From the NCBI GenBank assembly GCA_040752415.1, contig JBFMGU010000030.1, positions 1-56,822 on the forward strand: a stretch of 56,822 bases of DNA. Direction: 5' to 3'. Below the pieces are notes generated by a model. That model searched no databases. It was not told where the DNA came from and worked only from the letters and a program-made list of their open reading frames with translations. Position numbers and translations under genes: made by a program. Below are positions 1 through 56,822 of this stretch, piece by piece; position 1 is the first letter of the stretch, and each line of letters opens with the position of its first letter. The stretch comes from Myxococcota bacterium. Lineage in GTDB: Bacteria > Myxococcota > JACRCW01.

Positions 1-135
1 TTCCCGGTCGGAATCTGGCAATTCCGGTGCTTATCTCCGTGCCAACCCCCACTGTCTCTTAGCCCCCCAGCCAGGCTTTGTGGCCACGCCGCCTGGCTGG
101 TTTGTTCTTGGGGCCGGGGGGGCGTGGTGGCGCAA

Positions 136-151
136 AGCACAACCAATGCCA
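136..151 (-). promoter_or_regulatory. Putative sigma54 -24/-12 promoter firing toward the left edge of the window
   Basis: Minus strand reads TGGCATTGGTTGTGCT (GG-N10-GC); tandem palindromic sites lie 45-80 bp upstream. Confidence 0.55.
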
Positions 152-194
152 ACCCAGTTCTCGACGGAGAACACGTGTTGAACGCGCGCGGACC

Positions 195-231
195 TGTCTG
201 ATTTCCGGACAGGGTGACTGAATTCCAGACA
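195..231. promoter_or_regulatory. Tandem imperfect palindromes, candidate enhancer-binding-protein sites
   Basis: TGTCTGATTTCCGGACA (195-211) and TGACTGAATTCCAGACA (215-231), 20 bp apart. Confidence 0.5.
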
Positions 232-299
232 CCCCATCAGAGCGGGCTGGGAACACCCACGACGCCGAAAAGCCGGCCCTCCAACTTGGAGGTGACGCC

Positions 300-1034
300 C
301 TACGCACAGACACCCTGCGCCCGCAGTTCCGCTCTCGCCTGACCGGCCCAGTCGGCGTTGGCCCTGGGACTGGCGGGGCTGGGGTGCAGGATGCGGCCCA
401 CCTTCACGTCGAGACCCTGCACCGAGTCGCGCGCCGCGCCTTCCGCGAACGCGCCCACGCCCACCACCCATTGCGGCTCCAGGATCTCCACCACCCGACG
501 CAGGTGGCGGTTGCACAGCTCCTTCATCTCGACGAGCTGCGCGCGCGGCAACTTGTCCGGCGTGAAGTTGCGCCCGCTCTCCTCGAGGAACAGCAACGGG
601 CAGTAGTTGGCAATGAAATGGTCCTTGAAGAAGCGCTCGGGCGTCTTGAAATGGTCCTTGATGGCGCCCCAGATGCGCGCACCGCTCACCTCGCTGCGGG
701 GGCAGTCGAAGCCCTGCACGGGGCGCTTGGGATGCTCGTGGCGCGGGTGGCCCACGTCGGCGTGGATGCCCAGCCAGTCGCGCACCAGGGAGACCTCACC
801 AAACGGGACGCCGGTCTGCGCCATCCCGAACGGTCCGGGATTCATCCCAATGACGACGACACGCTTGCGCGAGCTCCCATACCGTTCCACGTACTGCTGG
901 TACGGTTTCCATGCGTACACCAGCGGGTTGTAGACGTGGGTGATGGGCGCGGCGAACTTGAGCTTCTCCAGTGCGTTGGAGAGCTCCCGCGACGCCGCGA
1001 GGATCTCGTGAGCGGGTTGAGAGTTCCGCGGCAT
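300..1034 (-). CDS. SMUG1-family uracil-DNA glycosylase
   Basis: VYNPL, GMNPGPFGMAQTGVPFG, RSEVSG, NYCPL and HPSPASP motifs; ATG overlaps the upstream TGA (TGATG). Confidence 0.92.
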   Translation of the reverse strand: MPRNSQPAHEILAASRELSNALEKLKFAAPITHVYNPLVYAWKPYQQYVERYGSSRKRVVVIGMNPGPFGMAQTGVPFGEVSLVRDWLGIHADVGHPRHEHPKRPVQGFDCPRSEVSGARIWGAIKDHFKTPERFFKDHFIANYCPLLFLEESGRNFTPDKLPRAQLVEMKELCNRHLRRVVEILEPQWVVGVGAFAEGAARDSVQGLDVKVGRILHPSPASPRANADWAGQARAELRAQGVCA

Positions 1035-1528
1035 CAGCGCAGTCCAACCTGCTGGGCCCCCTCCGGCTTGGGGCCGAACTGGATGGCGCCGGCGGGGAGG
1101 AAATACAGGATGTCCATGGCGCCGCCCTGCACGGTGGGCACGTGCCAGGTGTTGGGCGCGTAGACCACCCAGCCCGCGGGCTTGCCGTCGAACTTCGGGT
1201 TCCCTTCGACGGAGAAGCACAGGTCGATTTCACCGTGGGGATGGGTGTGCCCGGCACCGGCGCGCTCCATGTGCACCGCGTCAATGGAGAGACCGCTGCC
1301 GTCGGACTTCTGCACGCGGGAGAAGCGGACGCCGGCGTTCTCGCGGTCACACAGCCAGCGTGCGGCCACGCCTTCACGCATCAACGTGCGCACCCGGGAG
1401 AGCACTTCCCCGTCGGGGGGGAGCGCGCGGTTGAGCTTGGCCTCCGCCTCGGGGTCCGAGGGGCTGATGGTACGCACCAGCTCCAGGACGGGCTGCAGCG
1501 CCTGCAGGAAGGTCTCACGGTCGGACAT
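1034..1528 (-). CDS. DUF4863 / PnbB-like cupin protein
   Basis: HTHPHGEIDL, FDG..GWVVY, HVPTV.GG and ILYFLP.GAIQF motifs. Confidence 0.8.
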   Translation of the reverse strand: MSDRETFLQALQPVLELVRTISPSDPEAEAKLNRALPPDGEVLSRVRTLMREGVAARWLCDRENAGVRFSRVQKSDGSGLSIDAVHMERAGAGHTHPHGEIDLCFSVEGNPKFDGKPAGWVVYAPNTWHVPTVQGGAMDILYFLPAGAIQFGPKPEGAQQVGLR

Positions 1529-1610
1529 GGCAGGATCCTCCAGGCGGCGCATCTAGCAGCACCCCGCGCCGCGTGCATCCACGGAAATGCGCTAGCCTGC
1601 GGGCCGTTCC

Positions 1611-2339
1611 ATGAACCGCATCCTGCTCGCCGCCGAGGAGCTGCCGCCGGGCCACGTCGTCACCTTGCGCGACCAACGCGCCGAGCACCTCCGCTCCGTG
1701 CTGCACGTCGTGCCGGGACAGGTGGTGAAGCTGGGCGTGCTGGATGGGCCGCGGGGTACCGGCGTGGTGGAAGCCATCCAGGGTGACAACGTCATCCTGC
1801 GCGTGGAGCTCGAAGGGACCATCCCGCCGGCGCCGCGCGTGGACCTGCTGCTCGCGCTGCCGCGTCCCAAGGTGCTCAAGCGGCTGTGGGCGCAGGTGGC
1901 GGCGCTGGGCGTGCACAACGTGGTCATCACCAACGCGGCCAAGGTGGAACGCAACTACTTTGACACGCACTGGCTCCGTCCCGAGGTGTACGGGCCGCTG
2001 CTCGTCGAGGGTTTGCAGCAGGCGGGTGACACGCGACTTCCGCGCGTCACGGTGGCGCGCGTGTTCCGGCCGCTGATCGAGGACCGCATTGGAGAGCTCT
2101 GTCCGGCCAGCGTGTGCCTGGTGGCGGACCCGGCGGGCGCCACGCGCCTTTCCCGCGTGCGGATTCCCGACGGGGAACGCGTGCTGCTCGCGGTGGGGCC
2201 GGAGGGCGGCTGGAACGCGTTCGAGCTCTCCTTGCTCGGTCGGGCAGGATTCCTCGCCGTCAACGTGGGGACGCGGACGCTGCGGACGGACACCGCGTGC
2301 GTGGCACTGATTGCCATCCTGCATGAGCTGATGACGTGA
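1611..2339 (+). CDS. rsmE: 16S rRNA m3U1498 methyltransferase
   Basis: HLRSVL, VGPEGGW and GTRTLRTDTA SPOUT motifs. Confidence 0.9.
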   Translation: MNRILLAAEELPPGHVVTLRDQRAEHLRSVLHVVPGQVVKLGVLDGPRGTGVVEAIQGDNVILRVELEGTIPPAPRVDLLLALPRPKVLKRLWAQVAALGVHNVVITNAAKVERNYFDTHWLRPEVYGPLLVEGLQQAGDTRLPRVTVARVFRPLIEDRIGELCPASVCLVADPAGATRLSRVRIPDGERVLLAVGPEGGWNAFELSLLGRAGFLAVNVGTRTLRTDTACVALIAILHELMT

Positions 2340-2426
2340 GGACGGGTTGACCCTGGGTACGGTGGCGGCGCGGCCCCCCCACCCCGCCGCCTTCCCTGCC
2401 GCGCTGTTTTCTCGTCGTGGCGGCGG

Positions 2427-2451
2427 GCCTCCCCCACGGCGTGGGGAGGCG
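2427..2451. terminator. GC-rich hairpin between convergent genes
   Basis: GCCTCCCCCAC-GGC-GTGGGGAGGC; no clear U tract. Confidence 0.35.
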
Positions 2452-2563
2452 TAGATGTGCCGCGCTCAGTTGGGTCGTTTCGCCGATTTGCGGCACCAGG
2501 CCTCATTGTTCCCGTGCCGCACGACACGGCCGCGCATCCCACGGAAGGGCAACAACCCGCGCC

Positions 2564-5263
2564 TCAGCAGCCGCCGCCCACGGTGAGCTCGGTCTGGTTG
2601 GGCGCGTCATCCGCGGAACACTCCTGGTGCGCACCGCGACCCTGCCCCGTCCCGTCGTCATCCACGCGGATCACAATGCGCGTGGCCACATCCGGCACCG
2701 GCACCAGCTCGGCGGTCACGAACTCCTCCTCGCCCGGAGCCAGCGCGGTGGTGGTGCGTGCCACCGCAAAGGCGGGATTCCCCGGCGCGGGGTCGCCCAC
2801 GTAGAACGCCACCTCGAGGCCCGCGTTGACGGTGAGGCTGCCGGTGTTCTGCGCCCACACACCCATGCGCACGCGGTCGCCGCAGCGGGTGAGCAGCTCG
2901 GTCTCGCCGGCGGCCAGGTCGGGCGCCACCGCGCCGTCGGGACCCGCGCCTTGCTCGTTGAGGCGGTAGGTGTTGTGGCTCATCCAGCTCGCGCCCTCCA
3001 CGGCGGGGATCGTGGCGTCGTCGTTGACGTTGTCGATGTGGTAGGCGTGCTGGTTCCAGATCTTGCGCGTGGTGACCCAGGTGTCGTTCTTGTCGCCGAG
3101 GACGCGCAGGCCGGTGGTGAGCTGGTAGTCGGGGTCGTTGGGGTCCAGCACGCAAAAGAGCGCGGGGTCGCCCGGGTCGCCGGCCTGCGGCGGATACAGG
3201 CGGCCGTAGTTGTTGCTCCCCACCACGATCTCCGCGTTCCCGTCGTTGTCGACGTCGACGATGACCGGATACTCATACGCGGTGAGGCTGGCGCTGTCCG
3301 CCTGGAAGATCACGGCCAGGCGCTCCTCGGGCGGACCGGCATCCTGCACGTGGAAGACGCGGAGGTAGCACTCGTCGTTGTAGACGATCTCGGGAATGCC
3401 ATCGCCCTCGAAGTCAAACAGCGAGGAGCCCGTGCGCGACGACGACGTCTCATGGATGGGGAAGGTGGCCAGCAGGGAGAGGGCACGGGTGTTGGGGTCA
3501 ATGTCCATCACCACGTAGAACTCACGTCCCGCCACCGCGACTTCCGGGAAGCCGTCGTCGTCAAAGTCGGCCACGGTGGGCGGGCCGCCGGCCACGCTGC
3601 GGTTGAGCGGGCCCACCGGGATGGCCAGGCTGGAGATGAGCGTGCCGTCGTTCTCGTAGAGGTACACCGTGCCGCGCGAGGTGAGCACGATCTCCGGGTA
3701 GTTGTCGGCATCCAGGTTCACCACCGCGGGGAAACCGTCGACGACGGGAGACGCACCCTGGTTCAGGTTGAAGTACGGCGTGGCCAGGAAGTTGCCGCTG
3801 TTGACGTCGTAGGCGAACGCGCTGGAGCCGGCCAGCAGGTCCAGGTAGCCGTCGCCGTTGAGGTCGGCCAGCGTCGAGAGCGGACCCACGTGGATGAGGT
3901 TGCTGTTGTAGTAGTACGGGTTGTCGCCCTCACCGGAGCCAGCGGGCGGGTTGAACATGACGGTCCCGTCGGCGCGGAACACCTGGCTCCCGAGCACGAT
4001 CTCCGGCGCGCCCGCCTGGTCCACGTTGGCAATCGCCGGTGCGCCCCAGTGGTGCCAGCGGTTGGTGCCGGCGCTGCAGTTGTTGAGGGCGGGGTCGGCG
4101 CAGTCCCAGCGCACCGTGCCGTCGCTGTTGAACACCATGAGGCCGGTGGCGTTGCTGGTGCCGTAGTTGGTGCGGATGGCGACGATCTCCGGCACCCCGT
4201 CCTGGTCCAGGTCCGCCACCGCCACGCTGGAGGCGGAGGCCAGCGGCAGGCCGGTGACGTCGAAGATGGTTGCGCCGGTGTCGCCGCGCATGGCGCGCAG
4301 CACGGGGTTGCGGAAGCGGTAGACGTTGGGGTCGGTGGGCGGGCAGGGCTCGGGGCTGGCGGTGGTGCCGCAGTTGTCGGGCAGGTAGCCCTCGAAGCTC
4401 ACGAACACGACGTCGGGAAGCCCGTCGCCGTTGAGGTCCGCCACCGCGGGCGTGCTCATCACCTGGTCGCTCTCCGGCGCCACCACGGTTCCACCCGGCG
4501 GCGGCCACTGCCATTCCACGTCGGGCTCCACGCCGCCGAACACCGGCTCCTGGCGACAGTCATGCGTGGTCACGCCCGTGCGCCGGGTCACCGTGGTGGG
4601 GTCGCACGCGTCGCCAATTCCGTCGAGGTCACGGTCGGCCTGGTCGGGGTTGCTGGTGTTGGGGCAGTTGTCCCAGGAATCGGGCACGCCGTCACCGTCG
4701 TCGTCGGAGGCGTTGCCCGCGTCGGGCTCGCACGCGTTGCCCACGCCGTTGCCGTTGCCGTCCTCCTGGCCGGGGTTGGCCGCGTAGGGACAGTTGTCAC
4801 ACGGGTCGCCGCGTCCGTCGGAGTCGGTGTCGATCTGCAGGAAGTTGGAGATGGTGGGGCAGTTGTCCACGTTGTCCGGGACGTCGTCGTTGTCGGTGTC
4901 GATCACCACGCTGCCCGAGGAGCTGGAGGACGAGGAGGAGCTGGACGACGACGAGGATGAGCTGCTGGAGCTGGAGGACGACGAGGTGGAGGACGCGCCG
5001 CTGGAGGACGACGCGGTGGAGGACGCGCTGCTGGAGGAGCTTCCCGGTCCAGCGTCGTGCCGTCGCACGAATCCGCCGTCGGTGCGGGCCTGGTTGTCAC
5101 CGCCTCCGCCCACGCCCACGCAGGTGCCTTCCTGGCACGCTTCCCCCGCGGGGCAATCCTGGTCCGACCCGCAGGAGGTCTCCTGGGGCCCACAGCCGTC
5201 ACAACCGGCCAGGAACAGGACGGAGATCACCAACCACGACGACCAACGCAGGCGCGACACCAT
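2564..5263 (-). CDS. Secreted lipoprotein with Ser-rich linker, thrombospondin type-3 repeats, FG-GAP/VCBS beta-propeller and C-terminal CARDB-like domain
   Basis: Lipobox FLAGC; poly-Ser; D.D.DG.GD.CDNCP repeats; ADLNGDGLPDVV and DFEGDGIPEIV repeats; R.IWNQHAY. Confidence 0.85.
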   Translation of the reverse strand: MVSRLRWSSWLVISVLFLAGCDGCGPQETSCGSDQDCPAGEACQEGTCVGVGGGGDNQARTDGGFVRRHDAGPGSSSSSASSTASSSSGASSTSSSSSSSSSSSSSSSSSSSSSSSGSVVIDTDNDDVPDNVDNCPTISNFLQIDTDSDGRGDPCDNCPYAANPGQEDGNGNGVGNACEPDAGNASDDDGDGVPDSWDNCPNTSNPDQADRDLDGIGDACDPTTVTRRTGVTTHDCRQEPVFGGVEPDVEWQWPPPGGTVVAPESDQVMSTPAVADLNGDGLPDVVFVSFEGYLPDNCGTTASPEPCPPTDPNVYRFRNPVLRAMRGDTGATIFDVTGLPLASASSVAVADLDQDGVPEIVAIRTNYGTSNATGLMVFNSDGTVRWDCADPALNNCSAGTNRWHHWGAPAIANVDQAGAPEIVLGSQVFRADGTVMFNPPAGSGEGDNPYYYNSNLIHVGPLSTLADLNGDGYLDLLAGSSAFAYDVNSGNFLATPYFNLNQGASPVVDGFPAVVNLDADNYPEIVLTSRGTVYLYENDGTLISSLAIPVGPLNRSVAGGPPTVADFDDDGFPEVAVAGREFYVVMDIDPNTRALSLLATFPIHETSSSRTGSSLFDFEGDGIPEIVYNDECYLRVFHVQDAGPPEERLAVIFQADSASLTAYEYPVIVDVDNDGNAEIVVGSNNYGRLYPPQAGDPGDPALFCVLDPNDPDYQLTTGLRVLGDKNDTWVTTRKIWNQHAYHIDNVNDDATIPAVEGASWMSHNTYRLNEQGAGPDGAVAPDLAAGETELLTRCGDRVRMGVWAQNTGSLTVNAGLEVAFYVGDPAPGNPAFAVARTTTALAPGEEEFVTAELVPVPDVATRIVIRVDDDGTGQGRGAHQECSADDAPNQTELTVGGGC

Positions 5264-5372
5264 GGATAACCCTCGAGCCCAATCCAGAAAGGGGCCGGAT
5301 TATCGGGCGTTTTACGCATTTGTTGCGTGCGCTGGTGACGACAGGCGACCCGTCACAGGCAGGTTGGTCGAC

Positions 5373-6779
5373 TCAGCGCTGGTGATGCTCGGCGAGGACC
5401 TGGGCCACGCAGCAGGTGAGCTTCTCCGCGGTGGGAAGGTCCAGGAACTCATTGGGCCCGTGCGCGTTGGAGCCCGGCCCCAGCACGCCGGTGATCAGGA
5501 ACTGCGCCTGCGGGAACTGCTGGCCCAGCATGCCCATGAACGGGATGGAGCCGCCCTCGCCCATGTAGCAGGCGGCCTTGCCAAAGAAGCGCGTGCTCGC
5601 ACCATCCACGCTCTTCTCCAGCCACGGCGCCAGGAGCGGCGCGTTCCATCCGCTGCTCTTCTTCTCGACGTCGAAGGTCACCTTGGCACCGTACGGCGGG
5701 TCCTTCTCCAGCGCGGCCTTCATTGCCGCCGCGGCAACATCCGCGTCGCACGTGGGGGGCAGGCGCATGGACAGCTTCACCGCCGTCACCGGGCGCAACA
5801 CGTTGCCCGCGCTCTCCAGTGGAGGCAGCCCCGCCGCGCCGGTCACGCTCAGCGCGGGACGCCAGGTGCGGTTCAGGATGAGCTCGGTGACGTCGGTGGT
5901 GGTGGGCTGCACGCCGGGACGCAGCGGCATGCGCGTGTACACCTCATTGCCCAGCACCTGCGCCGCCAAGGCCGCCTGCTTCCTGCGCTGCTCCGGAATC
6001 TCCACGTGGCATTCCTTGACGAGCACGCGACCGTCCTTCTCGTCCTCGATGCGCGAGAGCACGCTGCGCAGCACGCGGAAGCTGGAGGCGACCACGCCGC
6101 TGCCGTCGCCAGAGTGGATGCCCTCCTTGATGAGGCTCACGGTGAGATTGCCGCCGATCATCCCGCGCAGACTCGTCGTGGACCACAGCTGCTCATAGTT
6201 GCCGCAACCGGAGTCCAGGCAGATGACCAGGCTGCAGCTGCCAATGCGCGCCTTGAGCGCCTTGACGTACTCCTCCAGGCCCGGGCTGCCGCTCTCCTCG
6301 GCCGCCTCGATGAGGATGATGCAGCGTGCGTGGGGAATGCCCTGCTGCTTGAGCGCCTTGATGGCGGTGATGGACGCAAAGATCGCGTAGCCGTCGTCGG
6401 CGCCGCCGCGTCCGTAGAGTCGGCCATTGCGGATGACCGGCGTGAAGGGCCCCAGCCCGTCTTCCCACCCCTCGAACGGCGGCTGCTTGTCCAGGTGACC
6501 GTAGAGCAGCACGGTGTCGTCGGAGCGCGAGCCCGGGACCTCCATGACGATGAGCGGCGTGCGTCCCGCGTCCTCCAGCACCTCCAGCATCAGACCCGGC
6601 ACCTGCTGCGCCTTGACCCACTCCGTGAGCAGCTTCACCGCGCGGTGCATGTGGCCGTGCGACTTCCACTCGGCGTCAAACAACGGCGAGAGGTTGGGAA
6701 TGGTGATGTACTCCTGCAGCGTCGGGACGATGGTGTCCTTGAAGGTCTTCTCGACAAAAGGCTTGGGATCCACGCTCAT
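5373..6779 (-). CDS. M20/M25/M40 family metallopeptidase
   Basis: YGHLDKQP, GRGGADDG, EESGS, HSG and NAHGPNE motifs. Confidence 0.92.
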   Translation of the reverse strand: MSVDPKPFVEKTFKDTIVPTLQEYITIPNLSPLFDAEWKSHGHMHRAVKLLTEWVKAQQVPGLMLEVLEDAGRTPLIVMEVPGSRSDDTVLLYGHLDKQPPFEGWEDGLGPFTPVIRNGRLYGRGGADDGYAIFASITAIKALKQQGIPHARCIILIEAAEESGSPGLEEYVKALKARIGSCSLVICLDSGCGNYEQLWSTTSLRGMIGGNLTVSLIKEGIHSGDGSGVVASSFRVLRSVLSRIEDEKDGRVLVKECHVEIPEQRRKQAALAAQVLGNEVYTRMPLRPGVQPTTTDVTELILNRTWRPALSVTGAAGLPPLESAGNVLRPVTAVKLSMRLPPTCDADVAAAAMKAALEKDPPYGAKVTFDVEKKSSGWNAPLLAPWLEKSVDGASTRFFGKAACYMGEGGSIPFMGMLGQQFPQAQFLITGVLGPGSNAHGPNEFLDLPTAEKLTCCVAQVLAEHHQR

Positions 6780-6863
6780 CACACTCTCCACGCGGGCTTG
6801 AACCGCACGTCGCGCATACGCATCCGACGTGGCCGCTGTCAAACCCGCGTGGAGAGCCGTGAC

Positions 6864-7940
6864 TCACCACCGTCGCTTGAGTGGCTTCTTCGCGAGGTCG
6901 CGAAAGTGCTTCGCCATGTTGCCCAGGCCGTCCTTGCGCAGCCGCTCATGACGCTCATGCTGACGGAGCTGCAGGAACGCCACCTCGTCGAGGAGACGGC
7001 GGTAGCTGGCCAGACGCGAGGCCTCCAGCGTCCCGTCCTCCACTGCCTGACGCACCGCGCAACCGGGCTCACCCTGGTGGGCGCAGTCCCGGAAGCGGCA
7101 CGTCGCGGCGAGCGCTTCCACGTCGGGGAACGAGGCGGCCACGGTGTCCTCGTCACCCCAGAGCTGCAGCTCACGCATGCCCGGCGTGTCCATGATCGCC
7201 CCGCCGCCGGGGAGCAGCATGAGGTCGCGGAAGGTGGTGGTGTGGACGCCGCGTCCGTCGCTGGCGCGCACCTCCCGGGTGACCATGCGCGCTTGGCCCA
7301 ACAGCGCATTGATGAGGGTGGACTTGCCCACGCCCGACGAGCCCAGCAGCGCCACCGTGCGCCCCGGCCCCACGTACGACGACAACCCGTCCAACCCCAC
7401 CCCCAGCGCGGCACTCACGAGGAGAATCGGTGTCTCGCCGGCAATCGAGGTCAATGCCTCGCGCTGCGCGTCGGGGTCGGGCGCCAGGTCCAGCTTGTTG
7501 AGGATGATCACCGGCTCCGCACCGCTGTCCCGCGCCAGCGCGAGGTAGCGTTCCAGCCGACGCGGGTTGAAGTCCTCGTCGAGGCCCATGACGAGGAACA
7601 CCACGTCCACGTTGGCGGCCACCACCTGCGCTTCCGTGGTGGTGCCGGCCTTCTTGCGCATGAACGCGGTCCGGCGTGGCAGCCGCTCGACGATGAGCGC
7701 CTTGTCCTCGCCGGAAACAGGGCGGACGGCACACCAGTCGCCGGTGGCGGGCAGCTCGTGCGGCGCGGTGGTCATGCGGAGCCGACCGGCGAGGTGCGCG
7801 CGCAGGAAACCCGTCGTGGCGGCGACGGTGTAGATGCCGCGGTCCTCCCGGACGACGCGCGCGGGTTGGAGATGGGGCTGTTTGAGACGGGAGAACGCGT
7901 CCTGGAAGAACGCGGTGAAACCGAGGTTTTCGAGTTCCAT
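6864..7940 (-). CDS. rsgA: Ribosome small subunit-dependent GTPase A
   Basis: Circularly permuted GTPase: NKLD, GSSGVGKST, HTTT, DTPG; C-terminal Zn site CRFRDCAHQGEPGC. Confidence 0.95.
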   Translation of the reverse strand: MELENLGFTAFFQDAFSRLKQPHLQPARVVREDRGIYTVAATTGFLRAHLAGRLRMTTAPHELPATGDWCAVRPVSGEDKALIVERLPRRTAFMRKKAGTTTEAQVVAANVDVVFLVMGLDEDFNPRRLERYLALARDSGAEPVIILNKLDLAPDPDAQREALTSIAGETPILLVSAALGVGLDGLSSYVGPGRTVALLGSSGVGKSTLINALLGQARMVTREVRASDGRGVHTTTFRDLMLLPGGGAIMDTPGMRELQLWGDEDTVAASFPDVEALAATCRFRDCAHQGEPGCAVRQAVEDGTLEASRLASYRRLLDEVAFLQLRQHERHERLRKDGLGNMAKHFRDLAKKPLKRRW

Positions 7941-7980
7941 GGAAGGATGGTTCCTGGTTCAAGATGGTTTTCAGGCAAAC

Positions 7981-8063
7981 GTCGACGAGTGCGTCTGACG
8001 GGGTCAGCGCCTTCACGGGGTGCAGGAGCCATCCGCGACGCCGGGGCACTCACGGCGGTCGAC
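7981..8063 (-). promoter_or_regulatory. Predicted multi-stem RNA in the rsgA leader
   Basis: Closing pairs GTCGAC/GTCGAC and GAGTGC/GCACTC enclose the hairpins CCTGCAC-CCC-GTGAAGG and CTGAC-CCC-GTCAG. Confidence 0.4.
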
Positions 8064-8082
8064 ACAACCGACAACCAACGTC

Positions 8083-8130
8083 TCAGTGAAGGACGGCTCC
8101 TCCACCACGACGGACCAGGGGCAGATACAT
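8083..8130 (-). CDS. Candidate leader peptide MYLPLVRRGGGAVLH
   Basis: AAGGAGGGAGG directly precedes the ATG; the stop lies 20 nt before the structured rsgA leader. Confidence 0.3.
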   Translation of the reverse strand: MYLPLVRRGGGAVLH

Positions 8131-8250
8131 CCTCCCTCCTTGCCAGAGTCCTCTGCCTTGCACCGCGAAGCCTACGCAGGCCGCGCGCTGCCTGCAATTC
8201 GGACAACCGGCGCAGGCGCGCCGCCGCGCGGCCTGGTTATGCTGCGGGCC

Positions 8251-10056
8251 ATGACGCGGGTGCCTCGGCTCCTTCCCCTCCTCGTCCTCGCTTGCGCTCC
8301 CGCTCCGTCGACAAACCCGCCAGCCCCGGACCATCCGCTCTGGTCGGCCGACGCGCAGAGCCTGGAGAACCCGCTGCCGGACGGCCGTCTCGTCGACGAG
8401 CGGGGGCACCTGAGGTTGCGCGAGGGCTGGTACATCCCCTTCCTCCCACGGCCCGCATCCACCAACGAGGCGGACGCGCTCTTCACCGGCTACGCCACGC
8501 ACCTCGCCGACCTCGACGGGTGGGGCACGTTTGCCTCCGGGCTCGTGCGGTTCAGCGCGCCGTTGGATGCGGACAGCGTACGCTCGGAGGACTTTGCGTT
8601 CGTTCCGCTCGACGATGATGCCGCGGTGGTTTCCGTCAACGCCATCTGGCGCGCGGACCCGGGGTTCGTCGAGGTGGAGCCGCGGTCGGTGCTGCGTCCG
8701 GCGTCACGGTATGCGCTGGTGGTCAGGCAGGGGCCCACCGCGAGTGGCAGACCGCTGGGGCGCGCTCCGGACTTCGACGCGTTTGCCCGCGGTGAAGGTC
8801 GCGCTGATGTGGAGAACGTGGCGACGCGGCTGGGCGTGGCGTCGGAGGCGTTGCTGCTCGTCGCCACGTTCCGCACCCAGGATGTGACCGCGGTGCTGCA
8901 GGAGGCCGCGCTGCGCGCGCAGGAGACCGTGCCCGAGGCGGTCATCATTCCCAGCAACAACCGCGAACAGCCGCGCGGCGTGTTCCTCCCCGACACCTTC
9001 GCCGACTACTTCCCGGGCAACACCTCCGGGCTGGGCGCGGCGGGGCGCGTGGTGATCGGCACGTACTGGTCGCGCGACTTCCGGAACGCGGACCGCATCA
9101 TGGACCTCGACGTCGTGGCGGGGCGGACACCGGCGCGGGAGGAGGACGTGGAGTTCGTGCTCGTGGAGCCGGACCCCGCGCTGCATCCGCCGCCCTGGCC
9201 CGCGGTGGTGGTGCAGCACGGCTTCAACGGCAACAACCGCTTCGTCATGCGCGTGGCGCGGGAGTTCAACGAGGCCGGCATGGCCGTCATCGGCATCGAC
9301 GCCATCGACCACGGCAGCCGCGGCAACGTGTTCAACTTCTTCAACGTGCAGGACGTGCGCGTGGCGCGGGACAACTTCCGTCAGACGGTGTTGGACCAGC
9401 TGCAGCTGGCGCGGCTGGCCTACGCGGGCGGCATCGACGTCGACGGTGTGGAAGGGCCCGACCTGGACGGGACCATCTCGTACTTTGGTCACTCCATGGG
9501 CGCCATCCTGGGGTCCACGTTCTCGTCGCTGGTGCACGGCGCGGGCGCGTCGGTGGTGAATGCCGCCGGGGGCGGATTGACGAGGATCTACCGTTCTCCC
9601 GGATTGAGCGGCGGCATTGCGCTGCTCACGCGTCCCTACCTGGGCCTGGACCTCGCCGACCCCGGTTACGAGGAGGCGCTGCCCATCCTGCTCTTTGCCG
9701 CGCAGGCCATCTTCGAGTCGGCCGACCCCATCAACTATGCCGCGCTGCAACAACAACGTCGTGACCGTGGGGAAGCTCCCCGCCTCCTCCTCCAGCTCGA
9801 CGTGGGCGACACGCTGGTTCCCAACACCGCCAGTGAAAACCTCGCCGACGCCATGGGCCTCACCGCACTCGACAGCGCGAAGCTCGACGTCCTGGGCGTG
9901 AACGCGCTGTGGCGCTGCGACCCCGCGCAGTTCGGCGTCTCCTCCGAGGAGAACCCGCACGACGCATACTTCCACGTGCCCGGACTGCGACGACAAGCGG
10001 TGAACTACATTGCTTCCGGCGGCACCGAGGTGGTGGACCCGGCGGATTCCCCATAG
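8251..10056 (+). CDS. Lipoprotein alpha/beta hydrolase (extracellular lipase-like) with N-terminal Ig-like region
   Basis: Lipobox LVLAC; QHGFNG oxyanion region, GHSMG nucleophile, GDTLVPN Asp, C-terminal His (NPHDAYF). Confidence 0.8.
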   Translation: MTRVPRLLPLLVLACAPAPSTNPPAPDHPLWSADAQSLENPLPDGRLVDERGHLRLREGWYIPFLPRPASTNEADALFTGYATHLADLDGWGTFASGLVRFSAPLDADSVRSEDFAFVPLDDDAAVVSVNAIWRADPGFVEVEPRSVLRPASRYALVVRQGPTASGRPLGRAPDFDAFARGEGRADVENVATRLGVASEALLLVATFRTQDVTAVLQEAALRAQETVPEAVIIPSNNREQPRGVFLPDTFADYFPGNTSGLGAAGRVVIGTYWSRDFRNADRIMDLDVVAGRTPAREEDVEFVLVEPDPALHPPPWPAVVVQHGFNGNNRFVMRVAREFNEAGMAVIGIDAIDHGSRGNVFNFFNVQDVRVARDNFRQTVLDQLQLARLAYAGGIDVDGVEGPDLDGTISYFGHSMGAILGSTFSSLVHGAGASVVNAAGGGLTRIYRSPGLSGGIALLTRPYLGLDLADPGYEEALPILLFAAQAIFESADPINYAALQQQRRDRGEAPRLLLQLDVGDTLVPNTASENLADAMGLTALDSAKLDVLGVNALWRCDPAQFGVSSEENPHDAYFHVPGLRRQAVNYIASGGTEVVDPADSP

Positions 10057-10158
10057 TTGAACACGTGGGGCCGCCACGACGTCCCATCGCCGTGCGGAAG
10101 CGTTCTCCCCGCGCCGCGCACCCGTGCTAGTTCACCGCTGAAATCCGGAGGACCGCAC

Positions 10159-10518
10159 ATGCGGACAGCCATTGTCTTCGCGTTGGCCCTGGCAGGCGTT
10201 GTCGCGCTGGCCAACTGCGCCACCAGCCGCTCATCCCAGGCCGACAAGCAGGCGCTCACCGACGAGGTGGCGGCGCTGAGGAAGGAGATTGACGCGCTCT
10301 CCCGTCGGCTCGACGGACTGCGCAGGGAGTCCGACGGGCGCGTCCAGTCGCTGGCTCCGCAAGGTACGGCGCTGGGCTTCCCCGGCGGAGACGCCGCGGC
10401 CTTGCGCGTGGAGTGGAGCTCCCTGCACGTGGGAAACCGTCTCAAGGGCACGCTCAGCCCGCGCGGTGGCGGTGAGCAGGTGGCCGGTGAGATCAACGTC
10501 AAGAAGGAGCGCCCATGA
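10159..10518 (+). CDS. Small lipoprotein with coiled coil, unknown function
   Basis: GGAGG RBS; signal ending LANC; heptad region; ATGA overlap with the next gene. Confidence 0.65.
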   Translation: MRTAIVFALALAGVVALANCATSRSSQADKQALTDEVAALRKEIDALSRRLDGLRRESDGRVQSLAPQGTALGFPGGDAAALRVEWSSLHVGNRLKGTLSPRGGGEQVAGEINVKKERP

Positions 10519-11660
10519 GCCGCGCCTTCGTGGGATTGCTGGTGCTTGCGCTGGCCGCGTGCGGCGGTCCCGACGAGGAGGAGGTGCGCCTGCGCAACGA
10601 GATCCAGCAGCTCAAGGCCAAGCGTGATGCGCTGGCGATGGAGATCGCGGGTCGGGAGCAGATTCGCAGCGTGCGTCCCGGCCAGGGCGCGGTGGCCGCG
10701 TTGGCTCCCGCGGACCTCGCCGCCGCGTATCAACGCGTCCTTCCGCTCGAGTTCGACGCGGGCCTGCTCGCCAACGAGGTGGAGGGCACCATCGTCGTGG
10801 AGGGCATCCGCGAGGCGACCGTCGACGGAAACACGCTGCGATTCACCGCCACCGGGAGGGGTCGCAACATCAAGCTCAAGGTCTACGTCCCGCCGCCGTA
10901 CGACAAGATGGCGCGGGAGCTCATTGACGGGCTGCAGACCGGGTTGGATCTCAAGCTGCGTGGCCAGCTCGCTTCCCACGACGGCGGCGTGAAGTTCCTG
11001 GGTCGGTGCGAGGGCGCGAAGCTGCACAAGAACGCCAAGGACCAGTACCACCGCCTCATCTGCCAGGGCGTCAATGATCGCCTCCTCAAGGAGGGACATC
11101 CCGTGACGCTGACCGCGGCCCGCAACGGTGCCAATGGCTGGCAGGTGCGTGGCGTGGTTCCCACCCAGGGACGTCTCGTCGTGGTGTTGGGCAGTGACGC
11201 GCCGCAACCGAACGCTCCCGCGCCACCGCCCGCGCCTGGTCCCAAGCCATCCGAGCCCATGGTGCATGCGCCGTCCAAGGAGGACCTGGCCCGTCATTGC
11301 GCGCTGATGCTCAACCAGCTGTGGCTGTGCAAGGCGCAGAGCGTGGACATGATCCTCGACGAGCGGGCCAAGGTGGATGCGGCGTTGGCGTCGGTGGCGG
11401 GCAATCCGGCCAAGCGCGCAGCGGCGCGGGATGGCATCAGCAAGGAGCTGGATCGTGATGGTGGTGGCGCGGAAGGGGAGCGGCTGAACCGGTGTCGCTC
11501 CGACGTCAACGGTGCACCCGCGCAGCTCCCGCAGGACTTCGTGGCGGAATACCAGGCGAGCAAGACGTGCTGGGACCAGCCGTGTCGTGACCGCGCGAGC
11601 TGTTTGCGTCCGTTCGTGGCCGCCGCGTTGAGGACGGACGCGGGACGCTGGCTGCGCTGA
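10515..11660 (+). CDS. Lipoprotein, unknown function (coiled coil, Pro linker, Cys-rich C-terminal domain)
   Basis: Lipobox LAAC; high GC3 codon usage; coupled to the upstream gene. Confidence 0.7.
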   Translation: MSRAFVGLLVLALAACGGPDEEEVRLRNEIQQLKAKRDALAMEIAGREQIRSVRPGQGAVAALAPADLAAAYQRVLPLEFDAGLLANEVEGTIVVEGIREATVDGNTLRFTATGRGRNIKLKVYVPPPYDKMARELIDGLQTGLDLKLRGQLASHDGGVKFLGRCEGAKLHKNAKDQYHRLICQGVNDRLLKEGHPVTLTAARNGANGWQVRGVVPTQGRLVVVLGSDAPQPNAPAPPPAPGPKPSEPMVHAPSKEDLARHCALMLNQLWLCKAQSVDMILDERAKVDAALASVAGNPAKRAAARDGISKELDRDGGGAEGERLNRCRSDVNGAPAQLPQDFVAEYQASKTCWDQPCRDRASCLRPFVAAALRTDAGRWLR

Positions 11661-11667
11661 CAGCGGG

Positions 11668-11926
11668 CCTGCGAGCGACAATGTCTCCGCATGGCGATCG
11701 GCGCTCGCTCTGGAGTGCGGTGTGAGCGCCATTGCGTCCGCGCGCCCCGTGGCAGCGAAGCACCGCCCTGGATCCGTCCACGACGTGGTTCACTGCTCCG
11801 AGGGTCAGCCCGGTGACGCTGATCCAGGGCGGTGCTTCGCGCCACTGGGCATGCGGACGCAATGGCGCTCACACCGCACTCCAGAGCGAGCGCCGGTCCA
11901 CATGCGGAGACATTGTCGCTCGCAGG
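11668..11926. repeat. Long inverted repeat, REP/REPIN-like, arms about 106 bp
   Basis: 11668-11774 is a near reverse complement of 11821-11926; carries TGGAGTGCGGTG and CACCGCCCTGGATC; between convergent genes. Confidence 0.9.
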
Positions 11927-11945
11927 ACGTGGTACCCGGGCGCTT

Positions 11946-13016
11946 TCACGCAAAGTGCGGCATCACTTCCTCGGCAAACGTCTTCATCGACTCCATGATG
12001 AGCTCGTGCGGCACGGTGCCCATCTGCATCACCAGGATCAGCTCGTCGACGCCGATGTCCACGAAGCGTTGCACCGTCTCCCGTGCACACACCGGGTCCC
12101 CCACGATGGTGGCCACCTGCGAGCCCGGCGCATTGCGCAGCTCCATCGCCTCTGTCAGCTCGTGCTCGGAGTGGAAGTCGCGGCTGATGGCCAACTCCCC
12201 CGTCGGACGGTCACCGCCCAGGTAGTAGCGGTTCAGCGCCTCCAGGAAGAACCGCGCGCCCCGCATCCCGTACTGACACGCCTTGCGGTCATCCTTCAGC
12301 ACCAGCGTCGCCGGCGTGCACGCGAAGTGGTTGTTCACCATGCGTCCCACCGGCTTCGCCGTTGCCACTGCGGCCCGGTAATCCGCCACCTTTTGCGTCA
12401 GGTAGTCATCCGAGCCGAACGCGAAGTTCAACGCGCCGAGTCCCAGTCTTCCCACCGCCGCCGCGGTGTCGGGCTTGGAGCACGCCGCGAACATGGGCGG
12501 ATGCGGCTGCTGCACCGGCTTGGGAATGACCTGCGTGGGGGGAATCTTGAAGAACCTCCCCTCGTGGCTGAACACGTCGGCGCTCCACATGCGCGGGATG
12601 ATCTCCACCGCCTCCAGCCACTGTTCGTGCAGCGTGGGGATGTCGTGCTCAAAGGCCTTCTGCTCGACGAGCGAGCTGCTCTTCCCCGATCCCCAGTTCA
12701 CGCGCCCGCCGCTCAGGATATCCAACGTGGCCACGCGCTCGGCGATGCGGATGGGGTGGTTGTAGCGCCAGGGCAGCAGCGTGACGCCGTGACCCACGCG
12801 GATGCGCCTGGTGCGCGCCGCCACGAAGGAGAGGAACACCTCCGGCGCCGACGAGTGCGAGTACTCATAGAGCCCGTGGTGCTCCACCTCCCAGATGCAG
12901 TGGTACCCGAGCTCCTCGGCGAACACGGCCTGGGTCAGGCAATCCTGGAACGTCTGCGCCTCCAGCGCGCGGGTGGGACGGGAGATCTGCATCTCGAAGA
13001 ACAACGAGAACTTCAT
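11946..13016 (-). CDS. LLM-class flavin-dependent oxidoreductase
   Basis: MKFSLF, AEELGY..W.VEHH, HPIRIAERVATLDILSGGR, PKPVQQPHPP. Confidence 0.92.
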   Translation of the reverse strand: MKFSLFFEMQISRPTRALEAQTFQDCLTQAVFAEELGYHCIWEVEHHGLYEYSHSSAPEVFLSFVAARTRRIRVGHGVTLLPWRYNHPIRIAERVATLDILSGGRVNWGSGKSSSLVEQKAFEHDIPTLHEQWLEAVEIIPRMWSADVFSHEGRFFKIPPTQVIPKPVQQPHPPMFAACSKPDTAAAVGRLGLGALNFAFGSDDYLTQKVADYRAAVATAKPVGRMVNNHFACTPATLVLKDDRKACQYGMRGARFFLEALNRYYLGGDRPTGELAISRDFHSEHELTEAMELRNAPGSQVATIVGDPVCARETVQRFVDIGVDELILVMQMGTVPHELIMESMKTFAEEVMPHFA

Positions 13017-14374
13017 GCGGCCTCTTGGTGGGTGACCCAGTTGGAGAAAGCGCGCACCACGCGGCCGCGCACTCCCGGCTGCTCGGTCTCACGCTGGAAC
13101 ATGGTGATCATCCCGCCCAGCAGGAAGCCGGACACCGGGTCGCCCTCCAGGCGCACGCGTCCGGTCAGCTGTGACGTCGTCAAATCCGCGCGGCGACCCA
13201 GCAGGTCCAGGAAGTGCTCCGCCTTCATGGTCACCGTGCCGGTGGGTGGTCGCGGCGCGGAGAACTGGATGCGCATGCGCCCGTCCCGCACCAGCATCCC
13301 GAAGTCACCACCACCTGGCCCCGTCAGGTTCAAGTGGATCAGCGCGGTGATTCCCTGCAGCTCCTGCACTGGGGGGCGCGTCAGCGTCGAGAGATCCACC
13401 ATGCGCAGGAACGCGAGGATGCGCCGGTCCGGACGCACGGGCACGGTGTCCAGGTAACGCTGCACCACCTCCACGCACGTGTTGCACCGCGGCTTCCACC
13501 CCAGCACCTCGCGCGCCTTCCGGCTCGACGCCACCATGGGCGCCCCGGAGTGCGTGAGCCACGCCGCGTCGGGCGTTCCCTCCCCCAGGCCCCACTCCTG
13601 CAACAGCCCCTGCACCCTGCCCACCGCGCGCGCCACCGACGAGGGAATGCGGATGGTGCGGAGCGCGGTGCGTTGGCTGAGCACGGTGGCGCTCACCGGC
13701 TCGTCGGCCACCACGTTGAAAGCGCCGTGCGCGCGCTGCTTGAGCGCCAGGATGAACGCGTCCGCCACGTCCTCGTCCCACACCAACGGCAGCAGCGCGC
13801 CGTCCACGTCGGGGAGCAGGCGGCGCTTGAAGCTGCCACCGTGGAAGTGCTCGATGCGCGCCCCAATGAAGATGGCCGGACGCATGCGCGCCACCGCCAC
13901 GTCGGGATGGAGCTGCTCGAACGCGTCCAGGAACTCCTCCACCTCGTACTTCGCCGACGCATAGGGGAAGTCGGGTTGGTGCACCCGTGGCGTGTCCTCG
14001 GTGATGGGGACGGGATGTCCCGGCACCACGCCGTACGCCGCAATCGACGACGCGTACACCACCTGCTTGATGCCCACGCGCGCCGCGGCGTTGAACACGC
14101 GCTTGCTGCCCTCCACGTTGATCTCGTCGAAGACCTCGCGCGGGATGAACCGGGTGACCACGAAGGCCAGGTGGATGAGCGCGTCCATGCCGGCGAGGTG
14201 TTGCTCCCAGCCATCCTCGCGCACGTCGGCGCGGAGGTACTGCAGCTTGCCGCTGGCCAGGATGGGCGGCCGCACGTCCAGGCAACGCACCGCCTTGATG
14301 GACCGGTCATCCATGAGGCGACGCAGCACCAGCGTGCCCAGCTCTCCGGAACCGCCTGTCACCGCGACCTTCAT
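13013..14374 (-). CDS. NAD-dependent epimerase/dehydratase fused to a C-terminal SCP2 sterol-carrier-like domain
   Basis: VTGGSGELG, HLAF, YASAK (YxxxK); C-terminal LTGPGGG...TGRVRLEGD. Confidence 0.85.
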   Translation of the reverse strand: MKVAVTGGSGELGTLVLRRLMDDRSIKAVRCLDVRPPILASGKLQYLRADVREDGWEQHLAGMDALIHLAFVVTRFIPREVFDEINVEGSKRVFNAAARVGIKQVVYASSIAAYGVVPGHPVPITEDTPRVHQPDFPYASAKYEVEEFLDAFEQLHPDVAVARMRPAIFIGARIEHFHGGSFKRRLLPDVDGALLPLVWDEDVADAFILALKQRAHGAFNVVADEPVSATVLSQRTALRTIRIPSSVARAVGRVQGLLQEWGLGEGTPDAAWLTHSGAPMVASSRKAREVLGWKPRCNTCVEVVQRYLDTVPVRPDRRILAFLRMVDLSTLTRPPVQELQGITALIHLNLTGPGGGDFGMLVRDGRMRIQFSAPRPPTGTVTMKAEHFLDLLGRRADLTTSQLTGRVRLEGDPVSGFLLGGMITMFQRETEQPGVRGRVVRAFSNWVTHQEAA

Positions 14375-14437
14375 GGGACCTCGCCTGGCGCGCGGAGCAT
14401 GGCCCAACTCCGTCCGCCAGGGGAGCCCACGACGTCC

Positions 14438-14653
14438 TCAGTGCAGCGGCGGATGCCCCGGTTGCTGGTAGCGATGGCTGCGATGCCACTCGCGCGAGTC
14501 CAGGTTCCCCATGCCGGGTTGCTCGTTGAGGGTGACCCGCGTGGCCTCCTCGCCCTCCGCCGGGATGCCGTGGCTCATGCCGCGCCAGCGTCGCAACGTA
14601 TACGCTGCCAGGAACACCACCGTGAGGGCCGCAATGACAATGAGCACCTTCAT
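14438..14653 (-). CDS. Small single-pass membrane protein
   Basis: GAGGTGGAG RBS; MKVLIVIAALTVVFLAAY followed by basic residues. Confidence 0.55.
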   Translation of the reverse strand: MKVLIVIAALTVVFLAAYTLRRWRGMSHGIPAEGEEATRVTLNEQPGMGNLDSREWHRSHRYQQPGHPPLH

Positions 14654-14797
14654 GGCTCCACCTCCCCGTGGGATTAACGGCGTCACGGCGAGGCGTCAGG
14701 GGCCCCTCGTGACGCGCCAGCGCGGGCTCGGACGTCCCTGCGTTTGCCGTGCCCAGTTGAACTAGTGTCCCGCCACCCCATCCCCCTTGGAGGAACC

Positions 14798-16444
14798 ATG
14801 GCGCACCCGCTCGCTGGCAAGGCCCCGGACAAGTCCATGCTCATCGACGTTGCCAAGCTCCGTGAGCAGTACCACCGCGAGCAACCCGACCCCGCCGTCG
14901 TGGAGCAGCGGGTGAGCTTTGGCACCAGCGGTCACCGCGGCAGCGCGGCGCGGCGCAGCTTCAATGAAGCACACATCCTCGCCGTGGTGCAGGCCACCTG
15001 CGAGTACCGGAAGAAGGAGGGCGTCGAGGGTCCGCTCTACCTGGGCGCCGACACCCACGCGCTCTCCGAGCCCGCGCAGAACACCGCGCTGGAGGTGCTG
15101 GCCGCGCACGAGGTGCAGGTGCACCACGCTGGCCAACAGGCCACGCCCACGCCGGTGATCAGCCACGCGATCCTGACGTACAACCGCGGCCGGAAGAGCG
15201 GGCTCGCCGACGGAATCGTCATCACGCCGTCCCACAACCCGCCCGAGGACGGCGGCATCAAGTACAACCCGCCCAACGGCGGCCCCGCCGACACCAACAT
15301 CACGAAGTGGATCGAGGACCGTGCCAACGAGCTGCTGCGGGAGGGCAACCGCTCCGTGAAGCGCATGCCGCTGGAGCGCGCGCTCAAGGCCGCCCACGTG
15401 CACCTGCGTGACTTCATCACGCCGTACGTCGAGGACCTGGGCAACGTGGTGGACATGGAGGCCATCCAGGGTGCCCGGCTGAACCTGGGCGCGGACCCGC
15501 TGGGTGGCTCCAACCTGGCCTACTGGAAGCCCATGGCGGCGCGGTGGGGACTCAACATCCACGTCGTCAATGACACGGTGGATCCCACGTTCTCCTTCAT
15601 GGCCGTGGACCACGACGGCAAGATCCGCATGGACTGCAGCTCCCCGCACGCCATGGCCAACCTGGTCCGCCTCAAGGACCGCTATGACCTCGCGTTCGGC
15701 AACGACACCGACTCCGACCGCCACGGCATCGTCACGCGCAGCGGCGGGCTGATGAATCCCAACCACTACCTCGCCGTGGCCATCTGGTACCTGTTCCAGA
15801 ACCGGCCGCAGTGGGGCGCGGGCGCCGCGGTGGGGAAGACATTGGTGAGCAGCGGCATGATCGACCGCGTGGCCGCGCATCTCCGTCGTCAGCTCAAGGA
15901 GGTGCCGGTGGGCTTCAAGTGGTTCGTCGACGGCCTGCTGGACGGCTCGCTGGGGTTTGGCGGCGAGGAGAGCGCGGGCGCGTCGTTCCTCCGTCGGGAT
16001 GGCACGGTGTGGTCCACGGACAAGGACGGCATCATCATGGACCTGCTGGCCGCGGAGATCCTGGCGCGCACCGGCAAGGACCCCTCGCAGCACTTCGCAG
16101 ACCTTAGCGGCAGATTCGGGACGCCCTATTACACGCGCATCGACCAGCCGGCCAACAGCGCCCAGAAGAACGTGCTGAAGAAGCTGAGCCCGGAGGCGGT
16201 CAAGGCCAGCACCCTCGCGGGAGAGCCCATCACCGCGCGCCTCACCCGCGCCCCGGGCAACAACGCGGAGATTGGCGGACTCAAGGTGGTCTCGGAGAAC
16301 GGCTGGTTTGCGGCGCGTCCGTCGGGGACGGAGGACGTCTACAAGGTCTACGCGGAGAGCTTCAAGAGCCAGGCGCACCTGGACCAGGTGGTGGCGGAAG
16401 CGCGCACCATCGTGGGTGAGGCGTTCAGGGCCGCCGGCGTGTGA
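14798..16444 (+). CDS. pgm: Phosphoglucomutase
   Basis: [26 protein letters not shown] and RPSGTE motifs; GGAGG RBS. Confidence 0.97.
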
Positions 16445-16518
16445 CGCATGGCCTTGGGCCCGGTCTCCTCCCGGCGCAACCCCTTCATCCGAGCGCAGGC
16501 GCGTGGCATGGAGGGCCC

Positions 16519-17304
16519 ATGTTCGTCCTCTCCAAGCTGGCGTGGCTCCTCCTGGAACCGGCGCACGTGCTGGTGCTGCTGCTCTGCGTGGGGGTGGTGC
16601 TGCAGTGGCGCAACCGCGTGAAGGCCGCGCGGGTCACGCTCTCCGTCGTGGCGCTGGGCTTCCTGCTGCCTTCCGTGCTGCCACTCGGCAGGTGGATCGC
16701 CGGCGCCCTCGAGGATCGGTTTTCCCCGCCGGCGACAGAGGAGCGTGTCGACGGCGTCGTGGTGCTGGGCGGGGCGGTGAATGCGGCGCTGAGCGAAGCG
16801 CGGGGGCAGGTGAGCCTCAATGAAGCGGCGGAGCGCGTTACCACCCTGGTCGAGCTGGCTCGTCGCTACCCGGACGCCACGCTGGTGTTCACCGGCGGCA
16901 TTGGCTCGCTGCGTCGGGATTTTCCGCCGGAGGCGCAGGTGGTGCCGCGTTTCCTGGCCGCCATGGGGATGGACCCCGCGCGCGTCATCTTCGAGGACCA
17001 GTCGCGCAACACGCATGAGAACGCGGTGCTGACCTTTGCGCGCGTCCGTCCCACCACGGAGCAGCGCTGGCTCCTAGTCACCAGTGCCATGCACATGCCG
17101 CGCGCCATGGGCACGTTCCGTCGTGCGGGCTGGAACGTGGTGGCCTACCCCGTGGACTACGCCACCGACGGAAGTGCGGGCCTGCGGCCAGGATTCAGCG
17201 TGCTGGGCGGACTGGCGGAGCTCACCGGCGCGCTCAAGGAGGTGGCGGGTCTGATGGCCTACCGCATCCTGGGTCGGACCGACGCGCTGTTTCCCGCGCC
17301 CTGA
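16519..17304 (+). CDS. YdcF/ElyC (DUF218) family protein
   Basis: VVVLGG, FTGG, EDQSRNTHENA, LVTSAMHMPRA, YPVDY. Confidence 0.9.
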   Translation: MFVLSKLAWLLLEPAHVLVLLLCVGVVLQWRNRVKAARVTLSVVALGFLLPSVLPLGRWIAGALEDRFSPPATEERVDGVVVLGGAVNAALSEARGQVSLNEAAERVTTLVELARRYPDATLVFTGGIGSLRRDFPPEAQVVPRFLAAMGMDPARVIFEDQSRNTHENAVLTFARVRPTTEQRWLLVTSAMHMPRAMGTFRRAGWNVVAYPVDYATDGSAGLRPGFSVLGGLAELTGALKEVAGLMAYRILGRTDALFPAP

Positions 17305-17416
17305 CCGCGTGCGCGCCACCTGCGAGCGGTTATCTCCCTCGTGGAAGTCCGCGGTGACCCGCGAGCGATGACGGGAGCGTGGGCTGCGCGCCCGCCTCTC
17401 GTCGGCGGAGTGAGCC

Positions 17417-17926
17417 ATGCCCATGCCAGGCCGAGCCATCGAGTACCTCCGGGGCGAGCACAATGACCTCCGCAACCTCATCGCCCAGTACCGTCGCAGC
17501 GAGGACAACACCACGCGCCGCAAGCTGTTTGACCGCATCCGCGACATGATGGAGCTCCACGACGAAGTGGAGATGCAGCTCTTCTATCCCGCGGTGGCGG
17601 AGGCCGGTTCCGACGACGTGAAGGCCCTCATCGACGAGGCGCGCGCGGAGCACCGCGGTGTCGTGGACCTGATCGCGGACATTGGGGACGTGGCATCCGA
17701 CGCCACCAACCCGCGCTTCCGCACCGCCATGGACGCGCTCCTCGTCGACATCGAGGACCACCTGGGCCACGAGGAGACCTGGATCTTCCCGGTGGCGCAG
17801 CAGACGCTCACGCGCGAGGCGCTGGACCGGCTGGGCCGCGAGATGGACCGCATGAAGCTGGCCGCCGACGACCGCATCGACCACATCTCGCGCAGCAGCG
17901 CACCGGGGATGGAACGCCTCATCTGA
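17417..17926 (+). CDS. Hemerythrin HHE-domain protein
   Basis: EH, H...E...FYP, EH and H...EE..IFP pattern. Confidence 0.85.
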   Translation: MPMPGRAIEYLRGEHNDLRNLIAQYRRSEDNTTRRKLFDRIRDMMELHDEVEMQLFYPAVAEAGSDDVKALIDEARAEHRGVVDLIADIGDVASDATNPRFRTAMDALLVDIEDHLGHEETWIFPVAQQTLTREALDRLGREMDRMKLAADDRIDHISRSSAPGMERLI

Positions 17927-18037
17927 TCCCGCGGCCTGACGACGACAACCGTCCGCCAACCGGTGGTGCGCGGCGCGCCCTTGATGTCGCGCGCGGATGT
18001 GGGTAGGCCGGAGGCGTCATTCCGCGACGGAGGCGTC

Positions 18038-19069
18038 ATGGGCGCAGCGGTTGCCAGCTGGTCGGGAGCGTCGTCGCTGGTGCGCAGGACGGCCGCGCGG
18101 CTGCAGGCGGCGGGGCGCGTGGGTTTCTACGGTGCCAGCAGCAAGGCGATGTGGAAGAGCGCGTTGCCCTGGACGCAGCTGGAGGAGGAGACGCGCGACC
18201 TCGACCTGCGGGACGCCTATGACCTCCACGTGCGCGTGCTGCAACGCAAGGGCATGCGGCACGTGTTGCGCGCGGTGGAGAAGGAGGACCTGGCCACGCT
18301 GCCCTTCTTTGCGGCGTTCATCCCGCTGGACCTGCTGCGCGTGGCGCGCAAGCGGCGCGGCGGCCTCACCGACCTGCCCGTCTCTCCGCCCGACACGTTC
18401 CCCTACCCCAGCTACTACCTGCACGACTTCCACCATCAGGCCAACGGCAACCTCTCGCTGCGCGCCGCGCTGACCTATGAGTGGCAGATCCGCTTCCTGT
18501 TCCTGGGCACCAACCGGCTCATGCGCCAGGGCGTGGTCGACGAGATTCCACCCGGCGACCACCTGCGCATCCTGGACGTGGCGTGCGGGACCGCCTCCTG
18601 GTTCACGCAGGCGCGGCTGCAGGGTCGACATCACCGCATGCTGGGCGTGGACCTCTCTCCGCACTACCTGCGCGTGGCGCGGCTGTTCCGGGGCAAGCAC
18701 GCGGAGTTCCAGCGGATGGCGGCGGAGGCGTTGGACCCGGGGTGGACCGGCCGCTTTGACGTGGTGACCTGCATCTGGATGTTCCACGAGATGCCGCAGG
18801 ACGCGCGCGACCGCGCCACCGAGGAGATGGTGCGGGTGCTCAAGCCAGGCGGGAAGCTGGTGTTCATGGACGCGGTGCAGCCCGCGGACGTGCCCCACGT
18901 CAACATGCGCGGCGTGGGTGAGCACTTCGAGGACTTCTTCGCCGAGCCCTATTTCGAGGATTACCTGCGCATGGACCTGCCGACGCACTTCGCGCGGCAC
19001 GGGCTGCAGCTGCGCAACACCACGGTGTGGTACCGCAGCAAGGTGATGGCGCTGTACAAGGCGCAGTGA
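18038..19069 (+). CDS. Class I SAM-dependent methyltransferase
   Basis: ILDVACGT, GVDLS, FDVV, FHEMP, RVLKPGG; YYLHDFHHQ family motif. Confidence 0.85.
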   Translation: MGAAVASWSGASSLVRRTAARLQAAGRVGFYGASSKAMWKSALPWTQLEEETRDLDLRDAYDLHVRVLQRKGMRHVLRAVEKEDLATLPFFAAFIPLDLLRVARKRRGGLTDLPVSPPDTFPYPSYYLHDFHHQANGNLSLRAALTYEWQIRFLFLGTNRLMRQGVVDEIPPGDHLRILDVACGTASWFTQARLQGRHHRMLGVDLSPHYLRVARLFRGKHAEFQRMAAEALDPGWTGRFDVVTCIWMFHEMPQDARDRATEEMVRVLKPGGKLVFMDAVQPADVPHVNMRGVGEHFEDFFAEPYFEDYLRMDLPTHFARHGLQLRNTTVWYRSKVMALYKAQ

Positions 19070-19115
19070 GGGCTCACGACGGCGTGCGTGGTTGGCGCCG
19101 CTGTCTTAGCCCTCC

Positions 19116-19625
19116 TTAGTTGCGAGACGGATAGATGCCGAACATGCAGATGATGTAGTTGAGCGCCAGGTACGGCGGCATGTTGTTGTGCGGCTGGCTG
19201 CTTCCCGTGACGCCGACCATGGCGGCATTCATCGTGGTGTTGGGGGTGTTGCTGTAGACGTTGGAGCCGGCCGCCGCCAGGAACGCGTTGGTGGGCTCCG
19301 CCGCCGCGGCGGCCTGGCTGCTCGCGGACACCTGGTGCGTGTGCGCGGGAAGCTCGCTGGTCAGCAGCGTCACGGACTCCGCTCCGCCCAGCTGGCCCAG
19401 GTTGTAGTCGCTCAGACCGGCGCCCTGACCCGCGCCAATGGCGGTGCGTCCCCTCAGGTCCGGCAACGCGAACGTGGTCTGGCCGTTGCCGCCGTAGGTG
19501 GTGCCCAGGATGGAGAACAGCGCCGTGTTCTGGGCGATGGGCAGGATTTGCCCCATGCAGAACGCCCAGCTCTGCGGCGCAAAGTTCCCCGCGAAGAGCC
19601 TGATTTCACCGATGTATCCTTCCAC
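19116..19625 (-). CDS. Phage tail-collar domain protein (MdpB-like), copy 2
   Basis: YIGEIRLFAGNFAP, ALFSILGTTYGGNGQTTFALPDLRGR, HTH, PHNNMPPYL, GIYPSRN; GTG start. Confidence 0.92.
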   Translation of the reverse strand: MEGYIGEIRLFAGNFAPQSWAFCMGQILPIAQNTALFSILGTTYGGNGQTTFALPDLRGRTAIGAGQGAGLSDYNLGQLGGAESVTLLTSELPAHTHQVSASSQAAAAAEPTNAFLAAAGSNVYSNTPNTTMNAAMVGVTGSSQPHNNMPPYLALNYIICMFGIYPSRN

Positions 19626-19696
19626 GATTCACTCCTGTCTGGCGGGTCGCGGCCCCCTCGGCATCCGAAGCTCGCGGCGCACCGTTTCCGGGGCCG

Positions 19697-20200
19697 TCAG
19701 TTCTGCGACGGGAAGATACCGCTGAGGCAGATGATGTAGTTGAGCCCCAGGTAGGGCGGCATGTTCTCGTGCGGCTGGGATCCCCCGACGGACTGCAGGA
19801 GCGCGGAGCCCACCTGCGTTTCGGCCGCGGAGCCGTAGAGCGTGGCTGCGGCGGGATAAGCCCCCGCGGGGCTGGTGGTGGTGCCGGCCGCGCTGGACGC
19901 CGCAATCAGGTGCGTGTGGCTGGGGACCTGGTTCTGGGTGAGGGTCACCGTCTCCACGCCACCCGCCTCACCTTGAGTGCGTGCGGTCAGACCCGACCCC
20001 GTCCCCGCGGACAGCGGGAAACGGCCGCGGAGGTCGGGCAGCGCGAAGGTCGATTCACCGTCGCCGCCGTAGGTGGTGCCGAGGATCGCGAACAGCGCCG
20101 AGTACTCCGCAATCGAGAGCAACTGGCCATTGCAGAACGCCCAGGACAACGGCGCGAAGTTGCCAGCGAACAGGCGGATCTCTCCAAGGTACCCTTCCAC
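19697..20200 (-). CDS. Phage tail-collar domain protein (MdpB-like), copy 1
   Basis: YLGEIRLFAGNFAP, LGTTYGGDG, FALPDLRGR, HTH, PHENMPPYL, GIFPSQN; GGAG RBS and GTG start. Confidence 0.92.
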   Translation of the reverse strand: MEGYLGEIRLFAGNFAPLSWAFCNGQLLSIAEYSALFAILGTTYGGDGESTFALPDLRGRFPLSAGTGSGLTARTQGEAGGVETVTLTQNQVPSHTHLIAASSAAGTTTSPAGAYPAAATLYGSAAETQVGSALLQSVGGSQPHENMPPYLGLNYIICLSGIFPSQN

Positions 20201-20219
20201 GGATCCACTCCTTCCCGCG

Positions 20220-20645
20220 TCACGCCCGACGGATGTTGAACACTGCCTGGTAGTAGACCGTGCCGTCGGCACGCGGGCGGTCCACCTGGGACACGAAGAT
20301 GTCCTGCCGCGGCAATCCCCGACCCCGCAGCGGCAGGGGCACACGGGGCGCCTTCGCCAACGGCTGCCCCACGAACAGCACGGAAAAACTCACGAACTCA
20401 CCCACGCCCTTGGCCACCATCACCTTCTTCTCGGTGGTCTCCACCACCTCCAGCGGATGGATGGCGCCGTCTTCCAGCACAAGGTCGACCCGTTCCCCGC
20501 GCAACGCGCTGAAGGACTGGTGGGTCTCCTCGGCGCTGGGCTTTCGCTCGACACACGCGCCTCCGGCCACCACCACCGCGCCCGCCAGGCCGAGATGGAG
20601 CAATTCGCGTCGGTTAAGCGCTGCGGGAGCAAGGGGCATGGGCAT
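20220..20645 (-). CDS. Tat-signal lipoprotein, DUF6916-like
   Basis: NRRELL twin-Arg, hydrophobic stretch and GGAC; FSVLF.G, IFVSQV and terminal YQAVFN typical of DUF6916. Confidence 0.7.
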   Translation of the reverse strand: MPMPLAPAALNRRELLHLGLAGAVVVAGGACVERKPSAEETHQSFSALRGERVDLVLEDGAIHPLEVVETTEKKVMVAKGVGEFVSFSVLFVGQPLAKAPRVPLPLRGRGLPRQDIFVSQVDRPRADGTVYYQAVFNIRRA

Positions 20646-20828
20646 TTCCGGGGGAGGGGATGCGTCATCCTTGTGAGCCCGGCCGCGGAAGTCAACCCCA
20701 ATCTTTAGCTCTCACCGAAAACACTTCTAAACCACGTAGTCCTTGGCAGCGCACCTCGGAAGTGACACTGTGGCGCGCCTCTTCGTCGCTCGCCGGCGCT
20801 CCCCTCACAAGCCTCTTTCGGGTTGGCC

Positions 20829-23800
20829 ATGACCACCACGCTTTCCCCACGTCGTTCCGTCCCAGGTCACGCCGTCGTGACGCGCTTCTTCTCCGCGCTC
20901 GTGCTGGTGCTCGCTGGGGTGATGGGCGGCGGCAACGCCCGGGCCACCACGTTCAGCAGCAGCTCGCTGGAGTCGGGGGACGGTGCCGCCAACGTCTTCA
21001 GCGGCGCGGCCCACAACGTCGACGGTGACAGCTTCGCCTTCTGGCGTGACGGCGAGGGCTCCTCCGCAACCTACCGTCTCATGAAGTGGAATGGGACCGC
21101 GTGGAGCACGGTGGGCTCGTTTGCGGCCACCAGCGTGTCCGGCCTCACCGGCGCCAGTGACGACGTCTCCCTGGCCATCGACAGCACCGGCGGTTTCCAC
21201 GTGGTCTTCCGCGGCTACGCGGGGAGCGGACTGAGCAGCACGCGCGCGGTCTGGTACGGATACAGCACCGCCGGGACGTCGTGGTCGTTCACCCAGCTGC
21301 ACGCCGCCAGCAGCGCCCAGGGCTTCTCCAACCTTGACGACCCCATGGTCCGACTGGACGCGGGCAACCGCCCGCACGTGGTGTTTCTCGTCGTGGATGC
21401 TTCCGGCGGCAGCACCCATTCCCTGCGCCACCACCACCACGACGGCACCAGCTGGCAGTCCGAGGTGATCTACTCCCAGACCGGCGGCGGCACGGAGCGC
21501 AACGAGATCAACGACTTCTCCTTTGACCTCGACCTGGACGGCAAGCTCCACGTGGCGTTCCAGGGCGAGAGCGTCGGCACCGGCACCGACGGCGGCCTCT
21601 GGTACGTCACCAACAGCAGTGGAAGCTGGAGCGTCCCCGTGATCCTGGCAGCGGGCGCGGCGGGCTCACCGCAGGCGGAGGACGTGAGCCTGGCGGTCGA
21701 CGGCGCGGGCAAGGTCCACATCGCCCACCGCAACAAGGACAGCGAGCAGAAGATCTTCCACACCAGCAACGTGTCGGGCTCCTTTGTGAACCACGGTCAG
21801 CTCAACGGGAGCGTGACGGGCACATTCAACGCGTCGTCGCTGCGGGCCAACACCGACGGAGACCTCCTGCTCGCCTACCACGCCGGCTCCGGGGTCATCC
21901 GCGCGGCCCACAAGTTCCATGACTCTTCTGCCTGGGACGTGGACCTGGCGTTCACCGGCAACGGACACACCGGCATGTTCATCTCCGCGGACCTCACCGA
22001 CGCGGGCCAGGCCACCATCCTCTTCGACCACCTCCCCGGCGGCGGCACCCCCGGCGCAGGCAACCCGCGGGAGCTGCGCGGTGCCACGGCCACCTACAGC
22101 GCCTGCACCCCCAGCACGGAGGTTTGTGACGGCGTGGACAACAACTGCGACGGCGCCACCGACGAGGGCAACCCCGGCAGCGGCGAGGCGTGCAACACCG
22201 GGCTGCAGGGCGTGTGCGCCGCCGGCACCACCGCGTGCAGCGGCGGATCCATCTGGTGCAACCAGAACGTGCAGCCCAGCACCGAGACCTGCGACGGACT
22301 GGACAACAACTGCAACGGCACCACCGACGAGGGAAACCCCGGCGGCGGGCAGCAGTGCAGCACGGGACTCCTGGGCGTGTGCTCCACGGGAACCACCGCG
22401 TGCAGCGGCGGATCCCTGCAGTGCAACCAAAACGCGCAGCCCAGCGCCGAGGCCTGCGACGGACTGGACAACAACTGCAACGGCGCCACCGACGAGGGAA
22501 ACCCCGGCGGCGGGCAGCAGTGCAGCACGGGACTCCTGGGCGTGTGCTCCACCGGAACCACCGCGTGCAGCGGCGGATCCCTGCAGTGCAACCAAAACGT
22601 GCAGCCCAGCGCCGAGGCCTGCGACGGATCGGACAACAACTGCAACGGCGCCACCGACGAGGGAAACCCCGGCGGCGGGCAGCAGTGCAGCACCGGACTC
22701 CTGGGCGTGTGCTCCGCCGGCACCACCGCGTGCAGCGGCGGATCGATCTGGTGCAACCAGAACGTGCAGCCCGGCACCGAGACCTGCGACGGACTGGACA
22801 ACAACTGCAACGGCGCCACCGACGAGGGAAACCCCGGCGGCGGGCAGCAGTGCAGCACGGGACTCCTGGGCGTGTGCTCCGCGGGAACCACCGCGTGCAC
22901 CAACGGCTCCGTCGCCTGCAACCAGAACGTGCAACCCAGCGCCGAGGCCTGCGACGGACTGGACAACAACTGCAACGGCGCCACCGACGACGGAAACCCC
23001 GGCGGCGGCGTGGCGTGCGTATCCGCCTACCCCGGCGTCTGCTCCGCCGGCACCACGGCCTGCGAGGAGGGCGCGCTGGCATGCAACCCGGATGTGGCGC
23101 CGGGCAGCCAATACGAGACGGGCGACGGCCAGGACAACGACTGCGACGGCAACGTTGACGACGGCGTGCCAGTGATCCTGCAGGGCCCGCCCGCGGTGGT
23201 GATCGTCGGTGACCTGGTGACGCTGCGCGGTCGCGTCTTGCCCCTGCCGGTGTCCCAGCCGCTGGAGTTCGTGTCCGACGACGTGGTGCTGTGTTCCGGT
23301 GCTGTCGACGGTGAGGGGCAGGCCACGTGCACCTGGCAGGTCACCGAGCCGGGCGAGTACAACGTGTTCGCGCGCAACTGGGAGAACGGCAACGCGCTGG
23401 TGAGCGCCACCCAGCACACCACCGCGTATGGCGACGCCACGGTGACGGAGTTCCCACAAAGCGTCTACGCCCGGCCCAATGTCCCCGTGGACGTGGCGGT
23501 GGACGTGCGCGTGGACAACACCAACCGCGACCCCATCGCGGACGAGGCCGACGGTGACGAGGTGGAATTCCTCGTCGACGGCGAGCCGGCGGACCTGGTG
23601 ACCGCCTCCAGCCAGGGTCGCTTCGAGGCCACCGCGCTGGTCTTCAGCAGCACGGGCAGCTACGCGCTGGATGCGCTGTACTCCGGTCAGCTTCATGACT
23701 ACGCGCCCAGCGCAGCGTCCACCACCGTGGTTGTCGACGGAGATTTTCCGGTGGTGAGCGTTCCGCCCAACATCGTCGTGGAGGCCAACAGCGCCGCGGG

Positions 23801-24464
23801 CATGGTGGTCACCTGGTCTCCGGCCACCGCCACCGACGCGACGAGCGGCGTGGCGTCCCTGACCTGCAGCGCCACCTCCGGGAGCGTGTTTGCCGTCACC
23901 AGCGGCCCGGTGACCGTGACCTGCACCGCCACCGACCGCGCGGGAAACCAGGGAAGCGCCAGCTTCACCGTCTGGGTCCGCGACACCACGGCGCCCACCC
24001 TCACCGTCCCCGGGCCAATCGTCGTGGAGCCCACATCGACCGCGGGCGCGGTGGTGAGCTTCTCCGTCGGCGCCACCGACACGGTCGACCCCGCTCCCGC
24101 GGTGGGCTGCGACCGCGCCTCCGGCGCGACGTACCCGCTGGGCACCACCACCGTGACCTGCACCACGTCGGACGCGCAGGGCAACACGTCGGTGCGCAGC
24201 TTCACCATCACCGTGCGCGACACGCGACCGCCGCTGGTCCGCATCACCATCGCCAAGACGGTGCGCGCTCCCAGCCCCAGCGGCGTGGTGTTGAACTTCA
24301 CCGCCAGCGCCACCGACCTCGCCGACGGCAACCTGGTCCCGGTGTGCACGCCCGCGTCGGGCTCGCTGTTCCCGGTGGGCAGCACCACCGTGACCTGCCG
24401 GGCCACCGACTCCAGCGGCAACATGGGAAGCGCGAGCGCGCTGGTTCGCGTCACCTACCCCTGA
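20829..24464 (+). CDS. Large secreted protein: beta-propeller-like N-terminus, Cys-rich (MopE-related/myxobacterial metal-binding) repeats, Ig-like domains, three HYR domains
   Basis: Signal peptide ending ARA; SLAID..G..HVV blades; EACDGLDNNCNGATDE repeats; DTTAP...SG..FP.G.TTVTC.ATD..GN HYR units. Confidence 0.88.
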   Translation: MTTTLSPRRSVPGHAVVTRFFSALVLVLAGVMGGGNARATTFSSSSLESGDGAANVFSGAAHNVDGDSFAFWRDGEGSSATYRLMKWNGTAWSTVGSFAATSVSGLTGASDDVSLAIDSTGGFHVVFRGYAGSGLSSTRAVWYGYSTAGTSWSFTQLHAASSAQGFSNLDDPMVRLDAGNRPHVVFLVVDASGGSTHSLRHHHHDGTSWQSEVIYSQTGGGTERNEINDFSFDLDLDGKLHVAFQGESVGTGTDGGLWYVTNSSGSWSVPVILAAGAAGSPQAEDVSLAVDGAGKVHIAHRNKDSEQKIFHTSNVSGSFVNHGQLNGSVTGTFNASSLRANTDGDLLLAYHAGSGVIRAAHKFHDSSAWDVDLAFTGNGHTGMFISADLTDAGQATILFDHLPGGGTPGAGNPRELRGATATYSACTPSTEVCDGVDNNCDGATDEGNPGSGEACNTGLQGVCAAGTTACSGGSIWCNQNVQPSTETCDGLDNNCNGTTDEGNPGGGQQCSTGLLGVCSTGTTACSGGSLQCNQNAQPSAEACDGLDNNCNGATDEGNPGGGQQCSTGLLGVCSTGTTACSGGSLQCNQNVQPSAEACDGSDNNCNGATDEGNPGGGQQCSTGLLGVCSAGTTACSGGSIWCNQNVQPGTETCDGLDNNCNGATDEGNPGGGQQCSTGLLGVCSAGTTACTNGSVACNQNVQPSAEACDGLDNNCNGATDDGNPGGGVACVSAYPGVCSAGTTACEEGALACNPDVAPGSQYETGDGQDNDCDGNVDDGVPVILQGPPAVVIVGDLVTLRGRVLPLPVSQPLEFVSDDVVLCSGAVDGEGQATCTWQVTEPGEYNVFARNWENGNALVSATQHTTAYGDATVTEFPQSVYARPNVPVDVAVDVRVDNTNRDPIADEADGDEVEFLVDGEPADLVTASSQGRFEATALVFSSTGSYALDALYSGQLHDYAPSAASTTVVVDGDFPVVSVPPNIVVEANSAAGMVVTWSPATATDATSGVASLTCSATSGSVFAVTSGPVTVTCTATDRAGNQGSASFTVWVRDTTAPTLTVPGPIVVEPTSTAGAVVSFSVGATDTVDPAPAVGCDRASGATYPLGTTTVTCTTSDAQGNTSVRSFTITVRDTRPPLVRITIAKTVRAPSPSGVVLNFTASATDLADGNLVPVCTPASGSLFPVGSTTVTCRATDSSGNMGSASALVRVTYP
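22125..23114 (+). repeat. Intragenic tandem repeat, six units of 165 bp (55 aa)
   Basis: CDG units start at 22125, 22290, 22455, 22620, 22785 and 22950; a degenerate seventh starts near 23121. Confidence 0.92.
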
Positions 24465-24554
24465 CCGCGTTTGCCGTCGTCACCGCAGGGCCACGGTGCA
24501 GTCCGCGCTGGCGGTGCCGTGGACGCTCCCGCGCGCGCCGTGACACCGTGGGTC

Positions 24555-25703
24555 ATGCGCATCCACTCCATCCGCCTGCCTCTGCGCTTCAACGCAGCCG
24601 CAATGTTGGCGGAGGTGCTGGCCCTCCCCACGACGTGGCGCCCGCACGACAACCAGGGTGACTACACCGGGGAATGGCAGGCGCTGGCCTTGCGCTCGCT
24701 GGGGGGCAGCCTCACCAACCTGATGGGCGAAGGCGCGCCGGGCGTACGGTTCCTGGACACCGCGCTCCTGGCCGCATGCCCCACCATTGCGCATGCGGTG
24801 AACGAGCTGCAGTGCGAGAAGCGGTCGATCCGGGTGCTGAACCTGAAGCCCGGTGCCGTCATCAAGGAGCACCACGACCCGGGGCTCTCCTACGAGGACG
24901 GCCTGGCGCGCATCCACATCCCGCTGCAGACGCACAGCGGAGTCCGCTTCACGGTGGCGCGTCGGCTGGTGCCCATGCAGACGGGAGAGTGCTGGTACGT
25001 GAACTTCAGCGCGCCCCACGGCGTCGTCAATGAGGGCGCGGTCGACCGCATCCACCTGGTGCTGGACTGCGTGGTCAATGACTGGATCCACCACCTGTTC
25101 CAGAATGCTCCCGAGAGAGAAGCCATGGACGAATCCGAGCTCGCGCGCGCCAAACCGGCAGCTCCCCACCCCGCTCCCGCGGATGGTCCCGTGGACCAGG
25201 CCCTGCTCACGAGGATTACCGCGTTCCTCGACGAGATCGGGATTCCCTGTCGTGCCGGCACCATCTCGCGCGCCACCGTGTTGCCGGGGTTGGACATCCA
25301 GGACGGAGTGCTCCTCTTTGACCTGTCACGGCGCCCCCACCTGGGCGACCTCCTGCACGAAGCGGGTCACCTGGCCGTGTTGAAGCCGGACGTCCGCGCC
25401 ACGGCGACCGCGCCCGACAACCTCGTGGGAGACCTGGACGTGGGGGCGGCGGAGATGGGGGCGATTGCGTGGTCCTGGGCCGCGGTGGTGCATCTGGGCC
25501 TGGACCCGGAGGTGGTGTTCCACGCACACGGCTACCGCGGGAATGCACGGCAGCTCGTCGCGGACTTCAAGGCGGGACGGTACCTGGCGGTTCCGCTGCT
25601 GCAGTGGATGGGGATGACCACCGACCCGCATGGTCGCGGGCCGCGGGGAACGCAGGTCTATCCCGCCATGAAGCACTGGCTAAGGCCGGCTTCCCCCACC
25701 TGA
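24555..25703 (+). CDS. Aspartyl/asparaginyl beta-hydroxylase (2OG-Fe) domain fused to a C-terminal HExxH domain
   Basis: IKEHHD (HxD), RIHIPL, GECWY.N...PHGV.N, RIHLVLD; Pro/Ala linker; GDLLHEAGHLA...AEMGAIAWS...YPAMKHWLR. Confidence 0.85.
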   Translation: MRIHSIRLPLRFNAAAMLAEVLALPTTWRPHDNQGDYTGEWQALALRSLGGSLTNLMGEGAPGVRFLDTALLAACPTIAHAVNELQCEKRSIRVLNLKPGAVIKEHHDPGLSYEDGLARIHIPLQTHSGVRFTVARRLVPMQTGECWYVNFSAPHGVVNEGAVDRIHLVLDCVVNDWIHHLFQNAPEREAMDESELARAKPAAPHPAPADGPVDQALLTRITAFLDEIGIPCRAGTISRATVLPGLDIQDGVLLFDLSRRPHLGDLLHEAGHLAVLKPDVRATATAPDNLVGDLDVGAAEMGAIAWSWAAVVHLGLDPEVVFHAHGYRGNARQLVADFKAGRYLAVPLLQWMGMTTDPHGRGPRGTQVYPAMKHWLRPASPT

Positions 25704-25709
25704 GCGCGC

Positions 25710-27548
25710 TTACGGGAGGACGGGAACATCACCCGCGGAGGACGGAGACTCGTTGTCACCGATGTTGTTGGTGTTCCCATAGCCCAGCTGACCCGACGCA
25801 CCGATGCCCCAGCACCGCACTCCGTTGTCCAACCGCGCGCAGGTGAACGCCGTGCCGGTCCCCACCGCGGACACCCCTCCACCCACGTCGACGTCACCGG
25901 CGAAGGAAGGCGCCTCGTTGTCGCCGATGCTGAACGAGTTCTCGTAGCCCAGCTGGCCCGACGCGCCACTGCCCCAGCAGCGGACGTTGCCGTTGGTCAG
26001 CGTCACACAGGTGTGGCTGCCGCCACAGGAGACCTGCTGCACGGAGCCGCCCACGGCCACGGCACCCGCGGAGGCAGGGAACTCGTCGTCGCCAATGTTG
26101 TCGGTGGCGCCGTAGCCCAGGCGTCCGTCGGAACCCTCGCCCCAGCACACCACGCTGCCGGACTCGAGGAGCGCACAGGTGTGGCGCGCGCCGGCGGAGA
26201 TCTGGACCACCGCGTCGCCAAGCGGGACCAACCCCGCGGCCGCGGGCACCTCGTTGTCGCCCACCGTGGTGGTGTTTCCATAGCCCAGCTGCCCCAGGAC
26301 CCCGTAGCCCCAACACACCACCGCCGCGCTCGAGAGCAGCGCGCACGTGTGGGAACCGCCCGCAGCCAGGGCAACCGCCACGTCCCCGACGTCCACGTTG
26401 CCGGCTGACGCGGGCGTCTCGTTGTCCCCGATGTCGTCGCCGTTCGCGTATCCCAGGCGCCCGTTGGCGGCGGCGCCCCAGCAGCGGATGCTGCCGTAGT
26501 TCAGCAGCGCACACGTGTGGGCTGCGCCGGCGGCCAGGTCGACCACCACGCCGCCGACGTCCACATCGCCAACGGAGGCGGGCGCCTCGGTGTCGCCGAC
26601 GGGGTTGATGTTGCCGTAGCCCAGGCGACCATTGGCGGCCCGGCCCCAGCACCGCACGCTGCCGTTGCTCAGCAACGCACACGTGTGATCGTCCCCCGCC
26701 ACCACCTTGGTCACCGCCCCGCCCACGTTGACGTCGCCAGCGGAGCGGGGCTCCTCGTTGTCACCGATGTCGAAGACGTTGCCGTAGCCCAGCTGACCAT
26801 GATCTCCGTCGCCCCAGCAGCGAACGGCTCCGGTGTTCAACAGCACGCAGGCATGTCGCCCCCCCACCGCCAGCCCCACCAACGGACCACCCGCCGAGGA
26901 GGAACTGCTCGACGAGCTGGACGACGACGACGACGACGATGAGGACGAAGACGACGAGGAAGTGCTGGAGGACGCTCCGCTGCTGGAGGTCGATGACGTG
27001 GAGGTGACGGAGCTGGTGGAGGACGAGGAGGAAGAGCTTCCTGATGATGTCGACGAACTGGAGGAGACCGACGAGCTGGAAGGCGACGTCGCGGACGAGC
27101 TGCTGGAAGACGACGATGACGAGCTGGAGGAACTCGCTGAGCTGGTGCCCGGCGCGCTGCTTGAGGTCTGCGCCCCGGATGAGGACGAGGATGATGCGCT
27201 GCTCGACGTCGCCGTCAACGCGGACGAGGAGGACGTGCTGGTGGAGGAGGATGAAGCCGTCGAGCTTGCGGAGGAAGAAGACGTGCTCGAACCGGTCGAC
27301 GAGGTGTGCAGGGAGGAGCTCGAACCCGTGCTGCTGCTGGAACCCAACCCGCCATCCGCCGTCGCGGCGACGCAGTGCCCCTCCGCGCAGGTCTCTCCCA
27401 GCGCGCAATCCGCCGCCTCCGTGCACGCCACCGGCACCGTGCACGACGTCGTCACGAGACCGGAAACCACGACGAGGAAGACCGGGAGCTGCGCGCTCCA
27501 GCGCGGTCGCGCGGACGTCGCCAGGGAGTGGAGTGCGGTGAACTTCAT
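25710..27548 (-). CDS. RCC1-repeat beta-propeller protein with long Ser-rich stalk, probable lipoprotein
   Basis: About seven AG..HTCALL..G.VRCWG....G.LGYGN repeats; TTSC lipobox-like; Cys-rich mini-domain. Confidence 0.9.
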   Translation of the reverse strand: MKFTALHSLATSARPRWSAQLPVFLVVVSGLVTTSCTVPVACTEAADCALGETCAEGHCVAATADGGLGSSSSTGSSSSLHTSSTGSSTSSSSASSTASSSSTSTSSSSALTATSSSASSSSSSGAQTSSSAPGTSSASSSSSSSSSSSSSSATSPSSSSVSSSSSTSSGSSSSSSSTSSVTSTSSTSSSGASSSTSSSSSSSSSSSSSSSSSSSSSSAGGPLVGLAVGGRHACVLLNTGAVRCWGDGDHGQLGYGNVFDIGDNEEPRSAGDVNVGGAVTKVVAGDDHTCALLSNGSVRCWGRAANGRLGYGNINPVGDTEAPASVGDVDVGGVVVDLAAGAAHTCALLNYGSIRCWGAAANGRLGYANGDDIGDNETPASAGNVDVGDVAVALAAGGSHTCALLSSAAVVCWGYGVLGQLGYGNTTTVGDNEVPAAAGLVPLGDAVVQISAGARHTCALLESGSVVCWGEGSDGRLGYGATDNIGDDEFPASAGAVAVGGSVQQVSCGGSHTCVTLTNGNVRCWGSGASGQLGYENSFSIGDNEAPSFAGDVDVGGGVSAVGTGTAFTCARLDNGVRCWGIGASGQLGYGNTNNIGDNESPSSAGDVPVLP

Positions 27549-27557
27549 CGTCGTGTC

Positions 27558-28388
27558 TCAGACCGGGAGGGCGAGCCAGCCCGCGATGGCGACGGAAATC
27601 ACCACCACGGACACCGTTGCCACCAGGGTGACGACACTGGCGGCGCCGAGCAGGAACGGCGGACCGAAGAGAAAGGCGTTGTGGCCCGGTTGGGTGCGCG
27701 GCGCCAGCGGGGCCAGGGCATGCACGAACGCGGGCGACGTGAACAGCGCAGCGCTCCACGCCCCCGCCAGCGACGACAACACCACGGCCACCGCCACGCC
27801 CACTGCTGCACCACCCGCCCCCGCGGCGATGGGCATGATGGGAGAGGGACGACGCGACGGTTCCTCCAACGGAGCCGAGGGAGTGAGCCCGGCGTCGACG
27901 GCGAGCTCACGCGCCACCGCGGGAATGGCGTCGAGCATGGCGTCCTCCTTCCCGGCGGTCATGCGCTTGAGCACGCCTGCGGTGGCCATGCCGGTGCGCA
28001 GCTCCAGGAGCTTCACCACCACGATGTAGGACGCGCCCACGACGGAGAGGGACCCGGCGAGCACGTGGGACACGCCCAGGCCACCCGCGATGTCCGCGTC
28101 GAACAGCGCGCATTCATCCAGGGCACAGTTGCGGAGTGCGTCGCGCTCACCAGGGGAGATGAGGGGGCTCAGCTCCCGCGGGCTGACGACGTGGGAGAAG
28201 ACCTTGAGCCGCCGCAGCTCGACCACGATGCCTTCCGAGAACGCCTCCGCGGCAGCCTCCGAGACGCCGTTGCGGGCCTGCAGCGTGAACACCGCCACTG
28301 AAGGCGCCTCGGTGGCCGTGGTGAGCGCAAGAAGCAGGGAAGCCAGCAACACGGTGATCCCCGGGGTGACGAGCACCACCCTTGCCAC
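27558..28388 (-). CDS. Exported/membrane protein with TolB-N/CsgG-like domain
   Basis: Signal-like N-terminus; VAVFTL, C...EC...IAGGLGV..VLAGSL..VG..Y.V.VKL pattern; two C-terminal hydrophobic segments. Confidence 0.6.
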   Translation of the reverse strand: MARVVLVTPGITVLLASLLLALTTATEAPSVAVFTLQARNGVSEAAAEAFSEGIVVELRRLKVFSHVVSPRELSPLISPGERDALRNCALDECALFDADIAGGLGVSHVLAGSLSVVGASYIVVVKLLELRTGMATAGVLKRMTAGKEDAMLDAIPAVARELAVDAGLTPSAPLEEPSRRPSPIMPIAAGAGGAAVGVAVAVVLSSLAGAWSAALFTSPAFVHALAPLAPRTQPGHNAFLFGPPFLLGAASVVTLVATVSVVVISVAIAGWLALPV

Positions 28389-28458
28389 GGGCCATCGCCG
28401 GCATCAATGCGTGCCCATGTTGGCGACCAGGATGTGCGTCGCAGGGACGAAGAACCGC

Positions 28459-28644
28459 CTACTGCTCAATGCGCTCCGCCACCATCATCCCCACAAGCAT
28501 CCCCGCGCCCAACCCCACCAGCACCGCCAGCGCGCGCATCCAGTCCTGCTCCGTCAGCGCCGCGCCCCGCTCCAGGAGCACCGCCGTGATGAGTCCCAAT
28601 CCGGCCAAGACCGGCTCACTGCTCAGCTTCATGCTGCGCTTCAT
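28459..28644 (-). CDS. Small two-helix membrane protein
   Basis: Two hydrophobic segments; start may be 28632. Confidence 0.4.
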   Translation of the reverse strand: MKRSMKLSSEPVLAGLGLITAVLLERGAALTEQDWMRALAVLVGLGAGMLVGMMVAERIEQ

Positions 28645-28820
28645 GCTGCGCCTCGAACAAGGGCGCGCCCAGGGCGGACGCGGCGCGCAGGCTAAGGGCA
28701 GCACGGCGGCCTCGCGAGAAAATCATCGCTCCTGGCTACGCTGGCGTGTCGTCGTCGACCTGGGCCGAGCCGTGAGCATCAACGGACCATCAGCGCCCGG
28801 CTGGCCGCGCCGGCACCCGC

Positions 28821-30890
28821 CTACCAGCCGCGCACCGGCTCCTTCATGGCGTTCACGGCGTGGGAAGGCCGGCGCCCACCGCGCCTTCCGTGACGACGTC
28901 CTTCCCCCTGCATGGACACGCGCACCGGCTCATGGCCCGGCTGCACGCGCCACATCCCCGGCGAGGCGGCGACCGCGGACAACGCGTCGGCGAGCGCACG
29001 GTAGTCACCGCGGGACACCTTGCGCCGCTGGTTCACGAGCTCATCCCAGATGGCACCCTCGTTCTCCGCGGAGATGCGTGCCACCTCGGCCACGTCGAAG
29101 CGCGCGCGCACGGTCTGCGGACGCGCGCCGGGAATGGCGCGACGCACGTCGGAGAAGCGGCGGAAGCAGTCCACGCCGAAGTGCGCGTAGTAGAGCAGCG
29201 TGTGCGCCGTGGAGAGCGCGCCCGCCCACGGGTAGTGCTCCAGCCACCAGCGACGGGACAGGTTCCCCAGCGCCTCGTCGACCTTCTCGCGCTCGTCGTC
29301 GTTCTTGGGGTCCTTCGTCTCGCGGTAGAAGAGCCCCAGGCCCAGCTCATCACCGGCCACCCGCCACGTCTCCGCAATGCCGAACTCCGACGGAGACTGG
29401 GCCACCAGCGAGCCCTTGGTGAGGTCGAACTCCCCGCAGATGAACAGCGAGATGTTCTCGGTGAGCCCGTCGACGAAGCGCACGGTGGCCATGGCCTCGC
29501 GGTAGCTCTCGGTGGGGAAGTCGGTGAAGCACATGGCCTCCACGCCGATGCCCGCGTGCGAGAGGTTCTGGATGGCCGTCTTCACCGCGTCGACGGGGAC
29601 CCCCTTGTCGATGAGGTCCAGCACGCGCGGGCTGGCGCTCTCCACGCCCACCGCCATGGACAACGCGCCGCCGCGCCTCAGCTCGTCGCACAGCTCGGGC
29701 TTGAGGGAGCGTTCCGGGCGCATGTCGGTGGCCCAGCGGAACGGCGTGCCTTCCGCCGTGAGCGCGCGCGCCACCTTCAGCACCGTCTTGGGGTTGACCG
29801 CGTCCTGCGAGAAGTAGAACACGCGGACACCATGTCGCGCGTGCAGCTCACGCAGGTGCTCCATGACGACGTCGACGGGCCGCTCGCGGTAGCGCGCCGT
29901 TCCCACCTCGGCCAGGCCGTAGTGACAGAAGGTGCACTTCCCCCAGTAGCAGCCGCGTGTGGGGTCATACGGGAGCACCAGCTCCGGCGTGAAGTAGCGG
30001 TCAAGCGGGAGGCCCTCGTAGTCGGGCGCGGGCAGCTCGGAGAGGTCCTCGGTCTGCTCGCCGCGGATGAGGGAGGCGGGCCTCTCGCCGCGCTCCAACG
30101 TGCGCACCAGCTCCAGCAGCGCGCGCTCGCCCTCGTAAGTGACCACGGTGTCGAACGGCCCGCGCGCGCGCTCCAGGCGTTCTCCGTCGAGACCCTGGAA
30201 CAGCTGCGTCAACGCGGGGCCGCCGACGACGAGATGCACGCCCGGCACCATCTTCCGGAGGATGTGCGCCAGCGCGTACGCGGGTTGCACCTGGCCGGGG
30301 AACGCCACGCTGATGCCCACACACAGCGGCGCCGCCGCGCGCACGCGCTCGACGAGCGGACCGGCGAAATACCCGTAGAACGGGTTGCGCTCCTCCCGCG
30401 CGTCCGCCTCCACCTCCTCGGCGTTGAGCAGCGAGAAGGGCGTCTTGTAACCGGTGAAGGTCAGGCTCAAGGGCGCGTACGCCGCGCTCACCACGCGCAG
30501 GGCCGCATCCACCGTCGCCACCGCGCCGGCGTACGTGGGTGGGTCGTAGAAACGCTCGCCGCTGCGGTCCCGGATGACCTGCACCGCGTCGTCAATGGCG
30601 GCGGGAACCGTGCGCGCTTCCGCCCGCGCCGACCAGAGTGCGCTGTACAGGAGCTGCTCGGTGTGACGGAGCGTGGGCTTGCGCTCCAGCCGCTCCAGTC
30701 GCGACTCGACGCGTGCCGCCAAGGTCTCCATGCGCTCCCGACGCAGCAGCCAGTCGAACGCTTCCACGTTGGCGTCGATGGGAACGACGTCGACACCGTG
30801 CGTGCGCAGGTATCCCGCCAGGGTGGGCACCGAGAGGTAGGGTGCCGTCGGGTCGCAGGCCGGCGGGTAGATGAGCACGGTCTTGGGCAT
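28821..30890 (-). CDS. B12-binding-domain radical SAM enzyme
   Basis: PYLSVPTLAGYL, GISV, VVGGP, YEGE; RGCYWGKCTFC (CxxxCxxC); GVESAS.RVL; FPTE. Confidence 0.9.
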   Translation of the reverse strand: MPKTVLIYPPACDPTAPYLSVPTLAGYLRTHGVDVVPIDANVEAFDWLLRRERMETLAARVESRLERLERKPTLRHTEQLLYSALWSARAEARTVPAAIDDAVQVIRDRSGERFYDPPTYAGAVATVDAALRVVSAAYAPLSLTFTGYKTPFSLLNAEEVEADAREERNPFYGYFAGPLVERVRAAAPLCVGISVAFPGQVQPAYALAHILRKMVPGVHLVVGGPALTQLFQGLDGERLERARGPFDTVVTYEGERALLELVRTLERGERPASLIRGEQTEDLSELPAPDYEGLPLDRYFTPELVLPYDPTRGCYWGKCTFCHYGLAEVGTARYRERPVDVVMEHLRELHARHGVRVFYFSQDAVNPKTVLKVARALTAEGTPFRWATDMRPERSLKPELCDELRRGGALSMAVGVESASPRVLDLIDKGVPVDAVKTAIQNLSHAGIGVEAMCFTDFPTESYREAMATVRFVDGLTENISLFICGEFDLTKGSLVAQSPSEFGIAETWRVAGDELGLGLFYRETKDPKNDDEREKVDEALGNLSRRWWLEHYPWAGALSTAHTLLYYAHFGVDCFRRFSDVRRAIPGARPQTVRARFDVAEVARISAENEGAIWDELVNQRRKVSRGDYRALADALSAVAASPGMWRVQPGHEPVRVSMQGEGRRHGRRGGRRPSHAVNAMKEPVRGW

Positions 30891-30978
30891 GACGCGGGAG
30901 ATAGTGCCGCCCACCTGACGTCGCAAGCAGCCCGCACCCACGTGACGCCACCGACGGAATCCGACATCATGGAAACCC

Positions 30979-32016
30979 ATGCGTCACTTCCGCCTCCTGC
31001 TCCTCTGTGCGGCCACCGCGGGCTGCGCATCCACCGCGCGCGCACCCGCCCCCTCGCCGGCGTCCCTGCAACTCCCCGCGCGGTGGCAGAGCCCGCTCGA
31101 CGTGACGCATCCGCTGGTGGGTCGCATCTGGGATCCCGCGATGCAGGCGTGGCGCACCGGCGACGAGGTCCTGGCGCGCCTGCTCGCCGCCGACGTGGTG
31201 CTGCTGGGCGAGACGCACGACAACCCCGACCACCACCTGCTGCAGGCCGCGGTGCTCGACGCGCTGGTGCGCTCGGGCCGTTCTCCGTCGGTGGCGTGGG
31301 AGATGATGGACGTGGACCAGCAGGCGACGCTCGACGGCTATCTGCGTGGCAGCAACGTCACCACCGACGGCGTGGGGCACGTGGTGCAATGGGAGGAGCG
31401 CGGTTGGCCGGAGTGGGACATGTACGCGCCCATTGCCCGCGTGGCGCTCACCGCGAAGCTCTCCCTCCTTGCCGCCAACCTTCCGCTGGCGCGGGTGCGT
31501 GCGCTCATCCGCCAGGGACCGGGCGCGTTGTCGTCGACGGAACGGGCCGCGTTGCACCTGGACACACCGTTTCCTCCCGAGTTGCAGGCGGCGGTGGAAG
31601 AGGAGATGTCGCTCTCACATTGCGGTCACCTCCCGACGGAGATGCTGCCCGCCATGGCCTTGGCGCAGCGCGCGCGTGACGCGCAGATGGCGCAGGTGAT
31701 CCGTAACGCAAAGCCGCCGGTGGTGCTCATCAGCGGCGCCGGCCACGCGCGCACCGACCGCGGCGTTCCCTTCCACCTGCGGGCGCAATCTCCGTCGCTG
31801 CGCGTGGTGAGCGTGGCGTTCCAGGAGGTGGCCCCCGAGGCGCAGGAGCCCACGGGCTACCGGGAGCTGTACGGCGCGGACGTGATTCCGTTTGACCTGG
31901 TCTGGTTCACCCCGCGCCTCCCCGAGGAGGACGCCTGCGCGCGCATCCCGCATCCTGCGCCCAAGCCCAAGCCGCCCACGCTGCGCACCGCGCCGCCGGT
32001 GACGGTGGACATCTGA
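30979..32016 (+). CDS. ChaN-family (haem uptake, Tiki-like) lipoprotein
   Basis: Lipobox TAGC; VLLGETHDNPDHH, WEM, SHCG, QRARDAQMA, GAGH. Confidence 0.88.
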   Translation: MRHFRLLLLCAATAGCASTARAPAPSPASLQLPARWQSPLDVTHPLVGRIWDPAMQAWRTGDEVLARLLAADVVLLGETHDNPDHHLLQAAVLDALVRSGRSPSVAWEMMDVDQQATLDGYLRGSNVTTDGVGHVVQWEERGWPEWDMYAPIARVALTAKLSLLAANLPLARVRALIRQGPGALSSTERAALHLDTPFPPELQAAVEEEMSLSHCGHLPTEMLPAMALAQRARDAQMAQVIRNAKPPVVLISGAGHARTDRGVPFHLRAQSPSLRVVSVAFQEVAPEAQEPTGYRELYGADVIPFDLVWFTPRLPEEDACARIPHPAPKPKPPTLRTAPPVTVDI

Positions 32017-32039
32017 AGGTCCGTCGGAGAATCCCGGAA

Positions 32040-32180
32040 CCCGTGCCCCTGCCCCTGCCCGTGCCCGTGCCCGGTCTGTAGGACCGCTTAGCGCAGAGGC
32101 TATCTGCGGAAGACCTCGTCACTCCCTGGGCCCTCAAGCCGGGCACGGGCACGGGCACGGGCAGGGGCAGGGGCAGGGGC
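32040..32180. repeat. Dispersed palindromic element with (TGCCCG/TGCCCC)n arms, copy 1
   Basis: Hexamer arms 32040-32074 and 32139-32180; core homologous to 46784-46857 in the opposite orientation. Confidence 0.85.
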
Positions 32181-32243
32181 CAACCGCGGCTGTCCGCCTT
32201 GCTCGCGACCTCGTCGACGATACACCGCGCGAGGAGGCATCCC

Positions 32244-32720
32244 ATGAAAGCGCGTGTGGCTGATTTCCGTCGGGCCTTTGGCTGGGGCGTGATTGCGTCG
32301 CTGGCCATGTCCGTGACGTTGCTGCTGCTGTTCGTCGTGCAGCGCTCTCCCATGACGGAGCCTTTCGGCGTGGCGTTCGTGGACCGCCTGCTGCCGGGGG
32401 CGCAATCCCGCGGCGCGCTCCTGGCCATCTCCTTCCTGGCGCAGCTGCTGGTGGGTGGGCTGGCGGCGGGACTGGTGGCACTCACCCGTCGAGGATTGAC
32501 CATGTGGCGTTCCTTCCTGCTGGCCGGCGTGATGTGGCTGGTGCAGGTGTTCGTGCTCATGCCCTGGGCGGGCTGGGGCGTGCTGGCCACCAACGTGGAC
32601 ACGCGCATCCCGGTGGCCACGGTGTGCCTGTTTGCCGTGTACGGGAGCATCCTGGCCTACCTGGTGGAACAGGAGTGGACCTGGCGACCGCTGAGCGCGT
32701 TGCGCTTCCGCGGCTACTGA
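32244..32720 (+). CDS. Four-TM membrane protein
   Basis: GAGGAGG RBS; four hydrophobic helices. Confidence 0.7.
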   Translation: MKARVADFRRAFGWGVIASLAMSVTLLLLFVVQRSPMTEPFGVAFVDRLLPGAQSRGALLAISFLAQLLVGGLAAGLVALTRRGLTMWRSFLLAGVMWLVQVFVLMPWAGWGVLATNVDTRIPVATVCLFAVYGSILAYLVEQEWTWRPLSALRFRGY

Positions 32721-32811
32721 CGCCTGCCTGGCCCCGGCACCTTCCATAAACCTCCTGGAGACGCCGTGCAGCGCGCCTCTTCCGTCGTGGAAGCGGGCTC
32801 GGGAGGACACC

Positions 32812-33243
32812 ATGAAGTGCCGGGATGTGATGAAGACGAACGTGGCGGTCTGCCATGAGGATGAACCCGTGACCGAGGTCTGCGCGCGCATGCGGGACCT
32901 CAACCTCGGGTTCATCCCCGTGTGCGACGACGCCGGTCATCCCATTGGAACCATCACGGACCGCGACGTGGCCGTGCGCGTGGTCGCGGAAGGGAGGAAT
33001 CCCCAGGACGTGCGGGCCCGCGAGATCATGACCACCCCGGTGATCACCTGTCGCCCCGACGATGACCTGCTGGTGGCCGAGGAGCTCATGGGCCAGCACA
33101 AGAAGTCCCGCATGTTGTGCACCAACCCGGACGGCGTGGTGCAAGGCGTCATCAGCCTTTCCGACGTGGCCGGCGTGGAGCGGGGACCCCGCGCCAGCAC
33201 CGTGCTGCGCTCCGTGTCCCAGCGCGAAGCACATCTCCACTGA
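32812..33243 (+). CDS. CBS-domain pair protein
   Basis: DVM, IPVCD, GTITDRDV, REIMT, GVISLSD. Confidence 0.92.
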   Translation: MKCRDVMKTNVAVCHEDEPVTEVCARMRDLNLGFIPVCDDAGHPIGTITDRDVAVRVVAEGRNPQDVRAREIMTTPVITCRPDDDLLVAEELMGQHKKSRMLCTNPDGVVQGVISLSDVAGVERGPRASTVLRSVSQREAHLH

Positions 33244-33258
33244 CGGGTCCGCAGCTCC

Positions 33259-34191
33259 TCACGCCGCGGGCGCTCGCGCCGCCTGGCGCACCAGGTCTGG
33301 CTCCACGAAGATCCACTTGGCCTGGGGACAGCGCTCGCGCAGCTTCTTCTCGAAGTCATTGATCGCCGTGCAGATGGAGTCGCGCTCCATCCCGGGGACC
33401 ACGCTCACCTTGATGGCCACCAGCACCTCCCCGGGGCCCTGCTGCACGGTGATGACGTTGAGCACCGCGTCGAATCCGTCGGTGCCCTTGGCCGCCTCGC
33501 GCGCTGCGTGCTCGATGTCCGGGTCCGCGCTCTCGCCCACGAGCAGCGACTTCACCTCCACCGCCAGGAACACCGCCACCAACACCAGCACGATGCCAAT
33601 GAGGAGGCTGCCCACGCCGTCAAACCGGCCATCCCCCGTGGCGCTGGCCGCCCCCAGCGCGCCAATGGCGAACACCAGGCCAAACACCGCCGCGGAGTTC
33701 TCGCCAAAGATCACCACCAGGTCCGAGTCCTTGGTGTCGCGGAGGTACTGCAGGAATCCCTTGCTGCCCCGACGACGATTGATCTCCTTGATGTTGGACA
33801 GCGTGGCCCCGCCTTCCATGAGCAGGGAGAAGATGAGGATGCCCAGGCCCACCCAGACATTCTCGACGGGCTCCGGCTCATGGATCTTGTGGATGCCCTC
33901 ATAGATGGAGAACACGCCGCCACCCGCGAACAACATCAGCGCCACGATGAAGGACCAGAAGTAGACCTCGCGGCCGTAGCCCAGCGGGTGGGTCTTGTCG
34001 GGAGCCTTCCTCGAACGCTTCACCCCGACGAGGAGCAGCCCCTGGTTCCCACAGTCCGCAAAGCTGTGCAGCGTCTCGGCCAGCATGGCGCCGGAGCCGG
34101 TGAACACCGCGGCCACGCCCTTGGAGGCGGCAATGGCCAGGTTCACCAGCAGCGACTGGATGATGTGCTTGGTGGAGTCTTCCGCGGACAT
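33259..34191 (-). CDS. Cation diffusion facilitator transporter
   Basis: SGAMLAETLHSFADCGNQ, HPLGYGRE.YFW, FDG.GS, IFVEPD. Confidence 0.92.
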   Translation of the reverse strand: MSAEDSTKHIIQSLLVNLAIAASKGVAAVFTGSGAMLAETLHSFADCGNQGLLLVGVKRSRKAPDKTHPLGYGREVYFWSFIVALMLFAGGGVFSIYEGIHKIHEPEPVENVWVGLGILIFSLLMEGGATLSNIKEINRRRGSKGFLQYLRDTKDSDLVVIFGENSAAVFGLVFAIGALGAASATGDGRFDGVGSLLIGIVLVLVAVFLAVEVKSLLVGESADPDIEHAAREAAKGTDGFDAVLNVITVQQGPGEVLVAIKVSVVPGMERDSICTAINDFEKKLRERCPQAKWIFVEPDLVRQAARAPAA

Positions 34192-34286
34192 GGGCCCTCC
34201 GGCAGGTCGGCGTCGCAGCTATAGCACGCACCACCCCCTCGTCGCGGAAGGCCTGCTACAACCCACGCCCAACCTCATGATGGAGC

Positions 34287-35165
34287 ATGACGATGTCGCA
34301 CGTGGCATTCCTGGGGACCGGCCTGATGGGCAGTGCGTTCGTGGAGGCGCTGCGAGGGCGCGGTGTGGACGTGGTGGCCTGGAACCGGACGGCCTCCCGC
34401 GCCCAGCCGCTGCTGGCGCACGGTGCCCGCGTGGCGTCGACGGCGGCGGAGGCGGTGCGCGGCGCGGTGCGGGTGCATCTCTCCCTCTCCGACGACGTTG
34501 CCGTGGACGCCACGCTGGATGAGATCATTCCGGCCCTGGGCCCGGGTGTCCTCGTCGTGGATCACACCACGGTGTCTCCCTCGGGTACCGCGGCGCGCGC
34601 CGCGCGCATGGTGGCGGCGGGAGCGGCGTTCCTGCACGCGCCGGTGTTCATGGCTCCCGCCAACGCACGCGCGCGCACCGGGCTCATGCTGTGCAGCGGG
34701 CCGCGGGCGCACTTTTCCGTCGTGGAGGCGGAGCTCAAGGCCATGACCGGGGAGCTCTGGTACCTGGGCGAGCGCCCCGACCAGGCGGCGGCGTTCAAGC
34801 TGTTTGGCAACGCGATGATTGCCACCATCTCGGCGGGGCTGGCGGACGTGTTCACGCTGGCGCGAGCCGCGGGGATTGGCGCGGAGGACGCGCACACGTT
34901 GTGGTCGCATTTCAATCCCATGTCGCAGTTCACCGGTCGCGGCGTGCGCATGGCGCAGGGGGATTTCCGTCCCAGCTTCGAGCTGTTGATGGCGCGCAAG
35001 GACGTGCGGCTGATGTTGGAGACGGCGTCGGGCGGGAGCGCGCCGCTGAGCGTGTTGCCGGCGGTGGCGCGACGCATGGATGAGCTGATTGCGCGCGGCT
35101 TCGGCCACGACGACCTCGCGGTGCTCGCCGTGGACGCGGTCCCGCGTCGCGACGGCAAGGCCTGA
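34287..35165 (+). CDS. NAD(P)-dependent beta-hydroxyacid dehydrogenase family
   Basis: FLGTGLMG, WNRT, DHTTV, APV, FKL.GN, KDVRL. Confidence 0.9.
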   Translation: MTMSHVAFLGTGLMGSAFVEALRGRGVDVVAWNRTASRAQPLLAHGARVASTAAEAVRGAVRVHLSLSDDVAVDATLDEIIPALGPGVLVVDHTTVSPSGTAARAARMVAAGAAFLHAPVFMAPANARARTGLMLCSGPRAHFSVVEAELKAMTGELWYLGERPDQAAAFKLFGNAMIATISAGLADVFTLARAAGIGAEDAHTLWSHFNPMSQFTGRGVRMAQGDFRPSFELLMARKDVRLMLETASGGSAPLSVLPAVARRMDELIARGFGHDDLAVLAVDAVPRRDGKA

Positions 35166-35169
35166 GGGG

Positions 35170-35395
35170 TCACGAAGTGGGAAGAGCGGCGCAGCGGCGC
35201 CCTGGAGTGCGGTGCAACGCCGGTTGAGTGCGCCACGACGTGCAGCACCGCCCTGGATCGGGCGACGCTGTCCGTGGTTGTTCGTTGGCGCAATCGATGA
35301 CCGGGATGACGGATCCAGGGCGGTGCTTTCCCGCTCTCGTCGCCACCACGGGTTCGCACCGAGGGCGCCGGTGTCCCGGCCCCGCCGCTTCGTGA
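35170..35395. repeat. Degenerate REP-like inverted repeat related to 11668-11926
   Basis: CTGGAGTGCGGTG (35202), AGCACCGCCCTGGATC (35244) and its complement GATCCAGGGCGGTGCT (35312); outer TCACGAAG/CTTCGTGA. Confidence 0.75.
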
Positions 35396-37201
35396 TCAGA
35401 GCTGGTCGAAGAAGAACCGGCTGGCCAGGATGCTGAACGCGGTCTTGGGCACCTGGATGTCCGAGGCCTGGTTCACGCGCTGCGCCGCGACAATGTCCTT
35501 CTCGAACGCCGCGCGCATCTCCTTGCCCAGCTTCTCGTCGACGGCGGCCACGCACACCTCACCCTCGTAACGCTCCGAGCGCGGGTGCAGGTTGTAGCTG
35601 CCCACCGAGGTGAACAACCCGTCCACGACGAGGAACTTGCTGTGCAGCGTGTCGCCCTTCTTGAGGTAGACCTCCGCGCCCTTCTCGACGAGCTCCGGCA
35701 GGCTGGCCAGGATGGGCGCGCTGACAATCGGCTCATCCACGCTCTGCGCGCTGTTGGTGAGGATGCGCACGTTGACGCCGCGTTCCAGCGCCTTGAGCAG
35801 CGCGTCGCGGATGGCGGGCGTGGAGATGAAGTACGCGTTCTCGATGTCCACCGACTTCGTGGCGCCTTCAATGGCCTTCAGCGTGGCCAGCAGGATGTTG
35901 GAGTTGCCCTGCGGCCCCGGCACGTCGTCGACAATGGCCGCGCGCACCGAACCCGTTCCCGCCGGCGCGGTCTGCGGCGCTTCCACCTTGGCATGCGCCA
36001 GCCCATGCGCGTCCACCTGCGCGTTCCACAGTGAGGCGAACAGCTTGGCGGATTCCGTGACGCACGGTCCCTGCATGAGCACGTCGGTGTCCCGCCACTT
36101 CTGCCCGTCGGCGGGACCGCGGTGGCTGTACACGTTGCCCACGTTCAGGCCGCCCGCCACCGCCGCCTTCCCGTCGACGATCATCACCTTGCGGTGCTGT
36201 CCGTCGTGCACGCGGTCCGGGTCGTTCCAGCGCACCACCGGGATGCCGGCTTCCTCCATGAGCTTGAGCGCCTTCTCGTGACCGGGCTGGCGCGCCACGT
36301 TGCCGTCCACCATCACCTTCACGTCCACGCCCTGCTTCTTCTTCTCGATGAGCTTGCGGGCCGTCTCCATGCCCGTCTCGTCGTCGTAGAAGGCCCAGGA
36401 GAGCAGGTGGATGCTCCTGGTGGCGCCGTCGATCATGCGGTCGCGCTCCTTGAAGGAGGCCGGGCCGTCAATGAGCGGACGGATGCTGTTCCCCTCGGTG
36501 AGCTTGGCGCCCACCAGCGACTCGAACTCCTTGAGGAACGTGGGATTCGTGAACGCGCTGGGCACACCGGGACCGGCGGGCGGGACCTGCGTGTTGCGCG
36601 CCTGCGCCAGCAGCTTCTGCGAGAGCGCGTTCCAGTCCTCGAACACACGGTCCGGTCGACCGGACACCCCGCGCGCGTCGATCTCCGCCTCGATCATTGC
36701 CGCGAACTGCTGCACCAGCCCCGCCTTCTTCTCCGGCGGGATGTTGCCCGGCAGCGCACCCGCGGCGGCGGCGCGGTCGGCCAGCATGGTCAGCGCGGGG
36801 ACCAGCTGTCCCGCGGCGTGCAGCTTGGCCAGGGATTCGAAGACCTTCTTCTCGTGCTGCGGCGTGATGGCCGCGCCGTTGCTCTGCACCAGCGTGGCGG
36901 AGAGCTTCTCCACGGCGGCCTTCAGCCCCTCCGGCGTGCGCAACGCGGCGAGCAGCGCGGGATCCATTGCTCCCGCCGTCATGGCCAGCCGCGTGGCCAG
37001 CATGGCCGTGCCCGCGCCCCCCAACGCGCCCGAGGGTCGCCCGGTGGGCTGTCCGCCCGTGCCGGTGTACGCGGCCTCCGGTGTCTCCGCGGGCGTGCCC
37101 GGGGTGGTGGCCGGCGTCGTCGTCGACGGAGCGGCGGGAGTGGTGACGGAAGGAGTGACGGCGGGTTGGACGTTGGTGCGTCCGCGAACGGTGGTGGTCA
37201 T
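35396..37201 (-). CDS. Phospholipase D / cardiolipin synthase-like protein with long N-terminal extension
   Basis: Two HKD motifs (HRKVMIVD, HSKFLVVD); GGLNVG, WRDTD, GSYNL; Thr/Pro-rich N-terminus. Confidence 0.9.
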   Translation of the reverse strand: MTTTVRGRTNVQPAVTPSVTTPAAPSTTTPATTPGTPAETPEAAYTGTGGQPTGRPSGALGGAGTAMLATRLAMTAGAMDPALLAALRTPEGLKAAVEKLSATLVQSNGAAITPQHEKKVFESLAKLHAAGQLVPALTMLADRAAAAGALPGNIPPEKKAGLVQQFAAMIEAEIDARGVSGRPDRVFEDWNALSQKLLAQARNTQVPPAGPGVPSAFTNPTFLKEFESLVGAKLTEGNSIRPLIDGPASFKERDRMIDGATRSIHLLSWAFYDDETGMETARKLIEKKKQGVDVKVMVDGNVARQPGHEKALKLMEEAGIPVVRWNDPDRVHDGQHRKVMIVDGKAAVAGGLNVGNVYSHRGPADGQKWRDTDVLMQGPCVTESAKLFASLWNAQVDAHGLAHAKVEAPQTAPAGTGSVRAAIVDDVPGPQGNSNILLATLKAIEGATKSVDIENAYFISTPAIRDALLKALERGVNVRILTNSAQSVDEPIVSAPILASLPELVEKGAEVYLKKGDTLHSKFLVVDGLFTSVGSYNLHPRSERYEGEVCVAAVDEKLGKEMRAAFEKDIVAAQRVNQASDIQVPKTAFSILASRFFFDQL

Positions 37202-37269
37202 CAGGCTACCTGGTTGTTCTCGACGGGGCGCATGCTAGGCGCCGACGGAGATCCAGGCAACGCGACGCC

Positions 37270-37443
37270 CTATCCGGTGAAGACCTCCCAGAAGTCCTTC
37301 CACGCGTCAGACTTGCGCGCGGTCGGACGACCCTCCACCGGCCAGGTCAGCACGGGCATCTCGTCCTCGTCGGAAAAGAGGATCACCGGCGTGGGGTCCT
37401 GGGTGAGCTCCACGGGCTGGGAGGAGTGCAGCTGAGGCTTCAT
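37270..37443 (-). CDS. 57-aa small protein absent from the ORF track
   Basis: GGAG RBS; MKPQLHSSQPVELTQDPTPVILFSDEDEMPVLTWPVEGRPTARKSDAWKDFWEVFTG-stop; nearly all codons end in G/C. Confidence 0.65.
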   Translation of the reverse strand: MKPQLHSSQPVELTQDPTPVILFSDEDEMPVLTWPVEGRPTARKSDAWKDFWEVFTG

Positions 37444-37540
37444 GGTCGTCTCCGAGGTCCCGCCAGAACACGGGAGGCGGCCCTCCTATTCCAGCCTGAC
37501 GTCGGAGATCCATGACGCGACGCGTTGCCACCGCCCGACG

Positions 37541-38443
37541 TCACCACCCCACGCCCGGCAACCCCGCCGCAATCCACAGGTGATAGGCCAGCAGCAGTCC
37601 CGCGCCGGTCCACGTGAGCAGGATGCAGTCGCGGGAGGTGATTCCTCGTCGGAGCGCGCGCTTGTAGGCGGCAAGCTGGATGGCCGGCGCCAGGACCATC
37701 ACGAAGATCCGCCACGGCAGGATGCCCAGCGCGTAACCCACCACCAACGTCGTCACCGCGGCCCCGATCAGCGTGTCGATGATGCGCACCGCGCCACGCT
37801 CCCCGTGCACCACCGGGTAGGTCCGCACGTCGGCGGCGCGGTCGCCGGGCGCGTCACGCAGGTCATAGATGACTTCGTAACTGATCTCGAAGAGGAAGAA
37901 GAACAACGCCGCGCACCCCACCGTGGCCGCGGTGATGCCGGGCGGGCGTTCTCCGGCTCCCACGACGAGCGGATAGCCGAACACCGTGATCATGAACCCG
38001 GTGGCCGAAGCGGTGTTCTTCCAGAAGTAGAGCTGCTTGATGCGTCGCCCGCCGGGCAGCAGCGGCCAGTTATAGGCCAGCCCCAGGGCGTGATAGCCCA
38101 CCCGCCACAGCGTCACCTGCGGCGCCACCAGGTGCACCAGCGCCAGCGAGCCGAAGAGCGCCAGCAGGCCCCCGACGAGGATCCCGCGACGGTGGCGCGC
38201 CACGAAGTCCGTTCCCGCGATGTGGTTGGCGCGGTCCTCGGGCAGGTCCACCACACGGTTGAGGAGGTTCACCAGGAACCAGTCCAGCGCGCACACCGAG
38301 GAGAGAAGCCACAGGTGCGTGCCGGTGAACAGCCAGCCGAAGGTGAAGGTGCCCAGCGCGGCAATGGCGACGATGTGGAGGCGGCTGATGCTGGCCCACA
38401 GCTTGAGCGGTTGCGGAGACGTGGGGAGGATTGCCGCGGTCAT
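37541..38443 (-). CDS. UbiA-family prenyltransferase
   Basis: NRVVDLPEDRAN and YDLRDAPGD Asp-rich motifs; multiple TM helices. Confidence 0.88.
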   Translation of the reverse strand: MTAAILPTSPQPLKLWASISRLHIVAIAALGTFTFGWLFTGTHLWLLSSVCALDWFLVNLLNRVVDLPEDRANHIAGTDFVARHRRGILVGGLLALFGSLALVHLVAPQVTLWRVGYHALGLAYNWPLLPGGRRIKQLYFWKNTASATGFMITVFGYPLVVGAGERPPGITAATVGCAALFFFLFEISYEVIYDLRDAPGDRAADVRTYPVVHGERGAVRIIDTLIGAAVTTLVVGYALGILPWRIFVMVLAPAIQLAAYKRALRRGITSRDCILLTWTGAGLLLAYHLWIAAGLPGVGW

Positions 38444-38571
38444 GGGGAGTTTTCTTGTGGGTGCGTGCACCATACCAGCATTCTCCGACGCACCGTTGTT
38501 CACCGGATTTTTGTCCGACGGTACATGGGGCGCGGCACGGAGAAGATGACGGCGTCCCACAGGAGCAGAAC

Positions 38572-39765
38572 ATGGCTTACGCCGCCGTCCAGAAGTTTCC
38601 CCGCTACGCGATGCACACTCCGGTCATGGTGGTGACGCGCGCGGGCGGTGCGGTGCAGATGCTCAACACCGAGAACGTCTCGTTGGGTGGCTTGTTTGTG
38701 CGCACCAACAGCCCCGTCTCACCCGGCATGGAGGTCACCGTGCGGTTTGGCGACGTGGGCAACGTGGTGGGTGGTGTGGCGCGGGTGGTGCACGTCATCC
38801 ACGAGTCGGAGAGTGCCCGCAAGCTGCATCCGCCGGGCATGGGCCTGGAGTTCCACGACCTGCCCAAGCCCTCCCACGTGGCGTTGTTGCGCCTGGTGGA
38901 GGGACTGGCGGCGCACGCGCCGGCGGCGCCCTCGTTCCGTCATGAGCCGCGGCTGAAGTCGAACACGACGGTGCGCGTGCAGATACCGGGTCGTGAGGCG
39001 CTGGCGGAGCTGGCGGCCTCCAACCTCAGCAAGGGCGGTCTGTTCGTGGAGACGCCGGACCCGCCCGCGGTGGGCACGCGACTCACCGTGCAGCTCACCA
39101 CGCCCGGCGGCGCGCTCACGTTGCACGCGGAGGTGGTGCACCGCCTGGATGACGCCAAGGCCCGTGCGTTCGGGCAGAAGCCGGGCGCGGGCCTGCAGTT
39201 CGTCGACTACGACAACGAGAAGCGGCGTGAGCTGGCGCGCTACCTGGATGGTCGCTCCCAGAGCCTGGGTGGCGAGCTGCACGAACCCGCGCCCACGCCC
39301 CAGCTGCTGGAGGCGCTCAACGCCGCGCGCCGTCTGTTCGAGGGCCTGGACAAGCAGGACGCGTTTGGCGCCGTGGGGCTGGAGCCCACCGCCGCGGAGT
39401 CGGTGATCCACGTGCGCCTGGCCACGTTGCACGGCCTGTTCCGCATCCCGCTCACGGGCGCCACGCCGGCGCAGGAGCAGAAGGTCCGTTCCGCGGCGCG
39501 CGTGCTGCCGCGCGTGGAGCAGACGCTGATGCGCATCATCGACGAGCGCCACCGTCCACGCTCCGCGGCGCAGGAAGCCGGCGTGCAGGATGAGACCGCC
39601 CTCAAGGTGCAGAGCGCCATCACGCGCGCGGCACGGCTGCAGGAACGCGGTCACATCAAGGAGGCGCGCGGCGTGTTGCTCACCGCGCTGGAGCAGATCC
39701 CCGGCCACCCCGGCCTGAGCGCGCGCGTGGAAGAGCTGACGCGCATGATGACGCAGCGCCCGTAA
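38572..39765 (+). CDS. Tandem PilZ-domain protein with C-terminal helical/TPR-like region
   Basis: NVSLGGLFV and R...R...NLSKGGLFV; GMGLEF and GAGLQF; AGGAG RBS. Confidence 0.85.
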   Translation: MAYAAVQKFPRYAMHTPVMVVTRAGGAVQMLNTENVSLGGLFVRTNSPVSPGMEVTVRFGDVGNVVGGVARVVHVIHESESARKLHPPGMGLEFHDLPKPSHVALLRLVEGLAAHAPAAPSFRHEPRLKSNTTVRVQIPGREALAELAASNLSKGGLFVETPDPPAVGTRLTVQLTTPGGALTLHAEVVHRLDDAKARAFGQKPGAGLQFVDYDNEKRRELARYLDGRSQSLGGELHEPAPTPQLLEALNAARRLFEGLDKQDAFGAVGLEPTAAESVIHVRLATLHGLFRIPLTGATPAQEQKVRSAARVLPRVEQTLMRIIDERHRPRSAAQEAGVQDETALKVQSAITRAARLQERGHIKEARGVLLTALEQIPGHPGLSARVEELTRMMTQRP

Positions 39766-39766
39766 C

Positions 39767-40048
39767 TCACTTCATCGGGTCGTGCTCGACGAGGAGGCGC
39801 TCCAGGCGCGCTTCGTCCACCTTCGCGTGCAGCTTCTCCGCCTCGAACTGGTCCCGCGTGGTCTTGGCCACGTTCAGCGTGCTGCCCACCGAGAACAACA
39901 GCCCCATCCCCACGAACGCCTTCATCCAGATGTCCACCGGCAGGTACAGGATGCCCAGCGCGGTGGCTCCGACGGACACCGCGAAGGAAATCCACACCTG
40001 CGCCACCCACGCTCCACTGTGCGGCTGCGTCCTCGGCGGGTTGCTCAT
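39767..40048 (-). CDS. YiaA/YiaB two-helix inner membrane protein
   Basis: W..Q.WISF, GILYLP...W.KAF..MG, AKTTRD..E; GGAGGAG RBS; alternative in-frame start at 40135. Confidence 0.85.
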   Translation of the reverse strand: MSNPPRTQPHSGAWVAQVWISFAVSVGATALGILYLPVDIWMKAFVGMGLLFSVGSTLNVAKTTRDQFEAEKLHAKVDEARLERLLVEHDPMK

Positions 40049-40182
40049 CGTGCTCCTCCAGGCAAGGTTGGCCATCGGCATCGGGTTGCCGCGGGCGGAA
40101 TCCGTGTGTGCAGCGTTGGTCGCGTTGGCTGACATGGGGCTTGCCTCCTGGGCGGCTTCCTGACCGCCACGCCCCGCTCCAT

Positions 40183-40198
40183 CGCAAGTCACCTGCCA
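40183..40198 (-). promoter_or_regulatory. sigma54 promoter for the YiaA/B gene
   Basis: Minus strand TGGCAGGTGACTTGCG, one mismatch from TGGCAC-N5-TTGC; divergent from a sigma54 activator gene. Confidence 0.75.
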
Positions 40199-40335
40199 GC
40201 CGCGTCCCGCCCCCGCGACGGAGCCGATATCACCCGTTTTTTCCATGACTTACGCGACAGACCGGCTCGGCGGAAACCGCCCATCTCCCCACGCAGGCCT
40301 GTACATCCACTGAACACTGCATACACTGCGTGTCC

Positions 40336-41904
40336 ATGGCCTTCCTGGACAGCGAGAACCGGAACTTCCTCCGCGCCATCTCGGCGCTGGCCGTTTCCAA
40401 CCCGTTCCTTCCCGAGCGCAAGAGCCTGGAGGAGCAAGCGCTGGGCCCGCACTACGTGCCCACGCAACGCGTGTGGAGCCTGCGCGGTGACCCCGCGGCG
40501 CCCGACCAGAACCTGCAGCGCATCGTCGTGAAGCTGGAGGGCGTGATCAAGACGCTGCGCGCACGGATGGACCGCGCCCCGCGCCCGGGCACCGCCGACC
40601 TGGAGCTCTACGAGGACGGCGTCTTCTTCCTGCTGTACCACCGTCATGCCGCGGACTTCGCCTCGCTGATGAACGCGGGAGCCCGCGGCGAAGGTGTTCC
40701 GGCGCGTGGCCATGCGGAATTCCAGCGTGAGCTGCACACCCTGAAGCCCGACGACGTCGACTTCCCGCGCGGCTACGCCCCCGCGCACATGTTCGCGTTC
40801 TTCTTCCAGCTGCAGCGCGCGTTCGTGAACATCTTCGAGCACATCGTGGGCGGCTCGCTGCCGGCGGCCCGCTTGCGCGCAGCGGTATGGCAGTCGGTGT
40901 TCACGCACCAGCCGCGTCGCTACCTGGATGGCCTCTACCCGCGCATGCGCGACTTCACCACGCTCATCTCCGGTCCCTCGGGCTCGGGCAAGGAGCTGGT
41001 GGCGCGCGCGGTGGGCCTCAGCCAGTACATCCCGCTCGACGCGAAGACCGGTCGCTTCGTGGTCCATCCCGCCACCAGCTTCCACGCCGTCAACCTCTCC
41101 GCGCTCTCTCCCACGCTCATCGAGAGTGAGCTGTTTGGTCATTGTCGGGGCGCGTTCACCGGCGCGGTGCGCGACCGCGTGGGCTGGCTGGAGGAAGCCG
41201 GTCGGCACGGCTCGGTGTTCCTCGACGAGATTGGTGAGCTGGACCTGGCCCTGCAGGTGAAGCTGCTGCGCGTGCTGCAGACCCGGGTCTTCCAGCGCCT
41301 GGGTGAGACCGAGCCGCGCACGTTCGAAGGCAAGCTGATCGTCGCCACCAACCGGCACCTGCCCACCGCCATCGACGAGGGTGGCTTCCGCGAGGACCTC
41401 TATTACCGGATGTGCTCCGACATCATCACCACGCCCTCGCTGGCCGAGCAGCTGGCCGACTCCCCCGACGAGCTGCGCCCCATGCTGCTGTTCATCATCC
41501 GCAACATCCTGGGCGGGCGCGGGGAGGCGGACACCGCGCGCGTGGAGCAGGTGGGCGACGAGGTGGAGGGTTGGATTCATGAGCGCTTGGGGCGCGCCTA
41601 TCCCTGGCCCGGCAACTTCCGTGAGCTGGAGCAGTGTGTGCGCAACGTGCTCATCCGTCGGGACTACGTGCCGCGCCCCACGCGCGCCCCCACGTCGACC
41701 ACGCCGGCCCTGGAGGAGACCTGGCGCGCCATCCAGCAGGGCACCCTCAGCGCGGATGAGCTGCTCACCTTCTATTGCACGCTGCAGTTCGCGCGCAGCG
41801 GGAGCTATGTCGAGACCGCGCAGCAGGTGGGGTTGGACCGCCGCACGGTGAAGCGCCACGTCGACAACGCGCTGCTGCAGCGCCTCCGGGCAAGCTCGGG
41901 CTGA
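40336..41904 (+). CDS. sigma54-dependent enhancer-binding protein with unrecognised N-terminal domain
   Basis: GPSGSGKE, ESELFGH, GAFTGA, FLDEIGE, FREDLYYR, WPGNFREL, C-terminal HTH. Confidence 0.92.
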   Translation: MAFLDSENRNFLRAISALAVSNPFLPERKSLEEQALGPHYVPTQRVWSLRGDPAAPDQNLQRIVVKLEGVIKTLRARMDRAPRPGTADLELYEDGVFFLLYHRHAADFASLMNAGARGEGVPARGHAEFQRELHTLKPDDVDFPRGYAPAHMFAFFFQLQRAFVNIFEHIVGGSLPAARLRAAVWQSVFTHQPRRYLDGLYPRMRDFTTLISGPSGSGKELVARAVGLSQYIPLDAKTGRFVVHPATSFHAVNLSALSPTLIESELFGHCRGAFTGAVRDRVGWLEEAGRHGSVFLDEIGELDLALQVKLLRVLQTRVFQRLGETEPRTFEGKLIVATNRHLPTAIDEGGFREDLYYRMCSDIITTPSLAEQLADSPDELRPMLLFIIRNILGGRGEADTARVEQVGDEVEGWIHERLGRAYPWPGNFRELEQCVRNVLIRRDYVPRPTRAPTSTTPALEETWRAIQQGTLSADELLTFYCTLQFARSGSYVETAQQVGLDRRTVKRHVDNALLQRLRASSG

Positions 41905-41994
41905 AGCATTCCGGGAAACCAGGAACCAACGCCCGTGCTCCGGTTGAAGCCCGTTTCTCCGCGTCAGACCGCGTCGAACTGCAATGCGCTTCCC

Positions 41995-42011
41995 CTGCAC
42001 GCATGATCAGG
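41995..42011 (+). promoter_or_regulatory. Candidate Myxococcus-type LexA (SOS) box
   Basis: CTGCACGCATGATCAGG matches 15/17 of CTRHAMRYBYGTTCAGS (consensus recalled from memory); next to a GATACT -10-like hexamer at 42016. Confidence 0.55.
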
Positions 42012-42048
42012 TGGTGATACTGAAGGGGCGTTCCATCAAGGAGACGCC

Positions 42049-42945
42049 ATGGTCACCGCGCTGCAGAAGTTCCCCGCTCCCGCCACCAATGAAGACCAGG
42101 CGGTCACCAACCTGGTGCCGCACAACCTGGAGCAGCTCTACAAGCTGAGCCACAACCTCTCGGGGAGCGCGCTCATCCCCAACGCGTTGCGCAACCGCCC
42201 GGCCGACGTGGCGGTGGTCATCATGACCGGCCTGGAGCTGGGCCTGAGCCCCATGCAGGCGCTGCGGCTCATCCACGTGTGGAACGGCAAACCCAGCCTG
42301 AGCGCGGACCTCATTGTGGCGCTGGTGAAGCGCAGCCCGGCCTGCAAGTACTTCCGCCTGCTGGAGAGCAACGCGCGCCTGGCCACGTACGAGACGCTGC
42401 GCGAAGGGGAGCCGGAGCCCACGCGCATGTCGTTCACCGTGGAGCAGGCGCAGAAAGCCGGGCTGCTCAACAAGGACGTCTGGCGCAACTACCCGGAGCC
42501 CATGCTGCGGGCGCGCGCCGCCGCCTATCTTGCGCGCATCGTCTACCCGGACGTCGTGGGCGGCATCTACACCGAGGACGAGGGCGAGGAGATTCGTCGC
42601 AACAACAGCCCGGGCAGCGTGCACGCGGTCAGCGCCACGGTGGTGGATGAGGCTGCCAGCGTGGAGGTCACGCCCGCCCCCGCGGCGGAAATGACCCCCA
42701 CCGCGGCGCAGGATGCCGTGGTGGAGCCGCCGGCCGCCCCCGTGACGACGAGCGCGGAGGCCGCACCGGCCACCAAGGACGAGTTGGACGCGGAGGTGAC
42801 CGCGGCGCTGGCGAAGGTGCGCACGGTGACGGAGCTCAACACGCTGAAGCGGAAGTTCAACCGGGAGTTCCCGCAGGGGCACCCGCAGCGTGAGGCGATG
42901 ATCGCGGCGTGCAAGACGCGTGAGACCGAGCTCAAGTCGCGCTGA
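42049..42945 (+). CDS. recT: RecT-family single-strand annealing protein
   Basis: G.ELGLSPMQAL..I.V.NGKP, FT.EQA.KAGL, W.NYP..ML.ARA...LAR..YPDV.GGIYTEDE; AAGGAG RBS. Confidence 0.85.
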   Translation: MVTALQKFPAPATNEDQAVTNLVPHNLEQLYKLSHNLSGSALIPNALRNRPADVAVVIMTGLELGLSPMQALRLIHVWNGKPSLSADLIVALVKRSPACKYFRLLESNARLATYETLREGEPEPTRMSFTVEQAQKAGLLNKDVWRNYPEPMLRARAAAYLARIVYPDVVGGIYTEDEGEEIRRNNSPGSVHAVSATVVDEAASVEVTPAPAAEMTPTAAQDAVVEPPAAPVTTSAEAAPATKDELDAEVTAALAKVRTVTELNTLKRKFNREFPQGHPQREAMIAACKTRETELKSR

Positions 42946-42992
42946 GGTGGGCGGTGGCTCGCAGCTTCCTCCGTCGTCACCATGGGGAAGAG

Positions 42993-43262
42993 ATGAAACG
43001 CACCGGACCCCATGACGGACCGCAGGTTGCCCCCGCGCGCACCGCGCGCACGCTGGCGGAGTGGCGCGACCACGGACATGACGCCGCGGTGGATGACCTC
43101 CTCGGCGGCGGGGAGCCCGACCTGGACTGGCGCGGCCGCTACCCCGAGCACGCCGCGGCGCTCGACGAGGAGAACGCGGACGCGGCGGAGACCGCGTGGC
43201 GCGAGGGGTACGAGCTGGGGTTGCAGGCACTGAGTCGTTCGGGGAGGGTTCGCGCGCGTTAG
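42993..43262 (+). CDS. Small acidic hypothetical protein
   Basis: GGGGAAGAG before ATG; high GC3; WREGYELG motif. Confidence 0.5.
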   Translation: MKRTGPHDGPQVAPARTARTLAEWRDHGHDAAVDDLLGGGEPDLDWRGRYPEHAAALDEENADAAETAWREGYELGLQALSRSGRVRAR

Positions 43263-43316
43263 GCTTGGCGGCGTGGGCGGACGGATGGCAGTGGTGGCGT
43301 CCGGTGCTCAAGAGTG

Positions 43317-43451
43317 AAAGCGGTACTTCATACCGCAGTCCGAAAGTGCGACCGCACGCTGCGTCGTCGTTGGAAAGCGCCCGTGCCGGCCACGGAGAGA
43401 AGCGAAGTTGGGGCGCCGGCACCTTCGGACTGCGGCATGAAGTGCCGCTTT
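43317..43451. repeat. REP doublet (33-bp inverted units)
   Basis: AAAGCGGTACTTCATACCGCAGTCCGAAAGTGC (43317-43349) versus the complement at 43419-43451, 3 mismatches. Confidence 0.85.
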
Positions 43452-43468
43452 GGCTCCGGTTGCCGGGC

Positions 43469-43684
43469 TCACACGATGGTCAGCTCATCCGGACGTCGCA
43501 GCAGGTACCAGAAGTCCTCCACACGCTTCACCACGCCGCTGCTCAGCAGCATGTCCTGCACGTGGGTGATCTCATCCACGGTGCATCCATAGAGATGCGC
43601 CAGCCGCTCCCGGCTGGGCAGGGGCAACCCCGAAGTCAGACATTCCTCGATCACGCAGAGAAGCCAGATTGCCAGGGACCGCAT
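43469..43684 (-). CDS. Small winged-helix (GntR-like HTH) protein
   Basis: LPSRERLAHLYGCT...I......L...GVV.R pattern; GGGAG RBS. Confidence 0.55.
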   Translation of the reverse strand: MRSLAIWLLCVIEECLTSGLPLPSRERLAHLYGCTVDEITHVQDMLLSSGVVKRVEDFWYLLRRPDELTIV

Positions 43685-43882
43685 ACCGTGGCTCCCGTGT
43701 TGGCAGGACGGCGACGGCCCTGCACCTGTGGAGGTTGTCCCGCACGTCGTGAAGACGCCGCTCACGTGGGGCGTGTTCCCGACGTGCAGGCGGCCCGCTG
43801 TCCCAGGGCCGTGGGTGGGGTTGTAACGGACGGTGATGCGCCGGCCAGACGCGCACGTCGACGACCGGGACGCCGTGATGGC

Positions 43883-44536
43883 TCAGTGCTCCGCCGCGCT
43901 CTCCTCACGCCGCGCGGGCCCGGCCTCCGTCACGCGCCGGCGCAATTGCGCGTTGAAGATGCGCACCGCCGCCTTCTCCGCCTTGTCGCGCAGGAGCCCA
44001 AGCTGGACGCCCGCGGCGAACGCCAGGAACCCCGCCAGCATCCATGCGCCCACCACCACCAGTCCCGCCGCCATCACCACCACCGACGACGTCCACAGCG
44101 CCTGCCCCTGCCCCATGGCCACGCCCGCCCCCAGTCCCCACGCGTTCAGCCCCACCAGCGCCGCGTTGGTGGCAATCAACGTGAGCAGCGCACCGGCGGC
44201 AAACACCACGCTCATCACCAGGCTCCCCACCTGCACCAGGCCCAGCGTCGTCGGGGGGAGCGCGCGCGCCGCGTCGGGATTGGAGGAGAGATAGGCCCGC
44301 ACCTCCGGGTTCATGCGCGTGTCCAACGCCTCCGCGCGCGGCCGCGTGGCTTCCCCAATGCGGATGACACCCTCGTCGCGCACCTCGTACGCCGCCACGC
44401 GCGACTCCATGGCCGCGGGGGTTCCGTCGTGGGACAGGTCCGTGTCCGTGGGTGGCGACGGAATCCTTCCCTGCGAGGTGGCACAACCCGTCATGATCCC
44501 CACCGCCGCAATCCAGCCCACCACGTACCGATTCAT
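43883..44536 (-). CDS. Lipoprotein with C-terminal hydrophobic helices
   Basis: GGAGGGAG RBS; lipobox MTGC; hydrophobic hairpin; A...FN..LRRR terminus. Confidence 0.7.
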   Translation of the reverse strand: MNRYVVGWIAAVGIMTGCATSQGRIPSPPTDTDLSHDGTPAAMESRVAAYEVRDEGVIRIGEATRPRAEALDTRMNPEVRAYLSSNPDAARALPPTTLGLVQVGSLVMSVVFAAGALLTLIATNAALVGLNAWGLGAGVAMGQGQALWTSSVVVMAAGLVVVGAWMLAGFLAFAAGVQLGLLRDKAEKAAVRIFNAQLRRRVTEAGPARREESAAEH

Positions 44537-44789
44537 GCGTCTCCCTCCGGAGCACCACGCTAGGACCAGCCGCGCGCACGCCGGAAACGCGCCGCGCGCT
44601 TCCGCTCACGTCAGAACTCGTCGGTGCGCTCCGTGGGCCACAGCGTGGGCGGACAGCCACGCGTGACGCCGCGCCGTTCTCGCCGGCCTGGCACACGCTG
44701 ACGCAGGACCCGCGCTCCGACGTGACAACCTGGCAGACCGGTGCCGCGCGCGCGCCGGATCGCGTGACAGGAGTGCAACGCGGCCGTGC

Positions 44790-44805
44790 TGGCATGCGCT
44801 CTGCT
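44790..44805 (+). promoter_or_regulatory. Putative sigma54 promoter
   Basis: TGGCATGCGCTCTGCT (GG-N10-GC), 36 bp before the ATG at 44842. Confidence 0.5.
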
Positions 44806-44841
44806 GAGGGGCCCGCGGAACCCACCGCCCCGGAGAAGGAC

Positions 44842-45162
44842 ATGGCTCCCGCAGTCGTCACGGCATTCCGCGGTCAACCCCGCCTGGCGCACGCGCTGGC
44901 GTCGCTCATCCTCACCGTTGTGCCGCTGGCCGCATGGGGCACCGTGCCGGACACCGCGCCGGCGCGCGCGTTGCTGGTCTCGTCGTCGGAAACGCGCCTC
45001 CTCGACGCGGCGGGCCTGGTGCTGCTCGCCGGGACGCTGCATGCGCTGGTGGTGGGCTCGTGCCTCATGGTGCTGGCGCGCGCGCAAACTCCCTCGCCAC
45101 TTCCCGCCAGCGCACCGGTGCGCCCCGCGTGGTCCGCCGAGCCGGGTCTTTCCGGAGAATGA
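44842..45162 (+). CDS. Small membrane protein
   Basis: GGAGAAGGA RBS; two hydrophobic segments. Confidence 0.5.
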   Translation: MAPAVVTAFRGQPRLAHALASLILTVVPLAAWGTVPDTAPARALLVSSSETRLLDAAGLVLLAGTLHALVVGSCLMVLARAQTPSPLPASAPVRPAWSAEPGLSGE

Positions 45163-45172
45163 GCTGCGCGGC

Positions 45173-45619
45173 TCAGCCGTCGAGCTGCGGCAGGTGCGGC
45201 GGCAGGAGCCCGCGAATGCCCGCCGGCAGCGTGCCCACTCCCGACGTCACCGGCACCGACAACCCGTGGACCAGCGCGTGATCCAGCCGACCGCGCAGGT
45301 CCGCGGTGTGCCTTTCCTGGGCGGCGCTGCGCTGGGCCGCCAGGTTCTGTTGGCATTCCCAGGTGCGCACCTCCACGTGGTATTGCAGCGCGCGCTGCAT
45401 CTCCAGATCCGGACCGCCGCCGGTGGCCGCCATCACCGTCGAGAACGAAGGTCCCTCGGTGCGCGTCACGTTGCCCTGCATCCGCACCGCGCTGCCCGCC
45501 CCCGCCACACAACCCGCCACGCGCGCCGCCGGCCCACCCGCACCAATGGAATCCGTGCGACGCAACGCGGCCGTGGTGGCGTTGCCCACGCGGGAGATGG
45601 CGCGGATGGACGCGGTCAT
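45173..45619 (-). CDS. Hypothetical protein
   Basis: ATG ORF co-oriented with the upstream gene; low-complexity N-terminus, helical C-terminus. Confidence 0.5.
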   Translation of the reverse strand: MTASIRAISRVGNATTAALRRTDSIGAGGPAARVAGCVAGAGSAVRMQGNVTRTEGPSFSTVMAATGGGPDLEMQRALQYHVEVRTWECQQNLAAQRSAAQERHTADLRGRLDHALVHGLSVPVTSGVGTLPAGIRGLLPPHLPQLDG

Positions 45620-45662
45620 GAGCGGCCATCATAGCTTCCGGGATGGCGCTGTCTACGGTGGG

Positions 45663-46562
45663 TCAGTCGTCAAGGAGCTCGTCGGAGGGAAGCCACCCCT
45701 TGCCCACGCGCTCGGTGGTGACCTTGTAGTCCTTGCCAATGCGCGCGCGAGCCAGCGTGCCGTCGAGCGGATCGTTGTAGAGGAACTCCAGCCCGTCCTT
45801 CCCCACCTTGGGGGCCTGCCAGTGCTTCTGCAGCAGGTCACCCACCGCCTTCTGGCGTGCGGGCTCCAGGCGCGGCACCGCGTCCCGGGTGCCCAGCACG
45901 TTCACGCCGGATGCCGCGTTGGCCAGCTGCAGGATCACGTCGACCTTGTCCAACGCCACCTTGTGCTCCTTGAGCAGGGTGCCCAGGCCCGCCAGCGTGA
46001 CGTCGAGGAGCAACGCCCGGGTCTGCTTCACCGAGTACAGGTAGGGCGGCGCGTCGGGGTCCAGGTCATGCCAGACCACCAACGGCACCTCGCCGTACTT
46101 GCGCGCGCTCACCATGCCCAGGCCAAACCCGCGGGAGAGCGCGTCGCGGACCAGCACCGCCGCGGCCTCCACGCCCAGCACCTCCACGCAGCGCACCAGG
46201 CCCGCGGCCAGGCGCTTGTCGGAAATCTCCAGCATCATGGTGCGCGTGGCGTGCTCTTCCCCGTCGTCACCCACGGGCGGCGCGGGATTCTCCATGGTGC
46301 GCGTGGGCACCGTGCGCAGCACCAGCTCCGAGCCGTCCACCGGGCCCAGCGCCTCCATCAACGCCTGCATCAGGTTGGGTCCACCCTTGGGCTTGCCCGC
46401 GGGCGTGGCGGGAGCACCCTCACCGCGGCGACGGTGTGCGTCGTCGTCGAGGATGCCGCTCCCCAGGAAGCTGGTGTCCAGGATGAAGTCGCATGCCGGG
46501 CAGATGGCCGCACCTTCCGGGGTGGGCTTGCCGCAGTTGGGACACCGTGCTGGCGCCTTCAT
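45663..46562 (-). CDS. N-terminal zinc-ribbon protein, unknown function
   Basis: CPNCG...CPACDFILD; GAAGG before ATG; high GC3. Confidence 0.75.
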   Translation of the reverse strand: MKAPARCPNCGKPTPEGAAICPACDFILDTSFLGSGILDDDAHRRRGEGAPATPAGKPKGGPNLMQALMEALGPVDGSELVLRTVPTRTMENPAPPVGDDGEEHATRTMMLEISDKRLAAGLVRCVEVLGVEAAAVLVRDALSRGFGLGMVSARKYGEVPLVVWHDLDPDAPPYLYSVKQTRALLLDVTLAGLGTLLKEHKVALDKVDVILQLANAASGVNVLGTRDAVPRLEPARQKAVGDLLQKHWQAPKVGKDGLEFLYNDPLDGTLARARIGKDYKVTTERVGKGWLPSDELLDD

Positions 46563-46727
46563 CCTTCACCTGCCGAGCCTTCCGCCACGCTGCACCTTCA
46601 CCCGACGTCACGCCCGCGCTCAGGCTTGGGGCGCTTTCGTCACCGACGGCACAACGCTGGTGTGGGCGGCTCCGGGATGTCAAGCGGCAGTCGCGCAGCG
46701 CGCGCATTCCTCGACGGCGGCAAACGC

Positions 46728-46883
46728 GCCCTGCCCTGCCCTGCCCTGCCCTGCCCTGCCCGTGCCCCTGCCCCTGCCCCTGCCCGGCTTGGGGGCGTCG
46801 TCGCCCGACGAGGTTCCCCGCCCGACAACCTCTGCGCTGACGGTCCCTACAGGCCGGGCACGGGCACGGGCAGGGGCAGGGCA
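46728..46883. repeat. Dispersed palindromic element with TGCCC-type arms, copy 2
   Basis: (TGCCC)n then (TGCCCC)n left arm and (GGGCAC/GGGCAG)n right arm; core shared with 32040-32180. Confidence 0.85.
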
Positions 46884-46894
46884 GAAGAAATCAA

Positions 46895-48124
46895 TCAGGC
46901 CACGCTGGCCGCTTCCGACGAGGCCTCGGACCGCGCGCTCGGCCGGCGCGCCTGCCTGGGCGTGGTGACCGCAACCGGCATGGTGGTGCGACCGATCATG
47001 ATGTCCAGCGTCTTGCGCACGCGCCTCAGCACCGGCTCCTGGATGTACGGCACGCCGTGCTTCTCACACAGCGCGCGCACGCGCGGATGGGCCTCTTGGT
47101 ATTTCAGCGCCGGCAGGTCGGGCCAGAGGTGATGCTCGATCTGGTAGTTCAGGAAGCCGTGGAGGAAGTCGTTGAGGTCGCCGCCGCAGCGGTAGTTCAC
47201 CGAGCCCACCACCGCGCGCACGTAGAACTCCGCCCGGTCCGTCATGGGCTGCTCAAAGCGGTACACGTCGTCACCGCAGTGGTTGGGGACGATGATGAGG
47301 AAGCTGTGCAGGTTGGTGAACGCCTCCGCCATCAGCACATTGCACAACACGCTGAAGGCCGCCCACGGCCCCACCAGCAGGAACACCGACGGCACCAGCA
47401 CGAACTGGAACAGCCCGTAGGCCAGCAAGCTGCGCAGCACCATGTCGCGACCCATGGGCGTGCGCGGGTTGTACAGCCCCCTGCGCGGCATGAGCTGTCG
47501 ACGGTCCAGGATCTCGATCCCCGCCGGTCTGGCCACGCCCGCCCGACGAGCATGCGCGTAGTGCAGTGCGCGCACCGTGCGCGGCAGGTAGTAGGTCCAC
47601 TTCCAGGTCAACGAGAAGTACGCCACCACGAGGTACTTCATGAACGCCGGCCACCTGATGTTGCGCATCCACTCGATGTTCTGCTGCACCAGGTCGGGGT
47701 CGGCCTCCTCGCCGGTGCGGTAGTGGTGCAGGATGTTGTGCTCGTAGGACCACGCCTCCGGCAGCAGCCAGTCAAAGAAGTCCAGGAAGCGACGCCAGCC
47801 CTGCGCGAAGCCCTTGCTGGTGTAGCGCGCGGGGACGTTCGGGACCTTGTCGTAACCCTTGTGTCCCACGTGGTGCATCATGATGGTCCAGCGCGTCACC
47901 GTGCCGGTGCTCATCAGGAACGCGGAGAGCGGATTGGGGAAGAGCCAGGCCGTGGCATAGCCCAGCAGCGTCGAGAGACGGCCCCAGCGCTCCAGCTTGC
48001 GCAGGTGGCGGAGGTCGGCCTCGGACAGGTTGGCGTCGAGCTCTTCGCGCAGCGCGTTGAGATCGCGCGCGAAGGCGTTGTAGTCCACGTTGGAAAGCTC
48101 ACGTGCGGCCGGCATCTGCTGCAT
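46895..48124 (-). CDS. Membrane fatty acid desaturase
   Basis: His boxes HHVGH, EHNILHH and QIEHHLWP. Confidence 0.92.
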
Positions 48125-48175
48125 CCCCTTCCACAAACGGGCGCGCACCCTAGTCCAACCGCACGTCGGGCTCCA

Positions 48176-48829
48176 TCACTCCGGCGGGTCCACACCGCAC
48201 AGGTGCCGCACCGTCAGGCGCGCCAGCTCCCGGGTGAAGCGCGGGTCGTGCACCAGGCCCTCGCGGTGTCGCAGCGCCACCTCGATCACCGCGCGCACCG
48301 CCTCCATCGTCGTGAATGCGGCCAGGCGCACGTCCTCCACCTTGAGCTCGTCCTTGCGTGACTCCAGGAAGGCCGCCATCAGCTCCGTGCCCTGGTCGAC
48401 GACGGCGCGCACCGTGGCCTCCTGCTCCAGCCGCGGCACCTGCGCCATCATCTGCCGGTACAACGCCGGGGCGCGCGCGTGGTGGTCGACCATGACGTGC
48501 ACCATGGCGGCCAGCGCTTGCGGGAGCGGCTTGTCCATGAACGGCGCGAGCTTCTCGGAGAGCTGCACCAGGTCCTGCTGCGCCTCACGCTGGATGAGCG
48601 CGGCAATCAGCGCGTGCTTGCTGGGGAAGTACTGGTAGAGCGAGCCCACGCTGACGCCGGCCACCTCGGCAACGCGGTTGGTGGTGATGCCTTCCGCGCC
48701 GTGGGTCATCAACACCTTCGCCGTGGCGGTGAGGATGACGTCCACCGTCTCCGCGCTGCGTCGCTGCTGCGGCCGCTTGCGGGGTGACCGACGTGCCTCC
48801 ACCTCTCCGCGAGCCCGACGCGTCGCCAT
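48176..48829 (-). CDS. TetR/AcrR family regulator
   Basis: RKRPQQRRS..TV..IL, TTNRVAEVAGVSVGSLYQYFPSK. Confidence 0.93.
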   Translation of the reverse strand: MATRRARGEVEARRSPRKRPQQRRSAETVDVILTATAKVLMTHGAEGITTNRVAEVAGVSVGSLYQYFPSKHALIAALIQREAQQDLVQLSEKLAPFMDKPLPQALAAMVHVMVDHHARAPALYRQMMAQVPRLEQEATVRAVVDQGTELMAAFLESRKDELKVEDVRLAAFTTMEAVRAVIEVALRHREGLVHDPRFTRELARLTVRHLCGVDPPE

Positions 48830-48977
48830 GCGCCTGGTATCCCACGCCGTTCCCGCCGCGCGCAAAACGCGAACAAACCCGCTGTCCTGAACCGCACTTC
48901 TCCCCGTTCTTCCGGGGAGTTTTCCACCCGAGCAATGCGAGTTGTCCGCTCCGCGGTGCCGGCGCCATCATGACCGC

Positions 48978-50123
48978 ATGAACACCATCCTCGTTGTCGG
49001 CGGTGGCATTGGCGGGCTCACGTTGGCGGCAGCGCTCAAGAAGCGTGGCGTGGCGGTGGAGGTGTGGGAGCGTGCGCCGCAGTTCAAGCCGCTGGGCGCG
49101 GGCATTGTCATGAGCATCAACGCCATGGCGGTGCTGCGTGGCCTGGGCCTGGGGACGCTCGCCGAGGAGAAGGGGTGGACCGTCCACCAGCTCGACGTCA
49201 CCGACGAGACCGGCCGCGTGCTCTCCGGCATCGACATCACCGGCATTGCCTCGGTGCACGGCGAGAGCGTGGCGCTGCACCGCGCGGCGCTGCACGAGGT
49301 CCTGCTGCACGGCTGCGACGGCGTCACCATCCGACCGGGCACCACCGCGGAAGACATCCGCCAGGACGGCGACCGCGTGCGGGTGAAGGACAACCACGGC
49401 GGGGAGCAGGAGTTCTCCCTGGTGGTGGGCGCGGACGGACTGCACTCACAGGTGCGCACGCTGGTGTTCGGCAGGATTCCCACGCGCTACTCCGGGTACA
49501 CCTGCTGGCGCGCGGTGGTGCCGTTTGACGTCGGGAACAGCCACCGCAGCGTGGAGATGTGGGGTCGGGGCAAGCGCGTGGGCCTGGTGCCCATCAGCAA
49601 GGACCGCGTGTACATGTTCACCACGCTGAACGCGCCCGCGGGGATGGCGGACCCGGTGGAAGGTCGACTGGAGCGCTTCCGCGAGAGGTTCGCGGAGTTC
49701 GGCGACCTGGCCCCTGCCATCATCCGCGCGGTGCGTCAGCCCGAGGCGTTGCTCCACCATGACCTCGAGCAGATTGAGGTTGCGCCGTGGGTGAAGGGTC
49801 GGGTGGTGCTGCTGGGCGACGCCGCGCATGCCATGACCCCCAACATGGGACAGGGCGCGGCCATGGCCATCGAGGACGCCGCGGTGCTCTCCCGCCTCAT
49901 CGCCGAGCAGGGCATCACCGACGAGAGCCTGGCCCGCTACGAGGCGCTGCGCCGGCCGCGCGTGCACACCATCCAGAGCACCAGCTGGCGGCTGGGCCGG
50001 GTGGCGCAGTGGCAGAACGCGATGGCCTGCCGGGTGCGCAACGCGATGTTTGCAGCCATGCCCGACAGCATGACGCTGCGACAGCTGGCGCGCGTCATCG
50101 AGCAGGGCACGCAGGTGGTGTGA
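48978..50123 (+). CDS. FAD-dependent monooxygenase
   Basis: GGGIGG, VGADGLHSQVR, LLGDAAHAMTPNMGQGA..AIED. Confidence 0.93.
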   Translation: MNTILVVGGGIGGLTLAAALKKRGVAVEVWERAPQFKPLGAGIVMSINAMAVLRGLGLGTLAEEKGWTVHQLDVTDETGRVLSGIDITGIASVHGESVALHRAALHEVLLHGCDGVTIRPGTTAEDIRQDGDRVRVKDNHGGEQEFSLVVGADGLHSQVRTLVFGRIPTRYSGYTCWRAVVPFDVGNSHRSVEMWGRGKRVGLVPISKDRVYMFTTLNAPAGMADPVEGRLERFRERFAEFGDLAPAIIRAVRQPEALLHHDLEQIEVAPWVKGRVVLLGDAAHAMTPNMGQGAAMAIEDAAVLSRLIAEQGITDESLARYEALRRPRVHTIQSTSWRLGRVAQWQNAMACRVRNAMFAAMPDSMTLRQLARVIEQGTQVV

Positions 50124-50166
50124 TCCTTGTCTTCACCGCCCGGGCGCGGATACTCCTCTCGCCTTG

Positions 50167-51120
50167 ATGGAGCGGTTTGCGGGTTACGAGGTGTTGGAGC
50201 TGCTGGATGACGCGGGCAGCAGCCTCATCCACCGCGTGCGTCCGGTGGGCGCGCCCGCGCACGCCCCCGACGTGGTGCTCAAGCGGCTCAAGCCCACCGC
50301 GGAAGGCGTGAGCAAGCTGCTGGACCAGTTCCTCAACGAGGTCGAGATCACCATGCTGCTGGGCCACCCCAACGTGGTGCGCGGCATCGGGCACGGCGTG
50401 GCGGATGGGCTGCACTTCGTGGTGCTGGAGCTTGTCGACGGACCGGACGCCTACCGGCTCATGACCGCCATGCAACGCGCGGGGATGGCGCCGGACCTGG
50501 GCGTGGCGCTGCACATCTGCCTCAGCGCGTTGCGCGGCCTGCATCACGCGCACAACGCCATGACCATCCGCGGCCAGCCCTTGCGCGTGGTCCACCGCGA
50601 CGTCAGCCCGGACAACTTCCTGTGCGCGCGCGACGGACAGGTGAAGCTGGCGGACTTTGGCATCGCCAAGCTGAGCACCATGGACGTCACCACCGACCCC
50701 GCGCTCGGGATCCGCGGCAAGCTCGCGTACATGTCGCCGGAGCGCGTGCGTGGTGAGCCGTGCGGTCCGGAGAGCGACCAGTTCTCGGCGGCGCTCGCGT
50801 TCCTGGAGCTGGCCACGTTCCGCGCGGTCTACCAGAAGCGCTCCGGCATGACGGACGTGGACCTGCGTGAGCTGGTGGCGCGCGCGGAGGTGGACGTGCC
50901 GCGGGAGCTGCCGCGCAAGCTGGGCAAGTGCGTGAAGAAGGCGCTGGCGCCCCAGCCGCGCAAACGCTTTGAGAGCTGTGCGGAGTTCGCCGACGAGCTC
51001 ACCGACGCCGCGCGCGACGCGGGCCTGCGCGCGGGCGCGCCGGAGCTCTCCGAACTGATTGGGAAGCTGGGGTTGGGACGCCTATCCCCGCGCCCCAAGC
51101 CCGCGCGCCCCACGTTCTGA
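50167..51120 (+). CDS. Ser/Thr protein kinase
   Basis: VVLKRL, HPNVV, HRDVSPDN, DFGIAK, YMSPE, SDQFS. Confidence 0.92.
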   Translation: MERFAGYEVLELLDDAGSSLIHRVRPVGAPAHAPDVVLKRLKPTAEGVSKLLDQFLNEVEITMLLGHPNVVRGIGHGVADGLHFVVLELVDGPDAYRLMTAMQRAGMAPDLGVALHICLSALRGLHHAHNAMTIRGQPLRVVHRDVSPDNFLCARDGQVKLADFGIAKLSTMDVTTDPALGIRGKLAYMSPERVRGEPCGPESDQFSAALAFLELATFRAVYQKRSGMTDVDLRELVARAEVDVPRELPRKLGKCVKKALAPQPRKRFESCAEFADELTDAARDAGLRAGAPELSELIGKLGLGRLSPRPKPARPTF

Positions 51121-51266
51121 CGCAACGACGTCACCACCGGCGCCAACAGGGCCTTCGTGTTCCCTTCGCGTGGTTGGCACTGTGCAAGACGCCGCACACC
51201 GGTGCATGATGGACGCTCTGACACGACGCTGATCGTGGACCCCTTGGCAACCAGACGCGAGCCCCC

Positions 51267-52565
51267 GTGACCACCTCCAGCACCCAAGAGCTCGTCGAAC
51301 AAGCCGTCCGCGAACAGTCCCAACGCGCACTGGCCTCCGGCGCGCGCCTGCTGGCGGTCTTCACCGCGGTCTTCGCCGTGATGAGCATGGTCCTCGCCGC
51401 CACGGGTCTCGCGCCCAACCAGCTTCCGCCGAGCCTGTTCGCGGGCGGCGGCTGCGTCGTCGCCACCGGTGTGTGGTGGGCCGCCAGGAGGCGCCGGCTG
51501 TACGGGCGCGTCACGTTCGTCGCCGCCATGGTGCTGGCGCTCTTCCCGACGGTGTTCTTTGCACTGGTGCAATGGCTGACACCCACCGGGGCGGCGCCGT
51601 TCATGCTCGGGCCGCCGGTCCTCGTCTACTTTGTTCTCATCCTGTTCTCGGGATTCTTCCTCGTGCCGGCGCACAGCGTCGCTGCGGGCATCGTGGCGGG
51701 GCTGGGCTATCTGCTGATCTACTTGTGGGTCCAGCCCAGCTTTTCCGCGCTGACGCTCCCCGACGCGGTGTGGCGCCAGGAGTTCACCAACCCCGCCGTA
51801 TTCGTCGCACGCGCCGGCGTGATGGCGTTCTTCGGCGTCGGCGTGGCCACGTTGGCGCGCTTTGCCCGTGGGCTCGTGTTGCGTGTGCTCGACGAGCAGC
51901 AGGAGGCGCACGAAGTCCGCTCGCTCTTCGGCTCGTACGTCTCCGACGTGGTTGCCGCCAAGATCCTGCGCGAGCGCGGCGCGCTCAAAGGCGAGCGCAA
52001 GCATGTCGCGGTGCTCTTCTGCGACCTGCGCGGCTTCACCACGATGTCCGAAGGGCTGGACCCCGAGCAGCTGGTGGCGCGGCTGAACGCCTACCTGGAC
52101 GCCATGGTGCGGTGCATTACCGCCCGCGGTGGCGTCGTCGACAAGTTCATCGGCGACGCCGTGATGGGCGTGTTCGGCGGCGTGAGCGAGCTGGCCGACC
52201 CTTGCGGCGCGGCACTGCTGGCGGCGCGGGACATGCGGAAGGCGCTGCAGGCTTTCGCGGGCACGCTGGACAACGGCATCGGGCTGCACTGGGGTGACGT
52301 CGTGCAGGGTGCCATCGGCAGCGAGCTGCGCCGGGAATTCACCGTCATTGGCGACGCGGTCAACGTCGCGGCGCGCCTGGAAGGACTCACGCGACAGCAC
52401 GGCTGCGGCATCCTGGTGTCGGCGGCGTTCGCGGAGCGCCTGGCGGAGCCGATGCGCCAGCAGCTGCGCTCGTTGGGACCGGTGCAGGTGAAGGGGCGGA
52501 GCGCGCCGGTGGAAATCCTCGTCGGAGATGAGCCCAGCGCCATGGATGTTCGCGAGCGCTCCTGA
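51267..52565 (+). CDS. Membrane-bound class III adenylate/guanylate cyclase
   Basis: About six TM helices; FCDLRGFT, DKFIGDAVM, FTVIGDAVNVAARLE. Confidence 0.92.
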   Translation: MTTSSTQELVEQAVREQSQRALASGARLLAVFTAVFAVMSMVLAATGLAPNQLPPSLFAGGGCVVATGVWWAARRRRLYGRVTFVAAMVLALFPTVFFALVQWLTPTGAAPFMLGPPVLVYFVLILFSGFFLVPAHSVAAGIVAGLGYLLIYLWVQPSFSALTLPDAVWRQEFTNPAVFVARAGVMAFFGVGVATLARFARGLVLRVLDEQQEAHEVRSLFGSYVSDVVAAKILRERGALKGERKHVAVLFCDLRGFTTMSEGLDPEQLVARLNAYLDAMVRCITARGGVVDKFIGDAVMGVFGGVSELADPCGAALLAARDMRKALQAFAGTLDNGIGLHWGDVVQGAIGSELRREFTVIGDAVNVAARLEGLTRQHGCGILVSAAFAERLAEPMRQQLRSLGPVQVKGRSAPVEILVGDEPSAMDVRERS

Positions 52566-52634
52566 CAGCCACGTTGGGACCCGGACACGCCCCACGGGTG
52601 CCGGGCAAGGGCGGCCAAGGGTTCCGGATTCCGC

Positions 52635-53492
52635 TCAGTGACTTCGCGCGCCAGTGAAGAGGTGGACACTCGCGTCCATCCAGACCGCACCGTCGCGTTG
52701 GTGCCGGGAAAGTCGGGTGGTCAGTGTTTGATGCGCCTCATTGAATGAGTCATTGCCTGCCTTTTCCAGCTGCTCGGCGAACGTTGAAAACGATGCGAGC
52801 GCGAAGCGTGCCGCCTCCGCCGGAGGTAGCCCGCCACCCATCGGCAGCGCACCGCGCCAGTTGCGCACGTCGAGCTCCGAGAAACCGACTCGCGTCAGCA
52901 GCGTGACCAGCTTGTCGGCCTCAGCGTAGCGGAACGGACCGGGCGCTTCGGGGTCCGGGGGCGGGATGTCGACGATCTTCGCCACGACTTCACGCACGGT
53001 TGTGATCCAGGGGTTGTCCGACGGATGCCCCCAGACCGCGAAGGCGAACCGACCGCCCGGCGCAAGCCACCGGCGCAGGTTGGCAAACGCGGCCTGCGGA
53101 TCCGGGAAGAACATGACACCGAAACGTGAGGTGAGCCGATGGTACGGCTGCGCGCCCACCGTTGCTGTCGCCATGTCCGCAACCTCGAACGCAATGGCGG
53201 GCTCTTTGGGCGGAACACGGGCGCTGGCCGCTTCGATCATGGGGGGCGAGATGTCATAGCCGTGGACGACCGTCCCCTTGGGGGCTCGACGCAGGATCTC
53301 CAGTGCCGTCCCGCCGGTGCCGCATCCGACGTCGGCAACGCGATAGGGCGCGTCCAGTTGGAGAGCATGGATGAGCGGCTCGTCGACAGGCGCGAGCAAC
53401 GCTTCGATGCCTGATTGGTGAGCGCGCCACTTGTCGCCGCGCGTGCCTGCCCAGTCAGCTGCCGTGTGGCTATTGTTCACGAATGCCTCCAT
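52635..53492 (-). CDS. Class I SAM-dependent methyltransferase
   Basis: VADVGCGTG, GYDIS, SRFGVMFF.DP..AF.NL, PGPF. Confidence 0.88.
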   Translation of the reverse strand: MEAFVNNSHTAADWAGTRGDKWRAHQSGIEALLAPVDEPLIHALQLDAPYRVADVGCGTGGTALEILRRAPKGTVVHGYDISPPMIEAASARVPPKEPAIAFEVADMATATVGAQPYHRLTSRFGVMFFPDPQAAFANLRRWLAPGGRFAFAVWGHPSDNPWITTVREVVAKIVDIPPPDPEAPGPFRYAEADKLVTLLTRVGFSELDVRNWRGALPMGGGLPPAEAARFALASFSTFAEQLEKAGNDSFNEAHQTLTTRLSRHQRDGAVWMDASVHLFTGARSH

Positions 53493-53632
53493 TCCTGCCG
53501 CGGCGCGCTGTTGGCGTCGTCTCCGAGAGGAGATACGCGAGTGCCCGAGAAGGCGGAAGGTGAGGCCAATGCACCATGTCCGTGCGTTTGACGCCATGCG
53601 TCGGCCCGCGCCGGCGCCGGGATTGCCGCTCG

Positions 53633-55090
53633 TCACTGCTCGGCCGCGACTCCGAAGACGGTCAATCCGTCCATGGCATCCGTACCCACGAACCTCCCCT
53701 TTCCCAGGGGGTGGTCGCTGCTGGCGAGCGCACCCTGCGGACACCCCTCGGATGAGAAGCTCTCGGGTAGCCCGAAGGTGAGAACAAGCTGCGTGCAGGA
53801 GCAGCCGTTGGTGTCCTCCAACGTGAGCGTGGAATCGATGATGCTCCCGTCGGCGAGCCGCACCTCGAAGACGCCATCCCCGTCGGTGTCCGCGAGCCGA
53901 TGCGTGGCGAGGTCGATGTGGAAGTCTCCCTGGGTGTTGGGGCAGGCGTCCGCGGAATTGCAGACACCATCCTGGTCATCGTCCTCGCAGGCGATGAACG
54001 CGAGGCGGTCCCCAGCGGTCCCGGAGGCGCGGTCACCGATGATGAGCCCAAGGGCGTTGATGCCGGTGGCGTCGCTGTTGTCGCTGAGGATGGCGCGCGG
54101 CCCGCGGTCCGAGCTCCACAGGTACGCGGTGGGCACCAGACTGCCAATCTGTGCGGTACCCACCACCTGCTCGTCGTCGTTCACGTCGGCCACCGTGGAA
54201 AGCCCCGCGCACGCGGGACAGAGCTTCACGCGCGTCGTGCCGTCCCACAGGTAGCCCTCGTCCGGTCCCACGCCCCCCGGTTGGCCGTCAAACACGCCCC
54301 GGCCGGCGTTGTTCAGCGCGGGCGCCCGCAGCGACGTTCCCCCAAGCGTGTCGGTCAGGACGATGTCGTTGCGGAAGAGGAAGGCATACGTATCCGGCCC
54401 GAATGTGGCCGTGCCGATGACGTCGCCTCGAGCGTTGATCGCGCGTGGGATCGAGGAAACGGCGCCGATGGGAATCTCCACCGGTCCGCTGATGGTCGAG
54501 TCCAGCAGCGTCCACACCACCGCTCTTGGGAAGGTCTCAGGGCCCACCACCACGCCGGCAACGCCGACGATCTCACCAGCGTTGTTGATATCCACCGCAC
54601 CGGCGGAGGGCGTGGTGCGCGTCAACCCCGACAGCTCCTGGAGCGCGCCATCCTTCCAGACGAATCCCCGATTGCCGGCGCCGAAATCCGCCTGTCCGAC
54701 CACCACACCCTCGTCGTTGACCGCGAAGGCCTGGCTGGGCCGGGTGGGGTCCAGTCGCGCGGCCTCGTGGATGTCGACGAAGACCCCATCCTCCCAGACG
54801 AAAGCGTGCGGAATGCTGGCATGCATCACGAACCCCACCACCACGCCGGTCTCGCTGATGTCCACGGCGGCGCCGACATCGTCGGGATCGCTCCCGAAGA
54901 GGTCGATGGGCTCGTTGGGGTCGATCCACAGCGAGGCGCGCAAACGTCCGCCGGTGCCCTCCGATTGGCCCACCACCCAGCCACGGTCATTGATGTCCGC
55001 CGCAAGGCAATGGGAGCCACCAGGCAGCGGTTCGAGCATGGTGATCTTGAAGGCCCCGACGAGCGTCGCTGCCAGGAACAAGGCATGCAT
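53633..55090 (-). CDS. Secreted HAF-repeat protein with a C-terminal Cys/Asp-rich (TSP3-like) domain
   Basis: Repeated A.DIN..G.VVG and HAFVW units; DDDQDGVCNSADACPNT; GGGGGCGGAG RBS. Confidence 0.8.
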   Translation of the reverse strand: MHALFLAATLVGAFKITMLEPLPGGSHCLAADINDRGWVVGQSEGTGGRLRASLWIDPNEPIDLFGSDPDDVGAAVDISETGVVVGFVMHASIPHAFVWEDGVFVDIHEAARLDPTRPSQAFAVNDEGVVVGQADFGAGNRGFVWKDGALQELSGLTRTTPSAGAVDINNAGEIVGVAGVVVGPETFPRAVVWTLLDSTISGPVEIPIGAVSSIPRAINARGDVIGTATFGPDTYAFLFRNDIVLTDTLGGTSLRAPALNNAGRGVFDGQPGGVGPDEGYLWDGTTRVKLCPACAGLSTVADVNDDEQVVGTAQIGSLVPTAYLWSSDRGPRAILSDNSDATGINALGLIIGDRASGTAGDRLAFIACEDDDQDGVCNSADACPNTQGDFHIDLATHRLADTDGDGVFEVRLADGSIIDSTLTLEDTNGCSCTQLVLTFGLPESFSSEGCPQGALASSDHPLGKGRFVGTDAMDGLTVFGVAAEQ

Positions 55091-55366
55091 CTCCGCCCCC
55101 CCGATGATTGCGTTCGGTCGCCAGCCCGCGCTCTCGGCAAGGTAACGCTGCCGACGGCAGCCCGCCGCCCAATGCAGGACGCAAGTTGCGCGGCCGCGAA
55201 GGGGACGGAGTACCGGTGCGCCCGTGCGTGATGGTGGGCGCGGGCAATCCATGGACGCAGGGAAACGCCACGCCGTTGCAGCGAGCCGGCTCCGCACTCC
55301 GTCGGGCATCGCCCGGTGCAGCAAGTCGGCCCGGAACACGGGGGGCGTGACACCGCAACGGCACCA

Positions 55367-55811
55367 AGGGGCTGCGTCGGAAGAATTCGCCCTTGTCGGC
55401 GAGGCGGGCGAACAGGGGCGAACACCTAAGAGGCTGCGTCTAAACAAATTGCCCATTCCGTCGTGGCCGGCGAACACCTAACCCCCCACGTTTGTCCCGC
55501 TGCGCCCACTCGCCCCCCTTCCCCAGACCCGATCTTCCGTCGTCACCGAGCCGGGGAAGGGGGGCAACCGATGGGCACGGCTGCCTCTTTCCAACGAGAA
55601 AGAGTCCCAATGCCAATGCGTGCCCCCCTTCCCCGCAATGGCTGACGACGGAAGATCGGGTCTGGGGAAGGGGGGCGAGTGGGCGCAGCGGGACAAACGT
55701 GGGGGGTTAGGTGTTCGCCGGCCACGACGGAATGGGCAATGTGTTTAGACGCAGTCTCTTAGGTGTTCGCCCGCCTCACCGACATGGGCGGATTATTCCG
55801 ACCCAGCCCCT
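55367..55811. mobile_element. 445-bp nested palindromic MITE/REPIN-like element
   Basis: 55367-55566 is a near reverse complement of 55621-55811; GGCGAACACCTAA and TTAGGTGTTCGCC each occur twice; no transposase. Confidence 0.75.
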
Positions 55812-55912
55812 AAGCTCCCCGGGGCCGAACTGCCGGATGCTGGACCGCCGCAACCCGCGGTGACGCGCGCACCCTTCAGCCCGCTGGAAGCGGAAGCGAA
55901 ACGTCGACGAGG

Positions 55913-56716
55913 TCACCGCACCATGATCATCCCTGGCAGCGACTCCAACTCACCCGAGCGCGTGCACGGGTTGGTGGCAGTGGAAAGCACCCATCCGTCG
56001 GAGTGCAGGCCGAACCAGCCGCGCTGGTCGTTGTCGCGAAAGAAGTAGGTGTTGTCGTGATGGGTGTAGCCCGCGTAGGCCAGCATGAAAGGCAGCTCAC
56101 CGGGTCCGCGTTCCCGGGGATCGCAATCCCCCACCACGGGCTCTGCTGCTCCAACGGCCACAGCGCTGTCGGTGTAGCCCTCAAGGAAGTCCGCTGGCAG
56201 CGCCATCCGGTAGGCACGCGTCCATGTCTTTCCCGTGGCGTGCGCCCCCACCAACACTTCCGAGAACGTGAACACGTGGTCGTTGACGCCCAGTGAATAG
56301 GGCTTGTTGTCGTCGTCCGGCGCGCCTTCCTGGGCCAACCACCCCCACGAAGACACCTGCTCTCCCACGACGGAGCGGGCCACCAGCGTCCACCCGCCGC
56401 CGGAAACGGTCATGTCACACCAGACCTGTGTCGCCGCGGCGTTTCCCTTCGGGACGCTGGGCTGGATGGTGTACAGCCCGTCCTGACCAGCGAGCGCCGG
56501 GTTGCTCTGCAGGAGCCCCAGACAGCTGGACGCCGGTCCGCCCGAGGACGACGACGTGCCCGACGTGGCAGGGCTGCGACAGCGACCGGACCCGTCACAG
56601 CTCTGGGGCGCGGGACAATCCTCGTGGGACTGGCAGGCCGCTCCTTCCACGCACGACGTCGCTGTCACCGCCATCACAACGACGCAGGACCAGATGAGGC
56701 ACGAGCGTTCTCCCAT
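55913..56716 (-). CDS. Secreted/lipoprotein with fibrinogen-like domain
   Basis: ATSC lipobox-like; Cys mini-domain; Ser linker; SC.......DGLYTI....VWCDM...GGGWTLV. Confidence 0.8.
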   Translation of the reverse strand: MGERSCLIWSCVVVMAVTATSCVEGAACQSHEDCPAPQSCDGSGRCRSPATSGTSSSSGGPASSCLGLLQSNPALAGQDGLYTIQPSVPKGNAAATQVWCDMTVSGGGWTLVARSVVGEQVSSWGWLAQEGAPDDDNKPYSLGVNDHVFTFSEVLVGAHATGKTWTRAYRMALPADFLEGYTDSAVAVGAAEPVVGDCDPRERGPGELPFMLAYAGYTHHDNTYFFRDNDQRGWFGLHSDGWVLSTATNPCTRSGELESLPGMIMVR

Positions 56717-56822
56717 GGGCGCCGCTCACCCTCCCCACACCAGTTTCACGACAATCAACGCAACCCCCAACCCCACCCCCAGCGCCCCCACCAGCCCCAC
56801 GACACCACCACCTGACACCGAC

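Follow-up and report, generated by a model that had tools for sequence, protein, structure and literature searches.

Five genes in a 56,822-nucleotide stretch of DNA from a Myxococcota bacterium (the window) are tentatively interpreted, with slightly less than even confidence, as a reduced copy, of the hydroxylase type, of a widespread cellular cassette whose core is formed by collar (phage tail-fibre-tip) proteins and in which the collars would be hydroxylated in the cytoplasm and exported together with a DUF6916 protein bearing a Tat signal. All the open reading frames listed by the initial annotation are present and its domain calls were confirmed, as was the arrangement in two arms that diverge from a GC-poorer spacer, the left one with the two collar genes and the DUF6916 gene and the right one with the gene of a giant secreted protein and a gene in which an Asp/Asn beta-hydroxylase (AspH) domain is fused to an HExxH domain (Table 1). 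The giant gene, in its existence and size, and the fusion were borne out, but the start of each had to be corrected to that of the public gene call. The giant and fusion genes share a strand and are separated by 90 bp, the fusion gene lying downstream; no terminator-like site was found in the gap, and the two genes are probably co-transcribed. A sigma-70-like consensus was looked for in the spacer and not found.

Table 1. Features of the locus, in coordinates of the window
Feature	Position	Strand	Evidence or remark
Collar paralog 1, 169 aa	19116..19625	-	PF07484 E 2e-28; C-terminus ...PSRN
Collar paralog 2, 167 aa	19697..20200	-	PF07484 E 8e-29; C-terminus ...PSQN
DUF6916 protein, 141 aa	20220..20645	-	PF21880 40.1 bits vs cut-off 27
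Divergent intergenic spacer	20646..20828	.	61.7% GC vs 68.9% in the window
Giant secreted protein, about 1,211 aa	20829..24464 (alternative start 20823)	+	PF11617 E 2e-33, PF02494 E 3e-24; ATG 20829 in public gene call
Tandem array encoding 55-aa Cys-rich repeats of the giant	22110..23008	+	Period 165 bp, 5.4 copies, 90% matches
HYR region of the giant, residues 931-1213	23613..24461	+	Iterative search and Pfam
AspH fusion gene P0001, 382 aa	24555..25703 (alternative TTG 24471)	+	ATG 24555 in public gene call
Asp/Asn beta-hydroxylase (2OG/Fe) domain	24633..25070	+	PF05118 59.5 bits vs cut-off 22.6
Zincin-like 'hub' domain, about 165 aa	25185..25700	+	HEAGH plus downstream Glu

Neighbourhood counts across loci bear out the earlier suggestion that a single cassette, recurring and cellular, unites the collars with DUF6916 and the hydroxylase gene. 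When 80 loci were fetched by the zincin-like domain of the fusion alone, collars were found in the flank of 31 of them, against a background of only 0-4 collar matches in genomes of 5-11 Mb. Collars accompanied the domain in 5/6 loci where it is fused to AspH and in 21/25 where AspH lies within 1.5 kb of it; altogether, they were nearby in 26 of the 31 loci with AspH fused or adjacent, versus five of the 49 without AspH near. Against the preferred reading, 49 of the 80 loci have no collar in the flank, a collar match anywhere in the genome was missing from two of the four checked genomes with such loci, and the zincin-like domain is rare in a collar-centred sample (3 of 29 loci of at least 8 kb). 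DUF6916 was present in 16 of these 29 collar-centred metagenome loci and in 3/61 genomes of the phylum searched (the window's own and two of 60 relatives), with collars within 2 kb in all three. The window copy is indeed reduced, as had been noted: it has two collars, models for GNAT, sulfotransferase and PhyH gave no match within positions 9001-36000 of the window, and PAPS synthetase and acetyltransferase were absent among the window frames examined. Other one- and two-collar forms exist (loci L036, L038, L043, L047, L093 and L168).

Collar 1 is a complete phage-tail-fibre-tip module without shaft and without signal peptide; PHROG tail families span its residues 6-161 and its sequence matches in the PDB are 8KEC and T4 gp12 (1OCY/1PDI). 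Collar 2 is 58% identical to it, and its GTG start was picked by likeness to collar 1 within an open frame that extends to 20344. Both proteins start directly with the Collar domain, so that a signal peptide would not fit in front of it. The HxH motif is present without exception in 59/59 aligned collars, and the window collars follow the consensus of the AspH class at most class-discriminating positions. The proposal that the oxygenase matures a collar gained support from the last residue of these proteins. Every collar ends in Asn or Asp in 35 of 36 AspH-bearing loci, window included (73/74 collars), compared with 2/34 GNAT-only loci, but this correlation is not independent of kinship, since the collar tree offers two supported independent pairs and the sign test is not significant (p at least 0.5). 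Among GNAT-only loci of at least 8 kb, all-Asn/Asp tails occur in 0/16, and of the 89 collars in the GNAT-only class, 27 end in N, 27 in S and 20 in T. Asn tails are also found without AspH in the long loci L123, L127 and L160, and one collar of the AspH locus L034 ends in Thr.

In the fusion protein, the HxD...H triad of the AspH domain is intact, H106, D108 and H155 being invariant in 22 aligned relatives. The HExxH half corresponds to an undescribed domain, with no match in Pfam at E up to 5 and no sequence relative in the PDB. Its AF2 model has a pLDDT of 95.3, and the best fold matches are zincins and EpmC, all of them weak (Z at most 5.3). A search among 1.84 billion sequences returned 691 representatives at E <=1e-3. 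Elsewhere, the domain occurs by itself or in fusion with GNAT, sulfotransferase, PhyH or EutC-like domains; five types of enzyme are seen as its fusion partners. In locus L014, the best homologue of the window fusion (P0002, 42%) has three collars and genes for DUF6916 and GNAT as neighbours.

The N-terminus of the DUF6916 protein reads ...LNRRELLHLGLAGAVVVAGGAC and contains a twin-arginine motif, LNRRELL, followed by a hydrophobic stretch and AGGAC, which makes the protein a candidate Tat-exported lipoprotein. In the public gene call, the protein starts at a TTG 14 codons further in (127 aa), which would drop the twin arginines. The ATG at 20645 is preferred on account of the RRxF[IL] found at the corresponding alignment position in longer DUF6916 proteins elsewhere, as seen for those of L019, L033, L036 and L078. 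The Cys that would form the lipobox is unique to the window's copy. TatC is found in the genome. The mature part is predicted to be a split beta-barrel (AF2 pLDDT 84.3) whose fold matches are YcgR-N/MrkH-N (Z 8.0-9.2); a search for a close homologue of the window protein found none. Since a signal is missing from many DUF6916 proteins, Tat hitch-hiking cannot be a general mechanism.

These elements can be arranged into a putative pathway. The two collar paralogs, with their conserved HxH, would fold in the cytoplasm into metal-bound trimers like the tips of T4 gp12/gp37. Tailoring would precede export because the enzymes need 2OG/Fe and both enzymes and collars are without signal; from the last-residue correlation, AspH would beta-hydroxylate the collars, most likely at the C-terminal Asn of both. 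Gene fusions and gene position place the zincin-like domain in the same pathway, where it may hold the collar tail for the tailoring enzyme or act on the tail itself, either by metal-dependent hydrolysis or by hydroxylation in the manner of EpmC. The signal-less folded collars would then be exported together with the DUF6916 protein and its Tat signal, a protein that may also be lipid-anchored here, and the giant would probably serve as surface scaffold or partner. This last is the weakest step; assembly of the collars with the giant is suggested only by gene position, by the recurrence of non-homologous giants and by the HYR giants of three loci. By analogy with phage and virophage fibres, the end function is likely that of a carbohydrate-binding surface tip.

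The place of the giant bears directly on how the locus is delimited. The protein opens with a signal-like stretch and carries six Cys-rich MopE repeats and, towards its C-terminus, three HYR domains; its N-terminal region is unassigned, with only weak BNR_4 leads (score 0.81). It is improbable, though not negligibly so, that the system consists of collars, DUF6916 and fusion gene only and that the giant is an unrelated native surface protein inside the locus. Apart from its HYR region, the giant is without relatives in the other collar loci examined; native MopE proteins are common in the genome, with 109 matches spread over roughly 35 frames, and the rarity in the phylum of cassette parts (the DUF6916 figure above; the zincin-like domain in 0/60 relatives) fits an acquired module beside a host gene. 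Against this, the giant gene is flanked by the collar arm on one side and, directly downstream, by the enzyme gene, and in all five genes GC3 (0.83-0.91) resembles that of the host, so that no recent insertion is visible. Moreover, reading frames of at least 850 aa, for non-homologous giants, lie within 3 kb of collars in 15/31 loci versus 7/49 around collar-less zincin-like domains, and giants adjoin collars in 20 of the 29 collar-centred loci of at least 8 kb. In an iterative search of all reading frames of the loci examined, the sole relatives of the HYR region were the giants of L093, L142 and L155, three related AspH-type collar loci, which carry HYR/HYR_4C in Pfam. A phage origin of the locus, as a decayed prophage or tailocin or with collars serving a contractile injection system encoded elsewhere, is very improbable, in line with the initial annotation. 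The collars are homologous to phage tail-fibre tips over their full length, but they are the only window proteins to match PHROG tail families and no phage-type Pfam family was found in 34 further window frames. A search for the sheath family PF04984 found no member in the genome (96.8% complete), whose third collar gene is likewise surrounded by non-phage genes. The zincin-like domain has 0 matches in 50,697 phage records and three weak loci in IMG/VR, and chromosomes from many phyla carry the cassette.

The other alternatives concern the target of the hydroxylase. In animals, AspH targets Asp/Asn residues of Cys-rich EGF domains, and the window enzyme could in the same way hydroxylate the Asp/Asn-rich Cys repeats of the giant before Sec export, the collars being a separate module. 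The giant and fusion genes are co-directional and close, the repeats (CDGLDNNCNGATDEG...) are rich in Asp, Asn and Cys, and the genome, with so many MopE-bearing frames, has no PF05118 match other than the window AspH. This explanation is nonetheless judged unlikely, less so only than a phage origin, because AspH plus the zincin-like domain tracks collars, the collar C-terminal pattern would have no counterpart, and a MopE-type relative of the window giant occurs in no other of about 160 loci. By inspection, the repeat also lacks the EGF hydroxylation consensus, C-x-D/N-x4-Y/F-x-C-x-C. A slightly less improbable proposal is that the substrate of the enzymes is not a protein but a small molecule, glycan or lipid, with the collars acting as lectins that bind the tailored product. 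LpxO, a PF05118 member, hydroxylates lipid A. The recurrent neighbours of the zincin-like domain elsewhere (sulfotransferase, formyltransferase in 17 loci, carbamoyltransferase in eight, methyltransferase in seven and a Peripla_BP_6-like protein in 17) resemble glycan-decorating sets, and related fibre tips bind lipopolysaccharide (PMC12724248). However, the window is without those extra enzymes, no glycosyltransferase among the window frames examined adjoins the locus, and a small-molecule target would leave the link between AspH and the last collar residue unexplained. The zincin-like domain itself points, weakly, to a peptide or protein ligand.

The reading of collars hydroxylated in the cytoplasm and exported with DUF6916 can be compared with several known systems. 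Export of signal-less partners by Tat hitch-hiking is known from HybO/HybC and DmsA/DmsB of E. coli. As in those systems, one small protein carries a twin-arginine signal and the folded metal-binding partners carry none; in contrast, export of this kind in the window system is a prediction from motifs, many DUF6916 proteins are signal-less and DUF6916 is a predicted split beta-barrel. The zincin-like domain shares with zincin-fold HExxH(+E) proteins (the minigluzincins selecase, 4QHF, and abylysin, 4JIU; ArdC, 6SNA; BepA, 6SAR) a small size, three strands, an HExxH helix and a following helix with an invariant Glu. Its predicted metal ligands are also at nearly the same positions as the ligands His59, His63 and Glu98 of the EF-P hydroxylase EpmC/YfcM (4PDN; PMC4231759), which modifies a protein side chain, but no sequence relation between the two was found (hhalign probability 1.7%). 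The collars resemble the T4 short and long fibre tips (gp12, long fibre 8KEC) over the Collar domain with its HxH metal motif and, by their PHROG families, over the entire small protein; unlike these, they lack a shaft or baseplate-binding part, are chromosomal, are encoded with tailoring enzymes and form a trimer by conjecture. A model for what two or three paralogs may build is offered by virophage DSLV2, whose tripartite tail proteins, adjacent small gp37-like paralogs, are reported to form a heterotrimer that binds lipopolysaccharide (J Virol 2025, PMC12724248), although those are viral structural proteins with no tailoring enzymes reported in that account, and the window has two paralogs rather than three.

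The closest precedents are cellular. Metagenome loci with a giant, three collars, GNAT and DUF6916 likewise have collars and DUF6916 as direct neighbours, a giant secreted repeat protein adjoining them and no phage genes, but the window has two collars, no GNAT and an AspH fusion with the zincin-like domain, and its collars end in Asn, as in the hydroxylase class. The cassette itself is already known, having been predicted in 2010 from neighbourhoods in which beta-hydroxylase, PhyH-methyltransferase, sulfotransferase and acetyltransferase genes accompany T4 tail-collar or collagen-like proteins (Iyer, Abhiman, de Souza, & Aravind, 2010, Nucleic Acids Res; PMC2938197). The initial annotation had named no established function; no experimental one was found in the literature, but Iyer et al. 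(2010) had proposed that the collars are substrates, hydroxylated by the co-encoded beta-hydroxylases and then sulfated. The window shares with those neighbourhoods a cytoplasmic AspH-type beta-hydroxylase encoded with small tail-collar proteins outside phage, and differs from them in being without sulfotransferase, PhyH, PAPS synthetase and acetyltransferase. In the main text of that paper, an HExxH or peptidase domain has 0 occurrences, and DUF6916, Tat export and a giant partner go unmentioned. Our analysis thus partly supports the overall interpretation given initially, as regards a non-phage, recurring and reduced cassette and, with added support, the maturation of collars. Relative to Iyer et al. 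(2010), it adds the undescribed HExxH domain, the link of this domain with collars, the pattern of collar C-terminal residues and the recurrence of HYR giants.

The key to the locus is the C-terminal half of its hydroxylase, a zincin-like domain that follows the Asp/Asn beta-hydroxylase (AspH) part in the same polypeptide. The five open reading frames described in the initial annotation were confirmed with their coordinates and domains: the genes of two collars, small proteins resembling phage tail-fibre tips, and of a DUF6916 protein form the left arm, and the genes of a giant secreted protein and of the AspH fusion form the right arm, beyond a divergent spacer with a GC content of 61.7%. All five genes have a host-like GC3 (0.83-0.91), so that acquisition of the module, if there was any, was not recent.

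Features of the locus and of the neighbouring genes discussed in the text (window positions)
Feature	Position	Strand	Description
Collar 1	19116-19625	-	169 aa, without signal; PF07484, E 2e-28
Collar 2	19697-20200	-	167 aa, without signal; PF07484, E 8e-29
DUF6916 protein	20220-20645	-	141 aa, upstream of the collars; PF21880
Giant protein	right arm, across the 183-bp spacer	+	about 1,211 aa; six Cys-rich MopE repeats, three HYR domains
AspH fusion	90 bp past the giant gene	+	382 aa; PF05118, then C-terminal part with HEAGH
Zincin-like domain	25185-25700	+	last 172 residues of the fusion
FG-GAP/thrombospondin-type-3 repeat protein	2567-5299	-	911 aa
SAM methyltransferase	17963-19069	+	368 aa; UbiE/CpaM-like domain at residues 170-310, plus unassigned N-terminal 170 residues
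RCC1-repeat protein	25710-27548	-	612 aa; PF25390, PF13540, PF00415; signal-like N-terminus, Ser-rich low-complexity stretch of about 170 residues
Radical SAM protein	28821-30980	-	719 aa, B12-binding

The association of the enzyme arm with the collars was surveyed from both sides. A search with the zincin-like domain alone (alignment A1, nine domains from different fusions) returned 600 stretches, at least 533 of which encode a relative of the domain; the best 80, with flanks of up to 10 kb, were kept as hub-centred loci and scanned with profile models seeded from the window and from homologues of the whole fusion. They come from Bacteroidota, Acidobacteriota, Planctomycetota, Verrucomicrobiota, Chloroflexota, Actinomycetota, Ignavibacteriota and Alpha- and Betaproteobacteria. 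One, two or three collars were present in the flank of 31 of these best 80 of at least 533 loci, and whole genomes of 5-11 Mb hold 0-4 collar matches. Within the same best 80 of at least 533, collars accompanied the domain in five of the six loci where it is fused to AspH (the contig of the sixth, L069, ends 303 bases upstream of the fusion gene) and in 21 of the 25 where AspH lies within 1.5 kb, which makes 26 of 31 for fused and adjacent genes combined, as against 5 of the 49 loci without AspH near the domain. The closest homologue of the window fusion, P0002 (42%), is encoded in L014 beside three collars and DUF6916, GNAT and PhyH genes. The expectation that the five families recur together held in part: collars, DUF6916, AspH and the domain stand together in at least seven loci from at least five phyla (L014, L016, L019, L033, L036, L055 and L082), whereas the giant recurs in its HYR region alone.

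Collars were absent from the flanks of the other 49 of these best 80 of at least 533 hub-centred loci, many of them from Xanthobacteraceae in housekeeping synteny. Four genomes with such collar-less loci comprised two with a collar triplet elsewhere and two without any collar match, and the domain family is therefore wider than the cassette of collars, DUF6916, tailoring enzymes and giant. Stand-alone copies from Xanthobacteraceae and other Alphaproteobacteria (L021, L032, L039, L041, L045, L053, L062, L072 and similar) share a conserved housekeeping context, with genes for an outer-membrane beta-barrel, ferritin, a phosphoglucosamine-mutase-like protein, adenylosuccinate synthetase and PRPP synthetase and with no collars nearby. 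The domain must also serve some purpose beyond the cassette.

The collar-centred sample was drawn from metagenome contigs, in which 601 of 603 stretches were confirmed (at least 601) and the best 80 were kept, 29 of them 8 kb or longer. In these 29 long loci among the best 80 of at least 601, GNAT was found 16 times, DUF6916 also 16 times (with profile models, a lower bound), an open reading frame of at least 850 aa 20 times, AspH five times and the zincin-like domain three times. This survey shows the commoner form of the cassette, of which the form with AspH and the zincin-like domain is the rarer hydroxylase variant. With a Tat-type DUF6916 of the common form, an AspH/zincin-like gene of the rarer form and two collars, the window represents a mixed, minimal form. 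Among 60 relatives from the same phylum, DUF6916 was found in two, both times beside collars, and the zincin-like domain in none.

Several of the compared loci show features of their own. The architecture nearest to that of the window is found in a cultured isolate, Denitromonas halophila SFB-3 (L036, NZ_VMNK01000012.1, ~8800-12620), which encodes an AspH-domain fusion, a GNAT, two Asn-ending collars on either side of a Tat-type DUF6916 and a further DUF6916 that lacks a signal. In L087 (G038:C188, 465-7957), from a genome of the phylum of the window, DUF6916 and three collars adjoin asparagine-synthase-like, HPr-kinase-C-like and Sulfotransfer_1 genes, a trio that presumably resembles lasso-peptide tailoring sets; NlpC/P60 is encoded there too. 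A Peripla_BP_6-like protein without obvious transport partner and a formyltransferase (Formyl_trans_N + C) often come after the collars of hydroxylase-type loci, as in L093:11121-13226 and L168:5860-7996. Each of these two was found in 17 of the best 80 of at least 533 hub-centred loci, and both are absent from the window.

The AspH half of the window fusion matches PF05118 with 59.5 bits (cut-off 22.6), and its iron-binding HxD...H triad is intact, H106, D108 and H155 being invariant among 22 relatives. The zincin-like half matched no Pfam family at E up to 5, no sequence relative in the PDB and no PHROG family. In a word-based search with the whole fusion, the domain was found elsewhere, at 40-53% identity, both stand-alone and fused: as the C-terminal partner of AspH (many proteins, 334-420 aa), of GNAT acetyltransferases (about 356-365 aa), of sulfotransferases (about 500 aa) and of a EutC-like domain, and N-terminal to a PhyH dioxygenase. 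A full scan of 1.84 billion representatives gave 691 members at E <=1e-3, most of which stand alone and are 160-175 aa long. It is a cellular domain, without a match in 50,697 phage records; of 58 pattern matches in IMG/VR, only three were confirmed.

The AlphaFold model of the domain (pLDDT 95.3, pTM 0.91) has three strands, a helix (54-64) carrying the HExxH and a later helix (86-104) with E90, which is the layout of a zincin, and among 71 aligned members conservation is 90% or higher at H58, E59, H62, E90 and H113 (numbered within the domain). Foldseek returned nothing for this model at E <=1e-3. With VIA-align, most of the 50 matches listed have the HExxH metallopeptidase fold, including ArdC (Z 5.3), BepA (4.8), CapP (4.5), Spartan, selecase and abylysin, and the second match is the EF-P hydroxylase EpmC/YfcM (4PDN; Z 5.2, rmsd 4.2, 102 residues), all of these scores (Z <=5.3) lying below the level that the tool deems trustworthy. 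The domain was called zincin-like on account of its layout together with these weak fold matches. It may be a peptidase, an EpmC-like hydroxylase or a plain binding module. The iron ligands of EpmC are reported to be His59, His63 and Glu98 (PMC4231759), and hhalign places this ligand stretch of the E. coli protein on the HEAGH of the domain; membership of the EpmC/YfcM family itself was rejected, given an hhalign probability of 1.7% and an alignment limited to the HExxH stretch.

The two collars of the window score 98.5 and 99.8 bits with PF07484 (cut-off 24) and share 58% identity. In both, the Collar domain leads into a tip part, and PHROG tail-fibre families span nearly the full length (residues 6-161). 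Sequence matches in the PDB are T4 gp12 (1OCY, 1PDI) and the long-fibre tip 8KEC, with whose SHQH the HxH metal motif of the collars (H95/H97, invariant in 59 of 59 aligned collars) aligns. The collars probably need a putative metal-bound trimer. Two collars per locus are also found in L036, L038, L043, L047, L093 and L168, and in several two-collar loci the paralogs cluster together on a poorly resolved quick tree, a grouping that points to local duplication. This tree of 68 collars, from which L004 (the other collar of the same genome), L020 (whose envelope began late) and L082_1 (cut by a contig end) were left out, had support for 13 of 65 inner branches, and none of the supported sets includes the window collars. 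The other Collar-domain gene of the genome (C471:33280-34404, L085:9280-10404, minus strand) encodes a 375-aa frame with the Collar at residues 175-231; its neighbours are a trypsin-like protease with an Lcl_C domain, a 1,000-aa HYDIN/ASH-type Ig-repeat protein and Hsp70, with no phage genes nearby.

A candidate site of modification emerged from comparing 74 collars of 36 AspH loci, the window included, with 89 collars of 34 loci that have GNAT and lack AspH; 44 loci with neither enzyme (43 from metagenomes and L087) and one collar, for its length, were left out. The most discriminating column of the alignment is the very last residue. Collars from AspH loci end in Asn (66), Asp (7) or Thr (1), and those from GNAT-only loci in Asn (27), Ser (27), Thr (20), Gly (5), Gln (4) or other residues, so that every collar ends in Asn or Asp in 35 of 36 AspH loci as against 2 of 34 GNAT-only loci (Fisher p 3e-16, uncorrected for kinship). 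The exception among the AspH loci is L034 (N, N, T); both GNAT-only exceptions are contigs shorter than 3 kb, and none of the 16 GNAT-only loci of at least 8 kb has such tails throughout. Of the 74 collars in the AspH class, 55 share the tail ...PSRN. Asn is the last residue of both collars of the window (PSRN and PSQN), which also agree with the AspH-class consensus at most other discriminating positions. Asp and Asn are the residues that the AspH family hydroxylates, and Ser and Thr, common in the other class, carry a beta-hydroxyl already, which makes the last residue the natural candidate target. The correlation with AspH thus suggests, as far as aligned sequences go, that the collars may be hydroxylated there. 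Corrected for kinship (FastTree, 163 collars, last residue excluded), the comparison was reduced to two supported independent pairs, which point in the same direction and are not significant (sign test p >=0.5). Among the long loci left out of the count, L123, L127 and L160 have Asn tails without AspH. In the collars compared, the rule that AspH implies Asn or Asp tails holds, and its converse fails.

The DUF6916 protein of the window matches PF21880 at residues 41-136 with 40.1 bits (cut-off 27) and is present in a single copy in the genome, which also encodes TatC. Its LNRRELL aligns with the RRxF[IL] that precedes a hydrophobic stretch in five others (L019, L033, L036, L055 and L078), although this twin-arginine motif depends on a translation start at ATG 20645, and the start in the public gene call lies after it. 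Besides this long form there is a short one without signal, represented by L016, L028, L082 and the second copies of L033 and L036. The AGGA-C of the window protein is, judged by eye, a candidate lipobox with Cys at +1 under the rule of PROSITE PS51257; this Cys is absent from every other DUF6916 protein compared. In the AF2 model pLDDT exceeds 90 over most of residues 40-140, and this mature part is predicted to form a small split beta-barrel that resembles the N-terminal domains of YcgR and MrkH (Z 8.0-9.2), a common fold and as such uninformative on function. Against viral models nothing reached E <=1e-3, and the weaker rows, phage head-tail adaptors among them, were equally uninformative. 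A word-based search for homologues returned the protein itself alone, and a model built from the DUF6916 proteins of seven loci failed to reach the window copy at E 1e-3, so that DUF6916 counts in other loci are lower bounds.

For this locus, it is plausible that the collars leave the cytoplasm through the Tat pathway by hitch-hiking on the DUF6916 protein. The idea comes from the collars being devoid of signals, from their probable metal-bound trimer and from tailoring that would presumably depend on cytoplasmic cofactors. As a general mechanism for collars, such hitch-hiking cannot apply.

The giant gene lies between the collar arm and the enzyme gene, directly upstream of the latter, and the 90-bp gap to the fusion gene contains no terminator-like site. 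A tandem array of 5.4 copies of 165 bp, at 90% identity, codes for its MopE repeats. In the best 80 of at least 533 hub-centred loci, 15 of the 31 collar loci have an open reading frame of at least 850 aa no more than 3 kb from their collars, compared with 7 of 49 around hubs without collars. Elsewhere, the giants beside collars belong to unrelated kinds of secreted repeat protein (SprB, TIG/Big, cadherin-like, MBG, DUF7933, type IX sorting tails). An iterative search of all open reading frames of about 160 loci with the window HYR region (residues 931-1213) found four giants only, in L093, L142 and L155, which are all AspH-type collar loci and whose giants carry HYR/HYR_4C by Pfam. In favour of the giant as a cassette member are its position, the long frames near collars and the HYR giants of these three loci. 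Against it, the remainder of the protein does not recur in the other loci compared, and MopE proteins are a common native class of this genome, with 109 repeat matches in about 35 frames on many contigs (e.g. a 1,737-aa frame at C135:58987-62715) and none in 14 control genomes. On balance, the giant likely belongs with the collar cassette. Assignment of the N-terminal region of the giant to BNR_4 was rejected, since the Atlas leads did not exceed 0.81, a score that the tool itself equates with chance.

The proposal that the locus is neither a prophage nor a tailocin was borne out. The genome (11.0 Mb in 520 contigs, 96.8% complete, about 69% GC), in which the window is contig C224 and whose taxonomic family contains one other genus, has no match to the sheath family PF04984, and 34 further open reading frames of the window gave cellular families only, with sheath, tube, baseplate and capsid absent by Pfam and PHROG. 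None of the five proteins matched a defence family of PADLOC-DB 2.0 at E <=0.01. As to the flanks, the methyltransferase gene is convergent with collar 1 across a gap of 46 bp, and the RCC1 gene is convergent with the fusion gene, 6 bp past its stop. By blastp at E 1e-4, the giant, this methyltransferase and the RCC1 protein had no relatives in the best 80 of at least 533 hub-centred loci; methyltransferase genes do recur among hydroxylase-type collar loci. No test links the radical SAM gene or the FG-GAP/thrombospondin-type-3 gene to the locus.

The initial interpretation, a non-phage system in which the hydroxylase matures a collar or the giant, finds partial support: it stands as to a recurring non-phage cassette with hydroxylase and collars, to which the giant has a likely link. 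The parts could be joined in a more specific reading, which we regard as rather unlikely. The zincin-like domain would be a dedicated tail-handling module that holds the fibre-tip trimers by the free C-terminal ...PSRN tail at their base and presents the last residue to interchangeable cytoplasmic tailoring enzymes, namely AspH here and sulfotransferase, PhyH, GNAT or formyl-/carbamoyl-transferase elsewhere. The decorated tips would be exported folded via Tat on the DUF6916 carrier and mounted on giant HYR/Ig adhesins. If true, this would be a bacterial counterpart of hydroxylated and sulfated extracellular-matrix proteins that derives from a domesticated component of phages. Cellular tail-collar proteins of small size are widespread among many phyla. 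The function of the cassette is now a directly testable question. With two collars, one candidate exported helper and one enzyme gene, the locus is minimal and thus offers a simple test system, and the cultured D. halophila SFB-3, whose fusion has the same architecture, could be used for experiments. Further leads are the unnamed domain family, which links five kinds of tailoring enzyme to collars, and the last collar residue as candidate modification site. Confirmation would mean that the receptor-binding tip of a phage serves bacteria anew, as a surface lectin with decorations, and would define a new route of protein modification.

This kind of system is already in print as a prediction. Gene neighbourhoods of beta-hydroxylases, PhyH-methyltransferases, sulfotransferases, acetyltransferases and PAPS synthetases that also carry T4 tail-collar-family proteins or collagen-like peptides have been described, and these proteins were proposed as substrates for hydroxylation followed by sulfation (Iyer et al., 2010; PMC2938197). 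The main text of that paper mentions no HExxH, peptidase or protease. Literature searches, judged largely from titles and abstract openings, found no experimental work on cellular collars, and they found no mention of DUF6916 and no follow-up of the 2010 prediction of hydroxylation and sulfation. Among experimental systems, virophage DSLV2 comes closest: three of its gp37-like proteins are reported to form a heterotrimer that binds lipopolysaccharide (PMC12724248). The window resembles the neighbourhoods of Iyer et al. (2010) in joining a beta-hydroxylase gene with tail-collar genes. It differs from them in that neither sulfotransferase nor PhyH was found by profile models in 9001-36000 or by Pfam in the window open reading frames, which agrees with the earlier description of a reduced copy lacking a sulfotransferase. 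The locus is a reduced variant of the predicted system, to which it contributes the undescribed zincin-like domain, a candidate site of modification and a minimal set of genes that lends itself to experiment.
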